Shown here: positions 1-64,000 of the stretch, one piece after another
How the letters are laid out: the number at the start of each line of letters is the position of its first letter
Position numbering within the stretch: position 1 is the first letter of the stretch
Source of the DNA: a virus
DNA: 64,000 nt
Strand: one strand, 5' to 3'
Virus record (IMG/VR): IMGVR_UViG_3300032335_000935
Location: 4,090 to 68,089 of that record
Program-made: the position numbers and the translations under genes
Notes under the pieces: generated by a model
Database searches by the model: none
What the model was told of the DNA's origin: nothing
The model's input: only the letters and a program-made list of their open reading frames with translations

Positions 1-20
1 GTGGTAGGGGTTTTTTAGCA

Positions 21-230
21 TTGAATTCTGCTCGCATGGTGGACCGTACCGCTCCACAATGGCTGTTGGATACTTTTGGAAAATCAACTCCAGATCCTTT
101 GCAAGTGCAAGAATATGTGCTGGATCAACTGTCTATGCTCGACATAGATTTCCTGGTGACTGACTTGTTGATTTCTGAATATCCTGATGAAGTCATGGAC
201 GGAAATATTAGAATGGTATTTAAAAAATGA
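21..230 (+). CDS. hypothetical protein (69 aa)
   Basis: ORF track; small acidic protein; stop overlaps next start (ATGA at 227-230). Confidence 0.3.
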   Translation: MNSARMVDRTAPQWLLDTFGKSTPDPLQVQEYVLDQLSMLDIDFLVTDLLISEYPDEVMDGNIRMVFKK

Positions 231-742
231 GCATAGTAGTAACAGGTTCTGCTGGATATATTGGCGGACCTCTCAGATCCAACAATCCTGAGTATGTTGA
301 ACGTGCCCGCCGTATGGAGGCAGAGGGCAAGCTCCGGATCTATGACAACATAAGCAAGAATGAATACTATGCTCATCTCAACAACACTCGTGTGTTGTTT
401 AATTGTGCTCTACAAGATTGGGTTTCAAACACCGTATCAGAGGCCGATACTCTTGGATGCAATGTGCTATATCCTGCCTATCGCAGTTTTCCCGAAACCT
501 TCGCGAACGATCCCAATAGACTGTATATTCCTTGGAGCCTAGATGATGCCTATCACAAAATGCAAAACCTCTTGCGTGAACCGCATCACAACATGGGACT
601 TATTTCCAAATGGAACGATGGTACTGTTGATAGGATTGTTGACATACTGCTGGGCCAAGGTGAACAGTGGAATCGTGCAGGCAATCGCTATCGTGACCAT
701 GCTGCTCACGAAAAATATCAAGTGGTAAAGGTTGAGTCGTGA
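227..742 (+). CDS. hypothetical protein with N-terminal Rossmann-like VVTGSAGYIGG motif only (possible epimerase remnant fused to unrelated body)
   Basis: N-terminus MSIVVTGSAGYIGGPL resembles start of NAD-epimerases (cf. 1446 gene) but rest lacks SDR motifs. Confidence 0.4.
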   Translation: MSIVVTGSAGYIGGPLRSNNPEYVERARRMEAEGKLRIYDNISKNEYYAHLNNTRVLFNCALQDWVSNTVSEADTLGCNVLYPAYRSFPETFANDPNRLYIPWSLDDAYHKMQNLLREPHHNMGLISKWNDGTVDRIVDILLGQGEQWNRAGNRYRDHAAHEKYQVVKVES

Positions 743-1449
743 TCACACACTTTGTGACTTCGGGTTGCAGCTTTTCTGAACGTCCCGGTAACTGGCACAC
801 CTTGCTGCATGAGCGACTGGGTCGTTCCATACGTCACAGTCCATTGGGCATGAGCAGCCAGGGAAATGGCCTGGTCAGTCGGCGACTCATACATTACTGC
901 CAATATCTCATGGATCGAGGCATTGCACCAGACGAGATATTTGTGGCTGTGATGTGGAGTGGACCGGATCGGCATGACTATTACACTCGCAGTGATCCGG
1001 GCTTTTCAGGCAACACTCATGGCTGGAGTCGTAATCCTGTGCAGTTTGTTGATGGTGGCGAAGGTGCCTGGGTCATATTTAACCCACTGTGGACCATGCA
1101 CAATTGTGAAACATGGTATCGCCACTTTCATGACGACGTGGGTGCTGTGATTTCAACACTGGAGCATGTGCTGCGCACTCAGTGGTACTTGAAAAATTTA
1201 GGCATCCGCTACGTGATGTCTACATACATGAACACTGTGTTGCCAGACTGGTGTGCTGAACACCCAGACACTGCACACTTGTGGCACATGTTGGATCATG
1301 GCAGTTTTGTGCCAGTGTCGGGCATGTGGGAGTGGTGTCGTGATGCCACTGATATTGAGTTCCGAGCCGGAGACTATCATCCGGTGCCGGAACACCACAA
1401 AGCATTTGTAGAACAGGTCATGTGGCCATTTGTAAAGGAACGTATATGA
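739..1449 (+). CDS. SGNH/GDSL-like hydrolase family protein (paralog A)
   Basis: N-term TSGCSFSERPG (GDS-like block I) and C-term DYHPVPEHH (DxxH block V); paralogous to 11627, 12337, 32275 ORFs. Confidence 0.5.
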   Translation: MITHFVTSGCSFSERPGNWHTLLHERLGRSIRHSPLGMSSQGNGLVSRRLIHYCQYLMDRGIAPDEIFVAVMWSGPDRHDYYTRSDPGFSGNTHGWSRNPVQFVDGGEGAWVIFNPLWTMHNCETWYRHFHDDVGAVISTLEHVLRTQWYLKNLGIRYVMSTYMNTVLPDWCAEHPDTAHLWHMLDHGSFVPVSGMWEWCRDATDIEFRAGDYHPVPEHHKAFVEQVMWPFVKERI

Positions 1450-2393
1450 AAGTAGTTGTAACTGGAGCCGCTGGATATGTGGGCTCGCAAACTGTGTTGG
1501 CATTGAGTGATGCTGGGCACGAGGTCTTGGCCATTGATCATGTGTCGCTGCCCAAGGCTGTGAGTGCAGTGTGTGCACAGCAATTGATTCAAAACTTTGC
1601 GTCAGACACAGCCTTGGATTGGGTTCGGTATCATCAACCACAGGCTGTGATTCACTGTGCTGCCGAAAGCACTGTGGGCCCCAGCATGACCAATCCCAGC
1701 AGCTACTACGATGTCAATGTGGTAGGCACCAAGAGACTGATTGACACTGTGCGGCAAATGCCCGGCGTTAAGTTTGTGTTCTCAAGCTCGGCTGCGGTAT
1801 ACGGTGAGCCCATAATGACTCCCTGTCATGAAGTTGACCCTTGTGAACCCATTAACCCTTACGGTGAAACTAAGCTGGTGATTGAGCGACTGTTGGCCAG
1901 TTACTTCCGTGCCTATGGTCAAGAATATGTGGCTTTTAGATATTTCAACGTGGCCGGTGCTGACAGTCAAGGTCGTGCAGGGCCACATCGCGACGGCAGT
2001 CACATCATTGAACGTGCACTGCAATCAGTCACACAAGGCACCACGTTTGAACTCTACGGCACTGACTATCCCACTCGTGATGGAACTTGTGTGCGAGATT
2101 ACGTGCATGTGGAGGATGTGGCTCAAGCACATGTCATGGCCTTGAGCTCTACAATTGAGTCAGGAGTGTACAACCTTGGCAGTGACCAGGGCGTAAGCAA
2201 CCTTGAAGTGTTGGCAGCCGTTCATTGCGCAACTGGACAAGCTGTGACTGTGCAACACTGCGATCGACGTCTGGGAGATCCAGCACAACTCACAGCCAGT
2301 CCTGCCCGTTGGATTACTACTACCAAAGGTGGTTGGAAGGCTCAAGGGCTTGATAGTATGATTTCTAGTGCATGGGCCTGGTTTCAGTCATGA
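1446..2393 (+). CDS. galE: NAD-dependent UDP-sugar 4-epimerase (GalE-like)
   Basis: MKVVVTGAAGYVGS Rossmann motif, SSSAAVYG, YGETK catalytic YxxxK; RBS AAGGA 7 nt upstream; ATGA overlap with previous gene. Confidence 0.8.
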   Translation: MKVVVTGAAGYVGSQTVLALSDAGHEVLAIDHVSLPKAVSAVCAQQLIQNFASDTALDWVRYHQPQAVIHCAAESTVGPSMTNPSSYYDVNVVGTKRLIDTVRQMPGVKFVFSSSAAVYGEPIMTPCHEVDPCEPINPYGETKLVIERLLASYFRAYGQEYVAFRYFNVAGADSQGRAGPHRDGSHIIERALQSVTQGTTFELYGTDYPTRDGTCVRDYVHVEDVAQAHVMALSSTIESGVYNLGSDQGVSNLEVLAAVHCATGQAVTVQHCDRRLGDPAQLTASPARWITTTKGGWKAQGLDSMISSAWAWFQS

Positions 2394-3514
2394 CATACAG
2401 CGTACACCAACACTGGGATCCATTAAGGGTGTGCGTTGTTGGTCGCAGTTGGAATCCTGAATTCTACTCATGGATCAAGGTTCCGCATGTGCGACACTTG
2501 TTTGAGCGCATTGCCGAAGAAACTGAGGAGGATTATCAAAATCTCATTGCTAAGTTAGAGAGCTTTGGCGTCAAGATATTGCGACCTACCATGCCTGAAC
2601 CATTCAAACACGGGCGATATACCATACCTCCTATGTCACCTAGAGACCACATGGTAATGATTGGAGATAAACTATATCGCAATAGTAGCGATTGGGATTG
2701 GTTTTACAAAAAAGTCAAAGATGACGCTTGGCCCAACGCACTGTTTAACCAGTTACCTAGCCATATACAAGAAGAGTGCATAAATGTGCATGGCTGGAAA
2801 ACGGATCAAGCTGATTATGCATATGACCGTTGTTACGCTGATATTTTTAAACATGTACGAGAACAAGGAAATCAGATTGTAGACGGATATGCATTTTCCA
2901 ATGGAGCCATGACTTCTCGGGTAGGTAAAGATCTTTATATAGGTACTTGGCTAATAGATGAGAACATTGAAGTTCTCAAAAAACAAACACAAGAACAATA
3001 TCCCAATCATCGAACTCATGTAATACACACCGTTGGGCACACCGACGGTACTTTTTGTCCAGTTGCTCCTGGACTAATAATCAGTCTCATGGATGGTCCC
3101 ACATATGAAAACACCTTTCCGGGCTGGGAGGTAGTGAATTTACAAGGACAAAGCTGGGAACAAATTGGGCCTTTTCTAACACTCAAACACAAAAATCACG
3201 GCAAATGGTGGATCCCGGGGTTTGAATACGATCAAGATGTAGTCAACGTAGTAGAAACATGGTTGAGTCACTGGACTGGTTATGTTGAAGAAACAGTGTT
3301 TGATGTCAACATGTTGATTGTGGACCCAAAAAATGTCATAGTGTTTAATCACAACGACAAAGTATTCAAAGCATTTGCTCGATATGGCATAACACCGCAC
3401 GTGGTGCCATTTAGACACAGGTATTTTTGGGATGGAGGTATACACTGCATCACTACTGATCTAGATCGACAAGGTACACAACAAGACTATTTTCCCGAAA
3501 GAAATCATGTTTGA
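2390..3514 (+). CDS. amidinotransferase-family protein
   Basis: N-term WDPLRVCVVGRSW, HTD motif, C-terminal GGIHCITTDL (Cys nucleophile context typical of amidinotransferase/arginine deiminase superfamily); ATGA overlap. Confidence 0.65.
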   Translation: MTYSVHQHWDPLRVCVVGRSWNPEFYSWIKVPHVRHLFERIAEETEEDYQNLIAKLESFGVKILRPTMPEPFKHGRYTIPPMSPRDHMVMIGDKLYRNSSDWDWFYKKVKDDAWPNALFNQLPSHIQEECINVHGWKTDQADYAYDRCYADIFKHVREQGNQIVDGYAFSNGAMTSRVGKDLYIGTWLIDENIEVLKKQTQEQYPNHRTHVIHTVGHTDGTFCPVAPGLIISLMDGPTYENTFPGWEVVNLQGQSWEQIGPFLTLKHKNHGKWWIPGFEYDQDVVNVVETWLSHWTGYVEETVFDVNMLIVDPKNVIVFNHNDKVFKAFARYGITPHVVPFRHRYFWDGGIHCITTDLDRQGTQQDYFPERNHV

Positions 3515-4112
3515 TGAAATTTTTGAATTTGAACAGGACCTAGCTCGCTTTACCGGCGCACCCTATGCAGTCATGACTGATTGTTGCACACATGCCATTG
3601 AGCTGTGCCTGCGCTATGATAATATTCGGCAGTGCAGTTTTACTCCATTTACCTATGTCAGTGTGCCCATGACTATGGTCAAACTGGGCATTGATTTTGA
3701 TTACTTTCCTGATCACTTGCCACATCGGCAGCAGTGGGTAGGCGAGTACAAGTTTGAAGCCACTCGTATCTGGGACAGTGCTCGCAGACTAGAACCCAAC
3801 ATGTATCGGCCTGGACAGATGCAATGTTTAAGTTTTGGTTTCAGCAAACCCATTGACATCAATCGTGGCGGTGCTATACTATTGGATGACCGAGAAGCCT
3901 GGCAGAAGCTGAGTCAAATGCGCAGTGACGGAAGAGATCTACGAATCTCACCTTGGGAGAAACAAACAGTCATGGAACTGGGTTTTCACTATCGCCCCAC
4001 CATAGAAGAAGCTCGTCGTGCACAAGCAGCCCTGGATCTCTATCAACAAAATCCACAGCCACCACGAGCAGTGAATTACCCAGACTGTCGTAATATTTTT
4101 ATTAAATCTTGA
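3507..4112 (+). CDS. hypothetical protein
   Basis: ORF track, 201 aa, no recognisable motif. Confidence 0.45.
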   Translation: MFDEIFEFEQDLARFTGAPYAVMTDCCTHAIELCLRYDNIRQCSFTPFTYVSVPMTMVKLGIDFDYFPDHLPHRQQWVGEYKFEATRIWDSARRLEPNMYRPGQMQCLSFGFSKPIDINRGGAILLDDREAWQKLSQMRSDGRDLRISPWEKQTVMELGFHYRPTIEEARRAQAALDLYQQNPQPPRAVNYPDCRNIFIKS

Positions 4113-4137
4113 CGCGGCTGTCTAAATACTGTATAAT
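4109..4137 (+). promoter_or_regulatory. sigma70-like promoter (TTGACG-N17-TATAAT); folE ATG lies about 7 nt after -10 (leaderless?)
   Basis: ttgacg 4109-4114, 17-nt spacer, tataat 4132-4137. Confidence 0.55.
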
Positions 4138-4143
4138 TGAATC

Positions 4144-5001
4144 ATGGACATCCTCGTCCCAAACTCGGAGAACAACTTGACCAAAGAATTTATACCAGAC
4201 CCCGTAATCAACGGTTCCGATAATCGAAAGTTTGTCAAAGACGAATATACACCGTTGGGCAAAGAAGTGTATGTAAAAGCCGGAGACGATATGAGCGACA
4301 AAGGCTACGAAGAAGCATATCTTTCAGATGTAATCCGTGCTAGAATGAAACGAGATAGTAAAAGATTCTGGGCTGGCGATAACATCTCAGATTACTTACA
4401 CGAAACAGACAAAGAACATTTGATAAACGAAGCTACAGAAGCATTTGAACTGGTGCTTGATCGTTTGCTGATTGATCGAGACTCAGATCCCAACAGTCAT
4501 GGCACAGCTCGACGACTGGCCAAGATGTACTTTAACGAAATCATGGCAGGTAGGTATGAACCCAGACCCGATGCAACATCATTCCCCAACAACTCGCAGG
4601 ACCGTTACGAAGGTATGCTGGTGGTTCGTAGCGAGTTGCGCAGCATGTGCAGTCATCATCACCAACCCGTGGCTGGTGTTGCTTATATTGGCATTATTGC
4701 CGCTCAGCACCTCATCGGTCTTTCAAAATATACACGCATCGCACAGTGGTGTGCGCGACGAGGCACCCTCCAGGAGGAGCTTTGTAACGACATTGCTCGA
4801 GAAATTGAGAGGGCCACAGGGGCCACGGACCTAGGTGTGTATATTCAGGCCACACATGGTTGCTGTGAAAATCGCGGCATCATGGCACACAGCAGTCTTA
4901 CACAGACCACAGTGCTTCGGGGTGCATTCCGCACAGATCCTGCTGTGAAAAAAGAGTTTTTTGACAACATCAAGCTTCAGCAAGACTGGGCACCACGCTA
5001 A
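4144..5001 (+). CDS. folE: GTP cyclohydrolase I
   Basis: SMCSHHHQPV...YIGIIAAQHLIGLSKYTRIAQWCARR matches FolE zinc-site/active-site segments (CEHH-like, GLSK..R..Q). Confidence 0.9.
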   Translation: MDILVPNSENNLTKEFIPDPVINGSDNRKFVKDEYTPLGKEVYVKAGDDMSDKGYEEAYLSDVIRARMKRDSKRFWAGDNISDYLHETDKEHLINEATEAFELVLDRLLIDRDSDPNSHGTARRLAKMYFNEIMAGRYEPRPDATSFPNNSQDRYEGMLVVRSELRSMCSHHHQPVAGVAYIGIIAAQHLIGLSKYTRIAQWCARRGTLQEELCNDIAREIERATGATDLGVYIQATHGCCENRGIMAHSSLTQTTVLRGAFRTDPAVKKEFFDNIKLQQDWAPR

Positions 5002-5013
5002 CAAGGAGATACT

Positions 5014-5700
5014 ATGTACGCAGATACTTTGGGAACTTACCGCTCGGCTTCGGCTCTAAATCAGGCCATGAGCCGAGTATACGGTCACATGATGTTGGCC
5101 GTGATCACCAGCATGCTGGTAGCTGGTTTGGTCAGCGGCAGCGCCGCGCTGATGGCATTCTTTTTCACTGGCTTCATGAAGTGGGTCACTATCTTTGCAC
5201 CTTTGGTGGCAGTGTTTGGTGTCACCATTGCACTCAATGCAAGGCCGCCCTTGGCCATGGCCACTGCACTGTTACATGGCTTTGCAGCCATCATGGGCTT
5301 GAGCTTTGCCAGTATTTTTGTGGTGTTCAACCTAGGCAGTGTGATCAGTGCTTTCATGGGCGCCGCAGTGTTGTTTGCTGTGATGAGTGGTTATGGTTAC
5401 TTTACCAAACAGAATCTTGACACTGTGGGCCGATATGCTTTTGTGGCCTTGATTGCCATTGTTGTGGTCAGCATCATCAACTTGTTTTTGGGCAGTTCAG
5501 TACTGCAAATGATTGTCAGTGCCATTGCTATCTTGGTGTTTTTGGCACTCACGGCCTATGACACTCAACAAATTCGTGAGAGCTTGAGTTCAGACTCGGC
5601 TGGACACACAGAAGAAATCTGCGGTGCACTGAGCTTGTATTTGGATTTTATCAACATCTTCCTGAGTCTTCTGCAATTGTTTGGTGAACGCAAGGAATAA
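5014..5700 (+). CDS. BAX inhibitor-1 / YccA (TMBIM) family membrane protein
   Basis: 7 predicted TM helices; C-terminal LSLYLDFINIFLSLLQLFGERKE matches BI-1/YccA signature. Confidence 0.75.
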   Translation: MYADTLGTYRSASALNQAMSRVYGHMMLAVITSMLVAGLVSGSAALMAFFFTGFMKWVTIFAPLVAVFGVTIALNARPPLAMATALLHGFAAIMGLSFASIFVVFNLGSVISAFMGAAVLFAVMSGYGYFTKQNLDTVGRYAFVALIAIVVVSIINLFLGSSVLQMIVSAIAILVFLALTAYDTQQIRESLSSDSAGHTEEICGALSLYLDFINIFLSLLQLFGERKE

Positions 5701-5702
5701 AC

Positions 5703-6098
5703 ATGACTGATCTTGATCAAGCACACCACAGTGGTGTAGCACCCTGGGATCTCAAAGTTGAAAGACTCAGTGACTATCATGTTGCAGTGTTTGAGGATCG
5801 ATTTCCAGTAACTCGTGGACATTTGTTGTTTGTTCCTGAATACAACAACGATGATATCATTGCAGAATGTTTTGAGGCTGCCTTGCGCGAGGGTCGCAGA
5901 CTGGTCACAGCTGGCGAATGCACTGCATTCAACATTGGTATCAACATGGGCTATGACGCTGGTCAAACTGTGATGTATCCACATGTGCACCTCATACCCA
6001 GACGTTCTGGAGACACAGCCAATCCTGTAGGCGGTGTACGTGGAGTGATCTTTGGGCAGGCCAATTATCGCTCAGGCGGCTACGAACTGCCTAAATAA
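5703..6098 (+). CDS. HIT-like (histidine-triad-like) domain protein
   Basis: TRGHLLFVP and YPHVHLIP resemble HIT/GalT half-motifs (only two His in triad position); assignment tentative. Confidence 0.4.
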   Translation: MTDLDQAHHSGVAPWDLKVERLSDYHVAVFEDRFPVTRGHLLFVPEYNNDDIIAECFEAALREGRRLVTAGECTAFNIGINMGYDAGQTVMYPHVHLIPRRSGDTANPVGGVRGVIFGQANYRSGGYELPK

Positions 6099-6176
6099 TC
6101 TCACAGCGGCCTGTCCGGCAATCACCCCGCTATACAAATTCTGCTTGCCTATGCTATACTAACATAGGAGGACGTT

Positions 6177-6716
6177 ATGGCAAAATTTTTATCTACCAAG
6201 ACTTACGGCAATGACCGTGGACTCAGCTGCTGCTTCCGTCAATGGCGCAGTCGACACAGTCATTGCAGTCTGTTGCACGGCTACTCAATTGGTATCCGAC
6301 TGGTGTTTGAAAGCGATACCTTAGATGACCGCAACTGGGTCATGGACTTTGGTGGCCTCAAGGCCTTCAAGGAGTGGAGCGAATACATGTTTGATCACAC
6401 CTTGCTCGTTACTCGAGATGACCCACATTATCAAATGTTTGTGAGCATGAGTGACCTGGGCCTGCAGGATCGCGGCGGCGTTTGTGACCTGCGCACTGTG
6501 GATGCTGTGGGTTGTGAAAAGTTTGCTGAGTTGGCCTATCAAGAAATGAACAAAATTTTGGAAAAGTTCAAGGCTGACGAACGCTATGAGTTCTACGATA
6601 GCCGCGTCAAAGAAAAACGTGGTTTCAGTGCACGTTATCCAGTGGGCGAATCAGTGCGCCTGCGCAGCGTAGAAGTATTTGAGCACAGCGGTAACTCGGC
6701 TACTTACGAAGGATGA
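6177..6716 (+). CDS. queD: 6-carboxytetrahydropterin synthase / PTPS-family protein (QueD-like)
   Basis: CCFRQWRSRHSHCSLLHGYSIG resembles PTPS Cys..HGH zinc/active-site region; good RBS AGGAGG upstream; adjacent to folE/queE. Confidence 0.55.
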   Translation: MAKFLSTKTYGNDRGLSCCFRQWRSRHSHCSLLHGYSIGIRLVFESDTLDDRNWVMDFGGLKAFKEWSEYMFDHTLLVTRDDPHYQMFVSMSDLGLQDRGGVCDLRTVDAVGCEKFAELAYQEMNKILEKFKADERYEFYDSRVKEKRGFSARYPVGESVRLRSVEVFEHSGNSATYEG

Positions 6717-6719
6717 TGC

Positions 6720-7559
6720 ATGAACACTCAGTTTGATATTGCCATATTGTTGGCCACCCGTGGCCGTCAAGAGCCCTTGATGCGCAGTCTACAAAGTTTG
6801 GTGGATCTAGCCGACAATGCCAAACGCATTCAATTCATGCTGGCATTTGATCGCGACGACGCTGTGGGACTTGACTATTTTGTGAGCACTGTACAACCTT
6901 GGATGGACCAACAAGGTTTGCGATATCATGCTGAGGTGTTTGAGCCCATGGGCTACATTAACCTGCACAAATACAACAATGCCATGGCTGCCAAAACTGC
7001 CAGTGACTGGCTGGTGATCTGGAACGACGATGCTGTGATGGAGACCCAAGGCTGGGACACAGTTATTGCCAGTTACACTGGGCAGTTCCAGCTGTTGGCA
7101 TTTCATACGCATCGTGATCACCCCTACTCAATTTTTCCCATAGTGCCTCGAGCATGGTTTGATCTATTGGGCTACATTTCTCCGCACCCCACGCAAGACG
7201 GTTGGGTCAGCCAGCAGGCATACATGTTGGATATCTGGCAACGTATCCCAGTCAACGTGTTGCATGATCGTTATGATCTCACTGGCAACAATGCAGACGA
7301 AACATTTAGAAACCGTCCCATGCTAGAAGGCAAGCCCACAGACCCCAGAGATTTTCACAGCCAACAAATGATCGAGTTGCGGCACCAGGACTGTGGCAAG
7401 CTGGCTGCATACATGGTCAGTCAAGGACTCAGCATTGAATTTTTTGAAAATATCTTTCGTGGTATGCAGAATCCTTGGGAAAAATTGGCTCAAAACGATG
7501 TAAACGGACAAATGGTTCAGTTTCGAAACCCACATGCGCACTTTGCGGCGAGTAAATAA
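6720..7559 (+). CDS. hypothetical protein (279 aa)
   Basis: ORF track; no clear motif. Confidence 0.45.
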   Translation: MNTQFDIAILLATRGRQEPLMRSLQSLVDLADNAKRIQFMLAFDRDDAVGLDYFVSTVQPWMDQQGLRYHAEVFEPMGYINLHKYNNAMAAKTASDWLVIWNDDAVMETQGWDTVIASYTGQFQLLAFHTHRDHPYSIFPIVPRAWFDLLGYISPHPTQDGWVSQQAYMLDIWQRIPVNVLHDRYDLTGNNADETFRNRPMLEGKPTDPRDFHSQQMIELRHQDCGKLAAYMVSQGLSIEFFENIFRGMQNPWEKLAQNDVNGQMVQFRNPHAHFAASK

Positions 7560-7562
7560 CTG

Positions 7563-9575
7563 ATGACATACAAAATTGCCTGGGTGCAGCCAAATTTCCA
7601 ACAAGGCCCCAAAGAATTCAACGCTCACTATCTGCCCTACTCAGCTGGTGTAATCTGGAGCTATGCTCGCACCGATGACTGGGTACGTGACAACTTTGAG
7701 CTCACTGACATGGTATGGCGGCGCGATGCTGTGGAGCCTTTGGCTCAACAACTCAGTGTCAACAACGTGGTGGCTTTCAGCACCTATGTGTGGAACCATC
7801 AGTACAACTACACCTTGGCTCGCAGAGTCAAAGAGCTCAACCCTGACTGCTTGATTGTGTTTGGTGGACCTGAGCCTGCCATCACTGATCCTGATTTGTT
7901 TCGCAAAGAACCCTACATGGATCTAGTGATTTGCTTCGAGGGTGAGATTACATTTCGCGAATTGTTGCGTAACTTTGAACGACGAAACTGGGAAAACATT
8001 CCGGGTCTGTTGATCAATTGTTCAGGCGAAGCTGTAAAAACCCCCGACGCTCGACGCATTGAAACCTTGGAGGAAGTGCCCAGTCCCTATCTCACAGGTG
8101 TGTTTGATGACATCATGGCACGTAATCCTGATGTAGAATGGAACGGCACACTGGAAACCAATCGTGGCTGCCCGTTTGCTTGTACGTTTTGTGACTGGGG
8201 ATCGTTGACCTACAACAAGGTCAAACACTTTGGTCTGGAACGAGTGTTTGAAGAGCTGGAGTGGATGGCCAAGCATCGCTGCGGTTTTATTTCCATCACT
8301 GACGCCAACTTTGGCATGTTCCCCGAGCGTGACAACATGATTGCTGACAAGATCATTGAAGTTCAAGAGCGTTATGGTTATCCCAAAACATTCAGTGTGG
8401 CCTGGGCCAAGAACCAAAAGCGCGAAGTAGTGGACATTGTAAAGAAGCTGTTGGACGCACCAGGCTTTAATCAAGGCCTGACCTTGAGTGTGCAGAGTCT
8501 GGATGTGGACGTTCTTGAAAACATTCGTCGCAAAAACATGGAAATGAACAAGCTAGAGGAAGTGTTTGAACTTTGTGAGCAGCGCAACATTCCCACTTAC
8601 ACCGAACTGATTCTAGGCTTGCCAGGGGAGACCTTGCAAGGCTGGAAAGACAACTTCTGGCGACTGTTCCGCATGGGCAATCATACTGGGCTCACGGTGT
8701 TCCAGGCCCAGATGCTGGAAAATGCCGAGATGAATCTGTTGCAAAAGAAGATGTTCCGCATCACAGCCACCAGAGTCACAGACTACTTCTCGGGCAGCTA
8801 CTCAAACGAACACATTGAAGAAGGCATTGACATTGTGACCAGTACTCGGGACTTACCACCTGAGACCATGTTGGATGCTGAAGTGTTTTCATGGTACATC
8901 AACACATTCCACATCAATGGTGTAAGCACATTGCTGAGTCGACTGGTGTACAAGTATCTGGGCATTGACTACAGCAACTTTTATGAAGACCTGTTTGAAT
9001 TTCTCAAACAAGACTCTTGGTTTGCACGTGAGATGCAAGAGGTGCGTCAATACTATGCCAACTGGATGAGTGACGGACGTATACGTCATCCCAATATTGG
9101 TGGCATTGAGATCCACGGCTGGAACCTCATACACCGTAGCATTCTCAACATGCACGTGGACAACCAGTACGACAACATTTTTGCGTTGCTGGCCCAGTTC
9201 ATGGCTCGTTATGACTTGCCGCAGGATCTACTGGATGATGCTATGCAGTTCCAACGTAGGTATCTCATTGCCTACAACGATCGACATCAGTATCCCATGC
9301 AACTAGAACTGAACCACAATCTTTGGGATTACCTTACTTTTGATCGACCGTTAGAACAGGGTCGTTGTGTGTATAACTTGGACTTCCCCGAGGACAAGAA
9401 CATGAGCTTCCCGCGCTTTCTCGAACTGTTTTATTTTGCCCGACGACGCAACTTTGGCAAAGCCATGGTAGAATTGGTAGATGGCAACACTAACGGAGCC
9501 CGACGTGGCGAGGCTGCATCGCGAGCATCTGGACAAACCACTGTTGCATTAACCACCATACCGGTAGTACAATAA
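7563..9575 (+). CDS. B12-binding-domain radical SAM enzyme
   Basis: N-terminal B12-binding-like region (LIVFGGPEP), NRGCPFACTFCDWG = Cx3Cx2C radical-SAM cluster motif; 670 aa. Confidence 0.75.
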   Translation: MTYKIAWVQPNFQQGPKEFNAHYLPYSAGVIWSYARTDDWVRDNFELTDMVWRRDAVEPLAQQLSVNNVVAFSTYVWNHQYNYTLARRVKELNPDCLIVFGGPEPAITDPDLFRKEPYMDLVICFEGEITFRELLRNFERRNWENIPGLLINCSGEAVKTPDARRIETLEEVPSPYLTGVFDDIMARNPDVEWNGTLETNRGCPFACTFCDWGSLTYNKVKHFGLERVFEELEWMAKHRCGFISITDANFGMFPERDNMIADKIIEVQERYGYPKTFSVAWAKNQKREVVDIVKKLLDAPGFNQGLTLSVQSLDVDVLENIRRKNMEMNKLEEVFELCEQRNIPTYTELILGLPGETLQGWKDNFWRLFRMGNHTGLTVFQAQMLENAEMNLLQKKMFRITATRVTDYFSGSYSNEHIEEGIDIVTSTRDLPPETMLDAEVFSWYINTFHINGVSTLLSRLVYKYLGIDYSNFYEDLFEFLKQDSWFAREMQEVRQYYANWMSDGRIRHPNIGGIEIHGWNLIHRSILNMHVDNQYDNIFALLAQFMARYDLPQDLLDDAMQFQRRYLIAYNDRHQYPMQLELNHNLWDYLTFDRPLEQGRCVYNLDFPEDKNMSFPRFLELFYFARRRNFGKAMVELVDGNTNGARRGEAASRASGQTTVALTTIPVVQ

Positions 9576-9579
9576 AGCT

Positions 9580-10467
9580 ATGAAAATCAAAGTCAGTGAA
9601 ATATTTTATTCTGCGCAAGGCGAAGGACGCTTTATTGGTGTTCCTAGTGTTTTCCTTAGAACGTTCGGATGCAATTTTACTTGCGCGGGCTTTGGCTGCG
9701 CTCCCGGATCAGTATCTACAGAAGCCGATGAGGTGGCAAAGAACATTCATCTTTACAAAGACTTCAACAGCTTGCCTCTGGTCAATACCGGCTGCGACAG
9801 TTATGCTAGCTGGCACCCGGCATTTAAAGAACTCAGTCCCAATCTAGACACTGTTGACTTGGTAGATCGCATGTTGGCGTTGACCCCCAATCAACACTGG
9901 GTACAACACAACGGCAACGATGTACATCTTGTGATCACAGGCGGTGAGCCTTTGTTGGGTTGGCAGCGAGCATACGAAGAACTGCTGAATCATGACGCCA
10001 TGCGTGATCTACAAAATTTAACTTTTGAAACCAATGGCACTCAAACACTGCAACCCAAATTCAGACAGTTCTTGTTGAACTGGAGTTTGAACAGTACCAA
10101 AAACTCACGCAGTGTGGCACGTGGCTCCAACAACTTGACATTCAGTGTCAGTCCCAAATTGTCAGCATCAGGTGAAAACTGGAGTGATGCTATTTGTCCC
10201 AACGTCATTGCTGACTATCAAGAAATTGGCACAGTGTATCTCAAGTTTGTGCTAGACAGTGAACAGCATTTTGACGAAGTAGATCAGGCTGTGAGTGAGT
10301 TTCGCAGTCAAGGTTTCCGTGGGGTAGTATATGTGATGCCACAGGGCGGCGTAGTCACACCCTATGCTGAAAATCGTGTGCGTGTGGCCGACTGGGCATT
10401 AACCCGTGGCTACAACTACAGTCCCAGACTGCATGTGGATCTCTGGGGCAATGGTTGGGGCAAATGA
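9580..10467 (+). CDS. queE: 7-carboxy-7-deazaguanine synthase-like radical SAM protein (QueE-like, atypical Cys spacing)
   Basis: EIFYSAQGEGRFIGVPSVFLRTFGCNFTCAGFGC matches QueE N-terminal signature (FxSxQGEG...FxRxxGCN) but cluster is Cx3Cx4C. Confidence 0.65.
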   Translation: MKIKVSEIFYSAQGEGRFIGVPSVFLRTFGCNFTCAGFGCAPGSVSTEADEVAKNIHLYKDFNSLPLVNTGCDSYASWHPAFKELSPNLDTVDLVDRMLALTPNQHWVQHNGNDVHLVITGGEPLLGWQRAYEELLNHDAMRDLQNLTFETNGTQTLQPKFRQFLLNWSLNSTKNSRSVARGSNNLTFSVSPKLSASGENWSDAICPNVIADYQEIGTVYLKFVLDSEQHFDEVDQAVSEFRSQGFRGVVYVMPQGGVVTPYAENRVRVADWALTRGYNYSPRLHVDLWGNGWGK

Positions 10468-10919
10468 CCCCGGACGTGATGTTAGGAGCGTTAGATATGT
10501 TTGATAAACTCAAAGGTTGGTTTGGCAAAAATGCTCAGGTAAATCCTCCGCCTGCTCAATCAAGACCTGAGCCCCCACCAAGCCCTCCCAAAAAGAAGGA
10601 ATCTGTCAAAACAGAAAAAGAGTTGGCCACAGAACGCGGGGAACCATGGATACAAGTTTTGCGCATTGATGTAGATCCTGAAAATCTACATCAGGGTGCG
10701 TTTGAACTGGACTGGAACGAGATCTTTGTGGCCCGCTTGGTCAAAGCTGGTTACATGATCAAACGTGAAGACACTGATGCTGAAATAGTGGATCGCTGGT
10801 TTCAAAATGTATGCAGACACGTTGTGATGGAGACTTGGGAACAAGAGCAGGCCATCAAACAATCCGGTATCTACGTACAGAGCAGAGATATAGGTGGAGG
10901 TCGGAGTGCAGTATCATGA
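10455..10919 (+). CDS. hypothetical protein (Pro-rich N-terminus)
   Basis: ORF track. Confidence 0.4.
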   Translation: MGQMTPDVMLGALDMFDKLKGWFGKNAQVNPPPAQSRPEPPPSPPKKKESVKTEKELATERGEPWIQVLRIDVDPENLHQGAFELDWNEIFVARLVKAGYMIKREDTDAEIVDRWFQNVCRHVVMETWEQEQAIKQSGIYVQSRDIGGGRSAVS

Positions 10920-11164
10920 GCATGCACTCACGCGAGCAAGCACAAGAATTTCTACGACAACTGGGACTGTTACGTCGGCGGCGGGTGCTAGAAGGCACTG
11001 AACGTGATCAAACCATGACCATGTTGCGACTGATTGGTCCAGGTGAACAATCAAACAATCAACGTTTTTTCAGTGAGACTTGGCAAGTGGGTCATATCAT
11101 GTACTGTCATACCACAGGTCAAGACATTGACGAATTGGAAGAAATAATTGACGATGATCTTTAA
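10914..11164 (+). CDS. hypothetical protein
   Basis: ATGA overlap start at 10914 chosen over 10811. Confidence 0.35.
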
Positions 11165-11630
11165 TCATATCAAACAACTCAAATCAGAAGGCAAAAGGAT
11201 TGGCATCACTTTTTCAACCTTTGACATGCTGCATGCAGGACACATTGCCATGCTGAGTGAAGCCAAGAACCACTGTGATTACCTCATTGCTGGCTTGCAA
11301 ACAGATCCCACAATTGATAGGCCCGACACTAAGAATCGCCCTGTGCAAAGCATTGTTGAGCGACAAATACAGCTGGCCGCATGTCGTTATGTTGATGAAG
11401 TTGTTGTTTATCAAACTGAACAAGATCTACGAGACCTGTTGTTGATTCTGCCAGTAGACGTGCGTATACTAGGTGTAGAGTACGAAGGCAAGAATTTCAG
11501 TGGCGACGAAGAATGTTGGAAACGCAATATTGAGATTGTGTTTAACGGGCGTGACCACTCATTCTCATCCAGCAGCCTTCGCAAACGTGTGGTAGCTGCT
11601 GAAACAGAAAAAGTTTTATTGCAAAAATGA
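11148..11630 (+). CDS. cytidylyltransferase-like nucleotidyltransferase (HxGH motif)
   Basis: GITFSTFDMLHAGH = (T/H)xGH nucleotidyltransferase signature of CTP:glycerol-3-P cytidylyltransferase / RfaE-II family. Confidence 0.7.
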   Translation: MTMIFNHIKQLKSEGKRIGITFSTFDMLHAGHIAMLSEAKNHCDYLIAGLQTDPTIDRPDTKNRPVQSIVERQIQLAACRYVDEVVVYQTEQDLRDLLLILPVDVRILGVEYEGKNFSGDEECWKRNIEIVFNGRDHSFSSSSLRKRVVAAETEKVLLQK

Positions 11631-12340
11631 TTTTGTACGTCAACGGCGACAGTCACAGTGTGGGCCATGGTACCGCATATCATGCCGGCATGTGTTTTGA
11701 TGACACTAAGACCAAACATCTGGGAGAGGCACCACATCCAGAAAACTTTCCACACAGCTATGGCGCATTATTGGCCAACCAACTTGACACTAATCTGGTG
11801 TGTCAAGCCCTGAGTGGCGGCAGCTTGGATCGAGCCATCCGCACCACCAAAACTTTTGTGTATCAATCTCAAGGACCAGTTTTTGTGTTGTTGGGTGTGC
11901 CTAGCTGGGAACGCACAGAAAAGTTCTACCACTATTCATGGTGGCCCATTAATTTTACTGGTCACGAACCCTTGCCGCCTGGACTGCATGCGTGGTACAA
12001 AAATTGGATCCTAGAATGGCAACGTGGCAGCATGCGGTACTATCATGATCAACCAGGTTTGCATCAACAACTGATTGATTTTCATGAGTGGTTAAACCAA
12101 CACAGCATCAAACATTTGTTTTTCAACACTGCACAGAGTTTTGTGACAGATGGTAGATTTGAACCATACGACTGGCAGGGGTGTTTCCTAACTCCGTATG
12201 GTGATCATACCACGCCCACTCACTATTTGAACTGGTGCCTTGACCAAGGGTTCCAGGACGACGAATACGGGCATTTTGGTAAAGATGCACATCGGGCCTG
12301 GGCCCAGCATCTGCTACCGCATATTCAGGCACTACTATGA
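11627..12340 (+). CDS. SGNH/GDSL-like hydrolase family protein (paralog B)
   Basis: MILYVNGDSHS (GDS block) and C-terminal DAHRAWAQHLL; tandem paralog of next gene. Confidence 0.5.
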   Translation: MILYVNGDSHSVGHGTAYHAGMCFDDTKTKHLGEAPHPENFPHSYGALLANQLDTNLVCQALSGGSLDRAIRTTKTFVYQSQGPVFVLLGVPSWERTEKFYHYSWWPINFTGHEPLPPGLHAWYKNWILEWQRGSMRYYHDQPGLHQQLIDFHEWLNQHSIKHLFFNTAQSFVTDGRFEPYDWQGCFLTPYGDHTTPTHYLNWCLDQGFQDDEYGHFGKDAHRAWAQHLLPHIQALL

Positions 12341-13041
12341 TCTTGTATGTCAACGGCGACAGTCATGCTGCTGCGGCCGAAGTTGTAAACGCCCATTCCT
12401 GGGCCTGTGATGACGGAGCATTATGGCAATGTGGACGAGAGCCACATCCCGACAATGCGCGAGCCAGTTTTGGGTGCGAACTGGCCAATCATTTATGGGC
12501 AGTGTTGGAGTTGCAAGCACAAGCCGGTTGCAGCAATGCTCGAATCATGAGAACCACACGACAGTGGATTGATCAAAACCCTGATCTTATTGGTCAATGT
12601 TTCATGGTGATTCAATGGACTACTTGGGAACGAGAAGAGTGGTGGCACGATGGCAAGGACTATCAAGTCAATGCGTCGGGCATTGACACCGTGCCTCCCG
12701 AACTTCAGGATCGCTATCGCCAGTTTGTAATTGATGTAGATTGGGAAAGTGCCCGTGCTCAAGCACATCAAGACATCTGGGAATTTCATTGCGAGCTTGA
12801 TCGTTTGGGTGTCCGACATGTGATGTTCAATGGCAACAACCATTTTGAAGGAATTGAGCACAAACTGGATTGGGGCACCAGTTATATTGCACCCTATGAC
12901 TCAACCAAAACTTATGATTCAGTATTACGACAACAAGGTTTTGGTACAGTAAATCCACAAAGTTGGCATTTTGGGCCCAAAGCCCATTGCTTTTGGGCAG
13001 AATATCTGCTACAATACATCAAGAGCAACCAACTACTGTGA
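12337..13041 (+). CDS. SGNH/GDSL-like hydrolase family protein (paralog C)
   Basis: MILYVNGDSHA, C-terminal KAHCFWAEYLL; same N-terminal 10 aa as upstream paralog. Confidence 0.5.
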   Translation: MILYVNGDSHAAAAEVVNAHSWACDDGALWQCGREPHPDNARASFGCELANHLWAVLELQAQAGCSNARIMRTTRQWIDQNPDLIGQCFMVIQWTTWEREEWWHDGKDYQVNASGIDTVPPELQDRYRQFVIDVDWESARAQAHQDIWEFHCELDRLGVRHVMFNGNNHFEGIEHKLDWGTSYIAPYDSTKTYDSVLRQQGFGTVNPQSWHFGPKAHCFWAEYLLQYIKSNQLL

Positions 13042-13045
13042 CCAC

Positions 13046-14131
13046 ATGAAATACCTTATAATTGACACTGCCAACATGTTTTTTCGTGCCCGGCATTCAG
13101 CACATCGTGCTTCGGACACATGGACCAAGTTGGGGTTTGCACTGCATGTCACGCTGATGGCTGCCAACAAAGTGGCCCGTAAATTTGAGCCTGACCATGT
13201 CATATTTGCACTGGAAGGTCGTTCGTGGCGCAAAGATCACTACCGTCCCTACAAGGCCAATCGTGCCGTGGCACGTGATGCCATGACAGAAACCGAAGCA
13301 GAAGAGGACAAACTGTTTTGGGAAACTTATGACCAGTTGTGTCAGTATCTTGGCACCCGTACCAATTGCAGTGTGATTCGCTGTGCCACTGCCGAAGCTG
13401 ATGACATCATTGCTCGCTGGATTGCCTTGCATCCACAGGATCAGCACACCATTGTCAGCAGTGACTCAGACTTTGTGCAACTGGTTGCGCCCAATGTTTG
13501 CCTCTACAATGGCATCAACGATCACTTGTTCACTGTCAGCGGGGTGGAGGATGACAAAGGTCGATCATTGAAATTCACAGTCAAAAGTGACAGCAAGATC
13601 AAAGTTGAGAAACATGATCCTGACTTTGTTGCCCCTGTGGATTATCATCGTTGGGCATTGTTCTTGAAGTGTGTGCGTGGTGATCCCGGCGACAATGTGT
13701 TTTCGGCCTACCCTGGTGCACCTATCAAAGGCAGCAAGAATCGCGTGGGTTTGACCGAAGCGTTCGAAGATCGTGGCCGTCGTGGCTATGCTTGGAACAA
13801 TCTCATGCTTCAGCGTTGGACTGACCACAACAATCAAGAACACAAGGTCTTGGACGACTACGACCGCAACCGTGTGTTGATTGATCTTACTGCACAGCCT
13901 GACACAGTCAAACAGGTTGTAGATGAATGCATACGCCAACAGATCAGTCACCGTGACATAGGTCAAGTAGGCGTGCACTTCATGAAATTCTGCGGCAAAT
14001 ACGAACTCAACAAACTCAGCGAGCATGCTGAAACTCTGAGTCGTTGGATGAACAAAACCTATCAAGGAGCACTGAATGATATTGGCCAAGCCCATAGTAG
14101 CCAACCGCTACTGGATACTCAAGAAGGATGA
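13046..14131 (+). CDS. 5'-3' exonuclease / flap endonuclease (T4 RNase H / T5 D15-like)
   Basis: MKYLIIDTANMFFRA...EADDIIA...acidic clusters typical of PIN-like FEN; start after stop of previous gene. Confidence 0.8.
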   Translation: MKYLIIDTANMFFRARHSAHRASDTWTKLGFALHVTLMAANKVARKFEPDHVIFALEGRSWRKDHYRPYKANRAVARDAMTETEAEEDKLFWETYDQLCQYLGTRTNCSVIRCATAEADDIIARWIALHPQDQHTIVSSDSDFVQLVAPNVCLYNGINDHLFTVSGVEDDKGRSLKFTVKSDSKIKVEKHDPDFVAPVDYHRWALFLKCVRGDPGDNVFSAYPGAPIKGSKNRVGLTEAFEDRGRRGYAWNNLMLQRWTDHNNQEHKVLDDYDRNRVLIDLTAQPDTVKQVVDECIRQQISHRDIGQVGVHFMKFCGKYELNKLSEHAETLSRWMNKTYQGALNDIGQAHSSQPLLDTQEG

Positions 14132-14522
14132 CGAAAAAATTGGTGAAGTAGAAGCCAGTGACTCAGGAGTCACGGTGAAAATCCACAACCAAGTACACCA
14201 GTACAAGACCATACGCATGGCCGGACGCGATGGCAACATTGAGTTCGAAACAGTACCTCGTGCTCGTGCACGAATCACAAACGAAGTATATGGTTATGCA
14301 GTGTCAGGTCGTGTGTACAACCCTGTGTGGGATGTCAAGCATCGATTGCCGCTGTACACACGAGACAACAAGAGCAAATCTTGGTACGCTGCCGGCTGGT
14401 ACAGTATCCAGCAACACCGAAGCTGGCGTGTTACACGCAACCCCAAGTTGATTATGCTACAGCGTTACAAATACCAAGGACCTTTCCATACCGAGGAGCA
14501 AGCACGTGAATCCATTTCGTGA
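14076..14522 (+). CDS. hypothetical protein
   Basis: ORF track. Confidence 0.4.
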   Translation: MILAKPIVANRYWILKKDDEKIGEVEASDSGVTVKIHNQVHQYKTIRMAGRDGNIEFETVPRARARITNEVYGYAVSGRVYNPVWDVKHRLPLYTRDNKSKSWYAAGWYSIQQHRSWRVTRNPKLIMLQRYKYQGPFHTEEQARESIS

Positions 14523-14883
14523 TCAAGAAAAATTTATGCGGGCCTGTGATCAAAGCACAGACCATTTCAACGGCACACAGTTTGACATGTACTGTGCTTT
14601 GATTGATGAAGAAGTGGGCGAACTGCACACTGCTTTAGAAACCTTGGATGTAGAGAACGACGTCAATATTCTTGACGCCTTGATTGATATCTTGGTAGTG
14701 ACCACTGGTGCTATACACAGCATGGGCGCCGATGCTGAAGGCGCTTGGAAGGAAGTCATGCGTACTAACTTTGCCAAGATTGACCGAGAAACTGGCAAAG
14801 TTCGCAAGCGCGAAGATGGCAAAGTATTGAAGCCACAAGGATGGACGCCGCCCGATCTCAAACCATTTGTGCGCAAGTCATGA
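14506..14883 (+). CDS. mazG: MazG-like nucleotide pyrophosphohydrolase
   Basis: ALIDEEVGELHTALE (EExGE), small all-alpha NTP-PPase pattern. Confidence 0.75.
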   Translation: MNPFRDQEKFMRACDQSTDHFNGTQFDMYCALIDEEVGELHTALETLDVENDVNILDALIDILVVTTGAIHSMGADAEGAWKEVMRTNFAKIDRETGKVRKREDGKVLKPQGWTPPDLKPFVRKS

Positions 14884-15107
14884 GTTTGCATATCAACAGA
14901 TTTGTGGATGCCATCAAGGCTGTGGAAGCACGTGGCGGGCGAGACTTGACCATGAGCCTGCGCGATGCCAAGGACTTGCACAGTGACATCACCAAATTGT
15001 TACTGAGTCTAGAACGCATGCGAGAAGCCTTGGTTCGCCCGCAAAGCACTGGCCAACAGGACGTCACAGTGGTAGAATGGAGCGGAGGCAACTTCAAAAA
15101 CTCCTAG
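14880..15107 (+). CDS. hypothetical protein
   Basis: ATGA overlap start. Confidence 0.35.
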   Translation: MSLHINRFVDAIKAVEARGGRDLTMSLRDAKDLHSDITKLLLSLERMREALVRPQSTGQQDVTVVEWSGGNFKNS

Positions 15108-15135
15108 TTTATGACATAAATAAAACTAGGAGATA

Positions 15136-15426
15136 ATGATGAGTAGACCCAAGCCACAGGTACTGATTGAAAATACCAACAAGCAGACTTACAAAACCGA
15201 GCAAGTTCTGGCCAGCGAGGGTGTATGGGCAGTGTTCTACGACAGCAAGCCCATCAATCTCAAGACCAGCAATTTGTTGACTCAATACCCCGGTCCCAAG
15301 TACAAAAAGGTCAGTTTTTCAAATCCCGGGCATGCTAGAAACCTAGCCCGCAAACTCAACACACAGTTCAAGACTGATCGTTTCACTGTGGTATTGCTGA
15401 CCCAGGGCAGCACCATTTATCCATGA
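15136..15426 (+). CDS. hypothetical protein
   Basis: RBS AGGAGA upstream. Confidence 0.4.
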   Translation: MMSRPKPQVLIENTNKQTYKTEQVLASEGVWAVFYDSKPINLKTSNLLTQYPGPKYKKVSFSNPGHARNLARKLNTQFKTDRFTVVLLTQGSTIYP

Positions 15427-16658
15427 TTAGAATTTACGCTCACAGAGACCCCAAAACTGGCAACTGGCTCAGTCCCAACGAACATGCTGGCTTATGGGCA
15501 TGTCGCAAGAGTGTGGGGTGGCAAACTCATCAGTTTGTGCCACAACTGCAAGCACTGCGTGACAGCGATCGCTGGTTTGAATTTCGAGAATACGATCAAG
15601 GTGCCAAGGGCCGCGGCATATATCTTGTGTTTTGCGGCAACAAAGACGACTTGCAGGAATGTACAGGGCTGGCAGCACTCAGCACCGAAGTGCGCAATCG
15701 CATCAATGCTGGGGATCTAGATCTCTTGGTGGTGTTTACACACGAAGGGTTTGACGACTGGACTCTCAAAGAGTGGCAGAACTATTTTTGTACCCATTTA
15801 GGACAAATTGGCCTCACACGAGCCAATTCGGTCAAGGTATTGCTGGGTGTCAACAGCTTAGAAATGAGCAATCATCGTGACTGGCGAGTGCAGTGGATCT
15901 ATTATCCCTTTATTGAAGCTTTGACGCAAACGCAGGCCTTGCGAGTGTTTCGCGATCAAGAGCTGCCTGGCACAGATTTTACTGGGCGTCGTCACCGATT
16001 CCTTAGTCTGGGCGGTGTGATGCGAGTGCACAGACTGATCATGACCATGTATCTAGAATACCTTGGCATTACTGAACATGCCTACATCAGCATGCAGCCC
16101 ACTCATTTGCCCTGGGATCACTACGTAGAAAAAAACAACAACATGCACTATGGCATTGCCTGCAATGCTGAGTTCAAAAAGTTTCTAGACACCAACAAAA
16201 TCCCCAGTGGTAGCTATGCCAACAGCAATGATCGTCATCGTGACAGCCATGTGTCAGGTTGGTTCAACACTGATGCCTACTATCGCGAAGGCTGTGTGGA
16301 CCTTGTGCAAGAAACACACTATGCCATGTGGAACTGTACTTTTCTCACTGAAAAGACCTATCGTCCCATGGTGTATGGATTGCCGTTCATGATCAATGGC
16401 TGCCGCAGTAGCCTTGACACTTTGCGTAGAGAAGGTTACCAAACGTTCCCTGAGCTCTGGGACGAAGGTTATCAGGATCTCATGGCCGGTATCAATCCCA
16501 TAATGCACATTGGTGATCAGCTCAAAAAGTTTGTTGAGCGAGATGACTTCTATGAAGTACTCAACAGTGCGCCTATACAAGAAAAACTACGTCACAACCA
16601 ACAGTTGTTCTTTGCCAGAAATCACGCTCAACTGCTACACGATGCCTTGTCACAATGA
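15423..16658 (+). CDS. putative glycosyltransferase (GT10-like TEK motif)
   Basis: CTFLTEKTYRPMVYGLPFMING resembles fucosyltransferase-type TEK..G..P motif. Confidence 0.45.
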   Translation: MIRIYAHRDPKTGNWLSPNEHAGLWACRKSVGWQTHQFVPQLQALRDSDRWFEFREYDQGAKGRGIYLVFCGNKDDLQECTGLAALSTEVRNRINAGDLDLLVVFTHEGFDDWTLKEWQNYFCTHLGQIGLTRANSVKVLLGVNSLEMSNHRDWRVQWIYYPFIEALTQTQALRVFRDQELPGTDFTGRRHRFLSLGGVMRVHRLIMTMYLEYLGITEHAYISMQPTHLPWDHYVEKNNNMHYGIACNAEFKKFLDTNKIPSGSYANSNDRHRDSHVSGWFNTDAYYREGCVDLVQETHYAMWNCTFLTEKTYRPMVYGLPFMINGCRSSLDTLRREGYQTFPELWDEGYQDLMAGINPIMHIGDQLKKFVERDDFYEVLNSAPIQEKLRHNQQLFFARNHAQLLHDALSQ

Positions 16659-17038
16659 CACGCTTGGATTTTGCCAATCAAGTCTTGAGCCTTTTGCCAG
16701 CAGACTTGAACTGGACCTTGGAACGAGCACAGCACGATTGGTGGGTAGACAGTCGATCACACAGTGGGTTGAGGCTCACACGCGAAGCACGTGACTTGGC
16801 CAAGAGCGTGGGACTGGATAGTTGGCGTTTTGCGATCGAAGGCAACACACCATTCTTGCCTCGCACCATGCTCACTCTCAACAGCCATCTTGAATGCGCC
16901 TACTGGCTGGAACTCAAACGGCCTCCTGCCATTGAACTGTTTGGTTCACGCGAAGCTGTGATGTTTGGGCTCTATCGTGATATCAATCAGTTTGTGCGAG
17001 CCCTAGGTCGCGAGCCAGGCGCTCGCAATCACGAATAA
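16655..17038 (+). CDS. hypothetical protein
   Basis: ORF track. Confidence 0.4.
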   Translation: MTRLDFANQVLSLLPADLNWTLERAQHDWWVDSRSHSGLRLTREARDLAKSVGLDSWRFAIEGNTPFLPRTMLTLNSHLECAYWLELKRPPAIELFGSREAVMFGLYRDINQFVRALGREPGARNHE

Positions 17039-17957
17039 ATCGTAGTTCCATGATTGTGGGCCAGTCTTCCAGCAAGTGTTCTCGATTGGCTCGAATGCGT
17101 TCACGGTAAGGCTCAAGGTCACGTTGGCCCACAATGAGATCTTGATTCAGTGTCACAGCCTGCTCCACTCTCACTTCATTGGGCATGTAATCATACGTGG
17201 TGTTGACTAAATCATCAAACATATCAAAACCCAGTTCACGGCAGTGTTGTACAATGCCCGCATGCCCAATCACAATGGGTATCTGTCCCGCAGCAAACGC
17301 CATCAGTGTCTTTTCACTCACAATGCCTGGTGCAGTGTTGTATTCAGTTTCGGTCACAATGTTCACAGCCGTGGTACCATACAACCAATTCAGGGCAACA
17401 AAGTTGTCATCGTTTTCAGTGCCGCGGTAGCAACTATAATCCCACTTGGGCAGCGGATGTTCAGAGCCATAGGTCACAATGCCGTTGGGCAGATCACGCA
17501 ATGCCCAATAAGCACGTTGTCGATGTCGACAAGTACGTCCATTGAGGCACTGCCAAGCGCGAGTGCGAGTGTGCTGCATGGCCGGTAACCATTCTGCAGA
17601 TCTTGCGCTCAGCGCCTGACAGATATCGTAGTTGTGATTGCTGAACTCAATGAGATTGACTGGTCCTGAATACACTTGATCCAGCCCGTGATTCCAGTAA
17701 GTCACAACCACACGATTGCTGTTGGCTCCGTATTTGGCTTCAACTTTTTCAAGTTCAAGCACACGCCCATCCCGTATGTTCACAAAATCTTGAAAATGCA
17801 ACAGCAACAATGTTTTGGGGCCAAACTCAATGTCGGGCAGCTTGAGTGGCCATCCTGATTCAGGATCCACAGGCACATCGTAGCAATTGTACACACAGTG
17901 AAGATCATCAAATCCCACACGACCCAATTGTTCATTGAAGAAAACGCTGTATTGCAT
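16983..17957 (-). CDS. putative glycosyltransferase (GT10-like TEK motif)
   Basis: EYNTAPGIVSEKTLMAFAAGQIPIVIG; start set at MQYSV (17957) because upstream part of ORF is low-complexity. Confidence 0.45.
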   Translation of the reverse strand: MQYSVFFNEQLGRVGFDDLHCVYNCYDVPVDPESGWPLKLPDIEFGPKTLLLLHFQDFVNIRDGRVLELEKVEAKYGANSNRVVVTYWNHGLDQVYSGPVNLIEFSNHNYDICQALSARSAEWLPAMQHTRTRAWQCLNGRTCRHRQRAYWALRDLPNGIVTYGSEHPLPKWDYSCYRGTENDDNFVALNWLYGTTAVNIVTETEYNTAPGIVSEKTLMAFAAGQIPIVIGHAGIVQHCRELGFDMFDDLVNTTYDYMPNEVRVEQAVTLNQDLIVGQRDLEPYRERIRANREHLLEDWPTIMELRFIRDCERLARDLGLAQTD

Positions 17958-17979
17958 GCGGGTACTTATAAATATTTTT

Positions 17980-18684
17980 ATGGAATACTGGAAAAATCCA
18001 ACTGTTGAAATTGCTTGGCCTTCAGAAATTGATGTGTTTGCAGAGCACAGCAAAACACACTGTCTTTTTTACAATCCTGCAGCTCGAGTAGACAGTTTGA
18101 TAACCACTCAAAAATTGTCTGACCTATGTCGTTGGGCCCAGGAGTGGCTCACACAAGATGGCCTTGACGGTTTAATTGCTGAACCACGATGTCATTATGA
18201 TGTTGCCAACTTGGTCAAAATCAATATATGGCTGCACGATATCCGGCAACAGGGCAACGTGAAACCATGGTTGTTGCAAGATCAAGGTGACGGTACTTTG
18301 CAGGCTGGAAATGGTGACACTAGATTAAAATGCCTAGAGCGCATTCCTGAAATTACCACAGTGCATGCATTTGTAAGCACTCGTCGTGAACGGGCCAGTT
18401 TTTATGCTGATCTAGAACCAGTGACAACTTTTAATCAATTTGCCGGCCTGTGTGGGGCTGAGTATGTTGGACAACCGTTCTTGATTAGATTCACTGATGA
18501 ATCTGCACCGTACGGAATTGATTGGTATGAATACGCCAGTACACGAACACGAGCAGTGACCCCAAATCAAGATCAAGCTGTTGACATGTTTGTGCAATAC
18601 ATGCGTGCCAATCCCAACACCGAGATCACACCCGAATGGTTTGATTGTAAGATTGATTGGAACCGCTATGGATCCAATCAATGA
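17980..18684 (+). CDS. hypothetical protein (start uncertain; ORF opens at 17935 with TTG)
   Basis: only long ORF in 18.0-18.7 kb; converges on minus-strand gene. Confidence 0.35.
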   Translation: MEYWKNPTVEIAWPSEIDVFAEHSKTHCLFYNPAARVDSLITTQKLSDLCRWAQEWLTQDGLDGLIAEPRCHYDVANLVKINIWLHDIRQQGNVKPWLLQDQGDGTLQAGNGDTRLKCLERIPEITTVHAFVSTRRERASFYADLEPVTTFNQFAGLCGAEYVGQPFLIRFTDESAPYGIDWYEYASTRTRAVTPNQDQAVDMFVQYMRANPNTEITPEWFDCKIDWNRYGSNQ

Positions 18685-20153
18685 CTTGAGCCTGTGTAGT
18701 TATAAAAAGTTGTCTTGGCAATTTGTTTCCAAGTTTGATGACGATCACCTTGATCAACTACTGTTACTGACATCCATGGCAAGCCATCGTTGGCGTGACC
18801 AGTAAAACCTTGTTTGGCAAACAACAACTCTGGCGGCCAGTGCTGTAAAAATTCTTCTCGCAACAGTGGTTTGTTCTGTCTAAGACTCCAGGGCAAATTC
18901 AGTGCAAACTGCATGACGTCGCGATGCATGAATGGGTTGCGAGACTCGCGACCCCAGGCTCCACTGAGTCTGTGCTGGCCCGGACTGTCACAGCCCACAA
19001 TCTGATACCAGTAATCCATGAGCAGTGTGGCTGGTTTGGGATCATCATGATACGCTGCCATACAACGTGGCCAGAGTCCAGCTGAGTCGTGCTGGCTGTA
19101 GGGGCTAGCACTGCCATCAGCGGTGAATTCTAGATCACGGTAAGCAGTGTATCCGCCAAACAGTTCGTCTGCGGCCAGACCAGTAAAAATTACCGGTGCT
19201 GATGCATGCTGGGCCACCAACCACTTGCCCACAAAACTCCAACTCTGAGCTGGCATTCTACTGTGTTCAATCAGTTCACGATAGGATCGGGCAAATCCCT
19301 CAGGATCGCAATCAACCACTGTGAGGCGTTCAAGCTGCTGCGCAGTGAGAAAATCTTGCACACGGTCTACAATGGGATCTTTGCCCAGCATGTTGGTGGC
19401 CACAAGACTGGCATCAGGCATCTGACTCAAGATTATGCTGCTGTCTACCCCACCTGAATAGCTGATGGCTGCTGCACATTGAGGTTGCATTTCACGCATC
19501 ACCCGCGGCCATAGCCACTGCCAGTGTTCACGGGCCTCACGCTCAGTGATGTTGGTGGGACAAATCCAACGCCAAATTGAGTCAATCTCACTCACCGCTT
19601 GGTGATTGTGATACAATTGACCCGGAGTCAGTCGTTCAATGTGTTGCCACGGGGTGTGCTCCAACAAGGTCCAGCCCTTGTTGGCATAGTCAATGTGTTG
19701 TGGCTCACAGTCAATCAGCGCCAAAATCACGGCTACTTCGCTGGCCACTATGGTCAGTCCTGGTTGTTGATAACGATAAAGGAAATGTTCGCCTTGTGGA
19801 TCTGTGGCGTACCAAACATGGTCTGAAGTGGCTCTAATCCAGGCCCAAGGTCCTGTGAAGTGTTGAAATTGCCGGGGGTCTTCACGGGCAGCACGCCAAG
19901 CCACTTCGGTGTCAGTGCTGGCTGGTCCAAAACTGCGCCAATTGTAGATTTCGCCATTGAACACAAAGGCATCGTCTCGGGCACTGTAGTAAAATTCTGT
20001 GGTTCCAGTGATGTGCAACACTGATTGAGCCAACCAGTACTGACCTTGCTGATGTGTAACAGTGAAGTCAGGGCCGCGACGTTGCAGTATTTCTAGGGCT
20101 GCTTGCTGACGTTCGGGTGCAACCGGACCGTCAATCAACAATATGCCACACAT
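18678..20153 (-). CDS. asparagine synthetase-like glutamine amidotransferase (class-II GATase N-term + PP-loop)
   Basis: MCGI N-terminal nucleophile Cys2, SYSGGVDSS PP-loop. Confidence 0.75.
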   Translation of the reverse strand: MCGILLIDGPVAPERQQAALEILQRRGPDFTVTHQQGQYWLAQSVLHITGTTEFYYSARDDAFVFNGEIYNWRSFGPASTDTEVAWRAAREDPRQFQHFTGPWAWIRATSDHVWYATDPQGEHFLYRYQQPGLTIVASEVAVILALIDCEPQHIDYANKGWTLLEHTPWQHIERLTPGQLYHNHQAVSEIDSIWRWICPTNITEREAREHWQWLWPRVMREMQPQCAAAISYSGGVDSSIILSQMPDASLVATNMLGKDPIVDRVQDFLTAQQLERLTVVDCDPEGFARSYRELIEHSRMPAQSWSFVGKWLVAQHASAPVIFTGLAADELFGGYTAYRDLEFTADGSASPYSQHDSAGLWPRCMAAYHDDPKPATLLMDYWYQIVGCDSPGQHRLSGAWGRESRNPFMHRDVMQFALNLPWSLRQNKPLLREEFLQHWPPELLFAKQGFTGHANDGLPWMSVTVVDQGDRHQTWKQIAKTTFYNYTGSSH

Positions 20154-21226
20154 TACCGGATGTGATCAATCACTTGTGGCAACCAAGCTGCAAACTCTGC
20201 GGGCCAACGTTGACTCATGTTTTCAAGCACTGCTTGATTGTTGCGAGCCGCAGTGAGACAACGATGTCGTAGTTCGGTGCGATCCATTTCGCTCAGGCGA
20301 GTAAATGTGTCTGCGCCTGAGAAGATCCACTCTACCAGCTTGTCACCATAGGCTGCGGTTTTATTTTCAGATATACTGTCATATCCATGGTTCACAATGT
20401 CACGCATGACATCAAATCCCAGACTTTCAAGATAGGCCACAGCGTGCTTGCCTGCATATAATTGCCATGGAGCCGGTGTTACCAGCGCACGGAATGTTTT
20501 TTCGCTTAGTGCAATGCTAGTGTCTGAACTGTAGGTTTCGGCCACCATGTTTACATAGGCCGACAGGTGTGCCTGTTCCATGTTCATATCATGATTACGG
20601 AATGGCATGTCGGGCAACAGTCGTTCAAATGTTTCTTGGTACACTTCTCGATACTGTGGTTCCAGGCCTTGATACACACGAGCAAAATTTTCACGCAGAC
20701 CTTCAGGAATAGAGTTGTCGCCTTCCCATGACCAGCAGTTGAAGTTGATGAAATCCAAGGTATCTCTGTCAGGATATTTTTCACTGCGCAAGGCCATTTC
20801 CAACATCAACAACAGACGTTTGCTGTCAATGCGATTCACTGAGAAGTTAAATCTGCGAGTGGGGTTGTAGTCAACAGCCCGGGGTTGATAGTTGTAGATA
20901 CCAAACCAAGAAGTAGGCAGTTGAATCACAGGATACAATGTAGGACTTGTGACAAAATTGTCGGTGATCACAGTGGTGTTGCGATCGAACCTATAGGCCA
21001 CAGGCGTGTCATAATCTGTAGTGGTAGAGATGTAGTCGTCCACCAAGCACACCACCACGGTTTTGTCGCCGCGACGCCAGGTCTTGTGTCCATCTTTCAC
21101 AGGCTCGTAGCCCAATTTCATCAGCATGCTGTGCAAAAAGTTCATGAGATTGTTTTCGTGCCAAATGCATTGACTGGCGTCAAATACTTCTGATGTGTAG
21201 ATTTCGTGGTAGAGGTCTTGGGTCAT
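20153..21226 (-). CDS. hypothetical protein (possible glycosyltransferase)
   Basis: stop/start overlap with downstream minus gene; SISENKTAAYGDKL weakly resembles motif of neighbours. Confidence 0.4.
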   Translation of the reverse strand: MTQDLYHEIYTSEVFDASQCIWHENNLMNFLHSMLMKLGYEPVKDGHKTWRRGDKTVVVCLVDDYISTTTDYDTPVAYRFDRNTTVITDNFVTSPTLYPVIQLPTSWFGIYNYQPRAVDYNPTRRFNFSVNRIDSKRLLLMLEMALRSEKYPDRDTLDFINFNCWSWEGDNSIPEGLRENFARVYQGLEPQYREVYQETFERLLPDMPFRNHDMNMEQAHLSAYVNMVAETYSSDTSIALSEKTFRALVTPAPWQLYAGKHAVAYLESLGFDVMRDIVNHGYDSISENKTAAYGDKLVEWIFSGADTFTRLSEMDRTELRHRCLTAARNNQAVLENMSQRWPAEFAAWLPQVIDHIR

Positions 21227-21253
21227 GCTGTTACTTATAGCCCTGGAATCTGG

Positions 21254-21282
21254 TTGACCAAAAAACCCCGATGCGTTATAAT
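21254..21282 (+). promoter_or_regulatory. sigma70-like promoter TTGACC-N17-TATAAT
   Basis: ttgacc 21254-21259, tataat 21277-21282. Confidence 0.6.
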
Positions 21283-21309
21283 TACAGTCTAATCACAAAG
21301 GAGCCTGCT

Positions 21310-21576
21310 ATGTCTACATCAAACATTCGTGTTGCAAACCTTGCACGAGCAAAGATTATCTATAATAAAAACAAAGAAACTTACAAAATCGTTATTGCAT
21401 TTAATGTATTTCCCCGAGAAAATGATCGTGGAGATATTGTATATCCATTTCCCACTCAAGCCAAATGCGATTTTGTTTCGGGAGATATTGCTTACGAAAC
21501 CATCGAAAATGATAAACTGCGTATTATCGAACGTGCAAAACAACAACTACGTACCGATAATATTGAATTTGTTTAA
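21310..21576 (+). CDS. hypothetical protein (AT-rich gene)
   Basis: RBS AAAGGAG upstream of ATG 21310. Confidence 0.35.
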   Translation: MSTSNIRVANLARAKIIYNKNKETYKIVIAFNVFPRENDRGDIVYPFPTQAKCDFVSGDIAYETIENDKLRIIERAKQQLRTDNIEFV

Positions 21577-21623
21577 TATTATGCAATAATACCCTGAATG
21601 TTGCAAGAATACAACACTAAAAA

Positions 21624-21646
21624 CCCCAGAAATCTGGGGTTTTTTG
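21624..21646 (+). terminator. intrinsic terminator (ccccagaaatctgggg + T-run)
   Basis: GC hairpin followed by tttttt. Confidence 0.7.
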
Positions 21647-21656
21647 TTGATTTTGG

Positions 21657-21685
21657 TTGACCAGAATTGCAAGATCGGTTATAAT
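21657..21685 (+). promoter_or_regulatory. sigma70-like promoter TTGACC-N17-TATAAT
   Basis: ttgacc 21657-21662, tataat 21680-21685. Confidence 0.6.
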
Positions 21686-21691
21686 ACTAGT

Positions 21692-22033
21692 ATGGAAATT
21701 AAAAAAGCCCCCCGCAAAAAACGTGCAGATCGCACTCACATCATTTACCAGATTGAGTCAGGCTCGGACTTCTACATTGGTGTCACTGCCAAGACTGAGT
21801 CAACTGTGCTCAAGAGTGTGAAGACTCGCATCAACAAGCACATCTATCGCTCGCGTACCGAAGACAAGAGCTGGGCACTGTACGAAGCAATTCGTGAGCG
21901 CGGCACTGGTGCTTTTCAGTTTCGTATCTTGGCTGTGGTGCGTGGCAAAACAGCGGCGCACACCATGGAACGTGCCATGATTCGTGAATGCCGTCCCAAT
22001 CTCAACACTGACGTGCGAGTGGCTCAGGCTTGA
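21692..22033 (+). CDS. GIY-YIG nuclease domain protein (stand-alone, 113 aa)
   Basis: [17 protein letters not shown] (GIY..YIG), downstream R, ERAMIRE (Glu) and N residues in expected order. Confidence 0.6.
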
Positions 22034-22078
22034 CCCGTTATTGGCTGTGTGTTAAAATAAACACAACTAGGAACAATC

Positions 22079-22354
22079 ATGAGCACTGAATGCGAAATTG
22101 TACTCACTCCCCAGGGCGGGCGATATTACCGGGCTATGGCCTTTCACTGGGCTGTGGTCGCGGTGTGCATTGTGCCCGTGGTCGCGGCACTGCTTGTGGC
22201 TATCTTGAATCCGTTTTGGTTCCGATCCTCAATGTTTGATTGGGTGGAACGTGGAGTGAATCGCATCAGTCGCTGGCGCAACTATCGCAAATACGCCATT
22301 TATCTTGGCACTGATCCTGCCCTCTGGCATCAACTCAAAGGAGATCTGCAATGA
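22079..22354 (+). CDS. hypothetical small membrane protein
   Basis: hydrophobic core. Confidence 0.35.
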   Translation: MSTECEIVLTPQGGRYYRAMAFHWAVVAVCIVPVVAALLVAILNPFWFRSSMFDWVERGVNRISRWRNYRKYAIYLGTDPALWHQLKGDLQ

Positions 22355-22755
22355 CCATGCCCGCTGGAAAGTACTACATTGGTGACCTGTGCTATGTCAT
22401 GCATGACGCATGGGACGAATTCTGTCAGCTGACCATTGACGGTTATGCATGCAAGGACGGTGAGTTTGTTCTTGGGGACGGACGCCGTTTTGCAACTTTT
22501 GGCACGGCCTATGGCGACGGCACCTATCGTAGCAACATCGGCACTGAGCACTCAGTGGATGCTGGTTTGATTGGTTGCATCCGTGTGGAAGACATCCGCG
22601 ACACACAGTACGACAACATTGAAGACTTGGGTGCCATTGTAGAATTTGATGCGCCGTTTGAAGTGTCGGAAGATCAAGGTCTCATTGTGTTTGGGCATGT
22701 TCAAATTGAAACTGCCAACGAAGAATACGATTGTTTTGACGAGGTAACCGAATGA
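22351..22755 (+). CDS. hypothetical protein
   Basis: ORF track. Confidence 0.4.
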   Translation: MTMPAGKYYIGDLCYVMHDAWDEFCQLTIDGYACKDGEFVLGDGRRFATFGTAYGDGTYRSNIGTEHSVDAGLIGCIRVEDIRDTQYDNIEDLGAIVEFDAPFEVSEDQGLIVFGHVQIETANEEYDCFDEVTE

Positions 22756-22961
22756 ACGAACGAATTCGTGAACTCTTGAAGCAGGCAACCAAAGAAGTCG
22801 ATCCCCACGACCGAGTGTGGGTATTCTCCAAAGTCGATCAGGCAAAGTTCGCCGAGTTGATTGTGCGGGAATGTGTCGAACTGAACAAACAAGAGTTGGC
22901 ATTCAATGCGTTCGAACGGTTGCTAAACCGATACAAAGAACATTTCGGAGTTGAAGAATGA
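22752..22961 (+). CDS. hypothetical protein
   Basis: ORF track. Confidence 0.3.
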   Translation: MNERIRELLKQATKEVDPHDRVWVFSKVDQAKFAELIVRECVELNKQELAFNAFERLLNRYKEHFGVEE

Positions 22962-23179
22962 ACAAGCGTAAAATTACCACTCGGATTATATTTGATGGTG
23001 TTATAGATAATACCTTTACACAGATGCGACAAGTATACTCTGACGAAAAGGGTGAGTATGTAAATTGCAATCGCAATCGATATTACATTGAGAATGATAG
23101 TTTTGACATTGTTTATACTACAGGCAAAATGATTACTGGTAGCAATCTTATCAAAATGCTTTCAGGAGTTGAATTGTGA
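22958..23179 (+). CDS. hypothetical protein
   Basis: ORF track. Confidence 0.3.
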   Translation: MNKRKITTRIIFDGVIDNTFTQMRQVYSDEKGEYVNCNRNRYYIENDSFDIVYTTGKMITGSNLIKMLSGVEL

Positions 23180-23373
23180 CCAACGAACCAGCAGTAATTG
23201 GCTACACCTTGGAGCCCATACACGAAACACCGCGTGGATACATAACCACGCATGCATTCATTTTGTGTGCCAGTTGCGGCAGTGCCATTTCTGGTTCAGG
23301 CGGCCCCAGATACAATGCTGTGTGCCTAAAGTGTGTGGACAAGCTGGCGGTATTCAACAAGTTATCAAAATGA
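23176..23373 (+). CDS. hypothetical zinc-ribbon protein
   Basis: CASCG...CLKC paired CxxC. Confidence 0.35.
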   Translation: MTNEPAVIGYTLEPIHETPRGYITTHAFILCASCGSAISGSGGPRYNAVCLKCVDKLAVFNKLSK

Positions 23374-23479
23374 CGTACATAGCCAATTACAACAACACAA
23401 TTCGTTTGCCTTATGAACCAGGATTGTTGGAGTGGTTGCAGGAAAGATATCCACGTTCACGTTATAGGATTGTGACAGT

Positions 23480-23785
23480 ATGAACCGATTCAGGCCCCAA
23501 GATATCAGCCGTCGTTACTTTATGAAGCAACGACTAAAGACTGGTCGTGCAGAAAACTACAACTGGCAAACTCGTGTCAAATGGCATCCAGTGGGTTGGA
23601 AACCCAACCAAGTCAGCATTGCTCGCAGATTTGCACAGTTACACTATCTTGCTTGTCATGCTCCTGTGCCGGTGCAACGGCGCTGGCATCCAGCATATAA
23701 AAATCTTTGCCGTCGTCTTTTTGCTGATCAAGGTCGTGCAAGTGTGCGCTATCTCAACAAGTATACTTGCCACGCTTGGCTATAA
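23480..23785 (+). CDS. hypothetical protein
   Basis: ORF track. Confidence 0.3.
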   Translation: MNRFRPQDISRRYFMKQRLKTGRAENYNWQTRVKWHPVGWKPNQVSIARRFAQLHYLACHAPVPVQRRWHPAYKNLCRRLFADQGRASVRYLNKYTCHAWL

Positions 23786-23838
23786 AATTCACAGATGTTT
23801 GCAGAAATCATATAATAAGTGTTTTACAAGAGGCCTAT

Positions 23839-24234
23839 ATGGAATACCTACCAGTACTGGAATTGATTGATCGACTGTGCATTGCACGAGTCAAACACCG
23901 CAGAACCAACGGTGCCAACAGTGTGGAACGTGACTGGTACGAACGCCAGTACGAACAACTGCAAAGGCTGGTGTCGTCGGTTGAGGAATTGGAACACAAT
24001 GTGGCGGCCATGACTGCCATACACGAAGCTATCTGGGAACTGGAATGGCAGCTGAAATCCGGTGTAGAGGATCAGCTCAGCCTGGAAGAAATTGGTCGCA
24101 GAGCCATTCGAATCCGTGACTACAACAACAAACGCATTTCGTTCAAGAATTCAATTGCGGCCTTGGTAAACCGTGACCCAGTGCGTGAACTCAAAACTGA
24201 CCATCTCAGCGATGGCACAGTTGACACTAAATAA
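23839..24234 (+). CDS. hypothetical protein
   Basis: RBS AAGAGG before ATG 23839. Confidence 0.4.
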   Translation: MEYLPVLELIDRLCIARVKHRRTNGANSVERDWYERQYEQLQRLVSSVEELEHNVAAMTAIHEAIWELEWQLKSGVEDQLSLEEIGRRAIRIRDYNNKRISFKNSIAALVNRDPVRELKTDHLSDGTVDTK

Positions 24235-24258
24235 TTTTTCACGTACAATAGCGATATT

Positions 24259-24333
<75 letters not shown>

Positions 24334-24354
24334 CCATATTTTAGAGAGTGCATC

Positions 24355-24729
24355 ATGCAGATCACAGAAGATCAGTTTCGTTTTGAGTGGTTTTCGGGCA
24401 CCGGTAAAGGTGGTCAGCATCGCAACAAGCATCAAAATTGTTGCCGCTGTATCCACGAACCCACTGGTATATCTGCCAACGGCACCAATAGTCGCAGTCG
24501 TGAAGACAACCGACGTGCGGCCTACACTGTGTGTCGCAGCCGTGTGCAAGCACACTTTCATCGCGATCGTGAGCGATTCTTGGCCGGTACTGAACGCATA
24601 CGCACCTACCACGAAGCTGACAATCGTGTTACAGACCATGCGTCGGGGCTCATGGACAGCTGGTCCAACATCATGGTCAAAGGCAACTTAGATTCCATGA
24701 TCACGGCTCGTGCACAGGCCACAAGATAA
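24355..24729 (+). CDS. arfB: peptidyl-tRNA hydrolase, release-factor GGQ domain (ArfB/YaeJ-like)
   Basis: FSGTGKGGQHRNKHQN...HEPTGI...RSR pattern of class-I RF catalytic domain; 124 aa with basic C-terminal half. Confidence 0.75.
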   Translation: MQITEDQFRFEWFSGTGKGGQHRNKHQNCCRCIHEPTGISANGTNSRSREDNRRAAYTVCRSRVQAHFHRDRERFLAGTERIRTYHEADNRVTDHASGLMDSWSNIMVKGNLDSMITARAQATR

Positions 24730-24799
24730 ACCCAAACCGGCGTTGGTCTAATGGATAAGGCAACGGTCTTCTACACCGTACGATGTGGGTTCGATTCCT
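24727..24799 (+). tRNA. tRNA-Arg (anticodon TCT), CCA encoded
   Basis: acceptor ccggcgt/acgccgg, anticodon stem acggt/accgt loop ctTCTac, T-arm gtggg-ttcgatt-cctgc. Confidence 0.75.
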
Positions 24800-24808
24800 G
24801 CACGCCGG

Positions 24809-24899
24809 ACCAAACAAAGCGAGTGTGGTGGAATGGTATACACAGCAGACTTAAAATCTGCCGCTTAATTGATTGAGGGTTCAAGTCCCTCCACTCGTA
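24809..24899 (+). tRNA. tRNA-Leu (anticodon TAA), type II, CCA encoded
   Basis: anticodon stem gcaga/tctgc loop ctTAAaa, long variable arm, T-arm gaggg-ttcaagt-ccctc. Confidence 0.75.
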
Positions 24900-24915
24900 C
24901 CACTAAGGAAACATC

Positions 24916-25161
24916 ATGAACAAACCCTTAACTGTTGAATTTGCCCCGGGCGCTTTTGATCAATTTGAAGGCACCCAGGAAGAACTGGATGAGCTCATGC
25001 GTGAACTCACTACTATGTTTACTGAACTCACACCGGAAGAACTGGCTGCTCGTAGTCGCCCGCTCAGTGAGGCTGATTTTGATGAGTTGCCAGACTCGGT
25101 AAAACAGCAACTGGCCGCAGCCTTGGCCGACGAACCTAGCCCTGACCGGAATCTACAATGA
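24916..25161 (+). CDS. hypothetical acidic protein
   Basis: ORF track. Confidence 0.35.
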   Translation: MNKPLTVEFAPGAFDQFEGTQEELDELMRELTTMFTELTPEELAARSRPLSEADFDELPDSVKQQLAAALADEPSPDRNLQ

Positions 25162-25505
25162 CCCCAGAACTGCAAGCTCAAACTCCAGCACAGGGTGTGC
25201 TACAAATCAAGGACTGGGGACAGAGTCAGATGTATCGTGCAGTGTGTGAGTGCGGCGACACTGACTGTGATCATGTGATCGACGTGGAAGCAGATGATCA
25301 TTCGGTCACTGTTACCATCTACACAAGAACACGCACCAATTTTTGGAGTCGCACACGCTGGAGTCACTTGTGGCGTCTGCTGACTCAGGGCTACACCGAT
25401 TACGAAACCACAATTATGTTGCAGGAACAATCTGCCTTGAACTATGCAGAAACACTGAAAAAGGCTGTGCAAGATGTCCAAAATTTCAAGAAGACCAATA
25501 CGTAA
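25158..25505 (+). CDS. hypothetical protein
   Basis: ORF track. Confidence 0.35.
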   Translation: MTPELQAQTPAQGVLQIKDWGQSQMYRAVCECGDTDCDHVIDVEADDHSVTVTIYTRTRTNFWSRTRWSHLWRLLTQGYTDYETTIMLQEQSALNYAETLKKAVQDVQNFKKTNT

Positions 25506-26052
25506 TGCTTTTCGCAAAGAGTGTTTGGCCAAACAACTCGAAGAAGGCGAGACCACTCAACAACATGCGGACGAAATGACTGACTTGTTCAAGAGCTGGG
25601 AAGAACAAAAACTAGAAATGGAAGAGACCTCGGACTGGCAGGAAAACAACATGGAATATGATCTGCGCACCACTGACTGGATCTTGGAAAAAGCAAGGTC
25701 TAGTGAACTGTATGCTCAGCACCTCTATGCAGCCTTGTGCAACAATGACTTTCAAAAAAATGATGTCATGCCTATTCTAAAAAACAAAACCTGGGGTTGC
25801 AGCTGGCGCTATGCTGGCGGCGTCATTGCCGACATGCGTGAGTCAGGCGACTACATGGACTGGTACTGCTCGGGCATACGGGGTGACAAATTGAGCGACT
25901 CAGAGTTTGCTGATTTGACCAAGGACCAAAAAGTTGCGTATCTTGAATCTCAGGCCTATGTTTCAGAAAGCGTGGTCACAGACGAAATTCGTGCGGACCT
26001 ATTTCGTCTGGGCTGGCTGGTGGTTGACAGCGAGGAGTCAAGCCTGATATAA
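25474..26052 (+). CDS. hypothetical protein
   Basis: ORF track. Confidence 0.4.
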   Translation: MSKISRRPIRNAFRKECLAKQLEEGETTQQHADEMTDLFKSWEEQKLEMEETSDWQENNMEYDLRTTDWILEKARSSELYAQHLYAALCNNDFQKNDVMPILKNKTWGCSWRYAGGVIADMRESGDYMDWYCSGIRGDKLSDSEFADLTKDQKVAYLESQAYVSESVVTDEIRADLFRLGWLVVDSEESSLI

Positions 26053-26223
26053 TTGCACTAAATAAGTGCCAAGGAGGGGCAAGCCATGAAACAGCGCAAA
26101 CTGGTTCAAAAGGTGTATCGAGCTTGCTTTGACCATGACGCCGAAAGATTAGCCCAACTCCGTAAGAAAGAGTTTGCTAAGATCCAAAAACGCCGGGCCG
26201 AAGGAAAGCCGTTCAATACCCGA

Positions 26224-26313
26224 TGGACTTTGGTTAGGATTTAAAGGTTATTGCTGTATGAAGCCGAGAGAAAAGTGTTCTGGACGCGGGTTCGACTCCC
26301 GCCAGGTCCACCA
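26224..26313 (+). ncRNA. ssrA: tmRNA acceptor piece (T-arm + 3' acceptor strand + CCA) of a permuted two-piece tmRNA (tRNA-like)
   Basis: T-arm gcggg-ttcgact-cccgc then caggtcc-a-CCA; 3' strand pairs with gggcctg at 26558 giving G3:U70. Confidence 0.6.
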
Positions 26314-26322
26314 TAAGGAAGT

Positions 26323-26544
26323 TTGATGCAAGTATACGGATATTGGGATAAGAAAACTAGGTTCATATTTGGACCTGGCAACTTTGAAATGGATTCAGCC
26401 AAGAGTGATTTGACTCCGTTTTATACCCAACCTGTCTATGAAGGGCAAGAACCTTTTGCCTGTATCAAATCTGATGTAGGAATATTTCTACACTATCCAC
26501 AATATATTGGACAGTATGATTTAGTTCCTGTGTATCAGGGTTAA
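26323..26544 (+). CDS. hypothetical protein encoded in the tmRNA intervening segment
   Basis: 73-aa ORF between the two tmRNA pieces. Confidence 0.3.
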   Translation: MMQVYGYWDKKTRFIFGPGNFEMDSAKSDLTPFYTQPVYEGQEPFACIKSDVGIFLHYPQYIGQYDLVPVYQG

Positions 26545-26557
26545 GTTTTCTTATGAT

Positions 26558-26746
26558 GGGCCTGTCATGGTTTCGACAGGGCAAAGAGTAACAGAGTGGA
26601 CAGCACGTTAGATGACGAACGTTAATCGCATAAAACCTATAAACGCCAACGACGACGTTTACGCACTGGCTGCTTGAGCAGCCCGCTGAGGTAGGAATAC
26701 CGAGAAACAGAAACTTCCAAATAGGCTCTTCGGAGCCTATTTTTTC
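26558..26746 (+). ncRNA. ssrA: tmRNA coding piece: 5' acceptor strand/D-analog, tag reading frame ANDDVYALAA-stop (26645-26677), terminator
   Basis: gggcctgtcatggtttcgacaggg resembles tmRNA 5' consensus; gcc aac gac gac gtt tac gca ctg gct gct tga; ends at hairpin ggctcttcggagcc + T7. Confidence 0.7.
26724..26746 (+). terminator. intrinsic terminator
   Basis: ggctcttcggagcc hairpin + tattttttc. Confidence 0.7.
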
Positions 26747-26759
26747 AAACAGGGCTCAC

Positions 26760-27410
26760 ATGCTAGCTACCATAGCACTATTTTTGCATCAACCCAAATG
26801 CTCAGTACAGAGCGGCAACGGCATCATACAGGCCTTGAGTCCCTATTATCGATTCAAGATCTTTACCCGACAGGCTGTGGAAGACGACTTCTTTGACGAT
26901 GTAGATGTAGTGGCCGTGCCTGGTGGCATAGGCGACAGCGAAAGCTATCGCTATGTCATGAGCGAACATGAATCGAGCATACAACAGTTTGTCAAACAGG
27001 GTGGCAGATATCTTGGCATCTGCATGGGCGCATACTGGGCCGATCAAGAATATCTTGGTCTCACCACCGGAGTCCGTGCTGTGCAGTACATCACGCGACC
27101 CAACACTGACACTCGCAGGCCACATCCCAAGAACATCGCAGTGACTTGGCAGGGCCAGGCCACCAACATGTATTTTTACGATGGCTGCGCTTTGGTGGGT
27201 GACGAAACCACGTTTGACGTGGTGGCTCGCTACAGCAACGGTGACCCCATGGCCATCATACAGAACGGTGTGGGCTTGATTGGCTGTCATCCCGAAAGCC
27301 AACAGTTCTGGTATCAAGAGCACTCATGGATGCGCCCGCACTACCACCAAGGTCAGCATGCCACTCTGTTGTTGAACTTTGTTGATCAACTGTGTGGACG
27401 AGATCGCTGA
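26760..27410 (+). CDS. class-I glutamine amidotransferase-like fold protein (DJ-1/PfpI/BPL_N-like)
   Basis: VAVPGGIG ... LGICMGAYWAD nucleophile-elbow-like Cys. Confidence 0.45.
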   Translation: MLATIALFLHQPKCSVQSGNGIIQALSPYYRFKIFTRQAVEDDFFDDVDVVAVPGGIGDSESYRYVMSEHESSIQQFVKQGGRYLGICMGAYWADQEYLGLTTGVRAVQYITRPNTDTRRPHPKNIAVTWQGQATNMYFYDGCALVGDETTFDVVARYSNGDPMAIIQNGVGLIGCHPESQQFWYQEHSWMRPHYHQGQHATLLLNFVDQLCGRDR

Positions 27411-27741
27411 CACAGTTTGCCAAAATGCATTGCGGCTGCTGGGCAAATCATGTATAAATATATTACTACTGATATATCATGCTAGTATAGGTCGTTAAAC
27501 CAATATTATCCAGCCCCGACTTCTCCTGGACTGACCAGCCTGGATGCCGGGGCTTTCTCATGGCACGAATCAATTTGACAAATTCTCTGCGATCATGTAA
27601 CATCACTGCTAAGTATGTCTAGCAACGCCGGCAGGGGCCGACGTCGGATCAGAATCGACGCTTGAGGTAGTGAAACCTCTTTACCAGCATGATATGCCTG
27701 TAACGCCGACCGTGAGGAAATTTCCAAGCTAGCTTACCTTT

Positions 27742-28620
27742 TTGGAGACTAACATGCGTTATTTCATCGCGGCCATGATCTGGTTGGCTGCTGTCTGTGC
27801 TCAAGCACAAACCATCACAGTACACATTCCTTACAGCAAGACCGGCAATGCACAAGCCACCACTCGACTGCTGTTGGACGGCCTGGAACAGCGGGGCTGG
27901 CGCTTTGACGAGCGTGTGACCAGCAATCCAGTGTTGAGCAAAGAAACATTTGCCAATGCCCGTGAGCCCATGTTGTTGCTGTGGGGCACTGATCTTGTGC
28001 CCACTCGCGCACATGCTGGCTATCGCCCAGTGCCTGCACCACAAGAACTGGTAACTGTGACTTACGTGATTCCACGCTACATCTGTGCTGCCAACAACAG
28101 CAATGTCAACCTCATTACCACTGAACAGTTTGTGAGTCGTGATCGTGTGTGGACCATTGGAGTCACTGTGGTACCAACCGAAGAACGTTACATACAAACC
28201 CTAAATCAGCACTTGGGCACACGTCACCGCATTGTGAAGTATACCAACAGTCGCGAACTCGAAGCCGCAGTGGCAGCTAGAGAAGTTGATGTGGTCATGA
28301 CTTCCATTGGATTGAGACTGGAACAACAGAATCGAGCACGTTGCTTCTACAACACCAGCCAGTATCGTGTGGGCTCAACTCCCTTGATCACTGACCATCA
28401 TCCTCACATGCTGCCTCGTAACTTTGCTGCTGTGAGTTATCTTGTGGCACGTGGCATGGATGCAGCCACCATGGCTCGCTTGCGTCAGGATACCTTGGCC
28501 GTACAGCGTGAGTACCAGCCCTATGTGGACTATCTCAAACGCAACTTCAATCCCGAAACACCCTTAGCATTGGATCAACAACTGCGTATCATTCAAGAAC
28601 TTGATGGCAACACTCCATGA
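27742..28620 (+). CDS. secreted/periplasmic solute-binding-like protein (TctC-like?)
   Basis: N-terminal signal peptide MRYFIAAMIWLAAVCAQAQ; translationally coupled to permease. Confidence 0.4.
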   Translation: METNMRYFIAAMIWLAAVCAQAQTITVHIPYSKTGNAQATTRLLLDGLEQRGWRFDERVTSNPVLSKETFANAREPMLLLWGTDLVPTRAHAGYRPVPAPQELVTVTYVIPRYICAANNSNVNLITTEQFVSRDRVWTIGVTVVPTEERYIQTLNQHLGTRHRIVKYTNSRELEAAVAAREVDVVMTSIGLRLEQQNRARCFYNTSQYRVGSTPLITDHHPHMLPRNFAAVSYLVARGMDAATMARLRQDTLAVQREYQPYVDYLKRNFNPETPLALDQQLRIIQELDGNTP

Positions 28621-29921
28621 ACCCTGAATGGTTGTTGTTGGCCGCTGCGCCCATGATTGGTGTTGTGATTGGTCTCATGCCAGCCCTGGGCGCACTGTTT
28701 GTGATGCTGATGCTGTATCCCATGCTGTTGCATGTGACCCCTTGGATCGTGGTGGTATTCTATGCCATGATCATTGCAGCACGTGATTTTTCAGGGTCAG
28801 TGGCGGCCTTGGGGTTTGGCATGCTGGGCGAAGTCAGTTCAGGTCCGGCACTGCGTGAACGTGCTGCCATTCTGGAACATGGTGGCAGTCGTCAGGCCTT
28901 GATTGACACCATGTGGGCCAGTCAAGTGGGTGTGATCACTAGCACAGCATTGCTTATCATGGCTGTGACCCTGGGCACTTCAACTGCGTGGTTGTTTCGC
29001 AGTGATGTGCAGGCTGTGTTCATGATGGTCACATTGCTGTTCTTGTTGGCCTGGGCCAATCAGGCCTGGTGGAAAAATGCTGTGCTCATGATCTTGGGCT
29101 ATGTGATTGGTGCTGTAGGCTACAACATGCGCACCAATTCTGACTTCCTGACCTTTGGCAACATGTATCTCATGGGTGGCATCCCTGTATTGCCTGTGAT
29201 CCTGGGCATATACGCTGTACCAGTGATGTTGAGAATCGCCGGCACTGCACCGCCGGGCGATCCTGCGCCCATCACACAGACATGGACTGTGGGTAGATCC
29301 TGGTTCAGCATGTTGCGTGGCAGTGTGATTGGCTCAGTGTCTGGGCTCATACCTTATGTAGGCTGTGTGGTAACCAGTAACTTGGCGCACTGGACAGAAC
29401 GTTGGTTCAGCCCACGTTGGAATCTTGATCACAGCCTACGCAGATTAAGTTCGGCCGAAGCGGCCAACAATGCTGCACATGTTACCAGTCTCATACCATT
29501 CATTGTCATGGGGCTGGCAGTGCAACCCAGTGAACTGGTGCTGTTGGAAATCCTACACACTCAAGGAGTGAGACCACAAGATGTTGCGGGACTTGTGTTT
29601 GCTGTGGCCGGGGGCGTGGCAGTGAGTGCCTTGGTGGCCGGGTGGTTGTGCAGTCATGTGGTATCACAGTTGATGGCCTGGTTCCAACGTTGGTTCCGTG
29701 CCATTGTGTCTGTGTTGGTGGTGGCCTTGATCGCCAATGTGGCCTGGATTGGCTGGAGTGCAGACCAAACTGTGTATTATCTTGTGACCTTTGCTGTGAG
29801 CATGCTGGTGGGCCTGGCATTGCATCGCCGAGTAGATGCCTTGCCCTTGGTGTTGGTGTTGCTGCTGCAAAATCATCTAGATATTGTGTTCCCTAGAATC
29901 TATCAATTTTACCTATCATGA
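28617..29921 (+). CDS. integral membrane permease, TctA-like (two internal repeats)
   Basis: many TM helices; GVVIGLMPALGA and GSVIGSVSGLIPYVG resemble the duplicated G-rich motifs of TctA. Confidence 0.45.
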   Translation: MNPEWLLLAAAPMIGVVIGLMPALGALFVMLMLYPMLLHVTPWIVVVFYAMIIAARDFSGSVAALGFGMLGEVSSGPALRERAAILEHGGSRQALIDTMWASQVGVITSTALLIMAVTLGTSTAWLFRSDVQAVFMMVTLLFLLAWANQAWWKNAVLMILGYVIGAVGYNMRTNSDFLTFGNMYLMGGIPVLPVILGIYAVPVMLRIAGTAPPGDPAPITQTWTVGRSWFSMLRGSVIGSVSGLIPYVGCVVTSNLAHWTERWFSPRWNLDHSLRRLSSAEAANNAAHVTSLIPFIVMGLAVQPSELVLLEILHTQGVRPQDVAGLVFAVAGGVAVSALVAGWLCSHVVSQLMAWFQRWFRAIVSVLVVALIANVAWIGWSADQTVYYLVTFAVSMLVGLALHRRVDALPLVLVLLLQNHLDIVFPRIYQFYLS

Positions 29922-30994
29922 TCAAACCCATTGTTCAAAAAATTCAACCCACAGCTGACTATGTGAGTCCACACTATCAAGTGGGCAATCGAGTGTTCTA
30001 CAGCAAACTAGCTGCCTTGACTCATTGTGATCGAACGAGCGTGGAGTGGCCCACGTTTCGTGTGTGGCCGCATGAACAAGGCCATGCCAGACCACAGGAG
30101 ACATTTTGGCAACTGGCCGTAGCGGCTGCTGAACAACTAGGTCGTGAGCACGGTGCTGTGAGACTGTGGTACAGCGGCGGATCGGACAGTCATGCTGTGC
30201 TGGAAGCATTGTTGCAGGCCGGCCACCCCCCAGCCGAATTGGCCATGTATCGACGTTTTGTGGGCGCAGTGGACGACACTGTGAACGTGGAAGTGGATGT
30301 GTTTCCGGTGCGAGAGTTTGCTCAAAAGACCATGGCCCGCTACGGTGCGGAGATACCAATTCGGGTGTATGATATCCTGCCCGACCACTTTGAGTGGTAC
30401 ATGCAAGATCCCGGCCAGCGTTGGTTCCGACACAAAACCTGCTGGCCCACCAGCATGAATGCTGTGGTGTGTCATGAAGTGTATCCTGAACTACAGACCG
30501 ACGGCTTAATCAACGTGGGCGGTGGTGCCACACCCACAGTGCGGGATCGCAGCTTTCACTGGGTAGATGCTGATTTCAATCTCAATTTCATGACTCCAAG
30601 ATTTGTGCACTTTTTCTCGGACCCACGTTGGCCCGAACTGTCAGCGGCCTATGCTTACGGAATCTATGACTGCGGTCAACGCGGCATCACCAACATTCGC
30701 GATGTCAAGCGTGAACTGGGATTTCCGCGGTTGGAAAACATGCTGGATCGCAAATGGATCTGGCCACATGTAAACGGTGAGGTCACCATCAAGAATGACT
30801 GGCGTCACTGCAAGAAAGAGCAACTGTTGTTGGCCAATGCGTTTCTCAGTGACCAAGGTCAGCAAACCTTGGATCGCATGCAAGCCTATCTTGTCACGTT
30901 GGCCAAGAATCGTCGCTGGTTCAACCAAGGCGACATTTTTCAAGACTTTGTGGGATCGGTCAGTGAAAGCCATGCTCTGGAAGATGTGTTGTAA
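29918..30994 (+). CDS. PP-loop superfamily ATP pyrophosphatase (QueC/TilS-like N-domain)
   Basis: VRLWYSGGSDSHAV = SGGxDS PP-loop. Confidence 0.5.
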   Translation: MIKPIVQKIQPTADYVSPHYQVGNRVFYSKLAALTHCDRTSVEWPTFRVWPHEQGHARPQETFWQLAVAAAEQLGREHGAVRLWYSGGSDSHAVLEALLQAGHPPAELAMYRRFVGAVDDTVNVEVDVFPVREFAQKTMARYGAEIPIRVYDILPDHFEWYMQDPGQRWFRHKTCWPTSMNAVVCHEVYPELQTDGLINVGGGATPTVRDRSFHWVDADFNLNFMTPRFVHFFSDPRWPELSAAYAYGIYDCGQRGITNIRDVKRELGFPRLENMLDRKWIWPHVNGEVTIKNDWRHCKKEQLLLANAFLSDQGQQTLDRMQAYLVTLAKNRRWFNQGDIFQDFVGSVSESHALEDVL

Positions 30995-31186
30995 AAACCA
31001 CAAAAAGGACAACAAAATTCTTGACTTTTGTCAGCAAGGCATATATACTAACACTATGACGACGCAACTGATCAACCTGAATTATTGCCCCACAATAGCT
31101 TATGAGAGCGATTGTGAGCCTTCATTCATGGCTTGGACTGCGGCGGGTGCAGTTATCAAGTAAGCACAACAACAAACAACCAAAGA

Positions 31187-31214
31187 CCCGCACCTGATGC
31201 GGGTTTTTCTTTTT
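31187..31214 (+). terminator. intrinsic terminator
   Basis: cccgcacctgatgcggg + tttttctttttg. Confidence 0.7.
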
Positions 31215-31218
31215 GTGC

Positions 31219-31247
31219 TAGACCAAAATTCAGTAGAGTGCTATAAT
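31219..31247 (+). promoter_or_regulatory. sigma70-like promoter (TAGACC-N17-TGcTATAAT)
   Basis: extended -10 tgctataat 31239-31247. Confidence 0.5.
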
Positions 31248-31317
31248 AGAAACAAGTCGAGAAAGACAGCAAAGTTTGTAAAGACCCTGCAACAAGGCGG
31301 GGCTTTTACAAAACAAG

Positions 31318-31346
31318 TTGACCAGTATAGCACTTGATGTTATACT
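31318..31346 (+). promoter_or_regulatory. sigma70-like promoter TTGACC-N17-TATACT driving ~320-nt leader into tRNA array
   Basis: ttgacc 31318-31323, tatact 31341-31346. Confidence 0.5.
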
Positions 31347-31673
31347 AGCGGCTTGATTGAGAAATAGTTGATCACAGCTACTTCCAGTGTTCTTTAACAA
31401 GTTACAGTTATTTTCATATGGTGCTGGGTTTGCCCAGCTACTATATGCAAACACATTAGGGTTACCTAGTCCGTTAGGGGTGAACAAAAGGCTGATTCGA
31501 GCCGGATACCCATGAAGCAGGAGGGTCCTAGAGTATGGCGAGACACCATCGAGCCAAAGGGTAAGGACTATTAAACTCCAGGAAGGCGGCGGAACTACTA
31601 GGCCCGTAATGAGGTCTTGATGCAAGTTGGTGATGCGTGTCAAGAACTTCCCTAATGTGGTTGCATATAGTAT

Positions 31674-31745
31674 GCACGGTTCGTCTATCGGTTAGGACAC
31701 GGCCCTTTCAAGGCCGGAAGACGGGTTCGATTCCCGTACCGTGTA
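31674..31745 (+). tRNA. tRNA-Glu (TTC)
   Basis: anticodon stem cggcc/ggccg loop ctTTCaa; T-arm acggg-ttcgatt-cccgt; CCA encoded. Confidence 0.75.
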
Positions 31746-31756
31746 CCAAGTTCTGT

Positions 31757-31831
31757 GGTGCGGTGGCAGAGTGGCCCAATGCACGGGATTGCAAATCCTG
31801 AAAACCGGGGGTTCAAATCCCTCCCGCACTT
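31757..31831 (+). tRNA. tRNA-Cys (GCA)
   Basis: acceptor ggtgcgg/ccgcact, loop ttGCAaa, T-arm ggggg-ttcaaat-ccctc, CCA. Confidence 0.7.
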
Positions 31832-31840
31832 CCAAGTCAT

Positions 31841-31926
31841 GTAGGTTGTTCCCCATTGCCGGCTGTAACCCGGTAGGCATTGTCAAGTGGGGTGGTTGCC
31901 AAGTGGTTCGATTCCATCAACCTGCA
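31841..31926 (+). tRNA. tRNA-Tyr-like (GTA), aberrant D-arm, possible pseudogene
   Basis: 6-bp anticodon stem tgccgg/ccggta loop ctGTAac; acceptor gtaggtt/aacctgc + CCA; no clean D-arm. Confidence 0.4.
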
Positions 31927-32003
31927 CCAAATTTTTCATAGGAGAGTGGCAGCGAGCCTACTCTTAAACGACTGGCCTCCACAGCGTCCTGGAACTTGTA
32001 CAT

Positions 32004-32085
32004 GGACAGGTGGGTGAGTGGTTAATACCAGCAGACTGTAAATCTGCCGCCTCCGGCTACGCTGGTTCGAATCCAGCCCTGTCCA
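32004..32085 (+). tRNA. tRNA-Tyr (GTA), type II
   Basis: acceptor ggacagg/cctgtcc, loop ctGTAaa, long variable arm, T-arm gctgg-ttcgaat-ccagc. Confidence 0.8.
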
Positions 32086-32093
32086 CCAATTTT

Positions 32094-32166
32094 GGTCTCA
32101 AAGTGTTCATGGACGCACGACGGCTTGTCACGCCGTAAGAGTGGGGATCGTTACCCCCTGGGACCG
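32094..32166 (+). tRNA. tRNA-Asp-like (GTC) with variant T-loop ATCGTTA
   Basis: acceptor ggtctca/tgggacc, anticodon stem acggc/gccgt loop ttGTCac, T-arm tgggg-atcgtta-ccccc (A54/U58). Confidence 0.55.
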
Positions 32167-32175
32167 CCAAGTCAA

Positions 32176-32247
32176 GGCTCGTTCATATAATGGTCATTAT
32201 CCCGGATTGTCTATCCGGAGATGGGAGTTCGATTCTCCCACGAGTCG
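32176..32247 (+). tRNA. tRNA-Asp (GTC)
   Basis: acceptor ggctcgt/acgagtc, loop ttGTCta, T-arm gggag-ttcgatt-ctccc, CCA. Confidence 0.8.
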
Positions 32248-32274
32248 CCAGGACATTGGTGTAAATAATACACA

Positions 32275-33231
32275 ATGAAATTACTAATAACTTTTGGATG
32301 CAGCTGGACTCATGGCGTTGGGGTCAATTACGAGCCAGGCATGTCAAGAAAAGAATTCAAAGCGGATTATTGGAACCCTGCTTATCACGATCAATACAGT
32401 TTTCGAGCATTGCTGTGCCAGGAGCACAACATGCACAACATAAACTTTTCTGTAGGTGGTAGCAGCAATCAGGCGCAGTTCAGATTGGCTGAAAATTTTT
32501 TTTCGTGTCTTAAATTTGCAGAATATCAAAAAGAGTATTCTGAGATTGTAGTATTGTGGGGTATTACCTCAGTTTTTAGAAACGAAATATATTACAATCA
32601 GGAAAAAGAATCCAAAAGTTATTTTTATACCGACGAGTCTTTGCTGAGCAAAGTCATAGTCAGTGATCACTTTGATCCACAATATGAGATGAGTTTGTTG
32701 TACCAAAAAATTATTTTTTGGAACAAATTTTTTGATCTCATGGGTATCAAAAACTTGTGGGTCGATACGTTTAATCATCACAACTATGTTTTAAGGCCCC
32801 CGACACATGTCATGGAGTCCTATCAGCAAAATGCTGGCCCGTCGTGGCCCAGTTGGGAACAGTTTATTGCAGGAGATCTGTCCAGTACTGATATTGAAAC
32901 TCAAGAGGAAATTCTTGACAAAAATCGCTGGGTGTTTTATAGATATTTCTATGATCCTGGACTAGACAGAATTTTTAAAGGGCCAGGGGCCGGGCCACGC
33001 GATTTGTTGAGTCAAATGGCCATACAGCATGGTATGTCTGTCATGGACAATCGCTATCACTTGTCAACTTGGCAAGATGATTGCAATAGAATCACACATC
33101 TAACCAAACTTGGACTTTTGAATCCCTATTCAAATCATCCCACAAAGTTAGGGCATAGATGCATTGCTGATTTGTTGTCCAGTACATTACCAATCAATCG
33201 CATGGAGTCAGATGAGAAGTCAGTCTCATAA
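32275..33231 (+). CDS. SGNH/GDSL-like hydrolase family protein (paralog D), embedded in tRNA array
   Basis: MKLLITFGCSWTHGVG and C-terminal LGHRCIADLL; RBS absent, AT-rich. Confidence 0.5.
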   Translation: MKLLITFGCSWTHGVGVNYEPGMSRKEFKADYWNPAYHDQYSFRALLCQEHNMHNINFSVGGSSNQAQFRLAENFFSCLKFAEYQKEYSEIVVLWGITSVFRNEIYYNQEKESKSYFYTDESLLSKVIVSDHFDPQYEMSLLYQKIIFWNKFFDLMGIKNLWVDTFNHHNYVLRPPTHVMESYQQNAGPSWPSWEQFIAGDLSSTDIETQEEILDKNRWVFYRYFYDPGLDRIFKGPGAGPRDLLSQMAIQHGMSVMDNRYHLSTWQDDCNRITHLTKLGLLNPYSNHPTKLGHRCIADLLSSTLPINRMESDEKSVS

Positions 33232-33625
33232 GCTCTACCCCGACGGTTTGAATCCAGTACGGGTCGCCAAGTTTTGTCATAGTGTAATGAGAATGCACGG
33301 GATCGCCACATAAGTCTATGCCGAAAGGCAACACTAGTATTCTAGTGCAACAGCGGTGGAACAAGGTTCAGGTACGGTAAAAACCCGTAACGACATATAA
33401 GTTTTGAGAGTGTCAGCAAGAGAATGTCACGCTGTCTAGGTAAGTTCGAACTACCAAAACAGTAGAAGGTCGCGGGTTCGATGCCCGACGGATCGGAAGA
33501 TCCGGGTGCATGATGGCGCACAGACTGGACCGGTATCCCAAGTGACGTACCGAGTCCCAGCCGGCCTTGATTAAAAGGGTGAATGGTTCCTATAACGATG
33601 GGGGAACTACTCTCAAATTCACAAC

Positions 33626-33697
33626 ATCGCATTCGACTTCAGGTGAGGTCAACGGGCTTTCAATCCGTGTAGAGGGGATCGTTACCCCTATGCGATA
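33626..33697 (+). tRNA. tRNA-Glu-like (TTC) with variant T-loop ATCGTTA
   Basis: acceptor atcgcat/atgcgat, anticodon acggg/tccgt loop ctTTCaa, T-arm agggg-atcgtta-cccct, CCA. Confidence 0.6.
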
Positions 33698-33705
33698 CCA
33701 CTTTT

Positions 33706-33794
33706 GCCTCTGTAGTTTAATGGTAAAACAGCGGATTTATATCCCGTGTGCAACAGATAATTGGCCAATACAGGTTCGACTCCTGTCGGAGGCA
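33706..33794 (+). tRNA. tRNA-like, 89 nt (anticodon candidate TAT or GAT; extra hairpin/insertion), possibly tRNA-Ile
   Basis: acceptor gcctctg/cggaggc, D gttt/aaac, T-arm acagg-ttcgact-cctgt, CCA; anticodon arm ambiguous. Confidence 0.45.
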
Positions 33795-34039
33795 CCAACA
33801 GACCATTTTGGTCAAATTGATCGGCCTGTGTCAAAAACTCAATGACGATGGGCCCAACTGCTGGGGACCAATAATTGGATCCAGGGCCTCTGGGATTAAG
33901 TTCAAGGCTGTTAGTCACAGTCGAACCATGTGCCTGGAAGGAAGTGAGCGCAGACTTGTGTTCAGTACCTTTAAACACAAAGCAGTAGGCAGATCAGTTT
34001 GTCCAAAATAGTTTGACAACAAAACGCATTTGTCTTACA

Positions 34040-34530
34040 ATAGATACTTGGGGCAGTTTATTGTCCTGCGCAGTATGGTTCGCCCAGCTGTGCAAAGAAT
34101 AACTGGGGTGACCCAGCCAAAGGAGGTAAGCCTACGCAACTCCGCCAGCAATGGTTCGTGTAAACAAGCCTGCTCAGGTCCGCGAGGATCCCTTCACTGA
34201 GAAGACCGGTGGAGGTAACAATGACGCTGGGAGTATAGGAAAGAACAGTGGCTTACCGGCCCGCAAGGGTAACCGGAGTCGCTGGAAAGTAACAGGTGGT
34301 GCTGACTTCTATACAAAACCAGCCCAGTTAATTGGTATGAGAAAGGGTAGCGTACAGGTCCGAGAGGTTGCACTCAAGGGCTTGTGCGCAGTTTTAGTGG
34401 TCAGTGGAGGTACGCGAAAGCCGAGACCCGACACAGATCGCAAAAGACGGTTGAGTAGTCCGCAAGACCAAAGACACGTGGTGAGTTGTATTGTGCAGTC
34501 CAAAAGATTGTTCAGCAACTGAGTCAGCTC
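34040..34530 (+). ncRNA. candidate structured non-coding RNA (~0.5 kb; GNRA-tetraloop hairpins; group-I-intron/RNase-P-like?)
   Basis: no credible ORF (34151-34522 ORF is low-complexity Arg/Gly-rich); motifs cccGCAAggg, tccGCAAga, gcGAAAgc. Confidence 0.3.
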
Positions 34531-34540
34531 ATCGCAGTAG

Positions 34541-34612
34541 GTTGTTATAGCACAATGGTAGTGCATTTCTCTGTTAAAGAAACGGCTGAAGGTTCAACTC
34601 CTTCTAACATAC
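34541..34612 (+). tRNA. tRNA-Asn-like (GTT) with imperfect acceptor stem (possible pseudogene)
   Basis: D gcac/gtgc, anticodon tttct/agaaa loop ctGTTaa, T-arm gaagg-ttcaact-ccttc; only 5/7 acceptor pairs, no CCA. Confidence 0.4.
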
Positions 34613-34953
34613 AAAAACGCAAAGACTGACTCGGTCATATGTGAAAAGCATCTAATACTTGACTGGCAACAGAATCAAGTCCAACGTAGCTCGCAAGGTG
34701 AAATTGGTTTATGCAGGAAGTTTCGTAAGGTGTTAGCGCACTTGAATGGCTCGCAAGGTCAACGGGATAGAAAGCGTAGAATAGCATGTGACGACAAGCC
34801 TACTGCCTGGCTTTAAAAACGGCGATGCTGACAGCAGACTAGGTTACATAGCAATATGGATCTAGTGGAAGTCGAGAGAAGCTAGACTCGCAAGGTGTAG
34901 CGTAATGCTCGAGGTGTTGTTGGCTTAAGGTGTATTCTCAACCTTAGGCACTA

Positions 34954-35028
34954 TCGTAAAACACATTGCATGAATGGATACAATCTGTAGGCATACAGAA
35001 GAAACAGAGCAGGTAGTGTGTTTTACGA
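34954..35028 (+). repeat. 12-bp perfect inverted repeat pair (tcgtaaaacaca / tgtgttttacga) enclosing ~50 nt, just upstream of a tRNA-like gene
   Basis: arms 34954-34965 and 35017-35028. Confidence 0.6.
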
Positions 35029-35036
35029 TGGTTCAT

Positions 35037-35111
35037 GGCTGGGTACCAGAGAGACTCAATGGCTGCGCCTGCAAAGCGTTTGATTCGTAGGTTTGAATCC
35101 TACCCCAGCCT
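35037..35111 (+). tRNA. tRNA-like (anticodon uncertain, possibly GCA)
   Basis: acceptor ggctggg/cccagcc + CCA, T-arm gtagg-tttgaat-cctac; weak D/anticodon stems. Confidence 0.4.
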
Positions 35112-35138
35112 CCAACATAAATAACTGTAACTGATTGT

Positions 35139-35210
35139 CGCGCGGTGGAGAAGTGGCAACTCATCGGGCTCATAACCCGAAGATCGGGGGTTCGAATCCC
35201 TCCTGCGCAA
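35139..35210 (+). tRNA. initiator tRNA-fMet (CAT)
   Basis: C1-A72 mismatch, anticodon stem tcggg/cccga (three G-C) loop ctCATaa, T-arm ggggg-ttcgaat-ccctc, CCA. Confidence 0.75.
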
Positions 35211-35264
35211 CCAAAATTTGGCGTGTTGTATAAATACAACACATGAAACAAAATCATTTAGTGG

Positions 35265-35293
35265 TTGACAACAATCACTAAATACTGTACAAT
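35265..35293 (+). promoter_or_regulatory. sigma70-like promoter TTGACA-N17-TACAAT
   Basis: ttgaca 35265-35270, tacaat 35288-35293; followed by 46-codon ORF/sRNA ending near ccggggttttt. Confidence 0.5.
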
Positions 35294-35709
35294 AGGACTT
35301 ATGATGAAAACTGTAATTCATTCACTGTTGACCAAACCCACAATGCTCCAGACAGCTTCTGCCTGGTCACGCGGTTTTGCGAGCGTGAATAGCATTCCAG
35401 GAGTGTCAGGGTCCGAAGGTGGCGGTTACGCATAAAGTGTAACTAACAAATTCAAAGGACCCTGGAACTAACAACTCCGGGGTTTTTCATTTAGTGCAAT
35501 AGGGAACGCGACCCTGCCGGCACTGTAAACATTGGCTTAATGTGGGCGGCCTACCGGATGGTAAGTTCCAGGCGATAACTGGAATGTGTAAAAAGGTAGT
35601 GTATCGAAGCATTCTCTATCCTTCGGCTCCCTGGCACAAGGGCCAGGGCAAGGAGACACGTGGGTTCACCCATGAAGAGTGCTTCGATACACGCATTGGC
35701 AACAGTGCG

Positions 35710-36324
35710 TTAAGAAGTTTTTTTGGTCTTGAGGTCAAGACTGAACTTGAAGCTGTAGCGAACTTGATCAGTGTCGTTCATGCCACAGTGCCTGGCTCGG
35801 TCAGTGTTGATGATCATCCAGCCCTGTCCTGGTGCTGACGGTGCTCGCAACAGGTGTCCGTGCTGACCAGTATCAAACCAAGTGCTGTGCAAGGCATTGT
35901 CCTCGTGAGTAAAGTAGATCATGCCAAATGCCACTTGATTGCGACTGTCAACGTGCCAGGGATGTTTGCAATATCTGGCCGGTGTGGCCACCCAGTTGCA
36001 CTGAAGTTCAGTCAAACTGTCAAAGTACTCGCGCTGAGGGTTACCCCAGGCCATGCAGAACTCTTCATTGTCAAACAACAATGACAGCAGGCGTTGCTTG
36101 AAATCGGCTGTGAAATGTTTTTGAAACACACTGAGCTGAGTATCATAAGGAGCGCAGTACGTGGCCAAGCACATCACTGCAAATTGATCTTGACCACCAA
36201 TGGTTGGTTCCGAACGCCAACCTAGATTTTCTAATTCTTGATGCATGTGACTCCAGCTGGCTGGTGGATCCTGTGTGTCAACAAAGTAAACAATGTCAGA
36301 TGCGGGTGTGAATGTAACTTGCAT
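35710..36324 (-). CDS. hypothetical protein (possible Fe/2OG-oxygenase-like HxD..H)
   Basis: start trimmed to MQVTF at 36324 because ORF 5' extension overlaps tRNA-Trp. Confidence 0.4.
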   Translation of the reverse strand: MQVTFTPASDIVYFVDTQDPPASWSHMHQELENLGWRSEPTIGGQDQFAVMCLATYCAPYDTQLSVFQKHFTADFKQRLLSLLFDNEEFCMAWGNPQREYFDSLTELQCNWVATPARYCKHPWHVDSRNQVAFGMIYFTHEDNALHSTWFDTGQHGHLLRAPSAPGQGWMIINTDRARHCGMNDTDQVRYSFKFSLDLKTKKTS

Positions 36325-36338
36325 GTGGTATTTAATGT

Positions 36339-36409
36339 ATCTCGCTGGTGTAATGGCAGCATGTCGGTCTCCAAAACCGTTGGTCGGGGTTCGAGTCCCT
36401 GGCGGGATG
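36339..36409 (+). tRNA. tRNA-Trp (CCA)
   Basis: acceptor atctcgc/gcgggat, loop ctCCAaa, T-arm cgggg-ttcgagt-ccctg, CCA. Confidence 0.75.
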
Positions 36410-36419
36410 CCAATTTGTT

Positions 36420-36494
36420 GGGGTGTAGTGTATTCTGGTACTAGCACATGTGGCTTTGACCCACATAGATTCGGTTCGATTCCGGACACCCCTG
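36420..36494 (+). tRNA. tRNA-Gln (TTG)
   Basis: anticodon stem tgtgg/ccaca loop ctTTGac, T-arm ttcgg-ttcgatt-ccgga, CCA. Confidence 0.65.
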
Positions 36495-36505
36495 CCAAGA
36501 TTCTT

Positions 36506-36577
36506 GGGCTGTTAGTGATAATGGGAGCACGAGGCCTTTGCACGGCTTAGGTGGGAGTTCGATTCTCCCACGGTCCA
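36506..36577 (+). tRNA. tRNA-Ala (TGC)
   Basis: acceptor gggctgt/acggtcc with G3:U70, loop ttTGCac, T-arm gggag-ttcgatt-ctccc, CCA. Confidence 0.8.
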
Positions 36578-36586
36578 CCAAGATAT

Positions 36587-36657
36587 TCCCCGTTAGCTCA
36601 AAGGTAGAGCACTCGACTGATAATCGAGCGACCGAGGATCGTTACCTCGACAGGGAA
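36587..36657 (+). tRNA. tRNA-Ile-like (GAT) with variant T-loop ATCGTTA
   Basis: D gctc/gagc, anticodon ctcga/tcgag loop ctGATaa, T-arm cgagg-atcgtta-cctcg, one acceptor mismatch, CCA. Confidence 0.55.
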
Positions 36658-36668
36658 CCAAGTTTTCG

Positions 36669-36697
36669 TTGACAGCCAATTCTATTGGCTATATAAT
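36669..36697 (+). promoter_or_regulatory. sigma70-like promoter TTGACA-N17-TATAAT inside tRNA array
   Basis: ttgaca 36669-36674, tataat 36692-36697. Confidence 0.55.
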
Positions 36698-36706
36698 TTG
36701 CTTTAC

Positions 36707-36793
36707 GGAGGGCGGGCCGGACGGTAAGGCAGCTGATTGCTAATCAGTACATCGGTGAAAGCCGGTGAGTGGGTTCGACTCCCACGTCCTCCA
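36707..36793 (+). tRNA. tRNA-Ser (GCT), type II
   Basis: acceptor ggagggc/gtcctcc, loop ttGCTaa, long variable arm, T-arm gtggg-ttcgact-cccac, CCA. Confidence 0.8.
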
Positions 36794-36802
36794 CCAAACA
36801 AT

Positions 36803-36874
36803 TCCAGAGTAGCACAGCGGTAGTGCAGTTGACTGTTAATCAATTGGTCGTAGGTTCGATCCCTGCCTCTGGAG
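36803..36874 (+). tRNA. tRNA-Asn (GTT)
   Basis: acceptor tccagag/ctctgga, loop ctGTTaa, T-arm gtagg-ttcgatc-cctgc, CCA. Confidence 0.75.
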
Positions 36875-36882
36875 CCAATTTT

Positions 36883-36953
36883 GCCCCTGTAGCATGAAGG
36901 TCGTGCAGTTGCCTTGTAAGCATCAGGTCCGTGTTCGATTCACGGTGGGGGCA
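36883..36953 (+). tRNA. tRNA-Thr (TGT)
   Basis: acceptor gcccctg/tgggggc, loop ctTGTaa, T-arm ccgtg-ttcgatt-cacgg, CCA. Confidence 0.7.
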
Positions 36954-37004
36954 CCAATTCTGAATCCATACTCTCCCTTGACGAGCTAGGTCACTGGATT
37001 CTTT

Positions 37005-37075
37005 GCGTGGTTAGTTTAACGGTAAAATCAAACGTTGCCAACGTTTAGTCAAGGGTTCGACTCCCTTACCCCGCA
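37005..37075 (+). tRNA. tRNA-Gly (GCC)
   Basis: anticodon aaacg/cgttt loop ttGCCaa, T-arm aaggg-ttcgact-ccctt, CCA. Confidence 0.75.
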
Positions 37076-37085
37076 CCAAATCAAT

Positions 37086-37160
37086 CTCTGTGTAATGTCA
37101 ATCTGGCAGACGGCCTGGTTCGGAGCCAGGAGGCTGTAGGTTCAAATCCTACCACGGAGA
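37086..37160 (+). tRNA. tRNA-Pro (CGG)
   Basis: acceptor ctctgtg/cacggag, anticodon cctgg/ccagg loop ttCGGag, T-arm gtagg-ttcaaat-cctac, CCA. Confidence 0.7.
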
Positions 37161-37170
37161 CCAAGTCAAC

Positions 37171-37244
37171 GCCGCGTTAGCTCATTTGGATAGAGCACTG
37201 TGCTACGAACGCAGGGGCGGGGAGTTCGAATCTCTCACGCGGTA
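37171..37244 (+). tRNA. tRNA-Arg (ACG)
   Basis: acceptor gccgcgt/acgcggt, anticodon ctgtg/cgcag loop ctACGaa, T-arm gggag-ttcgaat-ctctc, CCA. Confidence 0.75.
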
Positions 37245-37270
37245 CCAATTTTTTAAACAAGGACAACAAC

Positions 37271-37522
37271 ATGGAACGATATAAACAACTAGTTCGCATC
37301 CAGCGTTGTGTCCTGGGTGAAGTAGAACATGAAGTAACTGTTCGCAACATCAACGGCAACTATCATTGCCGAGTGTTGGTTAACGGTGAATTGAATCAAG
37401 AAGCAGTATGCTCGAGCAAGCGTGACATTGGTTACACTTGCCGTAGTTTGCTTCGTTGGGAAGACAAGTGCGGTAACATCAGCAAGTTTGCAAGTGCCGC
37501 AAGAGAGCGTTTATTCGCTTGA
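37271..37522 (+). CDS. hypothetical small Cys-containing protein (83 aa)
   Basis: RBS AAGGA upstream. Confidence 0.35.
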   Translation: MERYKQLVRIQRCVLGEVEHEVTVRNINGNYHCRVLVNGELNQEAVCSSKRDIGYTCRSLLRWEDKCGNISKFASAARERLFA

Positions 37523-37575
37523 TTTTTAAAAGGAAGATGATATGAAACGAGGTAAACGATAGTGTCATCCTGGAT

Positions 37576-37703
37576 CCCGTATGGTCCTGGATGGCACGAT
37601 AAAGAAAATTATTTACGATCCATCCCTCACAAACATTAAGGTGATGTAACCGGCTCTTAACCGGTAAAACACGGATCGTTACCGTGGTGTGGGACCATAC
37701 GGG
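37576..37703 (+). repeat. 12-bp perfect inverted repeat pair (cccgtatggtcc / ggaccatacggg) bracketing the variant tRNA-Lys(CTT); right arm overlaps its 3' end/CCA and the start of tRNA-Lys(TTT)
   Basis: arms 37576-37587 and 37692-37703. Confidence 0.6.
37624..37694 (+). tRNA. tRNA-Lys-like (CTT) with variant T-loop ATCGTTA
   Basis: D acat/atgt, anticodon accgg/ccggt loop ctCTTaa, T-arm cacgg-atcgtta-ccgtg, CCA; one acceptor mismatch. Confidence 0.55.
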
Positions 37704-37774
37704 TTTATAGTTTAACGGCTAAAACATCTGGCTTTTAACCAGTAAGAGTCTCGGTTCGAATCCGAGTAGACCCA
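37701..37774 (+). tRNA. tRNA-Lys (TTT)
   Basis: acceptor gggttta/tagaccc, loop ctTTTaa, T-arm ctcgg-ttcgaat-ccgag, CCA. Confidence 0.7.
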
Positions 37775-37780
37775 CCAAAG

Positions 37781-37845
37781 TTTTCATATAATTGAACTGT
37801 AGGCATAAATACAGTATAGAAAGTATGAGTTCAATTATATGAAAA
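37781..37845 (+). repeat. 18-bp perfect inverted repeat (ttttcatataattgaact / agttcaattatatgaaaa) at 5' edge of HNH cassette; HNH ATG lies in right arm
   Basis: arms 37781-37798 and 37828-37845. Confidence 0.6.
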
Positions 37846-38417
37846 TTTGCCCCAAATGTAACACAGCGCATGAAAAATCAGGAACCTTTTGTTCTAGGAC
37901 TTGTGCTAACAGTAGAGTTTTTTCCGAAGATAGTAAGAAAAAGAAAAGCGTTGCTAACATCGGTAAGACAGCGAGAAAAACTGCTATCACACCCGAAGAA
38001 AGAGCAAGCAATATTGCTAAAACAAAAGCATGGGCACTAGAGAAATACAATTCAGCTACTTTTGACGAGTTAGGGCTGAGTAATAAGAAACGCCGAGTAG
38101 TTGAAGAACAGCAAGGTAAATGTAATCACTGTGGTATCTCTGAATGGAATGGCAAGCCTATTGTTCTTGAGTACGAACATAAAGATGGAAACAACCAAAA
38201 CAATTCAAGAGATAATGTTGAATGTATTTGTCCTAACTGTCATTCACAGACAGATACATGGCGAGGACGAAACAATAAGAAAGAAAAAATCAGTGATGAA
38301 CGATTGTTAGAAGCGTTACAATCACATGACACACCTTCAGCCGCTTTGAGAAGTTTAGGTATGGCTGACAAAGGTGGCAATTTCAGTCGAGTTAACAAGT
38401 TGTTAGGAGTTAAGTAA
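37839..38417 (+). CDS. HNH homing endonuclease
   Basis: CNHCGISEWNG...EYEHKDGNNQNNSRDNVECICPNCHSQTD (HNH with zinc CxxC pairs); AT-rich island inside tRNA array. Confidence 0.85.
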   Translation: MKICPKCNTAHEKSGTFCSRTCANSRVFSEDSKKKKSVANIGKTARKTAITPEERASNIAKTKAWALEKYNSATFDELGLSNKKRRVVEEQQGKCNHCGISEWNGKPIVLEYEHKDGNNQNNSRDNVECICPNCHSQTDTWRGRNNKKEKISDERLLEALQSHDTPSAALRSLGMADKGGNFSRVNKLLGVK

Positions 38418-38573
38418 TGAATGAACAAGACCTATACAATGATTTGTGGACTAAAATCCACGATTTAGTTGATAGTGAGTTAGCAAACGCAGACCCAGAA
38501 ACAGAGGAATACATCCGCAAAAAACTCACGGAATCTTTTAGATTTTGGAAGCGTGGAGAATAAATACTATACT

Positions 38574-38969
38574 ATGACAAACAAATCTATCCGCGATTAT
38601 ATCAACCTTATTGAAAATGCCCAAAGCGAAGAAGTAGCAGAGGGCTGGACCAAAACTCCTAGTGGTGATTATATAAATCAACACACTGGTGTTCGCTCAT
38701 CTAAACCTCCTGTAAAGAAAAAACGAGGTGAAAAGACCGGAGCCGAATGGGACGCAATAGAGAAAGCAAAGAAGGATAAAGAGCAAGGTGTGGCGGAAGG
38801 CTCTTTAGAAGAATACGGCGATACTAACAAAGGTCAAAAGATGTTAGGCAAGGTCCACAATCGTGCCGCAGATAGAGTAACAAGTAAACAAGCAGATAAA
38901 GATCCAGAATATGCCCGCAAGGCACAACAGACTCAGGATCGTGCTTGGGACAGATTAAAAGACAAATGA
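38574..38969 (+). CDS. hypothetical Lys/Glu-rich protein in HNH island
   Basis: start at ATG 38574 after TAA of preceding small ORF. Confidence 0.35.
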   Translation: MTNKSIRDYINLIENAQSEEVAEGWTKTPSGDYINQHTGVRSSKPPVKKKRGEKTGAEWDAIEKAKKDKEQGVAEGSLEEYGDTNKGQKMLGKVHNRAADRVTSKQADKDPEYARKAQQTQDRAWDRLKDK

Positions 38970-39019
38970 TTATTGCTAAACTCAGCAAATAAAATCTAAG
39001 ACTTCAAAGATCCGTAAAT

Positions 39020-39044
39020 CAGAGTTCGATTCTCTGTGCCCCTA
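39020..39044 (+). pseudogene. tRNA 3'-half fragment (T-arm + acceptor 3' strand + CCA) lacking a 5' half
   Basis: cagag-ttcgatt-ctctg tgcccct a CCA at distal edge of HNH island; no complementary aggggca upstream. Confidence 0.45.
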
Positions 39045-39132
39045 CCATATAAGAACACATTCACAGATCCGCCCGATAGTAAGGGAGATAGCGACTAGCG
39101 TTGAAGGACTGTTCAAGAGTGTGTTCCTATAT

Positions 39133-39204
39133 GGTGTCCATAGTTTAGTGGCAAAACCGCGGGTTGTGATTCCGCTATCATGAGTTCGATTCTCATTGGA
39201 TACC
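39133..39204 (+). tRNA. tRNA-His (GTG) with encoded G-1
   Basis: G-1 (39133) opposite discriminator C73; anticodon gcggg/tccgc loop ttGTGat; T-arm atgag-ttcgatt-ctcat; CCA. Confidence 0.8.
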
Positions 39205-39208
39205 CCAA

Positions 39209-39280
39209 GGTGATATGGCGTAGATGGATGCGCACCGGACTCATAAGCCGAGGAGGAAGGATCGATACCTTCTATCACCA
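39209..39280 (+). tRNA. tRNA-Met/Ile2-like (CAT) with variant T-loop ATCGATA and weak anticodon stem
   Basis: acceptor ggtgata/tatcacc, loop ctCATaa, T-arm gaagg-atcgata-ccttc, CCA. Confidence 0.5.
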
Positions 39281-39292
39281 CCAAGTTAGTAT

Positions 39293-39365
39293 ACCCTGTT
39301 CGCCAAGTTGGTAAGGCATCGGATTTTGATTCCGACATTCGGTGGTTCGAGTCCATCACGGGGTG
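39293..39365 (+). tRNA. tRNA-Gln (TTG), second copy
   Basis: acceptor accctgt/acggggt, anticodon tcgga/tccga loop ttTTGat, T-arm ggtgg-ttcgagt-ccatc, CCA. Confidence 0.65.
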
Positions 39366-39375
39366 CCAAACTCAG

Positions 39376-39404
39376 TTGACAGCCTTGGCTGTTGATGTTA
39401 CAAT
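39376..39404 (+). promoter_or_regulatory. sigma70-like promoter TTGACA-N17-TACAAT inside tRNA array
   Basis: ttgaca 39376-39381, tacaat 39399-39404. Confidence 0.5.
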
Positions 39405-39412
39405 ATACATGT

Positions 39413-39485
39413 GCGGGTGAAGTGTTTACGGTTACACGTCAGTCTTCCAAACTGAAATAGACGAGTTCGAATCTCGCCTCCCGCT
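39413..39485 (+). tRNA. tRNA-Gly (TCC)
   Basis: anticodon tcagt/actga loop ctTCCaa, T-arm cgag-ttcgaat-ctcg, CCA; one acceptor mismatch. Confidence 0.65.
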
Positions 39486-39494
39486 CCAAACAGC

Positions 39495-39566
39495 GCCTGG
39501 TTAGCTCAGGGGTAGAGCGTCTCGTTTACACCGAGAGGGTCGGCAGTTCGAAACTGTCACCAGGTA
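39495..39566 (+). tRNA. tRNA-Val (TAC)
   Basis: D gctc/gagc, anticodon tctcg/cgaga loop ttTACac, T-arm ggcag-ttcgaaa-ctgtc, CCA. Confidence 0.8.
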
Positions 39567-39576
39567 CCATTTTAAT

Positions 39577-39645
39577 CGCGGGGATTCAGGGTAAAGGTCA
39601 GTCTCATAAGCTCGGCCTGGGTGTGTTCGAGTCCGCCCCCCGCAA
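39577..39645 (+). pseudogene. degenerate tRNA-like element (CAT loop, truncated D-arm) sharing a 17-mer with 33219-33235
   Basis: acceptor-like cgcgggg/ccccgca + CCA, loop ctCATaa, no proper D-arm or T-stem. Confidence 0.35.
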
Positions 39646-39654
39646 CCAACTCAT

Positions 39655-39728
39655 CGGAGTGTGGCGCAGTCTGGTAGCGCACCTGGTTTGGGACCAGGGG
39701 GTCCAAGGTTCGAATCCTTGTACTCCGA
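39655..39728 (+). tRNA. tRNA-Pro (TGG)
   Basis: acceptor cggagtg/tactccg, D gcgc/gcgc, anticodon cctgg/ccagg loop ttTGGga, T-arm caagg-ttcgaat-ccttg, CCA. Confidence 0.8.
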
Positions 39729-39744
39729 CCATACAAAGGAACAG

Positions 39745-39918
39745 TATGACTTGTAGAGGTTATGATTCTCGCACAGTAAAGCTCAGCAAAGCCGTCAAAC
39801 TCAGTGCGGCCGGAATCCTTGATGCACATCGTCGTGGTGCGTTCATTCGCAGCTATGTGCTGGTGGCTCGCGAAGCTGCACAAAATCGTTCGTCGCGACG
39901 CGAACGACAACGATAATA
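39745..39918 (+). CDS. hypothetical small basic protein (57 aa) between tRNAs
   Basis: RBS AAAGGA 8 nt upstream of ATG 39745. Confidence 0.3.
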
Positions 39919-39924
39919 CACAAT

Positions 39925-40013
39925 GGAAGTGTGTCAGAGTCCGGTTTATTGAACTAGTCTTGAAAACTAGCGATCCAGAAATGGGTCCGTGGGTTCGAAT
40001 CCCACCGCTTCCA
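39925..40013 (+). tRNA. tRNA-Ser (TGA), type II
   Basis: acceptor ggaagtg/cgcttcc, anticodon ctagt/actag loop ctTGAaa, long variable arm, T-arm gtggg-ttcgaat-cccac, CCA. Confidence 0.8.
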
Positions 40014-40020
40014 CCATATT

Positions 40021-40093
40021 GCCCCGGTGACGGAATGGTATACGTGTTGGTCTTAGAAACCAAATTTTAGGAGTTCGAGTCTCCTCTGGGGCA
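40021..40093 (+). tRNA. tRNA with anticodon TAG (Leu codon CUA) but type-I architecture (short variable arm), A73
   Basis: acceptor gccccgg/ctggggc, Leu-like D-arm acggaatggtatacgt, anticodon ttggt/accaa loop ctTAGaa, var 5 nt, T-arm aggag-ttcgagt-ctcct, CCA. Confidence 0.6.
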
Positions 40094-40150
40094 CCAAGAT
40101 TCTCCCTTGCATGCGGAGTACAATAGGAAAAGTAGCATGCAACACATTCT

Positions 40151-40222
40151 GCGTGATTAACTCAGTGGTAGAGTCCCGTCCTGACTCGACGGTGGTCAGG
40201 AGTTCGAATCTCTTATCACGCA
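40151..40222 (+). tRNA. tRNA-Val (GAC)
   Basis: acceptor gcgtgat/atcacgc, anticodon ccgtc/gacgg loop ctGACtc, T-arm aggag-ttcgaat-ctctt, CCA. Confidence 0.75.
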
Positions 40223-40232
40223 CCAACAATTT

Positions 40233-40305
40233 GCCGCGGTAGCTCATCAGGTAGAGCAGCAGACTGAAAATCTGTGTGTGGCTGGTTCGAGTCCAGCTCG
40301 CGGTA
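40233..40305 (+). tRNA. tRNA-Phe (GAA)
   Basis: acceptor gccgcgg/tcgcggt, anticodon gcaga/tctgt loop ctGAAaa, T-arm gctgg-ttcgagt-ccagc, CCA. Confidence 0.8.
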
Positions 40306-40314
40306 CCATAACAG

Positions 40315-40388
40315 GCCCTGGTGGTGGAATTGGCAGACACACTGCGTTGAGGTCGCAGGCACTACGGGTTCGAGTCCCGTCTAGGGTA
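40315..40388 (+). tRNA. tRNA-Leu (GAG) lacking long variable arm (type-I-like, 74 nt)
   Basis: acceptor gccctgg/ctagggt A73, Leu-type D-arm gtggaattggcagacac, anticodon ctgcg/cgcag loop ttGAGgt, var gcact, T-arm acggg-ttcgagt-cccgt, CCA. Confidence 0.65.
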
Positions 40389-40602
40389 CCAAGTTTTGCA
40401 AACAAACACTCGTGCGGGGGTAATACCCCTTGAAGCTCTGTGCAGTGATGCGCATCTTCTATGGATCAGTTGGTGGGATGAGAGGTCCTTCACTGTTTCC
40501 GGTGTCAAGAATTATCCATTCGGTGGAGCCGGAGTGCCAACCCTGGTCGATAGTTCACAGCCACACGCCCCGGCGAAACCGGATTGTTTGCAATTTTTTA
40601 TT

Positions 40603-40675
<73 letters not shown>

Positions 40676-40682
40676 CCAATTT

Positions 40683-40768
40683 GGAAGGTTAACTGGGCTG
40701 GGCCCAGCACTGTTTCGAAAACAGATGGACTGCAAAAGCGGTTGGAGTTCGATTCTGCCATCCTTCCT
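40683..40768 (+). tRNA. tRNA-like, 86 nt, unclassified (6-bp internal hairpins; poor T-stem)
   Basis: ends ggaagg.../...ccttcc-t-CCA; ttcgatt T-loop-like; anticodon not identifiable. Confidence 0.3.
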
Positions 40769-40895
40769 CCACGTTACTGTAAATAGACAATACATGGTAC
40801 ACGGGATTATCATCACTGACAATGCTTTTTTAGAAAGCGATGTGGGCATTGACAAAAAACTCGCCTTTGATTACTCACAGGTCTATAACTGACAT

Positions 40896-40963
40896 TGGCT
40901 CACTCTGGCGATTCTCAGGAGTCCAAATCCATGGGATCTGGGGTTCGATTCCCTGAGGGCCAG
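40896..40963 (+). tRNA. tRNA-like, unclassified (possible TCC loop)
   Basis: acceptor tggctca/agggcca (6/7) + CCA, T-arm tgggg-ttcgatt-ccctg. Confidence 0.35.
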
Positions 40964-40975
40964 CCACATACATGC

Positions 40976-41004
40976 TTGACCACAATTTGTGGTCAGTGTA
41001 TAAT
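40976..41004 (+). promoter_or_regulatory. sigma70-like promoter TTGACC-N17-TATAAT immediately upstream of tRNA-Pro(GGG)
   Basis: ttgacc 40976-40981, tataat 40999-41004. Confidence 0.55.
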
Positions 41005-41008
41005 CAAA

Positions 41009-41082
41009 CTCTGTATAGCGCAGCCCGGTAGCGCACTAGTCTGGGGGACTAGGGGTCGCAGGTTCGAACCCTGCTACAGAGA
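41009..41082 (+). tRNA. tRNA-Pro (GGG)
   Basis: acceptor ctctgta/tacagag, D gcgc/gcgc, anticodon ctagt/actag loop ctGGGgg, T-arm gcagg-ttcgaac-cctgc, CCA. Confidence 0.75.
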
Positions 41083-41090
41083 CCAACTAT

Positions 41091-41170
41091 GCCCAGGTGG
41101 CGGAATAGGTAGACGCACCGGACTCAAAATCCGGCGGGAAACCGTGAGGGTTCGAGTCCCTCCCTGGGCA
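41091..41170 (+). tRNA. tRNA-Leu (CAA), type II
   Basis: acceptor gcccagg/cctgggc, D gcggaataggtagacgc, anticodon ccgga/tccgg loop ctCAAaa, long variable arm, T-arm gaggg-ttcgagt-ccctc, CCA. Confidence 0.8.
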
Positions 41171-41195
41171 CCAACTAAATATAGTAGGGCAACAC

Positions 41196-41666
41196 ATGAA
41201 AAAGCTCAATCTTGACGAAGTCAAGGCCTTTATTGAGGCACAAACACCGGAAACCAAAATCTACCTTGGTTGCGACTCAGAACGACTCCGCATCGACGGT
41301 CGTTGGTACGCTGACTATGTGTTGGCCATTGTGGTGCACATCAACGGCAACAACGGCTGCAAACTGTTTGGCGAAGTACAGCGCGAACCGGTATGGGACG
41401 CCAAGCCTGGCAAGCCTGCTATGCGACTCATGACCGAAGTCTACAAGGTTTCAGAACTGTACCTCAAGCTGGCCGAAGTGCTTGAGGGTCGTGAAGTAGA
41501 AGTGCACTTGGACATCAACCCCGACGAACACTATGGCTCAAGCTGTGTGATTTCACAGGCCATTGGCTATATCAAAGGCACTTGCAACGTGGTTCCGTTT
41601 GTGAAGCCCCGTGCTTTTGCTGCCAGCTATGCCGCTGACCGATTCAAAGGTCTCCGGGCTGCCTAA
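41196..41666 (+). CDS. hypothetical protein (156 aa)
   Basis: ORF track. Confidence 0.45.
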   Translation: MKKLNLDEVKAFIEAQTPETKIYLGCDSERLRIDGRWYADYVLAIVVHINGNNGCKLFGEVQREPVWDAKPGKPAMRLMTEVYKVSELYLKLAEVLEGREVEVHLDINPDEHYGSSCVISQAIGYIKGTCNVVPFVKPRAFAASYAADRFKGLRAA

Positions 41667-42006
41667 GCCACTGCACAAGCAAGTTAACCAAAATTGCTTG
41701 CTTGTACAGCGACAATGCTGTACAATTGTTTTTGTCAACACAGTGTTGTGTTGACCGGTGAAGCAAAAGGTAGATGAGGACAGGCATAACATTTTAGCCT
41801 TCAAAGCTGAAATGACTCAAACTTGGCTTCCGGGCTAACCCCCGGGTCGTACTTGTGTGCTCTGGATCTAACATATCAGACTTGTGATTTGCTGCCAGAC
41901 ATATACAGGTCACTGTGCTTTGCATGTTGTGACTTGCTGTTTGCATGTTGTTCAGTCTGTTACTTGATCTTTTGCGGATCCGTCTTTTTGTTTTTTTGAA
42001 TGGAGA

Positions 42007-42579
42007 ATGCTCGTGAATATTTCTTTGCGCAAAGCCAATGCCCTGCAGAACAGCATCCTGGATGCTATCCGTGGCCTGGCCGTGACCCCAGTGGTCAGCC
42101 TTAACGAATTCCAAGACGCCGAGCAAGAGATTGCTGCCGTGCGTACCACTGTGTTGGATCAACTCAACACTCGTCGCTATCTCTACAATGCCTTGTACGA
42201 AATCCGTCAGGCAGTGAGTGTAGCCAATCACCGTGTGGGCATCGATGCTCGCTTGGCCGAAGTAGCCCACACCGACAAGTTGGTGCAGGTGTACCAAAGT
42301 CTGGCCGATGGCAAGGCTCGTGATGCCGCTGCTGTGGTGGCTGGCAAGTTGGAGAGACTACGATCGCGTGTAGAAAGCAGCCGCTTGTATGCGTTTGAAA
42401 GCACTGTAGAAACTTCAGCATTGAGCCAAGAAGATCTTGACAGCTTTCGTCGGGAAGTGGCTCAGCTCAAGAAGGCCAAGCAAAAGGTTCAGGACGAAAT
42501 CCTGGAACTCAACGTGCGCACTGAAATCACTCTCAGTGACAGCACTCGAGCTGTGTTGACCAGCCAAGGCCTGGTGTAA
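42007..42579 (+). CDS. hypothetical coiled-coil-like protein
   Basis: RBS GGAGA before ATG 42007. Confidence 0.4.
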   Translation: MLVNISLRKANALQNSILDAIRGLAVTPVVSLNEFQDAEQEIAAVRTTVLDQLNTRRYLYNALYEIRQAVSVANHRVGIDARLAEVAHTDKLVQVYQSLADGKARDAAAVVAGKLERLRSRVESSRLYAFESTVETSALSQEDLDSFRREVAQLKKAKQKVQDEILELNVRTEITLSDSTRAVLTSQGLV

Positions 42580-42618
42580 TCACTGTCCGGGTGAGATTCC
42601 CGGACTAGACAATGTCAT

Positions 42619-42691
<73 letters not shown>

Positions 42692-42695
42692 CCAC

Positions 42696-43400
42696 TTAAC
42701 CACGAACCTGGGCTAGGCCCAGAGTCTTCAATAGGTGAATGTAAACCCAGCCAATGTCTAGTTCGTACCAGCGACAACTGAATCGAGCACTGGCTCCGTT
42801 GCCGTGATGATTGTTGTGTAGTTCTTCTCCGCCAATCCAGATGCCAATAGGCAAGAGATTGCGACTGGTGTCTTGCACAGCATAGTTTCGATATCCCCAC
42901 CAGTGTGCTAGGCCATTGATTACACCAGCAGCCCAGAACGGAATCCAGATCATTTGTATGAGCCAGATCACTGGTCCCCACCAGCCAAACATCAAGGTGT
43001 TGAACACAAAGAGAAGGCCAATGCCAAGGGTAGGTCTAGCACTGTATAAGTGAAGCTCCACCCAATCAGTAGGACAACCGCGACCAAGTGCAGTGACCAT
43101 GTCACTATCTTGTTTTGCTTTGACATATAAGAATGCTCCCCCAAACAACACTTTCCAGATACCGTGAATTTTTGGGCTGTGTGGATCACGGTCTGTGTCA
43201 CTGGCCTGATGATGTCGTCGATGTACTGCTACCCATTCGCGTGTGATCATGCCTGTTGTGAGCCATAACCAAAAACGAAAAAAGTGTGCAATCACAGGAT
43301 GAAACTCCACGCTGCGATGTGCTTGGCTGCGGTGTAGATACAGCGTCACAGCCATTATGGTGATGTGTGTGGCCACCAACAAATAAATAATTTCAGTCAT
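42696..43400 (-). CDS. membrane fatty-acid (acyl-lipid) desaturase
   Basis: TM helices plus His boxes HRSQAH, HRRHH, HNNHH in canonical order. Confidence 0.85.
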   Translation of the reverse strand: MTEIIYLLVATHITIMAVTLYLHRSQAHRSVEFHPVIAHFFRFWLWLTTGMITREWVAVHRRHHQASDTDRDPHSPKIHGIWKVLFGGAFLYVKAKQDSDMVTALGRGCPTDWVELHLYSARPTLGIGLLFVFNTLMFGWWGPVIWLIQMIWIPFWAAGVINGLAHWWGYRNYAVQDTSRNLLPIGIWIGGEELHNNHHGNGASARFSCRWYELDIGWVYIHLLKTLGLAQVRG

Positions 43401-43419
43401 ATATTACTTATCAAAATCT

Positions 43420-43491
43420 CGGGCCTTAGTTCAATGGATAGAATGCGATGCTTCGAACTTCGAGATGTGGGTTCGATTCCTGCAGGCCCGG
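43420..43491 (+). tRNA. tRNA-Arg (TCG)
   Basis: acceptor cgggcct/aggcccg, D gttc/gaat, anticodon cgatg/cttcg (4/5) loop ctTCGaa, T-arm gtggg-ttcgatt-cctgc, CCA. Confidence 0.6.
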
Positions 43492-43498
43492 CCATGTC

Positions 43499-44125
43499 AT
43501 GAATATCTGTGTGTTTGGTGGCGGTGGCACGTTGGGCCAATTTGGTCCTGACTTCTGCCAACGTGCCACCGGCGACGGCCACAACGTTTACACCATATCT
43601 CACACAGATCGCCCTACCAGCATCACTGCCAACTTTGACAACACCGCAGATGTGGTTCACAAGTTTGAATCTGTGGCCAGCAAAGTGACCTTGGATCTAG
43701 TGATATACAATACCACAGCATCTGGGTACCCTGATCAACCCAATTGTTTTGCCGCTGATCATGAATACCAAGAACAACACTGGCTAGACAGTGTGAGAAT
43801 CCATGCTGCAATTCCGCATGCTGTGGCTCTAAAGTCCATGCAATACATGCAGCCTGGCAGCGCCATGGTGTTCATGACTTCGGGGATTTCCTGGGAACAT
43901 GATCGTAGCTACAGCACCTGGGCTGCCGGGTATGCTGGCGGCAAATCCATGCAAAATCATCTCATGTTGGCCTTGGCCCAACACAACGACCGCGGCATGA
44001 TCTTTACATCCATTGCACCGCACTTTACTCCCCAAACCTATCCCAACATTTTTGAAAAAATTTATCAGCATGTCATGGCCATTGACCAACAACACAGCGG
44101 TCAAATCCTAAGATTTTGGAATTAG
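43499..44125 (+). CDS. short-chain dehydrogenase/reductase-like NAD(P)-binding protein
   Basis: MNICVFGGGGTLGQ Rossmann motif; start trimmed to avoid tRNA overlap. Confidence 0.65.
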   Translation: MNICVFGGGGTLGQFGPDFCQRATGDGHNVYTISHTDRPTSITANFDNTADVVHKFESVASKVTLDLVIYNTTASGYPDQPNCFAADHEYQEQHWLDSVRIHAAIPHAVALKSMQYMQPGSAMVFMTSGISWEHDRSYSTWAAGYAGGKSMQNHLMLALAQHNDRGMIFTSIAPHFTPQTYPNIFEKIYQHVMAIDQQHSGQILRFWN

Positions 44126-44198
44126 CTCGCCATAGTTCAACTGGATAGAACCACTGCCTCCTAAGCAGTAGATCCAGGTTCAAGTCCTGGTGGCGAGA
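44126..44198 (+). tRNA. tRNA-Arg (CCT)
   Basis: acceptor ctcgcca/tggcgag, D gttc/gaac, anticodon actgc/gcagt loop ctCCTaa, T-arm ccagg-ttcaagt-cctgg, CCA. Confidence 0.8.
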
Positions 44199-44336
44199 CC
44201 ATTGACAAAAGCAATTATCAACATAAAAATAATTTCAGTAGAAACCATGAGATTCTCTTGATTTCCATGATACATACTGTTACAATACATGCACAGTGGC
44301 AAACACTGAACCATTTCATTTTTAACAGGAGATAAT

Positions 44337-44897
44337 ATGAAAACAGTTGGTGATAAATTAACAGCATTTGCAATCACAGGCGTCAAGCCCGGACAACCAG
44401 AAGACGCCTTCTATACAATTACAGAAAAGAGTTTTGAAGGCAAGTGGAAAGTAATCGTTTACTATCCAAAAGACTTTACATTTGTGTGCCCTACTGAAAT
44501 TGTGGCCTACGATAAGTTGGCACAAGACTTTGCTGATCGTGACGCAGTGCTGCTCACAGGATCAACAGACAATGAGTTCTGCAAAGTGGCATGGCAAAAG
44601 AGCCACGATGACTTGCGTAAAATCACACACCATCAATTTGCTGACACTGCTCGTCACGGACCTGGCGAAGAACGTGGCAGTGTTAGTTTGATTGAACAGT
44701 TGGGCGTGTTCTATGCTCCAGCCGGTGCAGCACTTCGTGCCACATTCATTGTTGACCCAGACAACGTGATCCAGCACGTTACTGTCAACAACTTGAACGT
44801 GGGTCGTAGTCCAGAAGAAACACTCCGTGTTCTTGATGCGTTACAAACTGGTGAACTGTGTGCTTGCAACCGCACAGTGGGCGGCGAGACACTGTAA
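44337..44897 (+). CDS. ahpC: peroxiredoxin (AhpC/TSA family)
   Basis: KDFTFVCPTEI peroxidatic-Cys motif, thioredoxin-fold length; RBS AGGAGA. Confidence 0.85.
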   Translation: MKTVGDKLTAFAITGVKPGQPEDAFYTITEKSFEGKWKVIVYYPKDFTFVCPTEIVAYDKLAQDFADRDAVLLTGSTDNEFCKVAWQKSHDDLRKITHHQFADTARHGPGEERGSVSLIEQLGVFYAPAGAALRATFIVDPDNVIQHVTVNNLNVGRSPEETLRVLDALQTGELCACNRTVGGETL

Positions 44898-45073
44898 TGG
44901 CAAAGCTTCAACGAGGTATCGACACGCTACGACAACCTGATCGTAATCCTAGATGTTATGAAATGACAGAACAGGAACGACTGGATCGTATTCGTGAATG
45001 GAATAACCGTAATGTTTGGAACACCCCTGAACTAGCCGAAGAAGATGAACTAAACTTCTATCAAGGAGCATGA
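44897..45073 (+). CDS. hypothetical small protein
   Basis: TAATG overlap start. Confidence 0.3.
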   Translation: MAKLQRGIDTLRQPDRNPRCYEMTEQERLDRIREWNNRNVWNTPELAEEDELNFYQGA

Positions 45074-45075
45074 CT

Positions 45076-45162
45076 ATGAGTACCAATGAAATTATTTTTG
45101 CTGTTATCATGGTGGCCGTAGTAGGAATAGTACTATGGGACATGCACAGTAATAAGGAATAA
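45076..45162 (+). CDS. hypothetical 28-aa single-TM peptide
   Basis: RBS GGAG; MSTNEIIFAVIMVAVVGIVLWDMHSNKE. Confidence 0.25.
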   Translation: MSTNEIIFAVIMVAVVGIVLWDMHSNKE

Positions 45163-45164
45163 CA

Positions 45165-45788
45165 ATGTTAGAAACCATTTGCGATACCTTGGTTGAAGCG
45201 TATAGACGCAACTGGATTACCAGTCGTGATGGCAATGTGAGTATTCGTCATCACGATCGGGATCACTTTTACATCACTCCCTCGGGAGTTCGCAAACAGA
45301 CCATGCAACCTGATCAATTTAAAAAGATCAGAGTTGTTAGCAGTCTAATGTGGGCCGAAGAATTCTACACAGACATCAGTGCTAACCTAAAGCCCAGTGG
45401 GGAGATTCCATTACATTTTGGTTTGCAAAAGAACATGGGCCAACACTCCAACGATGTCAGAGTGGTAGTGCACCTACATCCTACATATTGTGTTGCTGCC
45501 ATGCATCGTGGAATTGAATTGAGCAGTCTTGCTGACAGCTTTCCAGAACTCAGTCGCTACACAAAGGTAGCACCCAATGTAGGTGATGTTGCTCCTATCA
45601 GTCAAGAGCTTGCAGATCGTTGTCACGAGAACTTGCAGTTAGATCATTATGGCAACATTGCATACGATATTGTGGGCATCAAAGGACACGGTGTTGTGGC
45701 CATTGATACCTCGCCATGGCGTGCGTTTGAACACATCGAACGATTGGAACACATTTGCCAAATCGTTCTAGCATCAGGGAAATATTAA
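45165..45788 (+). CDS. class-II aldolase/adducin-family protein (MtnB-like)
   Basis: GNVSIRHH, ITPSGV, VVVHLHPTY segments typical of class-II aldolase fold (HxH zinc ligands). Confidence 0.55.
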   Translation: MLETICDTLVEAYRRNWITSRDGNVSIRHHDRDHFYITPSGVRKQTMQPDQFKKIRVVSSLMWAEEFYTDISANLKPSGEIPLHFGLQKNMGQHSNDVRVVVHLHPTYCVAAMHRGIELSSLADSFPELSRYTKVAPNVGDVAPISQELADRCHENLQLDHYGNIAYDIVGIKGHGVVAIDTSPWRAFEHIERLEHICQIVLASGKY

Positions 45789-45789
45789 A

Positions 45790-46203
45790 ATGTTAGAATG
45801 CATGATCATTGGTGATAGCATTGCAGTAGGCACAGCCATGGCTAGACCAGAATGTGTTGCTTACGCCAAAGGTGGCTGGAACAGTTGGCAATGGAACAAA
45901 GATTATTTGGCCAAAGCAACAGCACAACCTGCAAGAACCGTAATCATCAGTTTAGGCGCCAATGACCACAAAGGTGTCAAGACTGAGTTTGAGTTGCGTA
46001 AAATGCGCGAAGCAGTTCGGGGTCAGCGTGTGTTCTGGATTGATCCCGGCCGGGATCGCAAGCCTGTGCCACACGATGCTATTGTAAAAATTGCACAAGA
46101 GTACGGAGATACAATTTTGCCTCGTCCCCGAGATCATATGAGTGCTGATGGCATTCATCCTACTGGCCGAGGTTACAAAATTTTAGGAGAACAAACAAAA
46201 TGA
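45790..46203 (+). CDS. SGNH/GDSL hydrolase (small, 137 aa)
   Basis: MIIGDSIAVG (GDS block I), ADGIHPTGRG (DxxH block V). Confidence 0.65.
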   Translation: MLECMIIGDSIAVGTAMARPECVAYAKGGWNSWQWNKDYLAKATAQPARTVIISLGANDHKGVKTEFELRKMREAVRGQRVFWIDPGRDRKPVPHDAIVKIAQEYGDTILPRPRDHMSADGIHPTGRGYKILGEQTK

Positions 46204-46715
46204 CTCATTGGGTAGATCAACTTAAAGAAACAATTCCGGACTACGCAAAGGATGCTCGACTCAACATTGACGCTGTGATCAAGCGCAGTACTATTCCTGC
46301 AGAAGAAGCCGAAGCTGTGGCCTTGGCCGCTGCCTTTGCCACTGGCAACACCAAGTTCTGGACGTGGTTGCACAGTGTTGTGGCCAACCGTGTGGAGGCC
46401 GACGCTGCTGTCACTGCTGGTTCAATCATGGCCCAAAACAACGTATGGTATCCGTTTGTTGAAATGGCTGATGACGAACAGCTCAAGGGTTTACCAGCAC
46501 AGTTGCGCATGAATGCCATTGCCAGCCATGGCGGTACTACTCGAGCTCGGTTTGAAGCCTACAGCTTGGCCGCAAGTATTGTTGGCAAGTGTCATTTCTG
46601 CGTAAAAGCACACTACGACACACTAAAGAAGGAAGGTTATTCAGTAGAGCAATTGCGTGACATCGGACGTATTGCCGCAGTGATTACCTCAGTGAGCCGA
46701 GTGCTGGCTAGCTGA
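46200..46715 (+). CDS. ahpD: alkylhydroperoxidase AhpD-family / carboxymuconolactone decarboxylase-like protein
   Basis: GKCHFCVKAH = CxxC..H AhpD core motif; ATGA coupling; downstream of ahpC with one gene between. Confidence 0.7.
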   Translation: MTHWVDQLKETIPDYAKDARLNIDAVIKRSTIPAEEAEAVALAAAFATGNTKFWTWLHSVVANRVEADAAVTAGSIMAQNNVWYPFVEMADDEQLKGLPAQLRMNAIASHGGTTRARFEAYSLAASIVGKCHFCVKAHYDTLKKEGYSVEQLRDIGRIAAVITSVSRVLAS

Positions 46716-46865
46716 ACCACTGTTGTTTGACAGCTACCCAGATCTTGGCAACAAGATCCGGGTTTATCTTTGGGCGTCCCAACATCCATTGATTTAGAAT
46801 TCTAAATTAAGCGTCTGTGCCCAAAACAGTATTCCACAAAAAACTTGATCATGCTCATACCGTAT

Positions 46866-46895
46866 ATATACTGGGTTGACAACACCACACAACTT
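46866..46895 (+). promoter_or_regulatory. sigma70-like promoter TTGACA-N18-TATAAT
   Basis: ttgaca 46866-46871, tataat 46890-46895. Confidence 0.5.
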
Positions 46896-46928
46896 CGTGT
46901 ATAATACAATTTTTGTCAAGGAGCAACC

Positions 46929-47189
46929 ATGAACACCCAAGATGACAGCACTCTCCGACTCACCAGCGAATTAGCTGTGGCACAAATTGGTAACCGATAT
47001 GACACTGTGTTGGTGGCCGCACAACGACTGCGCGAACTGCGTCGTGGTGATGCAGCCTTGGTACCTTGCCGTGAAGGCAAAGTAACCACAGTGTTGAAAG
47101 AAATTGAACAGGGACTGGTAGGGCGCGAATACCTGTTGAAGAATCATGGTCGCGAACATCGCAGCCATAAACATCAAGGAACAAAATGA
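46929..47189 (+). CDS. rpoZ: RNA polymerase omega subunit-like protein
   Basis: [31 protein letters not shown]...[12 protein letters not shown] closely follows RpoZ core (IGNRFDLVLVAARRARQ...PLVP...A..EI..G). Confidence 0.65.
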
Positions 47190-48475
47190 CCGATTATCGA
47201 GTAAGAGACATTGAACTAGCGGCCTGGGGTCGCCGTGAAATAGCCATTGCCGAGCACGAAATGCCTGGGCTCATGGCTGTGCGTGAACAATATCGCGACA
47301 GCAAGCCTCTCAAAGGCGCCAAAATTGCTGGTAGTTTGCACATGACTATTCAAACCGCAGTGCTGGTAGAAACCTTAATAGATCTGGGTGCTGAGGTACG
47401 CTGGAGTTCATGCAACATTTTCTCTACTCAGGACCATGCTGCCGCAGCCTTGGCTGCTCGTGGCATTCCAGTATTTGCTTGGAAGGGCGAAACTGAAGAA
47501 GAATACTGGTGGTGCATTGCTCAAACGGTTGAAGGCCCCAACAACTGGCAGCCCAACATGCTGTTGGACGACGGGCATGATCTCACTGCCTATGTGCACG
47601 ACCAGCGTCCAGAACTCTTGCCCGGTATCATTGGGGTAACAGAAGAAACCACCACTGGTATTCACAAACTCTTGGAACGTGTGCGAGCAGGCACTCTTGC
47701 CTTGCCAGCTATCAATGTCAACGATTCAGTGACCAAGACCAAGTTTGACAATCTTTACGGCTGTCGCGAAAGTCTTGTGGATGCCATCAAGCGAGCCACT
47801 GACGTCATGATTGCTGGCAAAGTTGCTGTGGTAGCCGGTTATGGCGATGTGGGCAAAGGATCAGCCCAGGCCTTGCGAGCACTGAGTGCCCAGGTGTGGA
47901 TCACCGAAGTTGATCCTATCTGTGCTCTGCAAGCGGCCATGGAAGGCTATCGCGTGGTAGACATGAACGAAGCCTGTAGAGTAGCCGACATTTTTGTCAC
48001 AGCCACTGGCAACATCAACGTGATTACCAAACAGCACATGTTGCAGATGAAAGAAAATGCCATTGTGTGCAACATTGGTCACTTTGACAGTGAGATTGAC
48101 ATTGCTGGCATTCAAGATGCTGAGTGGACCGAAGTAAAGCCCCTGGTGGACCAAGTCAAACTCAGCAATGGTCGCACCATTATTGTGTTGGCCAAGGGTC
48201 GCTTGGTTAACCTAGGCTGCGGAACTGGCCATCCCAGTTTCGTGATGTCAAACTCTTTCACCAATCAGGTATTGGCACAGATTGAACTGTACACCAATTA
48301 CTGGCAATATCAGCGCGGTCAACTGTATCTATTGCCCAAGCACATTGATGAACATGTGGCACGTCTGCATCTTGCCAAGATTGGTGCAACATTAACCACA
48401 CTGACCGAACAGCAGGCCAACTACATCAGTGTGCCGGTACAAGGCCCGTTCAAGGGCGATGGCTACCGTTATTGA
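47186..48475 (+). CDS. ahcY: S-adenosyl-L-homocysteine hydrolase
   Basis: [31 protein letters not shown]-terminus, NAD-binding GYGDVGKG, 429 aa. Confidence 0.92.
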
Positions 48476-48490
48476 TCAGTAAATAACAAC

Positions 48491-49276
48491 ATGCATACAC
48501 CCATTTATCCCGACAGCATGCAGTATCCAGACAACACCATGTTTGACTGGGACGCCAAGAGAGAAGTTGCACCATCGTTGTGGCAGTTAGAAAACTTTCT
48601 CAACGAAGAGTGGTACACTCGCATCAAGAATGATTATCGTAGAACCGAGAGTTTGTGGAGCAGCCGTTACCCCAATCGACTGGTCATGGAGAACAATCAC
48701 TGGCTCAACGCCATTATGTTGGGTGCCGCACTAACACCTTATCTTGAAGAGCTAACAGGCGAACGGTTGAACATGGCCACGGCTCGTGGCTATCTTGATC
48801 TCAGTGGCGCATACTTCTATCCACACTACGACAGTTCACAGTGGGTGGTGAACGTGCAGATCTATCTCACTGACGTAGATCGTGACGAACTGGGAACACA
48901 GTTTATTCTTGACAAAGACATTAACTCTACCATCAAGGAAGAACTAGGCGGTGACAAGATCATGGAACTGGTTCCCGACGAAAAGTACTACACAGTTCCT
49001 TTCCGCCAGAACTGGGGGTATATCAACGATAACCGTGAACGCAAACTGCACAAGACTCGCCCAGTTCCGCCAGCGTTTGCTCGCGAAAGTCTGCACTTCA
49101 ACTATGGTTTGAGACAGGGCAACGAAACTGGTCTAGCTGGGGTGGCTGAATGGGCCATTACTGGTCAAAATCAAGTAATGGAAAACTGGCATCAGGCCAT
49201 GACCAAGCTCAACAGCGTAGACGGACTACGCGAGTGGTTGATTCTCAATACCAATTTTCACGAAGGCGTTGGTTGA
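48491..49276 (+). CDS. hypothetical protein (possible Fe/2OG oxygenase: HYD...)
   Basis: YFYPHYDSSQW (HxD) only; tentative. Confidence 0.35.
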   Translation: MHTPIYPDSMQYPDNTMFDWDAKREVAPSLWQLENFLNEEWYTRIKNDYRRTESLWSSRYPNRLVMENNHWLNAIMLGAALTPYLEELTGERLNMATARGYLDLSGAYFYPHYDSSQWVVNVQIYLTDVDRDELGTQFILDKDINSTIKEELGGDKIMELVPDEKYYTVPFRQNWGYINDNRERKLHKTRPVPPAFARESLHFNYGLRQGNETGLAGVAEWAITGQNQVMENWHQAMTKLNSVDGLREWLILNTNFHEGVG

Positions 49277-49301
49277 CTCAAATTCTCTCTTGTGCTATAA
49301 T
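49273..49301 (+). promoter_or_regulatory. sigma70-like promoter TTGACT-N17-TGcTATAAT
   Basis: ttgact 49273-49278, tataat 49296-49301. Confidence 0.55.
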
Positions 49302-49320
49302 ACAGCATTAGGAGAGAATC

Positions 49321-49800
49321 ATGCCTTGGATTGAAAACGTCGCAGCCGCCGACATTCCCTTGCGGTTTCATCACGAAGCCGGTGCCAACTCAATGCTGAT
49401 CCAGATCATGGATCCCGCACCTAGCTGGTGGCCCACCCCGGCTCATGAGTTCCGGGAGACTCATCGTTTTGAGTTCTTGGACGCCGAAGATGCTGATGGT
49501 TTTTCCGAAGAGGCCAAAATTTCAGATGCTCAAGCCGCAGAAATTGTGGGTTTGCTCCAGCATGCCTTGGCCAATCGCATGAATGTGGTTGTGCACTGCT
49601 ATGCAGGCCTGTGCCGTTCGGGTGCTGTGGCCGAAGTTGGCGTGATGATGGGCTTTGACGACACTGAGCGTACTCGCATACCCAACCTCCGTGTAAAGCA
49701 CAAGCTGATGCGGCAGTTGGGCTGGACTTACGACAGCACTGAAAAGCCCTACGATCATGCCAATGATTGGAGGAATGGCACCATGGGATGGGAGCGATAA
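49321..49800 (+). CDS. Cys-based protein/RNA phosphatase (dual-specificity PTP fold)
   Basis: VVVHCYAGLCRSG = HCx5R(S/T) P-loop. Confidence 0.7.
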   Translation: MPWIENVAAADIPLRFHHEAGANSMLIQIMDPAPSWWPTPAHEFRETHRFEFLDAEDADGFSEEAKISDAQAAEIVGLLQHALANRMNVVVHCYAGLCRSGAVAEVGVMMGFDDTERTRIPNLRVKHKLMRQLGWTYDSTEKPYDHANDWRNGTMGWER

Positions 49801-50267
49801 TGCCACGTTGTTATCAATTGGTGGGAGTTCCGGGTTCGGGCAAAAGCACCTGGGTCCAGAATCAAATATGGGCATTGGGCTTGACCATAGTTTCTACTGA
49901 TGCGTTTGTGGAAGATTATGCAAGAGCACAAGGCAAGACTTATTCTGAAGTGTTTGCGGATTACATGCCCACAGCAGTTGATCTTATGAGCAAAGTTGTT
50001 GTTCATGCTCGAGAACACGGTCATGATATCATTTGGGATCAAACCAGTACCACTGTGGCCAGCCGTGCCAAGAAGTTCCGTATGTTGCCCAACTATGAAC
50101 ATATTGCTGTGGTGTTTCGAACACCTGAGCATACAGAACTCATGCGTCGATTGATGAGCCGCCCTGGCAAAGAGATTCCGGATCATGTCATAGCCAGCAT
50201 GATTGCAAGTTGGGAAGAACCAACCCAAGAAGAAGGCTTTGCAGAAATTTGGATGGCTCAAAACTAA
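49800..50267 (+). CDS. P-loop kinase (AAA_33 / polynucleotide-kinase-like)
   Basis: GVPGSGKST Walker A near N-terminus; TAATG overlap start. Confidence 0.55.
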   Translation: MPRCYQLVGVPGSGKSTWVQNQIWALGLTIVSTDAFVEDYARAQGKTYSEVFADYMPTAVDLMSKVVVHAREHGHDIIWDQTSTTVASRAKKFRMLPNYEHIAVVFRTPEHTELMRRLMSRPGKEIPDHVIASMIASWEEPTQEEGFAEIWMAQN

Positions 50268-50280
50268 TACTTTTTGCTAG

Positions 50281-50309
50281 TTGACCAAATATTGCCAATC
50301 TGCTATAAT
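50281..50309 (+). promoter_or_regulatory. sigma70-like promoter TTGACC-N17-TGcTATAAT
   Basis: ttgacc 50281-50286, tataat 50304-50309. Confidence 0.6.
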
Positions 50310-50333
50310 TAGATATTGAACAAGGAGGCAGAT

Positions 50334-50939
50334 ATGCCAGCAACATTTTTGGTAAGCGACACACATTTTGGCCATGCCGGCGTGTGTCGCTTCACCCACC
50401 CCGATGATGCCACTGTGAAGTTGCGCCCCTGGGACGATCCTGATGAGATGGACGAGGAAATGGTTCGTCGTTGGAACGACCGTGTGCGTCCGTCAGACAA
50501 GGTGTACCATTTGGGCGATGTTGTGATCAACCGCAAGGCCTTGCGCACATTGCATCGCTTGAACGGTGACAAGGTGTTGATCCGTGGTAACCACGACATC
50601 TTCCGTGATGACGAGTACCGCACCTACTTCCGTGAACTTCGTGCGTATCATGTCATGAACGGAATGATCCTTAGCCATATCCCGGTGCACGAGGCATCGT
50701 TGGGTCGCTTTGGTGTTAACATTCACGGACACTTGCACGCCAGTCGTGTCAAGCGGGCACGTGGCATTGACGCTCGCACCGGTACTGTGCTCTACGGCAA
50801 CGACAACGACACTCGATACCACTGTGTGTGCGTGGAACAGACTGATTTTGCCCCGATCTTGTTGGAAGATGTTTACCAGCGTATTCGCAACGAGGGCGGC
50901 GAAATTGGATTCCGTAACGGCAACGGTCCTACTATGTAG
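50334..50939 (+). CDS. calcineurin-like metallophosphoesterase
   Basis: LVSDTHFGH, LGDVV, GNHD, GHLH motif series; RBS AAGGAGG. Confidence 0.75.
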   Translation: MPATFLVSDTHFGHAGVCRFTHPDDATVKLRPWDDPDEMDEEMVRRWNDRVRPSDKVYHLGDVVINRKALRTLHRLNGDKVLIRGNHDIFRDDEYRTYFRELRAYHVMNGMILSHIPVHEASLGRFGVNIHGHLHASRVKRARGIDARTGTVLYGNDNDTRYHCVCVEQTDFAPILLEDVYQRIRNEGGEIGFRNGNGPTM

Positions 50940-50957
50940 TACTTGAGTACTACAAAA

Positions 50958-50986
50958 GCCCTGCAATTATGCGGGGCTTTTTTTGG
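50958..50986 (+). terminator. intrinsic terminator
   Basis: GC-rich hairpin agccc...gggct + ttttttt. Confidence 0.6.
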
Positions 50987-51015
50987 TTGACCAATTATTC
51001 CCGTTTTGCTATAAT
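50987..51015 (+). promoter_or_regulatory. sigma70-like promoter TTGACC-N17-TGcTATAAT
   Basis: ttgacc 50987-50992, tataat 51010-51015. Confidence 0.6.
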
Positions 51016-51045
51016 ATGGATATAGTGAACAACAAGGAGCCCAGC

Positions 51046-51276
51046 ATGGCATACACCGTGATTGCAGACCGTTTTGAAACAGATCTCATGCGGCAAAAAT
51101 ATGGCCCGCGCAAAGGCCTGGAAGGCCCGTTCCGCTATGCTTCGGGTCGTGTGCTGTACTACGATGTCAAAGAAGGTCGGTACTACGATCCCACCACAGA
51201 CTTCTATGTCAGTGACGAGGAAATGGCCCAGGAACATGCCATTTTGGTTCGTCGACTGGTAGATCACGCAAGGTAA
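51046..51276 (+). CDS. hypothetical small protein
   Basis: RBS AAGGAG before ATG 51046. Confidence 0.35.
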   Translation: MAYTVIADRFETDLMRQKYGPRKGLEGPFRYASGRVLYYDVKEGRYYDPTTDFYVSDEEMAQEHAILVRRLVDHAR

Positions 51277-51281
51277 CACCA

Positions 51282-51761
51282 TTGCTTTATTTTGCCTATG
51301 GCATGAACACTAACGTTGACGGCATGGCCCGGCGCTGTCCTCGGGCAGTGAGTTTTGGCCGCGCTCGGCTGTTGGGCCATCGTTTTAGATTTGCTGGACC
51401 AGCCGACGTTCAACGAGATCGTCGCTTCAACGTAGACGGTGTTCTGTGGGATATCACTGATCAGTGCCTGGCTTCGTTGGACCGATTGGAAGGTTATCCT
51501 TTCTACTATGATCGCAAGTGGGCCCGGGTTCAGTATCAAGATCAAATAGTTCAAGCCTTGGTATACTTTATGTTACCCGGACACGGCAATGGTGCACCCG
51601 GCTTTGACTATTTTGACATGGTGTTGCAAGGATACAACGAACATGGTGTGCCCACACATCAACTGTGGCACAATTACAACAGTAAATCAACAAATTGTGA
51701 GTTGACCAATAATTCTCAATTTGCTACAATAGAAGCTGTAAACAACAAGGAGTCACAATGA
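51282..51761 (+). CDS. gamma-glutamyl cyclotransferase-like (AIG2/GGCT fold) protein; apparent TTG start
   Basis: N-terminal LYFAYGMNTN and downstream RL.GY pattern typical of GGCT. Confidence 0.55.
   Translation: MLYFAYGMNTNVDGMARRCPRAVSFGRARLLGHRFRFAGPADVQRDRRFNVDGVLWDITDQCLASLDRLEGYPFYYDRKWARVQYQDQIVQALVYFMLPGHGNGAPGFDYFDMVLQGYNEHGVPTHQLWHNYNSKSTNCELTNNSQFATIEAVNNKESQ
51702..51730 (+). promoter_or_regulatory. sigma70-like promoter TTGACC-N17-TGcTACAAT
   Basis: ttgacc 51702-51707, tacaat 51725-51730. Confidence 0.5.
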
Positions 51762-51980
51762 GCAAGATGAGCGAACTGGTACTAGACATCGAGTACCTCA
51801 TGAACAAAGGTCTCAGCTTCGTTGAGATCGCCCGTGAGCTGGAGATTCCTGTACACTTTGTGGTCGAAGCCGCTGGCTCCCAAGATCTTGAAGAATTCAG
51901 CCCGCATGTGACTGTGAACAGTTGACACATATTTCGTAACCCTGTAAAATACAGACTCTTTAACACTGAAGGACAAGCCC

Positions 51981-53066
51981 ATGTCAGATACTCGCACCGT
52001 GACTTCGCAACAAGCTCGCAAGTCTATTCTCAAAGCATTTCAAGCCAAGCGTCCCTTGTTTTTGTGGGGTCCTCCCGGTATCGGTAAGTCTGAACTGGTG
52101 GAAGGCATCACTGCCGAGCTGAGCGGCTTCATGATTGACCTGCGACTGGGTCAGATGGAGCCCACTGACATTCGTGGCATCCCTTTCTACAACAAGGACA
52201 CCGGCAAGATGGACTGGGCTCCCCCTGTAGAACTGCCCGATGAGGAAACTGCCAGCCAGTATCCCATTGTGGTGCTGTTCTTGGACGAGTTGAACTCGGC
52301 TCCGGCTTCGGTGCAATCGGCTGCATATCAGCTGATCTTGAACCGTCGTGTGGGCAAGTATCGACTGCCTGACAATGTTGTCATGGTGGCTGCTGGTAAC
52401 CGTGAATCGGACAAAGGTGTTACTTACCGCATGCCGACTCCATTGGCAAACCGTTTTATCCACCAAGAGATGAAGGTGGACTTTGCTAGCTGGCAAGAGT
52501 GGGCTGTGATGAATCGTATCCACAAAGACGTGGTGGGTTATTTGAGCTTTGCCAAGCAAGACTTGTACGACTTTGATGCCAAGAGTGCCAGCCGTGCTTT
52601 TGCTACTCCGCGTTCGTGGACCTTTGTGAGCCAGCTCTTGAGCGATGGCACCGCAGACGACGACACTGTGACCAACCTTGTGGCTGGTACTGTGGGCGAA
52701 GGTCTTGCTGTGAAGTTCATGGCTCACCGCAAGGTGGCAGGTCGCATGCCGGACCCTGTGGACATCTTGAAGGGCAAGGTCAAGGATCTCAATGTCAAGG
52801 AAGTGTCGGCTATGTACAGCTTGGTGATTTCCATGTGCTATGAGCTCAAGGCTGCTGTGGAGAACAAGACCCCGGACAAGGAGTTCCATGAAATGGCTGA
52901 TAACTTCCTGGGTTACATGATGAAGAACTTTGAGACCGAGCTCACTGTGATGGGTGCCCGGATTGCGCTGACCACTTATGATCTGCCCTTCCTGCCCACC
53001 AAGATGAAGAACTTTGACGAGTTCCACAATCGCTTTGGCAAGTATATCCTGGCCGCTCAGGCCTAA
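51981..53066 (+). CDS. MoxR-family AAA+ ATPase
   Basis: LFLWGPPGIGKS Walker A, VVLFLDELN Walker B, AAA_5-like length. Confidence 0.85.
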   Translation: MSDTRTVTSQQARKSILKAFQAKRPLFLWGPPGIGKSELVEGITAELSGFMIDLRLGQMEPTDIRGIPFYNKDTGKMDWAPPVELPDEETASQYPIVVLFLDELNSAPASVQSAAYQLILNRRVGKYRLPDNVVMVAAGNRESDKGVTYRMPTPLANRFIHQEMKVDFASWQEWAVMNRIHKDVVGYLSFAKQDLYDFDAKSASRAFATPRSWTFVSQLLSDGTADDDTVTNLVAGTVGEGLAVKFMAHRKVAGRMPDPVDILKGKVKDLNVKEVSAMYSLVISMCYELKAAVENKTPDKEFHEMADNFLGYMMKNFETELTVMGARIALTTYDLPFLPTKMKNFDEFHNRFGKYILAAQA

Positions 53067-53070
53067 CTTG

Positions 53071-53118
53071 CGGGCTGTGCACCACTCAACATGGGCTGTG
53101 GTGCACAGCCCTTTTTTA
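53071..53118 (+). terminator. intrinsic terminator (14-bp perfect stem + T-run)
   Basis: gggctgtgcaccac ... gtggtgcacagccc tttttt. Confidence 0.75.
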
Positions 53119-53125
53119 TTGATCG

Positions 53126-53455
53126 ATGAAATACAAAATCATCAAAATGGATGGTAGGTACACCCGATATGGTTATCTGTACCTAGTAGAGTTCAAAAAA
53201 GACATTGGTCGCGGCACCGGTGTGTTGGACTTTGACCGTTGCCGACGTTGGTTTAACCAACAGTTTGGTTGGAGTCAAGACGTTGAAACTCGAGATCAAA
53301 TGAAACGCAACAAAGTGGCCAATCAAGAGGCCTATCAAGAAGATGACATCAATCCCACATGGGCCTATGCTGTCAAATACGGCGACTATCGCATCTATAT
53401 CGACAGCGACAAAACACTGAGTTGGTTTGTGCTATGCCACCCCGCATCACCGTAA
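53126..53455 (+). CDS. hypothetical protein
   Basis: ORF track. Confidence 0.4.
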   Translation: MKYKIIKMDGRYTRYGYLYLVEFKKDIGRGTGVLDFDRCRRWFNQQFGWSQDVETRDQMKRNKVANQEAYQEDDINPTWAYAVKYGDYRIYIDSDKTLSWFVLCHPASP

Positions 53456-53718
53456 AAAAGAATCTCATCATATTTCACCGGCCTGGTGAGTGGTCAGACG
53501 TGTACGCAAAGATCTTGTCCCAACACGGTATGGGCATGGCCATACGTCCCAAGTTAAAACGCGAGTTGGGGTTTACATATCGTTATCACCGGGGCCTGGC
53601 GCCAGTGGACCACCCAACACCCAATGGTCCCAGCATGCACTACGAAGACCAGGTTCATTTGGATTTTTACAGTGAAAGTGCCCAGAGTTGGTTCCAGCTC
53701 AAGTACCTAAATTTGTAG
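53434..53718 (+). CDS. hypothetical protein
   Basis: in-frame ATG within 53359 ORF. Confidence 0.3.
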   Translation: MPPRITVKKNLIIFHRPGEWSDVYAKILSQHGMGMAIRPKLKRELGFTYRYHRGLAPVDHPTPNGPSMHYEDQVHLDFYSESAQSWFQLKYLNL

Positions 53719-53753
53719 TACTAAAGTGTTGCAAAAATACCACACTTTTTTGG

Positions 53754-53782
53754 TTGACCAATAAATCACGCCGTGCTATAAT
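53754..53782 (+). promoter_or_regulatory. sigma70-like promoter TTGACC-N17-TGcTATAAT; vWA gene ATG 7 nt after -10 (leaderless?)
   Basis: ttgacc 53754-53759, tataat 53777-53782. Confidence 0.6.
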
Positions 53783-53788
53783 ACTGAC

Positions 53789-55126
53789 ATGACGCAACAA
53801 AGGACTCGCATGCAATATTTCAACCCCCGTGTGCTACATGCTCGTGCCACTGGCACCACTGCTGACACCAAAGACAAAGACAAGTTCAAGGACCTGATTG
53901 GTCCCATGGATCCTGCACTGGATCGCAAGGTGCGTGAGAAACTGATCACTGCTCGCGTGGGCCTCTTGCTCCGCGCCAGCTTCTTTGGCAACCTTGCTAC
54001 TCGACTCAAACTGGTCAACGCTGACGAGTGGTGCGGTACTGCCGCAACAGACGGGCGCCACTTCTACTACAATAGCCGCTTTATTGAGATGCTTCGTCCC
54101 AAAGAGATTGAGTTTCTTTTTGGGCATGAAGTGCTTCACTGTGTGTACGATCACTTTGGACGCCGTGGCGAGCGCGATCCGCAGATTTGGAACATTGCCA
54201 ATGATTTCTGCGTCAACGCAGACCTTGTCAAGCACCGTGTGGGCGAGAAGATTACCACAGTGCCTTGTTTACATGACACCAAGTATGATGGCATGAGCTC
54301 GGAAGAGATCTATGACCAGCTCATGCAGAATGTGCAAAAGATCAGCCTGCAAGATCTCATTGACAAGATGCTGGACGAGCACTTGGATGGCGAGGGCGAT
54401 GGTGACGGCTCTGGCGATGGTGAGGACAAAGAAGGCAAAGGTCGTCCGCGACTGAGCGAAGCCGAAAAGCAACAGATCCGTGACGAGATCAAAGAAGCCA
54501 TGTTGGCTGCGGCTCAAACTGTGGACGGTGCTGGTAACATTCCGGCAGGCGTCAAGCGGTTGATTCAGGACCTAACTGAGCCCAAGATGAACTGGCGTGA
54601 ACTGCTTCGTATGCAGTTGGAGAGCACCATCAAGTCAGACTACACTTGGATGCGAGCCAGCCGACGCGGTTGGCACATGGATGCTGTGATGCCGGGCATG
54701 CAGACCGAGCCCATGATTGACATTGCAGTGGCCATTGACGCTTCGGGCTCGATTGGCGAGAAGATGCTGAAAGACTTCCTCAGCGAAATCCAAGGCATCA
54801 TGGACTCGTTCCCGGCCTATCGTATTCATGTGATCACGTTTGATACTGAATGCTACAATCCAGCACAGTACAATTCGGACAACTTGGATTCCATGTGCGA
54901 CTACGAAGTGTCAGGTGGCGGCGGTACTGACTTCACTGCCATCTTCCGATACCTCAAGGACGAAGAGATTGAGCCCAAGCGCCTGGTGGTGTTCACAGAC
55001 GGCTACCCGTTTGGTTCATGGGGTGATGAGAACTACTGCGATACAGTGTGGATCCTGCATGGTACCACTAGCATTGTGCCACCCTGGGGTCAATATGCTT
55101 ACTATGACGAGGACAAAAACAAATGA
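53789..55126 (+). CDS. vWA-domain protein with N-terminal HExxH putative metallopeptidase-like domain (MoxR partner)
   Basis: FGHEVLHCVYDH (HExxH), DIAVAIDASGSIG (MIDAS DxSxS), acidic linker. Confidence 0.8.
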   Translation: MTQQRTRMQYFNPRVLHARATGTTADTKDKDKFKDLIGPMDPALDRKVREKLITARVGLLLRASFFGNLATRLKLVNADEWCGTAATDGRHFYYNSRFIEMLRPKEIEFLFGHEVLHCVYDHFGRRGERDPQIWNIANDFCVNADLVKHRVGEKITTVPCLHDTKYDGMSSEEIYDQLMQNVQKISLQDLIDKMLDEHLDGEGDGDGSGDGEDKEGKGRPRLSEAEKQQIRDEIKEAMLAAAQTVDGAGNIPAGVKRLIQDLTEPKMNWRELLRMQLESTIKSDYTWMRASRRGWHMDAVMPGMQTEPMIDIAVAIDASGSIGEKMLKDFLSEIQGIMDSFPAYRIHVITFDTECYNPAQYNSDNLDSMCDYEVSGGGGTDFTAIFRYLKDEEIEPKRLVVFTDGYPFGSWGDENYCDTVWILHGTTSIVPPWGQYAYYDEDKNK

Positions 55127-55299
55127 TTAGATACGTTTTGATTTTTGCAGTGCTCACAGCACTGATCTATGTCGGCATCCATGGTTGGAGATTGTTGTCC
55201 AATTTAGACAAATGGACCGTGATCAAGACATTGACCTTGAGTGTGCTGTGTGCTACAATTGCTTTCGCTGTGTTGACCACTATAGTGGTGCTTTTTTAA
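55123..55299 (+). CDS. hypothetical two-TM small membrane protein (58 aa)
   Basis: ATGA coupling to vWA gene. Confidence 0.3.
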   Translation: MIRYVLIFAVLTALIYVGIHGWRLLSNLDKWTVIKTLTLSVLCATIAFAVLTTIVVLF

Positions 55300-55309
55300 A
55301 GGAATTAAA

Positions 55310-56104
55310 ATGAAACGTTTTGTAACTCTTGGACTTGTTGCCGCGGCTGTACTGGCCACCGGTTGTACTCGCATTGAAACTGGCGAGGTAGGTGTGCGTG
55401 TGGGTTTTGACAAACAGGTTCAACCTGGTGAACTGTTGCCGGGTAGCTTTAACCAAACCATCATTGGCGAGGTCTTGACCTTCCCCATCAAGGATGTCAA
55501 CGTACAGTTGAACGACATGACTCCTGTGGCCAAAGACAACTCGACCATGAAAGACTTCGATGCTGTGGTTGTTTACAACATCAATCCACAGCAAGTGGCC
55601 GAACTATATAGCACCAAGAACAAAGCCTTCCATGCTGAGTTTAAAGGTGACACTTATGTGATGTACAACTACATCGTGCAGAATGCTCGCAATGCCATCT
55701 ACAAGGCAGCTCGCAAGTACGAAGCTCTAGACATGGCCGACGCTCGTAGCGACATGGAGAATTTCATCAAGGACGAGATTATTCGCAACCTTGCAGAAGA
55801 AAAACTGGATGGTACCATCATGATCAGCCAGGTGCTGATTCGTAATGTTGTGCCAGCAGACTCGGTTGTGGAGAGTGCCAACGCCCTGGTTCGTAGCAAG
55901 AACGAACTCAAGCAAAAGGAAGTTGAAGTACAAACAGCCCAGGCCGAAAGCCGTCGTATGGCAGCATTGGCCAACAACTCAGGTGCAAGTATTGCATTCA
56001 TGCAGGCACAGGCCATGCTCAACATCTCAGAAGGTATCAAGAACGGACAAGTTCAAACCATTGTAGTGCCTTCAAACTTCAATGCACTCATGATGCCCAA
56101 ATAA
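55310..56104 (+). CDS. SPFH/band-7 (stomatin/prohibitin/HflC-like) lipoprotein
   Basis: lipobox LATGC after signal peptide; SPFH core followed by coiled-coil KQKEVEVQTAQAESRRMAAL; RBS GGAATTAAAATG. Confidence 0.75.
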   Translation: MKRFVTLGLVAAAVLATGCTRIETGEVGVRVGFDKQVQPGELLPGSFNQTIIGEVLTFPIKDVNVQLNDMTPVAKDNSTMKDFDAVVVYNINPQQVAELYSTKNKAFHAEFKGDTYVMYNYIVQNARNAIYKAARKYEALDMADARSDMENFIKDEIIRNLAEEKLDGTIMISQVLIRNVVPADSVVESANALVRSKNELKQKEVEVQTAQAESRRMAALANNSGASIAFMQAQAMLNISEGIKNGQVQTIVVPSNFNALMMPK

Positions 56105-56105
56105 C

Positions 56106-56342
56106 ATGTATAAAAGTATCTACACCGAAGTTGAGGTGGATGTCAATCTGTCAGACTTTGACACGGATGACTTGATTGAGGAACTGGAAAGCCGCGGTCT
56201 GGACTACAACACCAATGGCGTAGACGGCGACGACATGCGGGCACTGTTGGAACAGATCTGGGTCAAACGCAGAAACGGCAACCCTGATTATCAACATGAA
56301 CTAGACGCACTGATCTGGGGTGTGCTGGGGCGAGTGATATGA
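56106..56342 (+). CDS. hypothetical acidic protein
   Basis: ORF track. Confidence 0.35.
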   Translation: MYKSIYTEVEVDVNLSDFDTDDLIEELESRGLDYNTNGVDGDDMRALLEQIWVKRRNGNPDYQHELDALIWGVLGRVI

Positions 56343-56461
56343 ACTGGGAAGAAATCAACCTGGCCTTGAACTACTTTCTGTTGGGTGCTGTCACAGGATA
56401 CTTCTGGCAACCACTGTGGGCACTGGGAAAGAAAATTATACACGAAGCAAAGGAAGCACGA

Positions 56462-56669
56462 CATGAGTGGCGAAACCCCCGAAAATAAATCCCGAGATCG
56501 TTTTGATCTTGAGCAGGAAATCTTGGAGTGCTGGAAAGTTACCAACGATATCAAACTGTTTGCAGAACAGAGCGGTGATTTTTCAGTACTGAGTCAGTAC
56601 TACGAGCAAAAATTTGAGAGACTTTGGTCTACATTTGAACACTTGGTACACACCCGAGCGGTCAAGTAA
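56462..56669 (+). CDS. hypothetical protein
   Basis: RBS AAGGAAG before ATG 56462. Confidence 0.3.
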
Positions 56670-56707
56670 AAAATAATTTCCATGCAGATGTTGGCGTAAA
56701 TATCTGC

Positions 56708-56929
56708 ATGGAAACCAACATTACTCTCACCGTTGCCGATATGGCAAGTTTACGTGCGCTGATTGAAACTGCTGTGAGTCGAGGTGCTTATCGCCCCGGC
56801 GAATTGCGTTCTGTTGGCGAGCTCTACGAGCGTTTGGATCGCTTTGTAGAACAGACCCAAGCCAGCCTGCTTCAACAGGCACAGGCACAGTCTGAATCTT
56901 TAACCCCCCAAGGAGATCAAAATGCTTAA
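56708..56929 (+). CDS. hypothetical protein
   Basis: ORF track. Confidence 0.3.
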   Translation: METNITLTVADMASLRALIETAVSRGAYRPGELRSVGELYERLDRFVEQTQASLLQQAQAQSESLTPQGDQNA

Positions 56930-57647
56930 ACACATTGGACGCCACGGCGATCGCAAAGTGGCCATTCTGTGGCGCGAAGTACCCAACGAAGATCACATGT
57001 GTTTGGTGATCTATCCCGAAACACTGCCCACGCACATTCATGACAGTGTGATGAAAACACTGGAAAGTGATGTAGGACAGCAGGCTTCAAACCTGGCTGA
57101 TGCACTGCATCGCAACATGCTACCGGATGGTCGTGTGCAATTGGAGGCCTTGCATCGTGAAGGCATGATCAAGAAGATCCCTACCAATCAAGTGATCGTC
57201 ACTCCCAACGCCACCAGTTCGGTCAAGTTGGAAGAGCTTAACAAGATCATACGCGAAATGGAAACTGGCCAAGACGCTCTTGAACGTTTGCAACGCATTG
57301 ACGAGAGCACTGGCATCGTGGATCCCTATACCAAGCGCAAGGCCGAAGCTGAATTCAAACGCAGTCAAGAACGTGGAGTTCCGCCTGCTCCTGTGGCACA
57401 GGCTCCTGCCAACGGTGCCCTAGACGACAAGGCCCTGGCAGCCAACATGTTGGCACAAGCACAGAAGATGGAATCTGAAGCCAAAGGACTCATTGCCGAG
57501 GCCGCCAGAATGAAGAAGGAAGCTCAACGCATGCACCCCACAGTCACAGCCAAGGCCGCCCCAGTCGTTACCACAGTTACCGACACACCTGCGACCAAAA
57601 AGCGCGGTCGTCCTAACAAGGTAGTGGCCGAGAATGCCGTTCAGTGA
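56922..57647 (+). CDS. hypothetical protein with Ala/Lys-rich C-terminus (KKRGRPNK AT-hook-like)
   Basis: ORF track. Confidence 0.4.
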   Translation: MLKHIGRHGDRKVAILWREVPNEDHMCLVIYPETLPTHIHDSVMKTLESDVGQQASNLADALHRNMLPDGRVQLEALHREGMIKKIPTNQVIVTPNATSSVKLEELNKIIREMETGQDALERLQRIDESTGIVDPYTKRKAEAEFKRSQERGVPPAPVAQAPANGALDDKALAANMLAQAQKMESEAKGLIAEAARMKKEAQRMHPTVTAKAAPVVTTVTDTPATKKRGRPNKVVAENAVQ

Positions 57648-57939
57648 TGACTTTCTTGATCGTTGGGAACACATCATTAACGAAGTCAGCATGACTGAGG
57701 TTCCTCTGGAGTGCCTAAAAAAGGTTATTATCAAGCTAGAGGGTCGGCGACAGCGCACTATCAATCTTGCACTGTTGCGACGTCAAGGCTTGGATGGTGA
57801 CGAGATGGAGGCTGTGTTGACCCGAGCATTGTTGGAACTAGGCGATGCTGTGGTAGACATGGACTTTGTGGTAGACATTGGTGCTGTGGCCGAGTTGGTT
57901 CAGCCTGAAACAGACAAAATTTTACATAATCTCAAATGA
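57634..57939 (+). CDS. hypothetical protein
   Basis: ATGA coupling both ends. Confidence 0.35.
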   Translation: MPFSDDFLDRWEHIINEVSMTEVPLECLKKVIIKLEGRRQRTINLALLRRQGLDGDEMEAVLTRALLELGDAVVDMDFVVDIGAVAELVQPETDKILHNLK

Positions 57940-58628
57940 ATGTACGCCTGGTATCCCACAGTCAACCCACCGCAGAATTTGCAAAATTGGGCATCACAGA
58001 TGCACAAGAACTCATTGCGTATTGCGCCCGTGTGTCCAATCCAGCCAACCAATTCAACACTGAAACAAGCAATAGACTCATACAGTACCTGGTCAAGCAC
58101 CAACACTGGAGTCCACTGGAAATGGTCTCTGCCTGCATGGAAATTGTCACCACCCGCGACATTGCGCGACAGATTCTACGTCACAGAAGTTTCAGCTTTC
58201 AAGAGTTCTCCCAGCGATATGCTGATCCTACAGCTGAACTCGATGAGGCGTTTGTGCTACGTGAGGCACGATTCCAAGACACCCGGAATCGACAAAACAG
58301 CGTAGACTTTGACATGTCGGATGAACAGCAACGTTTGTTGTCCTACGAATGGGAACGTGCTCAGAAACGTGTGTTGTACGCTGTGAAAAAAGAATACCAG
58401 TGGGCTATCGACAATGGCATTGCTAAAGAACAAGCTCGGGCTGTGTTGCCCGAAGGACTCACTGTGAGTCGCATGTACATGAACGGTACATTGCGTTCAT
58501 GGATTCACTACATCGAACTACGTGCGGCAAATGGAACACAACGAGAACATATGGAAATTGCACGAGCCTGTGCACAGGCCATTACAGCAATTTTTCCAAT
58601 GGTTTCAGACTTAGTTGCACAATCATAA
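57936..58628 (+). CDS. thyX: flavin-dependent thymidylate synthase
   Basis: ILRHRSFSFQEFSQRY = ThyX RHRx7S motif. Confidence 0.9.
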   Translation: MNVRLVSHSQPTAEFAKLGITDAQELIAYCARVSNPANQFNTETSNRLIQYLVKHQHWSPLEMVSACMEIVTTRDIARQILRHRSFSFQEFSQRYADPTAELDEAFVLREARFQDTRNRQNSVDFDMSDEQQRLLSYEWERAQKRVLYAVKKEYQWAIDNGIAKEQARAVLPEGLTVSRMYMNGTLRSWIHYIELRAANGTQREHMEIARACAQAITAIFPMVSDLVAQS

Positions 58629-58648
58629 TTGTTGTGCTATACTAGCAC

Positions 58649-58981
58649 ATGGGCATCACACAAGATCACAGCAAGCCAAGCCACTGGCAACCATATCAAA
58701 CCAAATGTGTTGATGGCAAATGGATCAGCTTCCGTGATGTCATAGTACACACCATCCGCATGGGCGATGTAGAAGATCCCGATCTGTTTGTGGCACAACC
58801 CATATACGAATGGCAACAAAGTGATGCTGGCCGGTTCATCATGGACCATGCTGTGGACAAACCTTACTGGCACAGAACCACTGACCACAGCAGTTATGGG
58901 CATCGTTATGACATTGTGGCCAGACTCAGCGAACAAAACGAAACTTTTTGGAGACTCAAATGGGATGGACTCAACAAATAG
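58649..58981 (+). CDS. hypothetical protein
   Basis: ORF track. Confidence 0.35.
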   Translation: MGITQDHSKPSHWQPYQTKCVDGKWISFRDVIVHTIRMGDVEDPDLFVAQPIYEWQQSDAGRFIMDHAVDKPYWHRTTDHSSYGHRYDIVARLSEQNETFWRLKWDGLNK

Positions 58982-59235
58982 AATACGTTGATGTGGAAGT
59001 CGTCCTCCCACCTCCTGTAAAGAAAAAGGTATGGGACGGAGAGAAGTTTGTGCCCATGGTGCTTTACAAACATCAAGCCTTGAACATTCAACAGATTGAC
59101 TGGCTTCGTGACACTTTTGGCACACCTGGCAATCATGGCAAAAGTTGTTATTGGGAGTCCAGTCGTAGTGGTAATTATGTAATTATGGATGAACAAATTT
59201 ATACCTGGTTTCAAATGAAATGGAGCAAGCAATGA
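58960..59235 (+). CDS. hypothetical protein
   Basis: ORF track. Confidence 0.3.
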   Translation: MGWTQQIEYVDVEVVLPPPVKKKVWDGEKFVPMVLYKHQALNIQQIDWLRDTFGTPGNHGKSCYWESSRSGNYVIMDEQIYTWFQMKWSKQ

Positions 59236-60203
59236 GCAAATTTTTGGTAACAGGCGGGCATGGCCTAATAGGGCACAATGTGGTGGCTCAACTGCAAGCT
59301 CGCGAAGAGACTGTGGCAGTGATTGATAATCATACCACCTATGGTATCATTCCCCAAACAGAGATTGATTACTTGATCAGTGAGCGACTCAAGAAGATCA
59401 GTGATCACACATACTACAATCAGTGTATCACAGACGGTTATGAGATTGATCACATTGTGGAAAAAGAAAAGCCCAAGGTAATCATTCACTGTGCCAGCTT
59501 CCCTAGACAAAAAGTAGTCAATGCCAACCCTGCACATGGTGCTGATGTCATGATGCGTGGGTTGATCAATCTGTTGGAGAGTGCCAAACGCCACGGTGTT
59601 GAACGTTTTGTTTACATCAGTAGCAGCATGGTATACGGAGACTTTGCGGATCAAGTTTTGGAAGAAGACGAATGTCGCCCGCAAGGACAGTATGGCGTCA
59701 TGAAACTGGCAGGAGAGTGGCTTGTTAAAGACTATGCTCGTCGAACTGGTATGGAATACGTTGTTATCCGCCCGTCAGCGGTATACGGTCCTTTGGACGT
59801 GGAGGATCGTGTTGTGGCAAAGTTTATGCTCACCGCGATGCGTAGTGGTGTTCTACGAGTCAACGGAGCCAACGAAACTCTTGACTTTACCTATGTTGAT
59901 GATGCTGCGGCAGGCATTGTTGCGGCGGCGACTAGAATCATGTCTAGAAACAATACTTACAACATCACCAAATCGCATTCCGTTAGCCTGCTTGAAGCCG
60001 CAGAAAAAATAGTAGCACTGGTTGGACGAGGAACTATAGAAGTTCAGGACAGGGATCAAGACTTCCCCAGTCGAGGTGCATTAAATATAGATCGTGCTCG
60101 TACCATTCTTGGTTACGATCCCAAAGTAGATGTTGATGAGGGTTTCCGTGCCTACTACGACTGGCTTGACAATTCCGTTTACTGGTCTCCGAAAACAGTA
60201 TAA
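59232..60203 (+). CDS. NAD-dependent epimerase/dehydratase (SDR-extended)
   Basis: LVTGGHGLIGHNV Rossmann, YGVMKLAGE (YxxxK). Confidence 0.75.
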   Translation: MSKFLVTGGHGLIGHNVVAQLQAREETVAVIDNHTTYGIIPQTEIDYLISERLKKISDHTYYNQCITDGYEIDHIVEKEKPKVIIHCASFPRQKVVNANPAHGADVMMRGLINLLESAKRHGVERFVYISSSMVYGDFADQVLEEDECRPQGQYGVMKLAGEWLVKDYARRTGMEYVVIRPSAVYGPLDVEDRVVAKFMLTAMRSGVLRVNGANETLDFTYVDDAAAGIVAAATRIMSRNNTYNITKSHSVSLLEAAEKIVALVGRGTIEVQDRDQDFPSRGALNIDRARTILGYDPKVDVDEGFRAYYDWLDNSVYWSPKTV

Positions 60204-61251
60204 CGCACTGCGCGACGAGATCCTGAGTGCTACCGACGAGGTTCTGCGTTCAGGATCTCTCATGAACAGCAACAACACTGCAGAATTTGAGCATTGGCTG
60301 GCCCGAAAAAATCGTGTGAGTTATGCAGTGACTTGCCATTCAGGTACTCAGGCCTTGGAAATCATTGCTGAATACTATCGCCAACAACTGTCTTTGGTCA
60401 ATCCTCGGGTGTTCATGCCCAGTTTTACCTATGCAGCCACAGCCAATGCATTTATACGAGCTGGGTGGGAACTGTACTTCATTGATACTGATGCATATGG
60501 TATCATTGACGATCAAAAATTCCCCCCGCTGGTAGAGTACGATGCTGTGGTGTTGGTAGGTCTGTATGGCAACTCAATTACTCACAGTGCACATGTACGA
60601 TCTTGGAATCAGTGGGTGGCTGCCAGTACCATTGTGATTGAAGATGCTGCACAACACTGGTTGGCCAACGATTGCCAACGCATCGGCGATGCTGCGGCCA
60701 TCAGTTTTGATCCTATGAAGAACCTGCCTTGTTACGGCAATGGCGGTGCAGTGGTTACTGATCGCCAGGATCTTGCAGAATTTGCTAGATCCTGGCGAGA
60801 CAATGGCAAACCCAATCATGGGTTCGCTGGCACCAACAGTCGCATGAGCGAAGTGGATTGTGCCCAAATGTTGGTCAAGACTCAACACATTGACCGCTGG
60901 CAGGCCCGTCGGGCTCAAATTGCTGCTTTTTGGTGCGACCGCTTGAGCCAGGCCAATCTGCGCTGTTTAATAGATGATCGCAACTCACACAATCATGCGT
61001 TTCACAAATTTGTAATTGATGTTGATCATCGAGATCAGTTGCGTCAACGACTTGGTGAACGCAAAATTGAGACTCGTGTGCACTACGAACGACCCATACA
61101 CGAGATTGACGTGTACCGGGCCTGGCCCGGTCCCGACATGTTGGCCGCCAGCAGCAGTCTGGCTCGTAGAGTGCTGAGTTTACCTCTCTATCCTGAACTC
61201 ACTGACTTGGAAGTTGAGTACATCACGGATCAGGTACTAGACCTCGTTTGA
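60130..61251 (+). CDS. DegT/DnrJ/EryC1/StrS-family PLP-dependent sugar aminotransferase
   Basis: LRKQYNALRDEILSATDEVLRSG N-terminal pattern, HSGTQALE, FDPMKNL (Lys), 74-nt out-of-frame overlap with upstream epimerase. Confidence 0.75.
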   Translation: MLMRVSVPTTTGLTIPFTGLRKQYNALRDEILSATDEVLRSGSLMNSNNTAEFEHWLARKNRVSYAVTCHSGTQALEIIAEYYRQQLSLVNPRVFMPSFTYAATANAFIRAGWELYFIDTDAYGIIDDQKFPPLVEYDAVVLVGLYGNSITHSAHVRSWNQWVAASTIVIEDAAQHWLANDCQRIGDAAAISFDPMKNLPCYGNGGAVVTDRQDLAEFARSWRDNGKPNHGFAGTNSRMSEVDCAQMLVKTQHIDRWQARRAQIAAFWCDRLSQANLRCLIDDRNSHNHAFHKFVIDVDHRDQLRQRLGERKIETRVHYERPIHEIDVYRAWPGPDMLAASSSLARRVLSLPLYPELTDLEVEYITDQVLDLV

Positions 61252-64000
61252 CTAACGCATAGCTGGCCAACCAGGACCATTCATAGCTCTGGCGCAGAGA
61301 TTCAAAATCTCCTGCTACCTCTTCATAGTATTCCACCGCATCCTTGGCACCTTTACGACTCCACTCACCTGCGGTGTTGTCTACTTCCAACCAACGGTTC
61401 AGTCTGTATTCGTTTTCTACGTCAGGCAAACTGGCTTGTAGCTTGAGCACTTCACGGAACGCAGTACGCCAAGCCATCCATGGTGTGTCTGCATACTGTG
61501 CTGTTCCTGACAGTACAGGAACTACTTCGTGCGCACTGTCCAAGGTAAAATCTAACCCAATGCCAGGGTTGGCCAATACCAGCTCACGATTGTAGGCGAT
61601 CATGGCCTGGTGCCCGTATTCTAGTCCGTTCACTGGGTTGCGAGCATGAAAGATATAGTGCTTGGGCTGTTGCATACGGTCAGGTTGCCAGGTCCAATCA
61701 AACATTTGATTCACTTCTAGCTTGGCAAACACAGCAAAAAACCAAGGTGTGGTGCTGGCCCGGGCAGCAGCATGATAAGCAGCCACGCGACCGTTCACAC
61801 TTGAAACCACATGCACTTTGTTGGTATTGCGTGATGAGTTGGCTAGATATATCTGCAACTGCAAAAGATTGGCATTGGCATTGGGTTCACCGTTGCTGAT
61901 AAACACAATGTCCAAGGGCGGATCTTTCAACATGCGACGAGTTTTATCAATATGCGGATAGTCGTACAACTGTGTCTTGATGTATGGCACAGACACACGC
62001 GGCACAATCACTGATCCAGCACCACTGCTGATGGGAGTAATGGTCTTGACTTCCTCTCTCCATAATGGCACTGTAACCAAGGCCTGATCAACATAATCTT
62101 CAGTGGTGAACAATGCCAATGGAGCAGTAAAGGAAGACTCTTTAACTGCATCCACGTGACTGTGTTGTGTGTGATGAATCACTGGCATGGGTCTGCGTGG
62201 CACACGTCGTCGTGACACATAGTTTACACTATACCATTCCAGCAACTGTTTCTTTTCTGCACGTTCAGCAAAGGTAGGAACATGCATGTAAAAAGTATCG
62301 CCAAACTTTTGTTCATCACTGGCAAATACATGTAACATGGTGCTCTGCCATGTTTCTGGATGCCACGAAAAATCAAAATCAGTGTAATCGCACACACTGC
62401 TACACACCCAAACATGTTCATATTCACCTACCAAACTCTTGGCCAAGCGAATCAAGGTGTCACGATAGTTGTCAAAGTAACGCACTCGACGCACAGTGTT
62501 GGGTATGTGGCCAGCATTGCCATCCATGTGATCAATTTCAAATATGGGTGCTGCCTCTTGGCTGACTTCGGCACGCATCCAGTCCACATATTTGAACTCA
62601 GTTGCCCCAGGCATGCGATACTGCGGTCCCCCAGTTTTTTGGTGCTGAGTAGCAAACTGATAGATATAAGGCTCTTCCCTAGGATCGGGTACCCAGGAAA
62701 AGTCCACATCAGACACATCCACATACCGGGGCACATGCCAGTTGGTCATGTTTACTGGCAATTGTGCTATTGGAGCAGACATGTACTTGCGTTCTGTGGC
62801 TCCGGGCATGTGATATTCCATAGTGGGCATTTTTTCAGAATTCCACCACTGGTTGCCAAACACATAGATGTAAGGGGGAGATCCTGGTTCAGGTCTCCAT
62901 GTATAGTCCCACTCACACTCAACAATGGCACGCCAGTTGTTGTCATGATGCGGCAACAGTGTAGCAGCCATGTCCATGTACTTGCGTTCTGTAGCACCGG
63001 ACACAGTGTAGGTCAGCGTGGGCATGACCTCTGCCGAATAGTACTGATTGCCAAACACATAGATATACGGAGGTGAACCTGGGTCAGGCTCCCAAGACCA
63101 GTCAAAGTCACACGGATATAGTTGTTGGAACCGGCCGGGATCTTGGCGCCGCTGAGCCCGAGGATGATCCATGTACTTGATGTCAGTGGCACCTGGCACT
63201 TGATACTGAACCGTGGGTCTCTGTTCGGGCAAGTGCCACTGGTTGCCAAACACATAAACATATGGCGGATCTGTGGGATTGGGGCGCCAACTGAAGTCAA
63301 ATTGTTCAATGTCATCCAACACAGTCCAATTAGTACGATCAGGTGCTACTTGAGCACGTACAGAATCCACGTACTTGATATCGGTACCGCCGGTGCTAAA
63401 AATCACTGTGGGTTCAAGAACTGCATCATTCCACTGGTTGCCAAACACATAGGTCATGGGAGGATCTGTGGGATCAGGTTCCCAGGACCAGTCAAATTCT
63501 GCCACAGGCAGCCTGGTTTCGAACCCAACAGGTTGCGGCAGTCTGCGTGTGCGACGATCCATGTACTTGACTTTGGTTGCACCCGGCGCATGATATTTCA
63601 AACTGGCTCGTAGTTCAGGTGGATGCCATTGATTACCAAACACATAGATGTAGGGAGGGTCTTTGGGATTGGGTACCCATGTCCAATCCCATGCGCTGTC
63701 ATCAATGTCTTCACAAAACTCCCAGTCGGCCATGCAAGCCCACAATTCAGCTATGAGGTCATCAACAAATTTTTCTTGTGTTGCGCCCGGGACACAATAG
63801 ATCAGTGTTGGCATGTCAGTTCCTGGCCAGTGCTGATTACCAAACACGTAATTGTAGGGCTCTTCGGTATTGTCTGGGTGCCAACTGTAATCAAACCTTG
63901 CTACTGCTTCTAAGAGTTTCCACAGAGTCTTGTCTGGCAGTCTACGGTGTTGTATGCCCACATACTTGCGTTCTGTGGCACCTGGTACTGTGTACACTGC
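61223..64000 (-). CDS. giant tandem-repeat protein (partial; N-terminus beyond window end) with at least 8 degenerate ~55-aa repeats and C-terminal globular domain
   Basis: repeat core W(S/T)WxPxPxDPPYIYVFGNQW...PT..Y.VPGAT..KYMD recurring from ~62.56 kb to window end. Confidence 0.6.
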   Translation of the reverse strand, partial: AVYTVPGATERKYVGIQHRRLPDKTLWKLLEAVARFDYSWHPDNTEEPYNYVFGNQHWPGTDMPTLIYCVPGATQEKFVDDLIAELWACMADWEFCEDIDDSAWDWTWVPNPKDPPYIYVFGNQWHPPELRASLKYHAPGATKVKYMDRRTRRLPQPVGFETRLPVAEFDWSWEPDPTDPPMTYVFGNQWNDAVLEPTVIFSTGGTDIKYVDSVRAQVAPDRTNWTVLDDIEQFDFSWRPNPTDPPYVYVFGNQWHLPEQRPTVQYQVPGATDIKYMDHPRAQRRQDPGRFQQLYPCDFDWSWEPDPGSPPYIYVFGNQYYSAEVMPTLTYTVSGATERKYMDMAATLLPHHDNNWRAIVECEWDYTWRPEPGSPPYIYVFGNQWWNSEKMPTMEYHMPGATERKYMSAPIAQLPVNMTNWHVPRYVDVSDVDFSWVPDPREEPYIYQFATQHQKTGGPQYRMPGATEFKYVDWMRAEVSQEAAPIFEIDHMDGNAGHIPNTVRRVRYFDNYRDTLIRLAKSLVGEYEHVWVCSSVCDYTDFDFSWHPETWQSTMLHVFASDEQKFGDTFYMHVPTFAERAEKKQLLEWYSVNYVSRRRVPRRPMPVIHHTQHSHVDAVKESSFTAPLALFTTEDYVDQALVTVPLWREEVKTITPISSGAGSVIVPRVSVPYIKTQLYDYPHIDKTRRMLKDPPLDIVFISNGEPNANANLLQLQIYLANSSRNTNKVHVVSSVNGRVAAYHAAARASTTPWFFAVFAKLEVNQMFDWTWQPDRMQQPKHYIFHARNPVNGLEYGHQAMIAYNRELVLANPGIGLDFTLDSAHEVVPVLSGTAQYADTPWMAWRTAFREVLKLQASLPDVENEYRLNRWLEVDNTAGEWSRKGAKDAVEYYEEVAGDFESLRQSYEWSWLASYALVKRGLVPDP
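62560..64000 (-). repeat. coding tandem repeat block (~165-bp unit) inside giant protein gene
   Basis: recurrent ccaaacacata(g/a)at(g/a)ta(g/t)gg(a/c)gg motif on plus strand, seen at DNA level. Confidence 0.6.

Follow-up and report, generated by a model that had tools for sequence, protein, structure and literature searches.

The interval from 51,981 to 56,342 of the window, a 64,000-nucleotide stretch of the virus record IMGVR_UViG_3300032335_000935, holds two genuinely linked pairs of genes: a MoxR-class AAA+ ATPase with a metallopeptidase-vWA protein, and a small membrane protein (TM58) with a lipoprotein-type SPFH protein. Our preferred reading, held with somewhat better than even confidence, is that these pairs are independent units that merely lie side by side in this giant-phage lineage; that confidence is a joint one, covering their independence together with the roles proposed below for both. 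Direct observation covers the identities of the genes, the conservation of their motifs, their linkage and their mobility. Most of the biology is already known, and what is new is a modest observation on the TM58-SPFH cassette. All open reading frames described in a first-pass annotation are present on the + strand where it had placed them (Table 1), and its domain calls (MoxR, vWA with HExxH, two-TM protein of 58 aa, lipobox SPFH) are all correct by profiles and motifs. Its assembly of the four genes into a single functional module is a different matter, since synteny counts against it.

Table 1. Features of the studied interval and its immediate upstream region; positions are those of the window.
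Feature	Position	Strand	Basis or remark
Sigma-70-like promoter match TTGACA-17-TAAAAT, 11 of 12	51922..51950	+	30 nt upstream of MoxR start codon
MoxR-class AAA+ ATPase (PHROG 1297), 361 aa	51981..53066	+	Pfam, PHROG, motif conservation
Terminator-like GC-rich hairpin, then T-run	53093..53111	+	Directly 3' of MoxR gene
Pair of small lineage-specific ORFs separating MoxR from vWA	53126..53718	+	Kept only in close relatives
Sigma-70-like promoter match TTGACC-17-TATAAT, upstream TG, 11 of 12	53754..53782	+	Just 5' of vWA gene
DUF2201 protein (PHROG 1314), 445 aa	53789..55126	+	Pfam, PHROG, motif conservation
TM58 membrane hairpin, 58 aa	55123..55299	+	Two TM segments, basic loop between
Lipoprotein-type SPFH/Band_7 protein (PHROG 200), 264 aa	55310..56104	+	Pfam, PHROG, lipobox
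78-aa acidic protein, putative	56106..56342	+	Frequent, non-fixed SPFH neighbour

The ATPase passes three Pfam cut-offs, all of them marginally (AAA_5, 26.4 bits against 22; AAA, 27.3 against 21.2; AAA_3, 27.1 against 27), and PHROG 1297, 'ATPase', covers its whole length at 2.8e-97. Motifs were scored as GxxGxGK[ST] for Walker A, hhhhDE for Walker B and an Asn for sensor-1; none of the corresponding residues (G30, G33, K36 and S37; D102 and E103; N140) varies among 15 diverse homologues. When a profile of 15 MoxR homologues was compared with solved structures, the AAA domains of midasin were the best match (2e-20).

The DUF2201 protein has two domains, HExxH metallopeptidase-like at the N-terminus (approximately residues 50-294) and vWA/MIDAS at the C-terminus (approximately 311-436). 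Pfam DUF2201_N (PF13203) matches residues 50-294 at 4.4e-40 (138.4 bits, cut-off 23.2) and the VWA-like DUF2201 (PF09967) residues 312-436 at 5.2e-18 (65.8 bits, cut-off 26.4), so that both domains stand above threshold in the N-to-C order of DUF2201 metallopeptidase-vWA proteins. The HExxH segment FGHEVLHCVYDH occupies residues 111-122, and across 16 diverse and 91 related sequences H113, E114, H117 and H122 are invariant. In the same sequences, D317-x-S319-G-S321 and T380 of the MIDAS are invariant and D404 is kept in at least 90%; the motif (pattern DxSxS...T...D) is complete, as the first-pass vWA call implied, and the Asp/Gly-rich linker noted at the same time lies at about residues 199-215. 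Among solved structures, the profile finds an integrin I-domain (5e-4) and selecase (7e-4): the HExxH aligns with that of selecase MJ1213, and DxSGS with the MIDAS of the integrin alpha-X I-domain. The label HNH endonuclease, attached to PHROG 1314 and to many GenBank records, is a propagated mis-annotation and was rejected, given that at E <= 0.01 only the DUF2201 and VWA families match and no HNH Pfam family does. Gene callers place the start of this gene at M8 (53810).

Iyer et al. (Viruses 2021; PMC7824862) have described a MoxR AAA+ / metallopeptidase-vWA pair in jumbo phages of group 2.2. The pair of Atu_ph07 (ASV44729/ASV44728) resembles that of the window in its two genes, in the HExxH lying N-terminal to the vWA domain and in its families (PHROG 1297, and PHROG 1314 with Pfam DUF2201_N and DUF2201), and the proteins of Atu_ph07, PA5oct, 121Q and Phosso are direct tblastn matches at 36-48% identity. 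Unlike the group 2.2 pair, the window belongs to a new uncultured lineage in which two small ORFs and a terminator-like hairpin split the genes. The hairpin has an 8-bp stem with 6 GC pairs, followed by TTTTTTATTG. The ORFs would encode 109 aa (53126-53455) and 119 aa (53359-53718), the true start of the second probably lying later; neither has a match among Pfam or PHROG families or homology to the ORFs at the same position in PA5oct, XC38 and Bas52.

Linkage was assessed in 80 vWA loci of related uncultured jumbo phages and in 81 SPFH loci. MoxR and vWA form a fixed backbone beside p241, p101 and ThyX, with their order kept in nearly all 80 loci and down to 51% identity. Furthermore, tblastn with the two proteins returned 853 and 813 phage records, whose spread over hosts agrees. 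Among cellular systems, NorQ/NorD, CbbQ/CbbO, RavA/ViaA, CoxD/CoxE and midasin/Rea1 share the architecture of an AAA+ ring with a MIDAS adaptor. The cellular vWA partners (NorD, CbbO, ViaA, CoxE, midasin/Rea1) are not known to contain an HExxH peptidase-like domain. The targets and the metal-insertion role of the cellular pairs are not transferable to the phage pair.

The MoxR-vWA pair most likely serves as a host-specific remodeller in counter-defence or host takeover, rather than as a general chaperone of virion assembly. By analogy with NorQ/NorD, CbbQ/CbbO, RavA/ViaA and midasin, we infer that the vWA MIDAS would dock on a target protein at one of its acidic residues and that a putative hexamer of the ATPase would then remodel the docked target. 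The HExxH domain, a putative peptidase, may cleave it.

A conditional requirement for homologues of both proteins is reported in a 2025 preprint on HIDEN-SEQ, in which a V5-like coliphage was subjected to a transposon screen (10.1101/2025.11.20.689424). The MoxR gene bas54_0063 is non-essential in E. coli K-12, where 60 of 64 TA sites were hit, and took zero insertions in the clinical isolate CFE311 (log2FC -7.23, q = 0); phage lacking it are sensitive to DS-28, a predicted defence system (10.1101/2025.11.20.689424). The metallopeptidase-vWA gene bas54_0055, likewise non-essential in K-12 (81 of 86 TA sites), is depleted in CFE311 (log2FC -2.20, q = 0.009), and the other strong DS-28 gene of the screen is unrelated to MoxR-vWA (10.1101/2025.11.20.689424). 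Both Bas54 proteins are full-length homologues of those in the window, with E-values taken from the syntenic Bas52 orthologues, which were the ones compared, not Bas54 itself: bas52_0063, 'MoxR ATPase', has 30% identity (E 5e-42) and bas52_0055, 'putative metallopeptidase', 26% (E 1e-45), and in the pairwise alignment of the latter both HExxH and the DxSGS MIDAS are visible. V5-like phages differ in that the MoxR and metallopeptidase genes are seven genes apart and on opposite strands, at 26-30% identity to the window proteins. The Bas54 pair are the sole members of the MoxR/metallopeptidase-vWA family with genetic data. As a caveat to the counter-defence reading, the effect in the vWA partner is far weaker than that in the ATPase, and homologues just 26-30% identical are being compared.

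The first-pass annotation had considered an anti-defence device as one possibility for the whole locus. For the MoxR-vWA half the HIDEN-SEQ preprint lends this experimental support; the SPFH half has no such support. Searches with PADLOC models of known anti-phage defence gave no significant match in the interval, the best being weak, P-loop-level matches to IetA (1e-4 over approximately 50 residues) and PDC-M22A (0.003).

Virion assembly, with MoxR-vWA as a chaperone carrying a built-in processing protease, is a doubtful alternative, though one with a published basis. This role was proposed when the pair was described in group 2.2 jumbo phages (Iyer et al. 2021, PMC7824862), on the model of p618/p892 of the Acidianus two-tailed virus (PMC7824862); the PA5oct record tags the ATPase 'ESI-MS/MS', which may mean detection in particles, and many lineages conserve the pair as part of their backbone. 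Against it, both Bas54 homologues tolerate insertions throughout on K-12 and are important only in one clinical isolate, and in the window, in Phosso and in N4-like phages the genes lie among those for nucleotide metabolism and replication, not among structural genes. The sigma-70-like matches before both genes are a weak pointer to early expression, these being consensus matches only, whose regional total is not above shuffled expectation. We keep the counter-defence or takeover remodeller as the preferred role.

The second unit begins at the 3' end of the vWA gene, whose stop codon the ATG of TM58 overlaps as ATGA. TM58 has two hydrophobic segments (residues 1-19 and 39-57), as expected from its description as a two-TM protein, and matches no Pfam or PHROG family, NfeD included. 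Its gene lies immediately 5' of the SPFH gene in 77 of the 81 related loci. Ackermannviridae, Acinetobacter phages and cyanophages have the pair as well: a small two-TM gene stands directly 5' of SPFH in BUCT-ZZ01, XC38, Vi01, S-CREM1 and R2919, five of six cultured phages of other lineages, and is absent in AM24. Upstream of the 14 bacterial SPFH homologues, a TM58-like gene is absent.

The SPFH protein matches Pfam Band_7 (PF01145) over residues 21-213 at 3.9e-17 (63.3 bits, cut-off 23.6), so the profile on which the first-pass SPFH assignment hinged is present, and PHROG 200 matches it at 8.6e-32. Its N-terminus, MKRFVTLGLVAAAVLATG-C19, ends in the lipobox L-A-T-G-C19, which satisfies the pattern [LVI..][ASTVI][GAS]C; lipidation is predicted, with a mature protein that would start C-TRIETGEVG. 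Of 83 full-length family representatives, 73 carry a lipobox, as do five of six phage members when the window protein is left out. None of the 73 lipobox representatives has an Asp after the Cys, which in enterobacteria suggests sorting to the outer membrane; if so, the SPFH protein would be separated from an inner-membrane TM58 hairpin. Across phage families, conservation extends to an 'IVVP' segment close to the C-terminus.

Members of the same family are the 'lipoproteins' of PHROG 200 in Vi01-like Ackermannviridae, Acinetobacter phages, cyanophages and the Schitoviridae phage GIB1, which share the lipobox and the upstream small two-TM gene and are 25-47% identical to the window protein in protein alignment. 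The window SPFH is closer to chromosomal lipoproteins of Bdellovibrionota, its closest cellular relatives (56-73% identity), than to most of these cultured-phage members. The reason for an SPFH lipoprotein in a phage genome 'remains unclear' according to previous work (PMC13239085). The family counts 5,319 matches, the best 120 of which are at least 89% identical in protein, and the cassettes of the window and of one relative (L030) have approximately 77% nucleotide identity, equal to that of the backbone. High protein identity at this nucleotide identity indicates long-term purifying selection.

Two known arrangements resemble the cassette in part, and both were rejected as its identity. HflK/HflC share the SPFH fold, the predicted periplasmic orientation and a membrane anchor immediately N-terminal of the SPFH domain, but they are anchored by a TM helix in place of which the window protein has lipobox Cys19, they form a K/C heteropair where the cassette has a single gene, HflK has 419 aa against 264, and the match is a partial one at 3e-4. 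SPFH-NfeD operons (QmcA-YbbJ, YqiK-YqiJ, FloA/FloT with NfeD) also join an SPFH gene to a small membrane-protein gene; however, TM58 lies upstream of SPFH, is a two-TM hairpin alone and, at 58 aa, leaves no room for the NfeD soluble domain, in line with the lack of an NfeD match. The SPFH domains of the SPFH-NfeD systems face the cytoplasm, whereas that of the window is predicted to face the periplasm.

The proposed arrangement of the cassette follows from these comparisons. TM58 would be an inner-membrane hairpin, and the SPFH protein is predicted to be lipid-anchored and periplasm-facing, with its anchor where HflK has a TM helix; it would oligomerise into a lattice or cage of the SPFH type at a membrane face on the periplasmic side. 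Both AlphaFold models were unusable (pLDDT 42 and 45) as evidence for a cage or for a TM58-SPFH contact. The coiled-coil tail ascribed to the SPFH protein is weakly supported, as a helical C-terminus: the model at pLDDT 42 places, with low confidence, helices over residues 183-244 followed by a strand (251-256), and residues 143-216 and 151-244 align to the coiled-coil regions of HflK and QmcA, respectively. We infer that the cassette most likely acts as a dispensable envelope factor that would guard or stabilise the envelope of the infected cell, superinfection exclusion being one example. The Vi01 cassette is preceded by a PHROG 1510 gene labelled 'superinfection exclusion' and by the gene of a small cell-wall-binding-region-like protein, and in relatives the genes downstream of it often encode other small membrane proteins.

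The main alternative for the cassette is control of FtsH-type proteolysis. Here TM58-SPFH would mimic HflK/C, with an inner-membrane periplasmic SPFH cage that captures or shields host FtsH; it might work with a phage BI-1/YccA-like protein and either safeguard membrane proteins of the phage or reprogramme proteolysis. HflK is the top solved-structure match of the family profile, the lipobox Cys falls at the end of the HflK TM helix, at the TM/SPFH junction, and the predicted periplasmic topology is the same. Moreover, FtsH is universal and would fit the spread over phages of different hosts; strong purifying selection and very different hosts agree better with a generic target (membrane, FtsH) than with receptor-specific exclusion, which weighs on the envelope-guard reading. 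Nevertheless, we consider the mimic unlikely: HflK matches only weakly and in part (E 3e-4), the cassette has one SPFH gene and no K/C pair, the missing Asp after the Cys suggests outer-membrane sorting in enterobacteria, and the Bdellovibrionota homologues occur without TM58. A BI-1 gene is indeed in the window, as the first-pass annotation had stated (Bax1-I, 5014-5700, 2e-47), which favours the mimic, but it lies 50 kb from the studied interval. The dispensable envelope factor remains our preferred role for the cassette.

That the two units are independent rests on how rarely they meet. Of the 80 vWA loci, 2 have SPFH within 8 kb, and of 80 SPFH loci, approximately 10 have vWA nearby; on one contig the two genes are approximately 37 kb apart, and relatives that carry both often have other genes in between. 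The two-gene TM58-SPFH cassette is accessory and mobile in position, occurring among more than 20 different sets of neighbours. Between L030 and L086, two relatives with 94-98% nucleotide identity, the only difference is its clean presence or absence as a 1.3-kb segment. Among cultured phages, no SPFH gene was found near the MoxR-vWA pair of PA5oct, Phosso or Bas52, nor a MoxR or vWA gene in the fetched stretch around the cassette of BUCT-ZZ01 and Vi01.

These data largely refute the four-gene module of the first-pass annotation, which might target host membrane protease quality control or build an egress platform, and with it the idea that the chaperone/peptidase would assemble or process the SPFH scaffold. 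The four genes do lie tightly packed on the same strand, with the vWA stop overlapping the TM58 start, the same order recurs in approximately 10 related contigs, and the Acinetobacter phage XC38 has SPFH approximately 2.6 kb upstream of MoxR-vWA. Set against a linkage missing from 78 of 80 vWA loci and approximately 70 of 80 SPFH loci, the 37-kb separation, the intervening genes, the presence/absence polymorphism and the cultured phages with either unit alone nearby, this leaves the single module very improbable. Least probable is that the cassette is neutral cargo lately acquired from bacteria, a moron without an infection role, as its 56-73% identity to cellular homologues and its dispensability between near-identical genomes might suggest, because the family size and purifying selection described above, together with a phage-specific TM58 retained at 77 of the 81 loci as well as in four further phage lineages, speak against it.

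The gene that follows SPFH in the window, for the 78-aa acidic protein, has no family match in Pfam or PHROG and is not core to the TM58-SPFH cassette; it occurs at 25 of the 81 SPFH loci, in a position that varies.

The open reading frames at 51981-56342 fall into two genetic units: a MoxR-vWA pair embedded in a stable phage backbone, and a mobile cassette of two genes, TM58 and SPFH. The first-pass annotation had joined the AAA+ ATPase (MoxR), the metallopeptidase-vWA protein (vWA), a small transmembrane protein (TM58) and the SPFH lipoprotein into one module. Its interpretation stands in part. The genes as observed and all domain calls were confirmed by Pfam, PHROG and motif conservation, but the reading of four genes as one module is contradicted by their linkage and by the presence or absence of the cassette at a single site. 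Table coordinates refer to the window.

Coordinates of the genes and sites discussed
Feature	Position	Strand	Description
BI-1/YccA-family protein	5014-5700		seven TM segments; Pfam Bax1-I, 2e-47
Auxiliary metabolic genes	7563-9575; 18678-20153; 28617-29921; 47186-48475; 57936-58628; 59220-61251	- for 18678-20153	
tRNA array	24259-44201		41 tRNA genes
tmRNA	26221-26768		ARAGORN, flagged with an asterisk
Run of small enzymes	49321-51761		directly upstream of MoxR
Region as a whole	51981-56342	+	
MoxR	51981-53066	+	361 aa
Two small ORFs		+	109 and 119 aa
Promoter-like site	53754-53782		upstream of vWA
vWA	53789-55126	+	445 aa
TM58	55123-55299	+	58 aa
SPFH	55310-56104	+	264 aa
p78	56106-56342	+	78 aa

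The separation of the two units emerged when every ORF of the window was mapped onto two sets of 80 IMG/VR loci, one surrounding relatives of SPFH and the other relatives of vWA. MoxR and vWA occur with three adjoining genes (p241, p101 and ThyX) as a stable backbone in virtually every one of the 80 vWA loci, even where identity falls to 51%. In only 2 of these loci is SPFH found within 8 kb of vWA, and vWA is found near SPFH in only about 10 of the 80 SPFH loci; contig IMGVR_UViG_3300011335_000661 carries the two genes approximately 37 kb from each other. When all ORFs from 81 SPFH loci were clustered, SPFH was immediately preceded by a member of the 58-aa gene family in 77, within surroundings that are otherwise variable (more than 20 contexts). 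In the window, the ATG of TM58 overlaps the vWA stop codon (ATGA), and SPFH starts 10 nt past TM58. The clearest case is provided by two related phage loci, L030 and L086, whose nucleotide sequences show 94-98% identity on either side of the cassette site: L030 contains a 1.3-kb block (TM58, SPFH and p78) where L086 has 184 nt, and this difference occupies precisely the interval from the vWA stop codon to the following gene. Between the window and L030, SPFH shows 77% nucleotide identity, the same value as the backbone, which marks the cassette as an old element kept by purifying selection rather than a fresh insertion. No repeat, promoter or stem-loop that would explain its mobility was found at the cassette boundaries, where the only common elements were RBS-like and neighbouring-gene k-mers. 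Near the cassette, 38 of the 81 SPFH loci encode members of one protein family, about 77 aa long (ORF cluster 0, L005-L084), often in two to three copies per locus; this may be a multi-copy small-gene family of hyperplastic regions or be linked to the rearrangement of those regions.

The domain assignments of the MoxR-vWA pair are well supported. The ATPase scores above threshold in Pfam for AAA_5 and AAA, and just above it for AAA_3, and it matches PHROG 1297 ('ATPase') end to end (2.8e-97). All 15 homologues compared, including those of PA5oct, Phosso and an N4-like Acinetobacter phage, retain Walker A, Walker B and the sensor-1 Asn unchanged, and a profile of these sequences matches midasin AAA domains at 2e-20. 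The vWA protein combines DUF2201_N (4.4e-40) with DUF2201/VWA (5.2e-18) in Pfam. Across 16 diverse and 91 related sequences, H113-E114-x-x-H117, H122, D317-x-S319-G-S321 and T380 never vary and D404 seldom does, which bears out the MIDAS expected of this protein. Furthermore, the family profile aligns the MIDAS motif to the integrin alpha-X I-domain (5e-4) and the HExxH motif to the minimal zincin selecase MJ1213 (7e-4). AlphaFold2 models of SPFH and vWA, built on shallow alignments (identity of at least 81%), reached pLDDT values of only 42 and 45, respectively, too low for use. Good sigma-70-like sites precede both the MoxR and vWA genes, and a terminator-like hairpin lies 3' of MoxR. An identical vWA protein in public gene calls (P0121, 438 aa) starts at Met8 (53810), and the first ATG of the ORF may not be the real start; the promoter-like site is compatible with either position. 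No conserved third small partner was detected between MoxR and vWA: the ORFs that separate the two genes in the window, PA5oct, XC38 and Bas52 are unrelated. The label 'HNH endonuclease' or 'homing endonuclease', widespread for this family in PHROG 1314 and in GenBank records (the PA5oct group, 121Q and PBECO4), does not suit the window protein, which has no HNH Pfam match, and the PHROG 1314 label looks like a propagated error.

The pair belongs to a phage family that has already been described, and the lineage of the window is an additional member. In tblastn searches of cultured-phage records, the two proteins of the pair were matched in 853 and 813 records, with the same host distribution for both, among them N4-like, V5-like and 121Q-like phages, PA5oct, Atu_ph07 and Campylobacter phages. 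At the nucleotide level, the region matched no cultured phage by megablast, and sensitive blastn returned only short matches to the ATPase core. The same architecture was described in group 2.2 jumbo phages by Iyer et al. (Viruses 2021, PMC7824862), who proposed a virion-assembly chaperone with a processing peptidase by analogy with the Acidianus two-tailed virus.

The only genetic data found in the literature, those of the HIDEN-SEQ preprint (10.1101/2025.11.20.689424), point away from an assembly role. In Bas54, a V5-like coliphage (Vequintavirus), the MoxR ATPase gene bas54_0063 is non-essential on K-12 (60 of 64 TA sites disrupted), but all insertions were lost in the clinical isolate CFE311 (log2FC -7.23), and phage lacking the gene is sensitive to DS-28, a predicted defence system. 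The same table lists the 'putative metallopeptidase' bas54_0055 as non-essential (81 of 86 TA sites); this gene was significantly depleted as well (log2FC -2.20, adjusted p 0.009), a result that the authors left undiscussed. Sheet 'Data S6' of supplementary file 9 is titled K-12 vs CFE303, and its command line names a '311' wig and the output Bas54_BW_311; it is read here as the CFE311 comparison, in agreement with the main text of the preprint. The window was compared with Bas52, which shares gene numbering, product names and gene lengths with Bas54, and the Bas52 orthologues are full-length homologues of the window proteins (ATPase, 30% identity, E 5e-42; vWA, 26%, E 1e-45), with HExxH and a DxSGS MIDAS visible in the pairwise alignment of the metallopeptidase. 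Weaker support comes from the neighbours of the pair in the window, Phosso and N4-like phages, which are nucleotide-metabolism and replication genes, and from the sigma-70-like sites and the hairpin. With moderate confidence, and on evidence from a preprint that concerns distant homologues, MoxR-vWA is regarded as a host-specific counter-defence or host-takeover remodeller in preference to an assembly chaperone. By analogy with NorQ/NorD, CbbQ/CbbO, RavA/ViaA and midasin, the vWA MIDAS would dock on a target, the MoxR ATPase would remodel it at the expense of ATP, and the HExxH domain might cleave it. The reading as a bacterial defence system is discarded, as the gene belongs to the phage backbone and PADLOC gave no match. 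Literature searches on DUF2201 in phages and on von Willebrand domains in N4-like phages yielded nothing useful.

The pair ranks among the more widespread phage gene pairs without a known mechanism, being present in over 800 sequenced phages that include N4-like, V5-like and many jumbo phages. An environmental lineage is now tied to the sole genetic data available, namely a conditional requirement in one E. coli isolate and the link to DS-28.

Regarding the cassette, TM58 is a two-TM hairpin with a basic loop, and the SPFH protein carries a lipobox (LATG-C19) and scores 63 bits for Band_7 against a cut-off of 23.6, in line with the original domain call. About 180 cultured phages encode a PHROG 200 SPFH 'lipoprotein'; most are Vi01-like Ackermannviridae, joined by Acinetobacter phages and cyanophages. 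In BUCT-ZZ01, XC38, Vi01, S-CREM1 and R2919, the gene directly upstream of SPFH encodes a two-TM hairpin of 53-87 aa with a basic loop, so the two-gene unit is ancient and crosses phage families; the lipobox Cys is present in 5 of 6 SPFH proteins of other phages. An exhaustive phmmer search among 1.84 billion representatives recovered only about 335 clusters at 50% identity, 39 of them below 1e-30. The lipobox was found in 73 of 83 full-length representatives, and the residue after the Cys was never Asp. Judged from these sequences, the family is a compact lipoprotein-specific subfamily apart from canonical HflK/C, QmcA and flotillins. The best solved relative of a profile of seven phage members is HflK (3e-4). 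In that alignment, the lipobox and the 'TRIETGEVG' after it fall opposite the point where the HflK TM helix ends; the phage protein is therefore predicted to lie on the periplasmic side as HflK/C does, held by a lipid anchor instead of a TM helix.

The closest cellular homologues in a single-protein scan of bacterial genomes are chromosomal lipoproteins of Bdellovibrio and Bacteriovorax (60-68% identity), followed by those of Leptospiraceae and two Burkholderiales MAGs. None of the cellular homologues has a small two-TM gene upstream; TM58 is therefore a phage-specific addition. Bdellovibrionota are predatory bacteria, and their SPFH genes (Bdellovibrio chromosomes L170-L173 and L175; Bacteriovorax and Bdellovibrionota MAGs L174 and L176-L179) occupy at least two distinct chromosomal positions among housekeeping-like genes, with no TM58-like partner. 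A search for contigs encoding an SPFH protein identical to that of the window yielded only one of 1.5 kb, uninformative on habitat or host.

SPFH proteins in general form rings or cages on membrane surfaces. The TM58 basic loop would lie in the cytoplasm, leaving the hairpin ends at the periplasmic face, and the mature SPFH protein would be periplasmic. In Vi01 (L165, 1598-2429), the cassette ends a run of small genes comprising, in order, a PHROG 1510 'superinfection exclusion' gene, a 102-aa protein resembling the peptidoglycan-binding regions of endolysins and baseplate proteins, the two-TM gene and SPFH; the upstream genes are putatively envelope-directed. The role ranked first is that of an accessory envelope guard, which would serve superinfection exclusion or envelope stabilisation, because the cassette is dispensable, lies among other small membrane-protein genes and, in Vi01, neighbours an exclusion gene. 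An HflK/C-like effect on FtsH ranks second: it would fit the wide host range of the cassette and the phage's BI-1/YccA-like gene, although predicted outer-membrane sorting in enterobacteria argues against it. The BI-1/YccA gene lies about 50 kb from the cassette and its product has no PHROG match. A spanin pair is discarded, TM58 having essentially no periplasmic domain and the lipoprotein consisting of a 245-aa SPFH domain, as is an NfeD partner for TM58, which shows neither homology nor a soluble domain.

A bolder reading, put forward tentatively and considered rather unlikely, is that TM58 and the SPFH lipoprotein constitute a dedicated, hitherto undescribed two-component viral envelope system. 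A lipid-anchored, periplasm-facing lattice or cage would wall off part of the host envelope for superinfection exclusion or for the capture of FtsH or another conserved envelope machine, SPFH having been exchanged with Bdellovibrionota and the TM partner being a phage invention. If true, this system would be used by Ackermannviridae, Acinetobacter phages, cyanophages and freshwater jumbo phages.

The cassette belongs to a known but unexplained phage family. Published phage genome papers repeatedly flag the SPFH gene as unexplained and call its role unclear; the two-TM partner, the mobility and the compact lipoprotein-specific subfamily offer a concrete handle. The small-TM partner, the mobility with presence/absence polymorphism and the Bdellovibrionota link were not found described. 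Neither result changes a paradigm, and the main practical value lies in correcting the single-module reading and the mis-annotation of PHROG 1314.

That the window derives from a phage genome of very large size is clear from its 41 tRNA genes and tmRNA, its many auxiliary metabolic genes and the related IMG/VR contigs, which number in the hundreds and reach about 380 kb. A tRNA array with a tmRNA is typical of very large phages. PADLOC and NCBIfam searches gave no meaningful match. The abundant metabolic set includes a B12-binding radical SAM enzyme, an asparagine-synthase-like amidotransferase, a TctA-family transporter subunit, an S-adenosylhomocysteine hydrolase, ThyX and an NAD-dependent sugar epimerase with a DegT-type aminotransferase. 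The run directly upstream of MoxR encodes, in order, a dual-specificity-phosphatase-like protein (below threshold), an AAA_33 kinase-like P-loop protein, a calcineurin-like phosphoesterase and a gamma-glutamyl cyclotransferase-like protein. The tmRNA tag peptide, ANDDVYALAA, might help in guessing the host.
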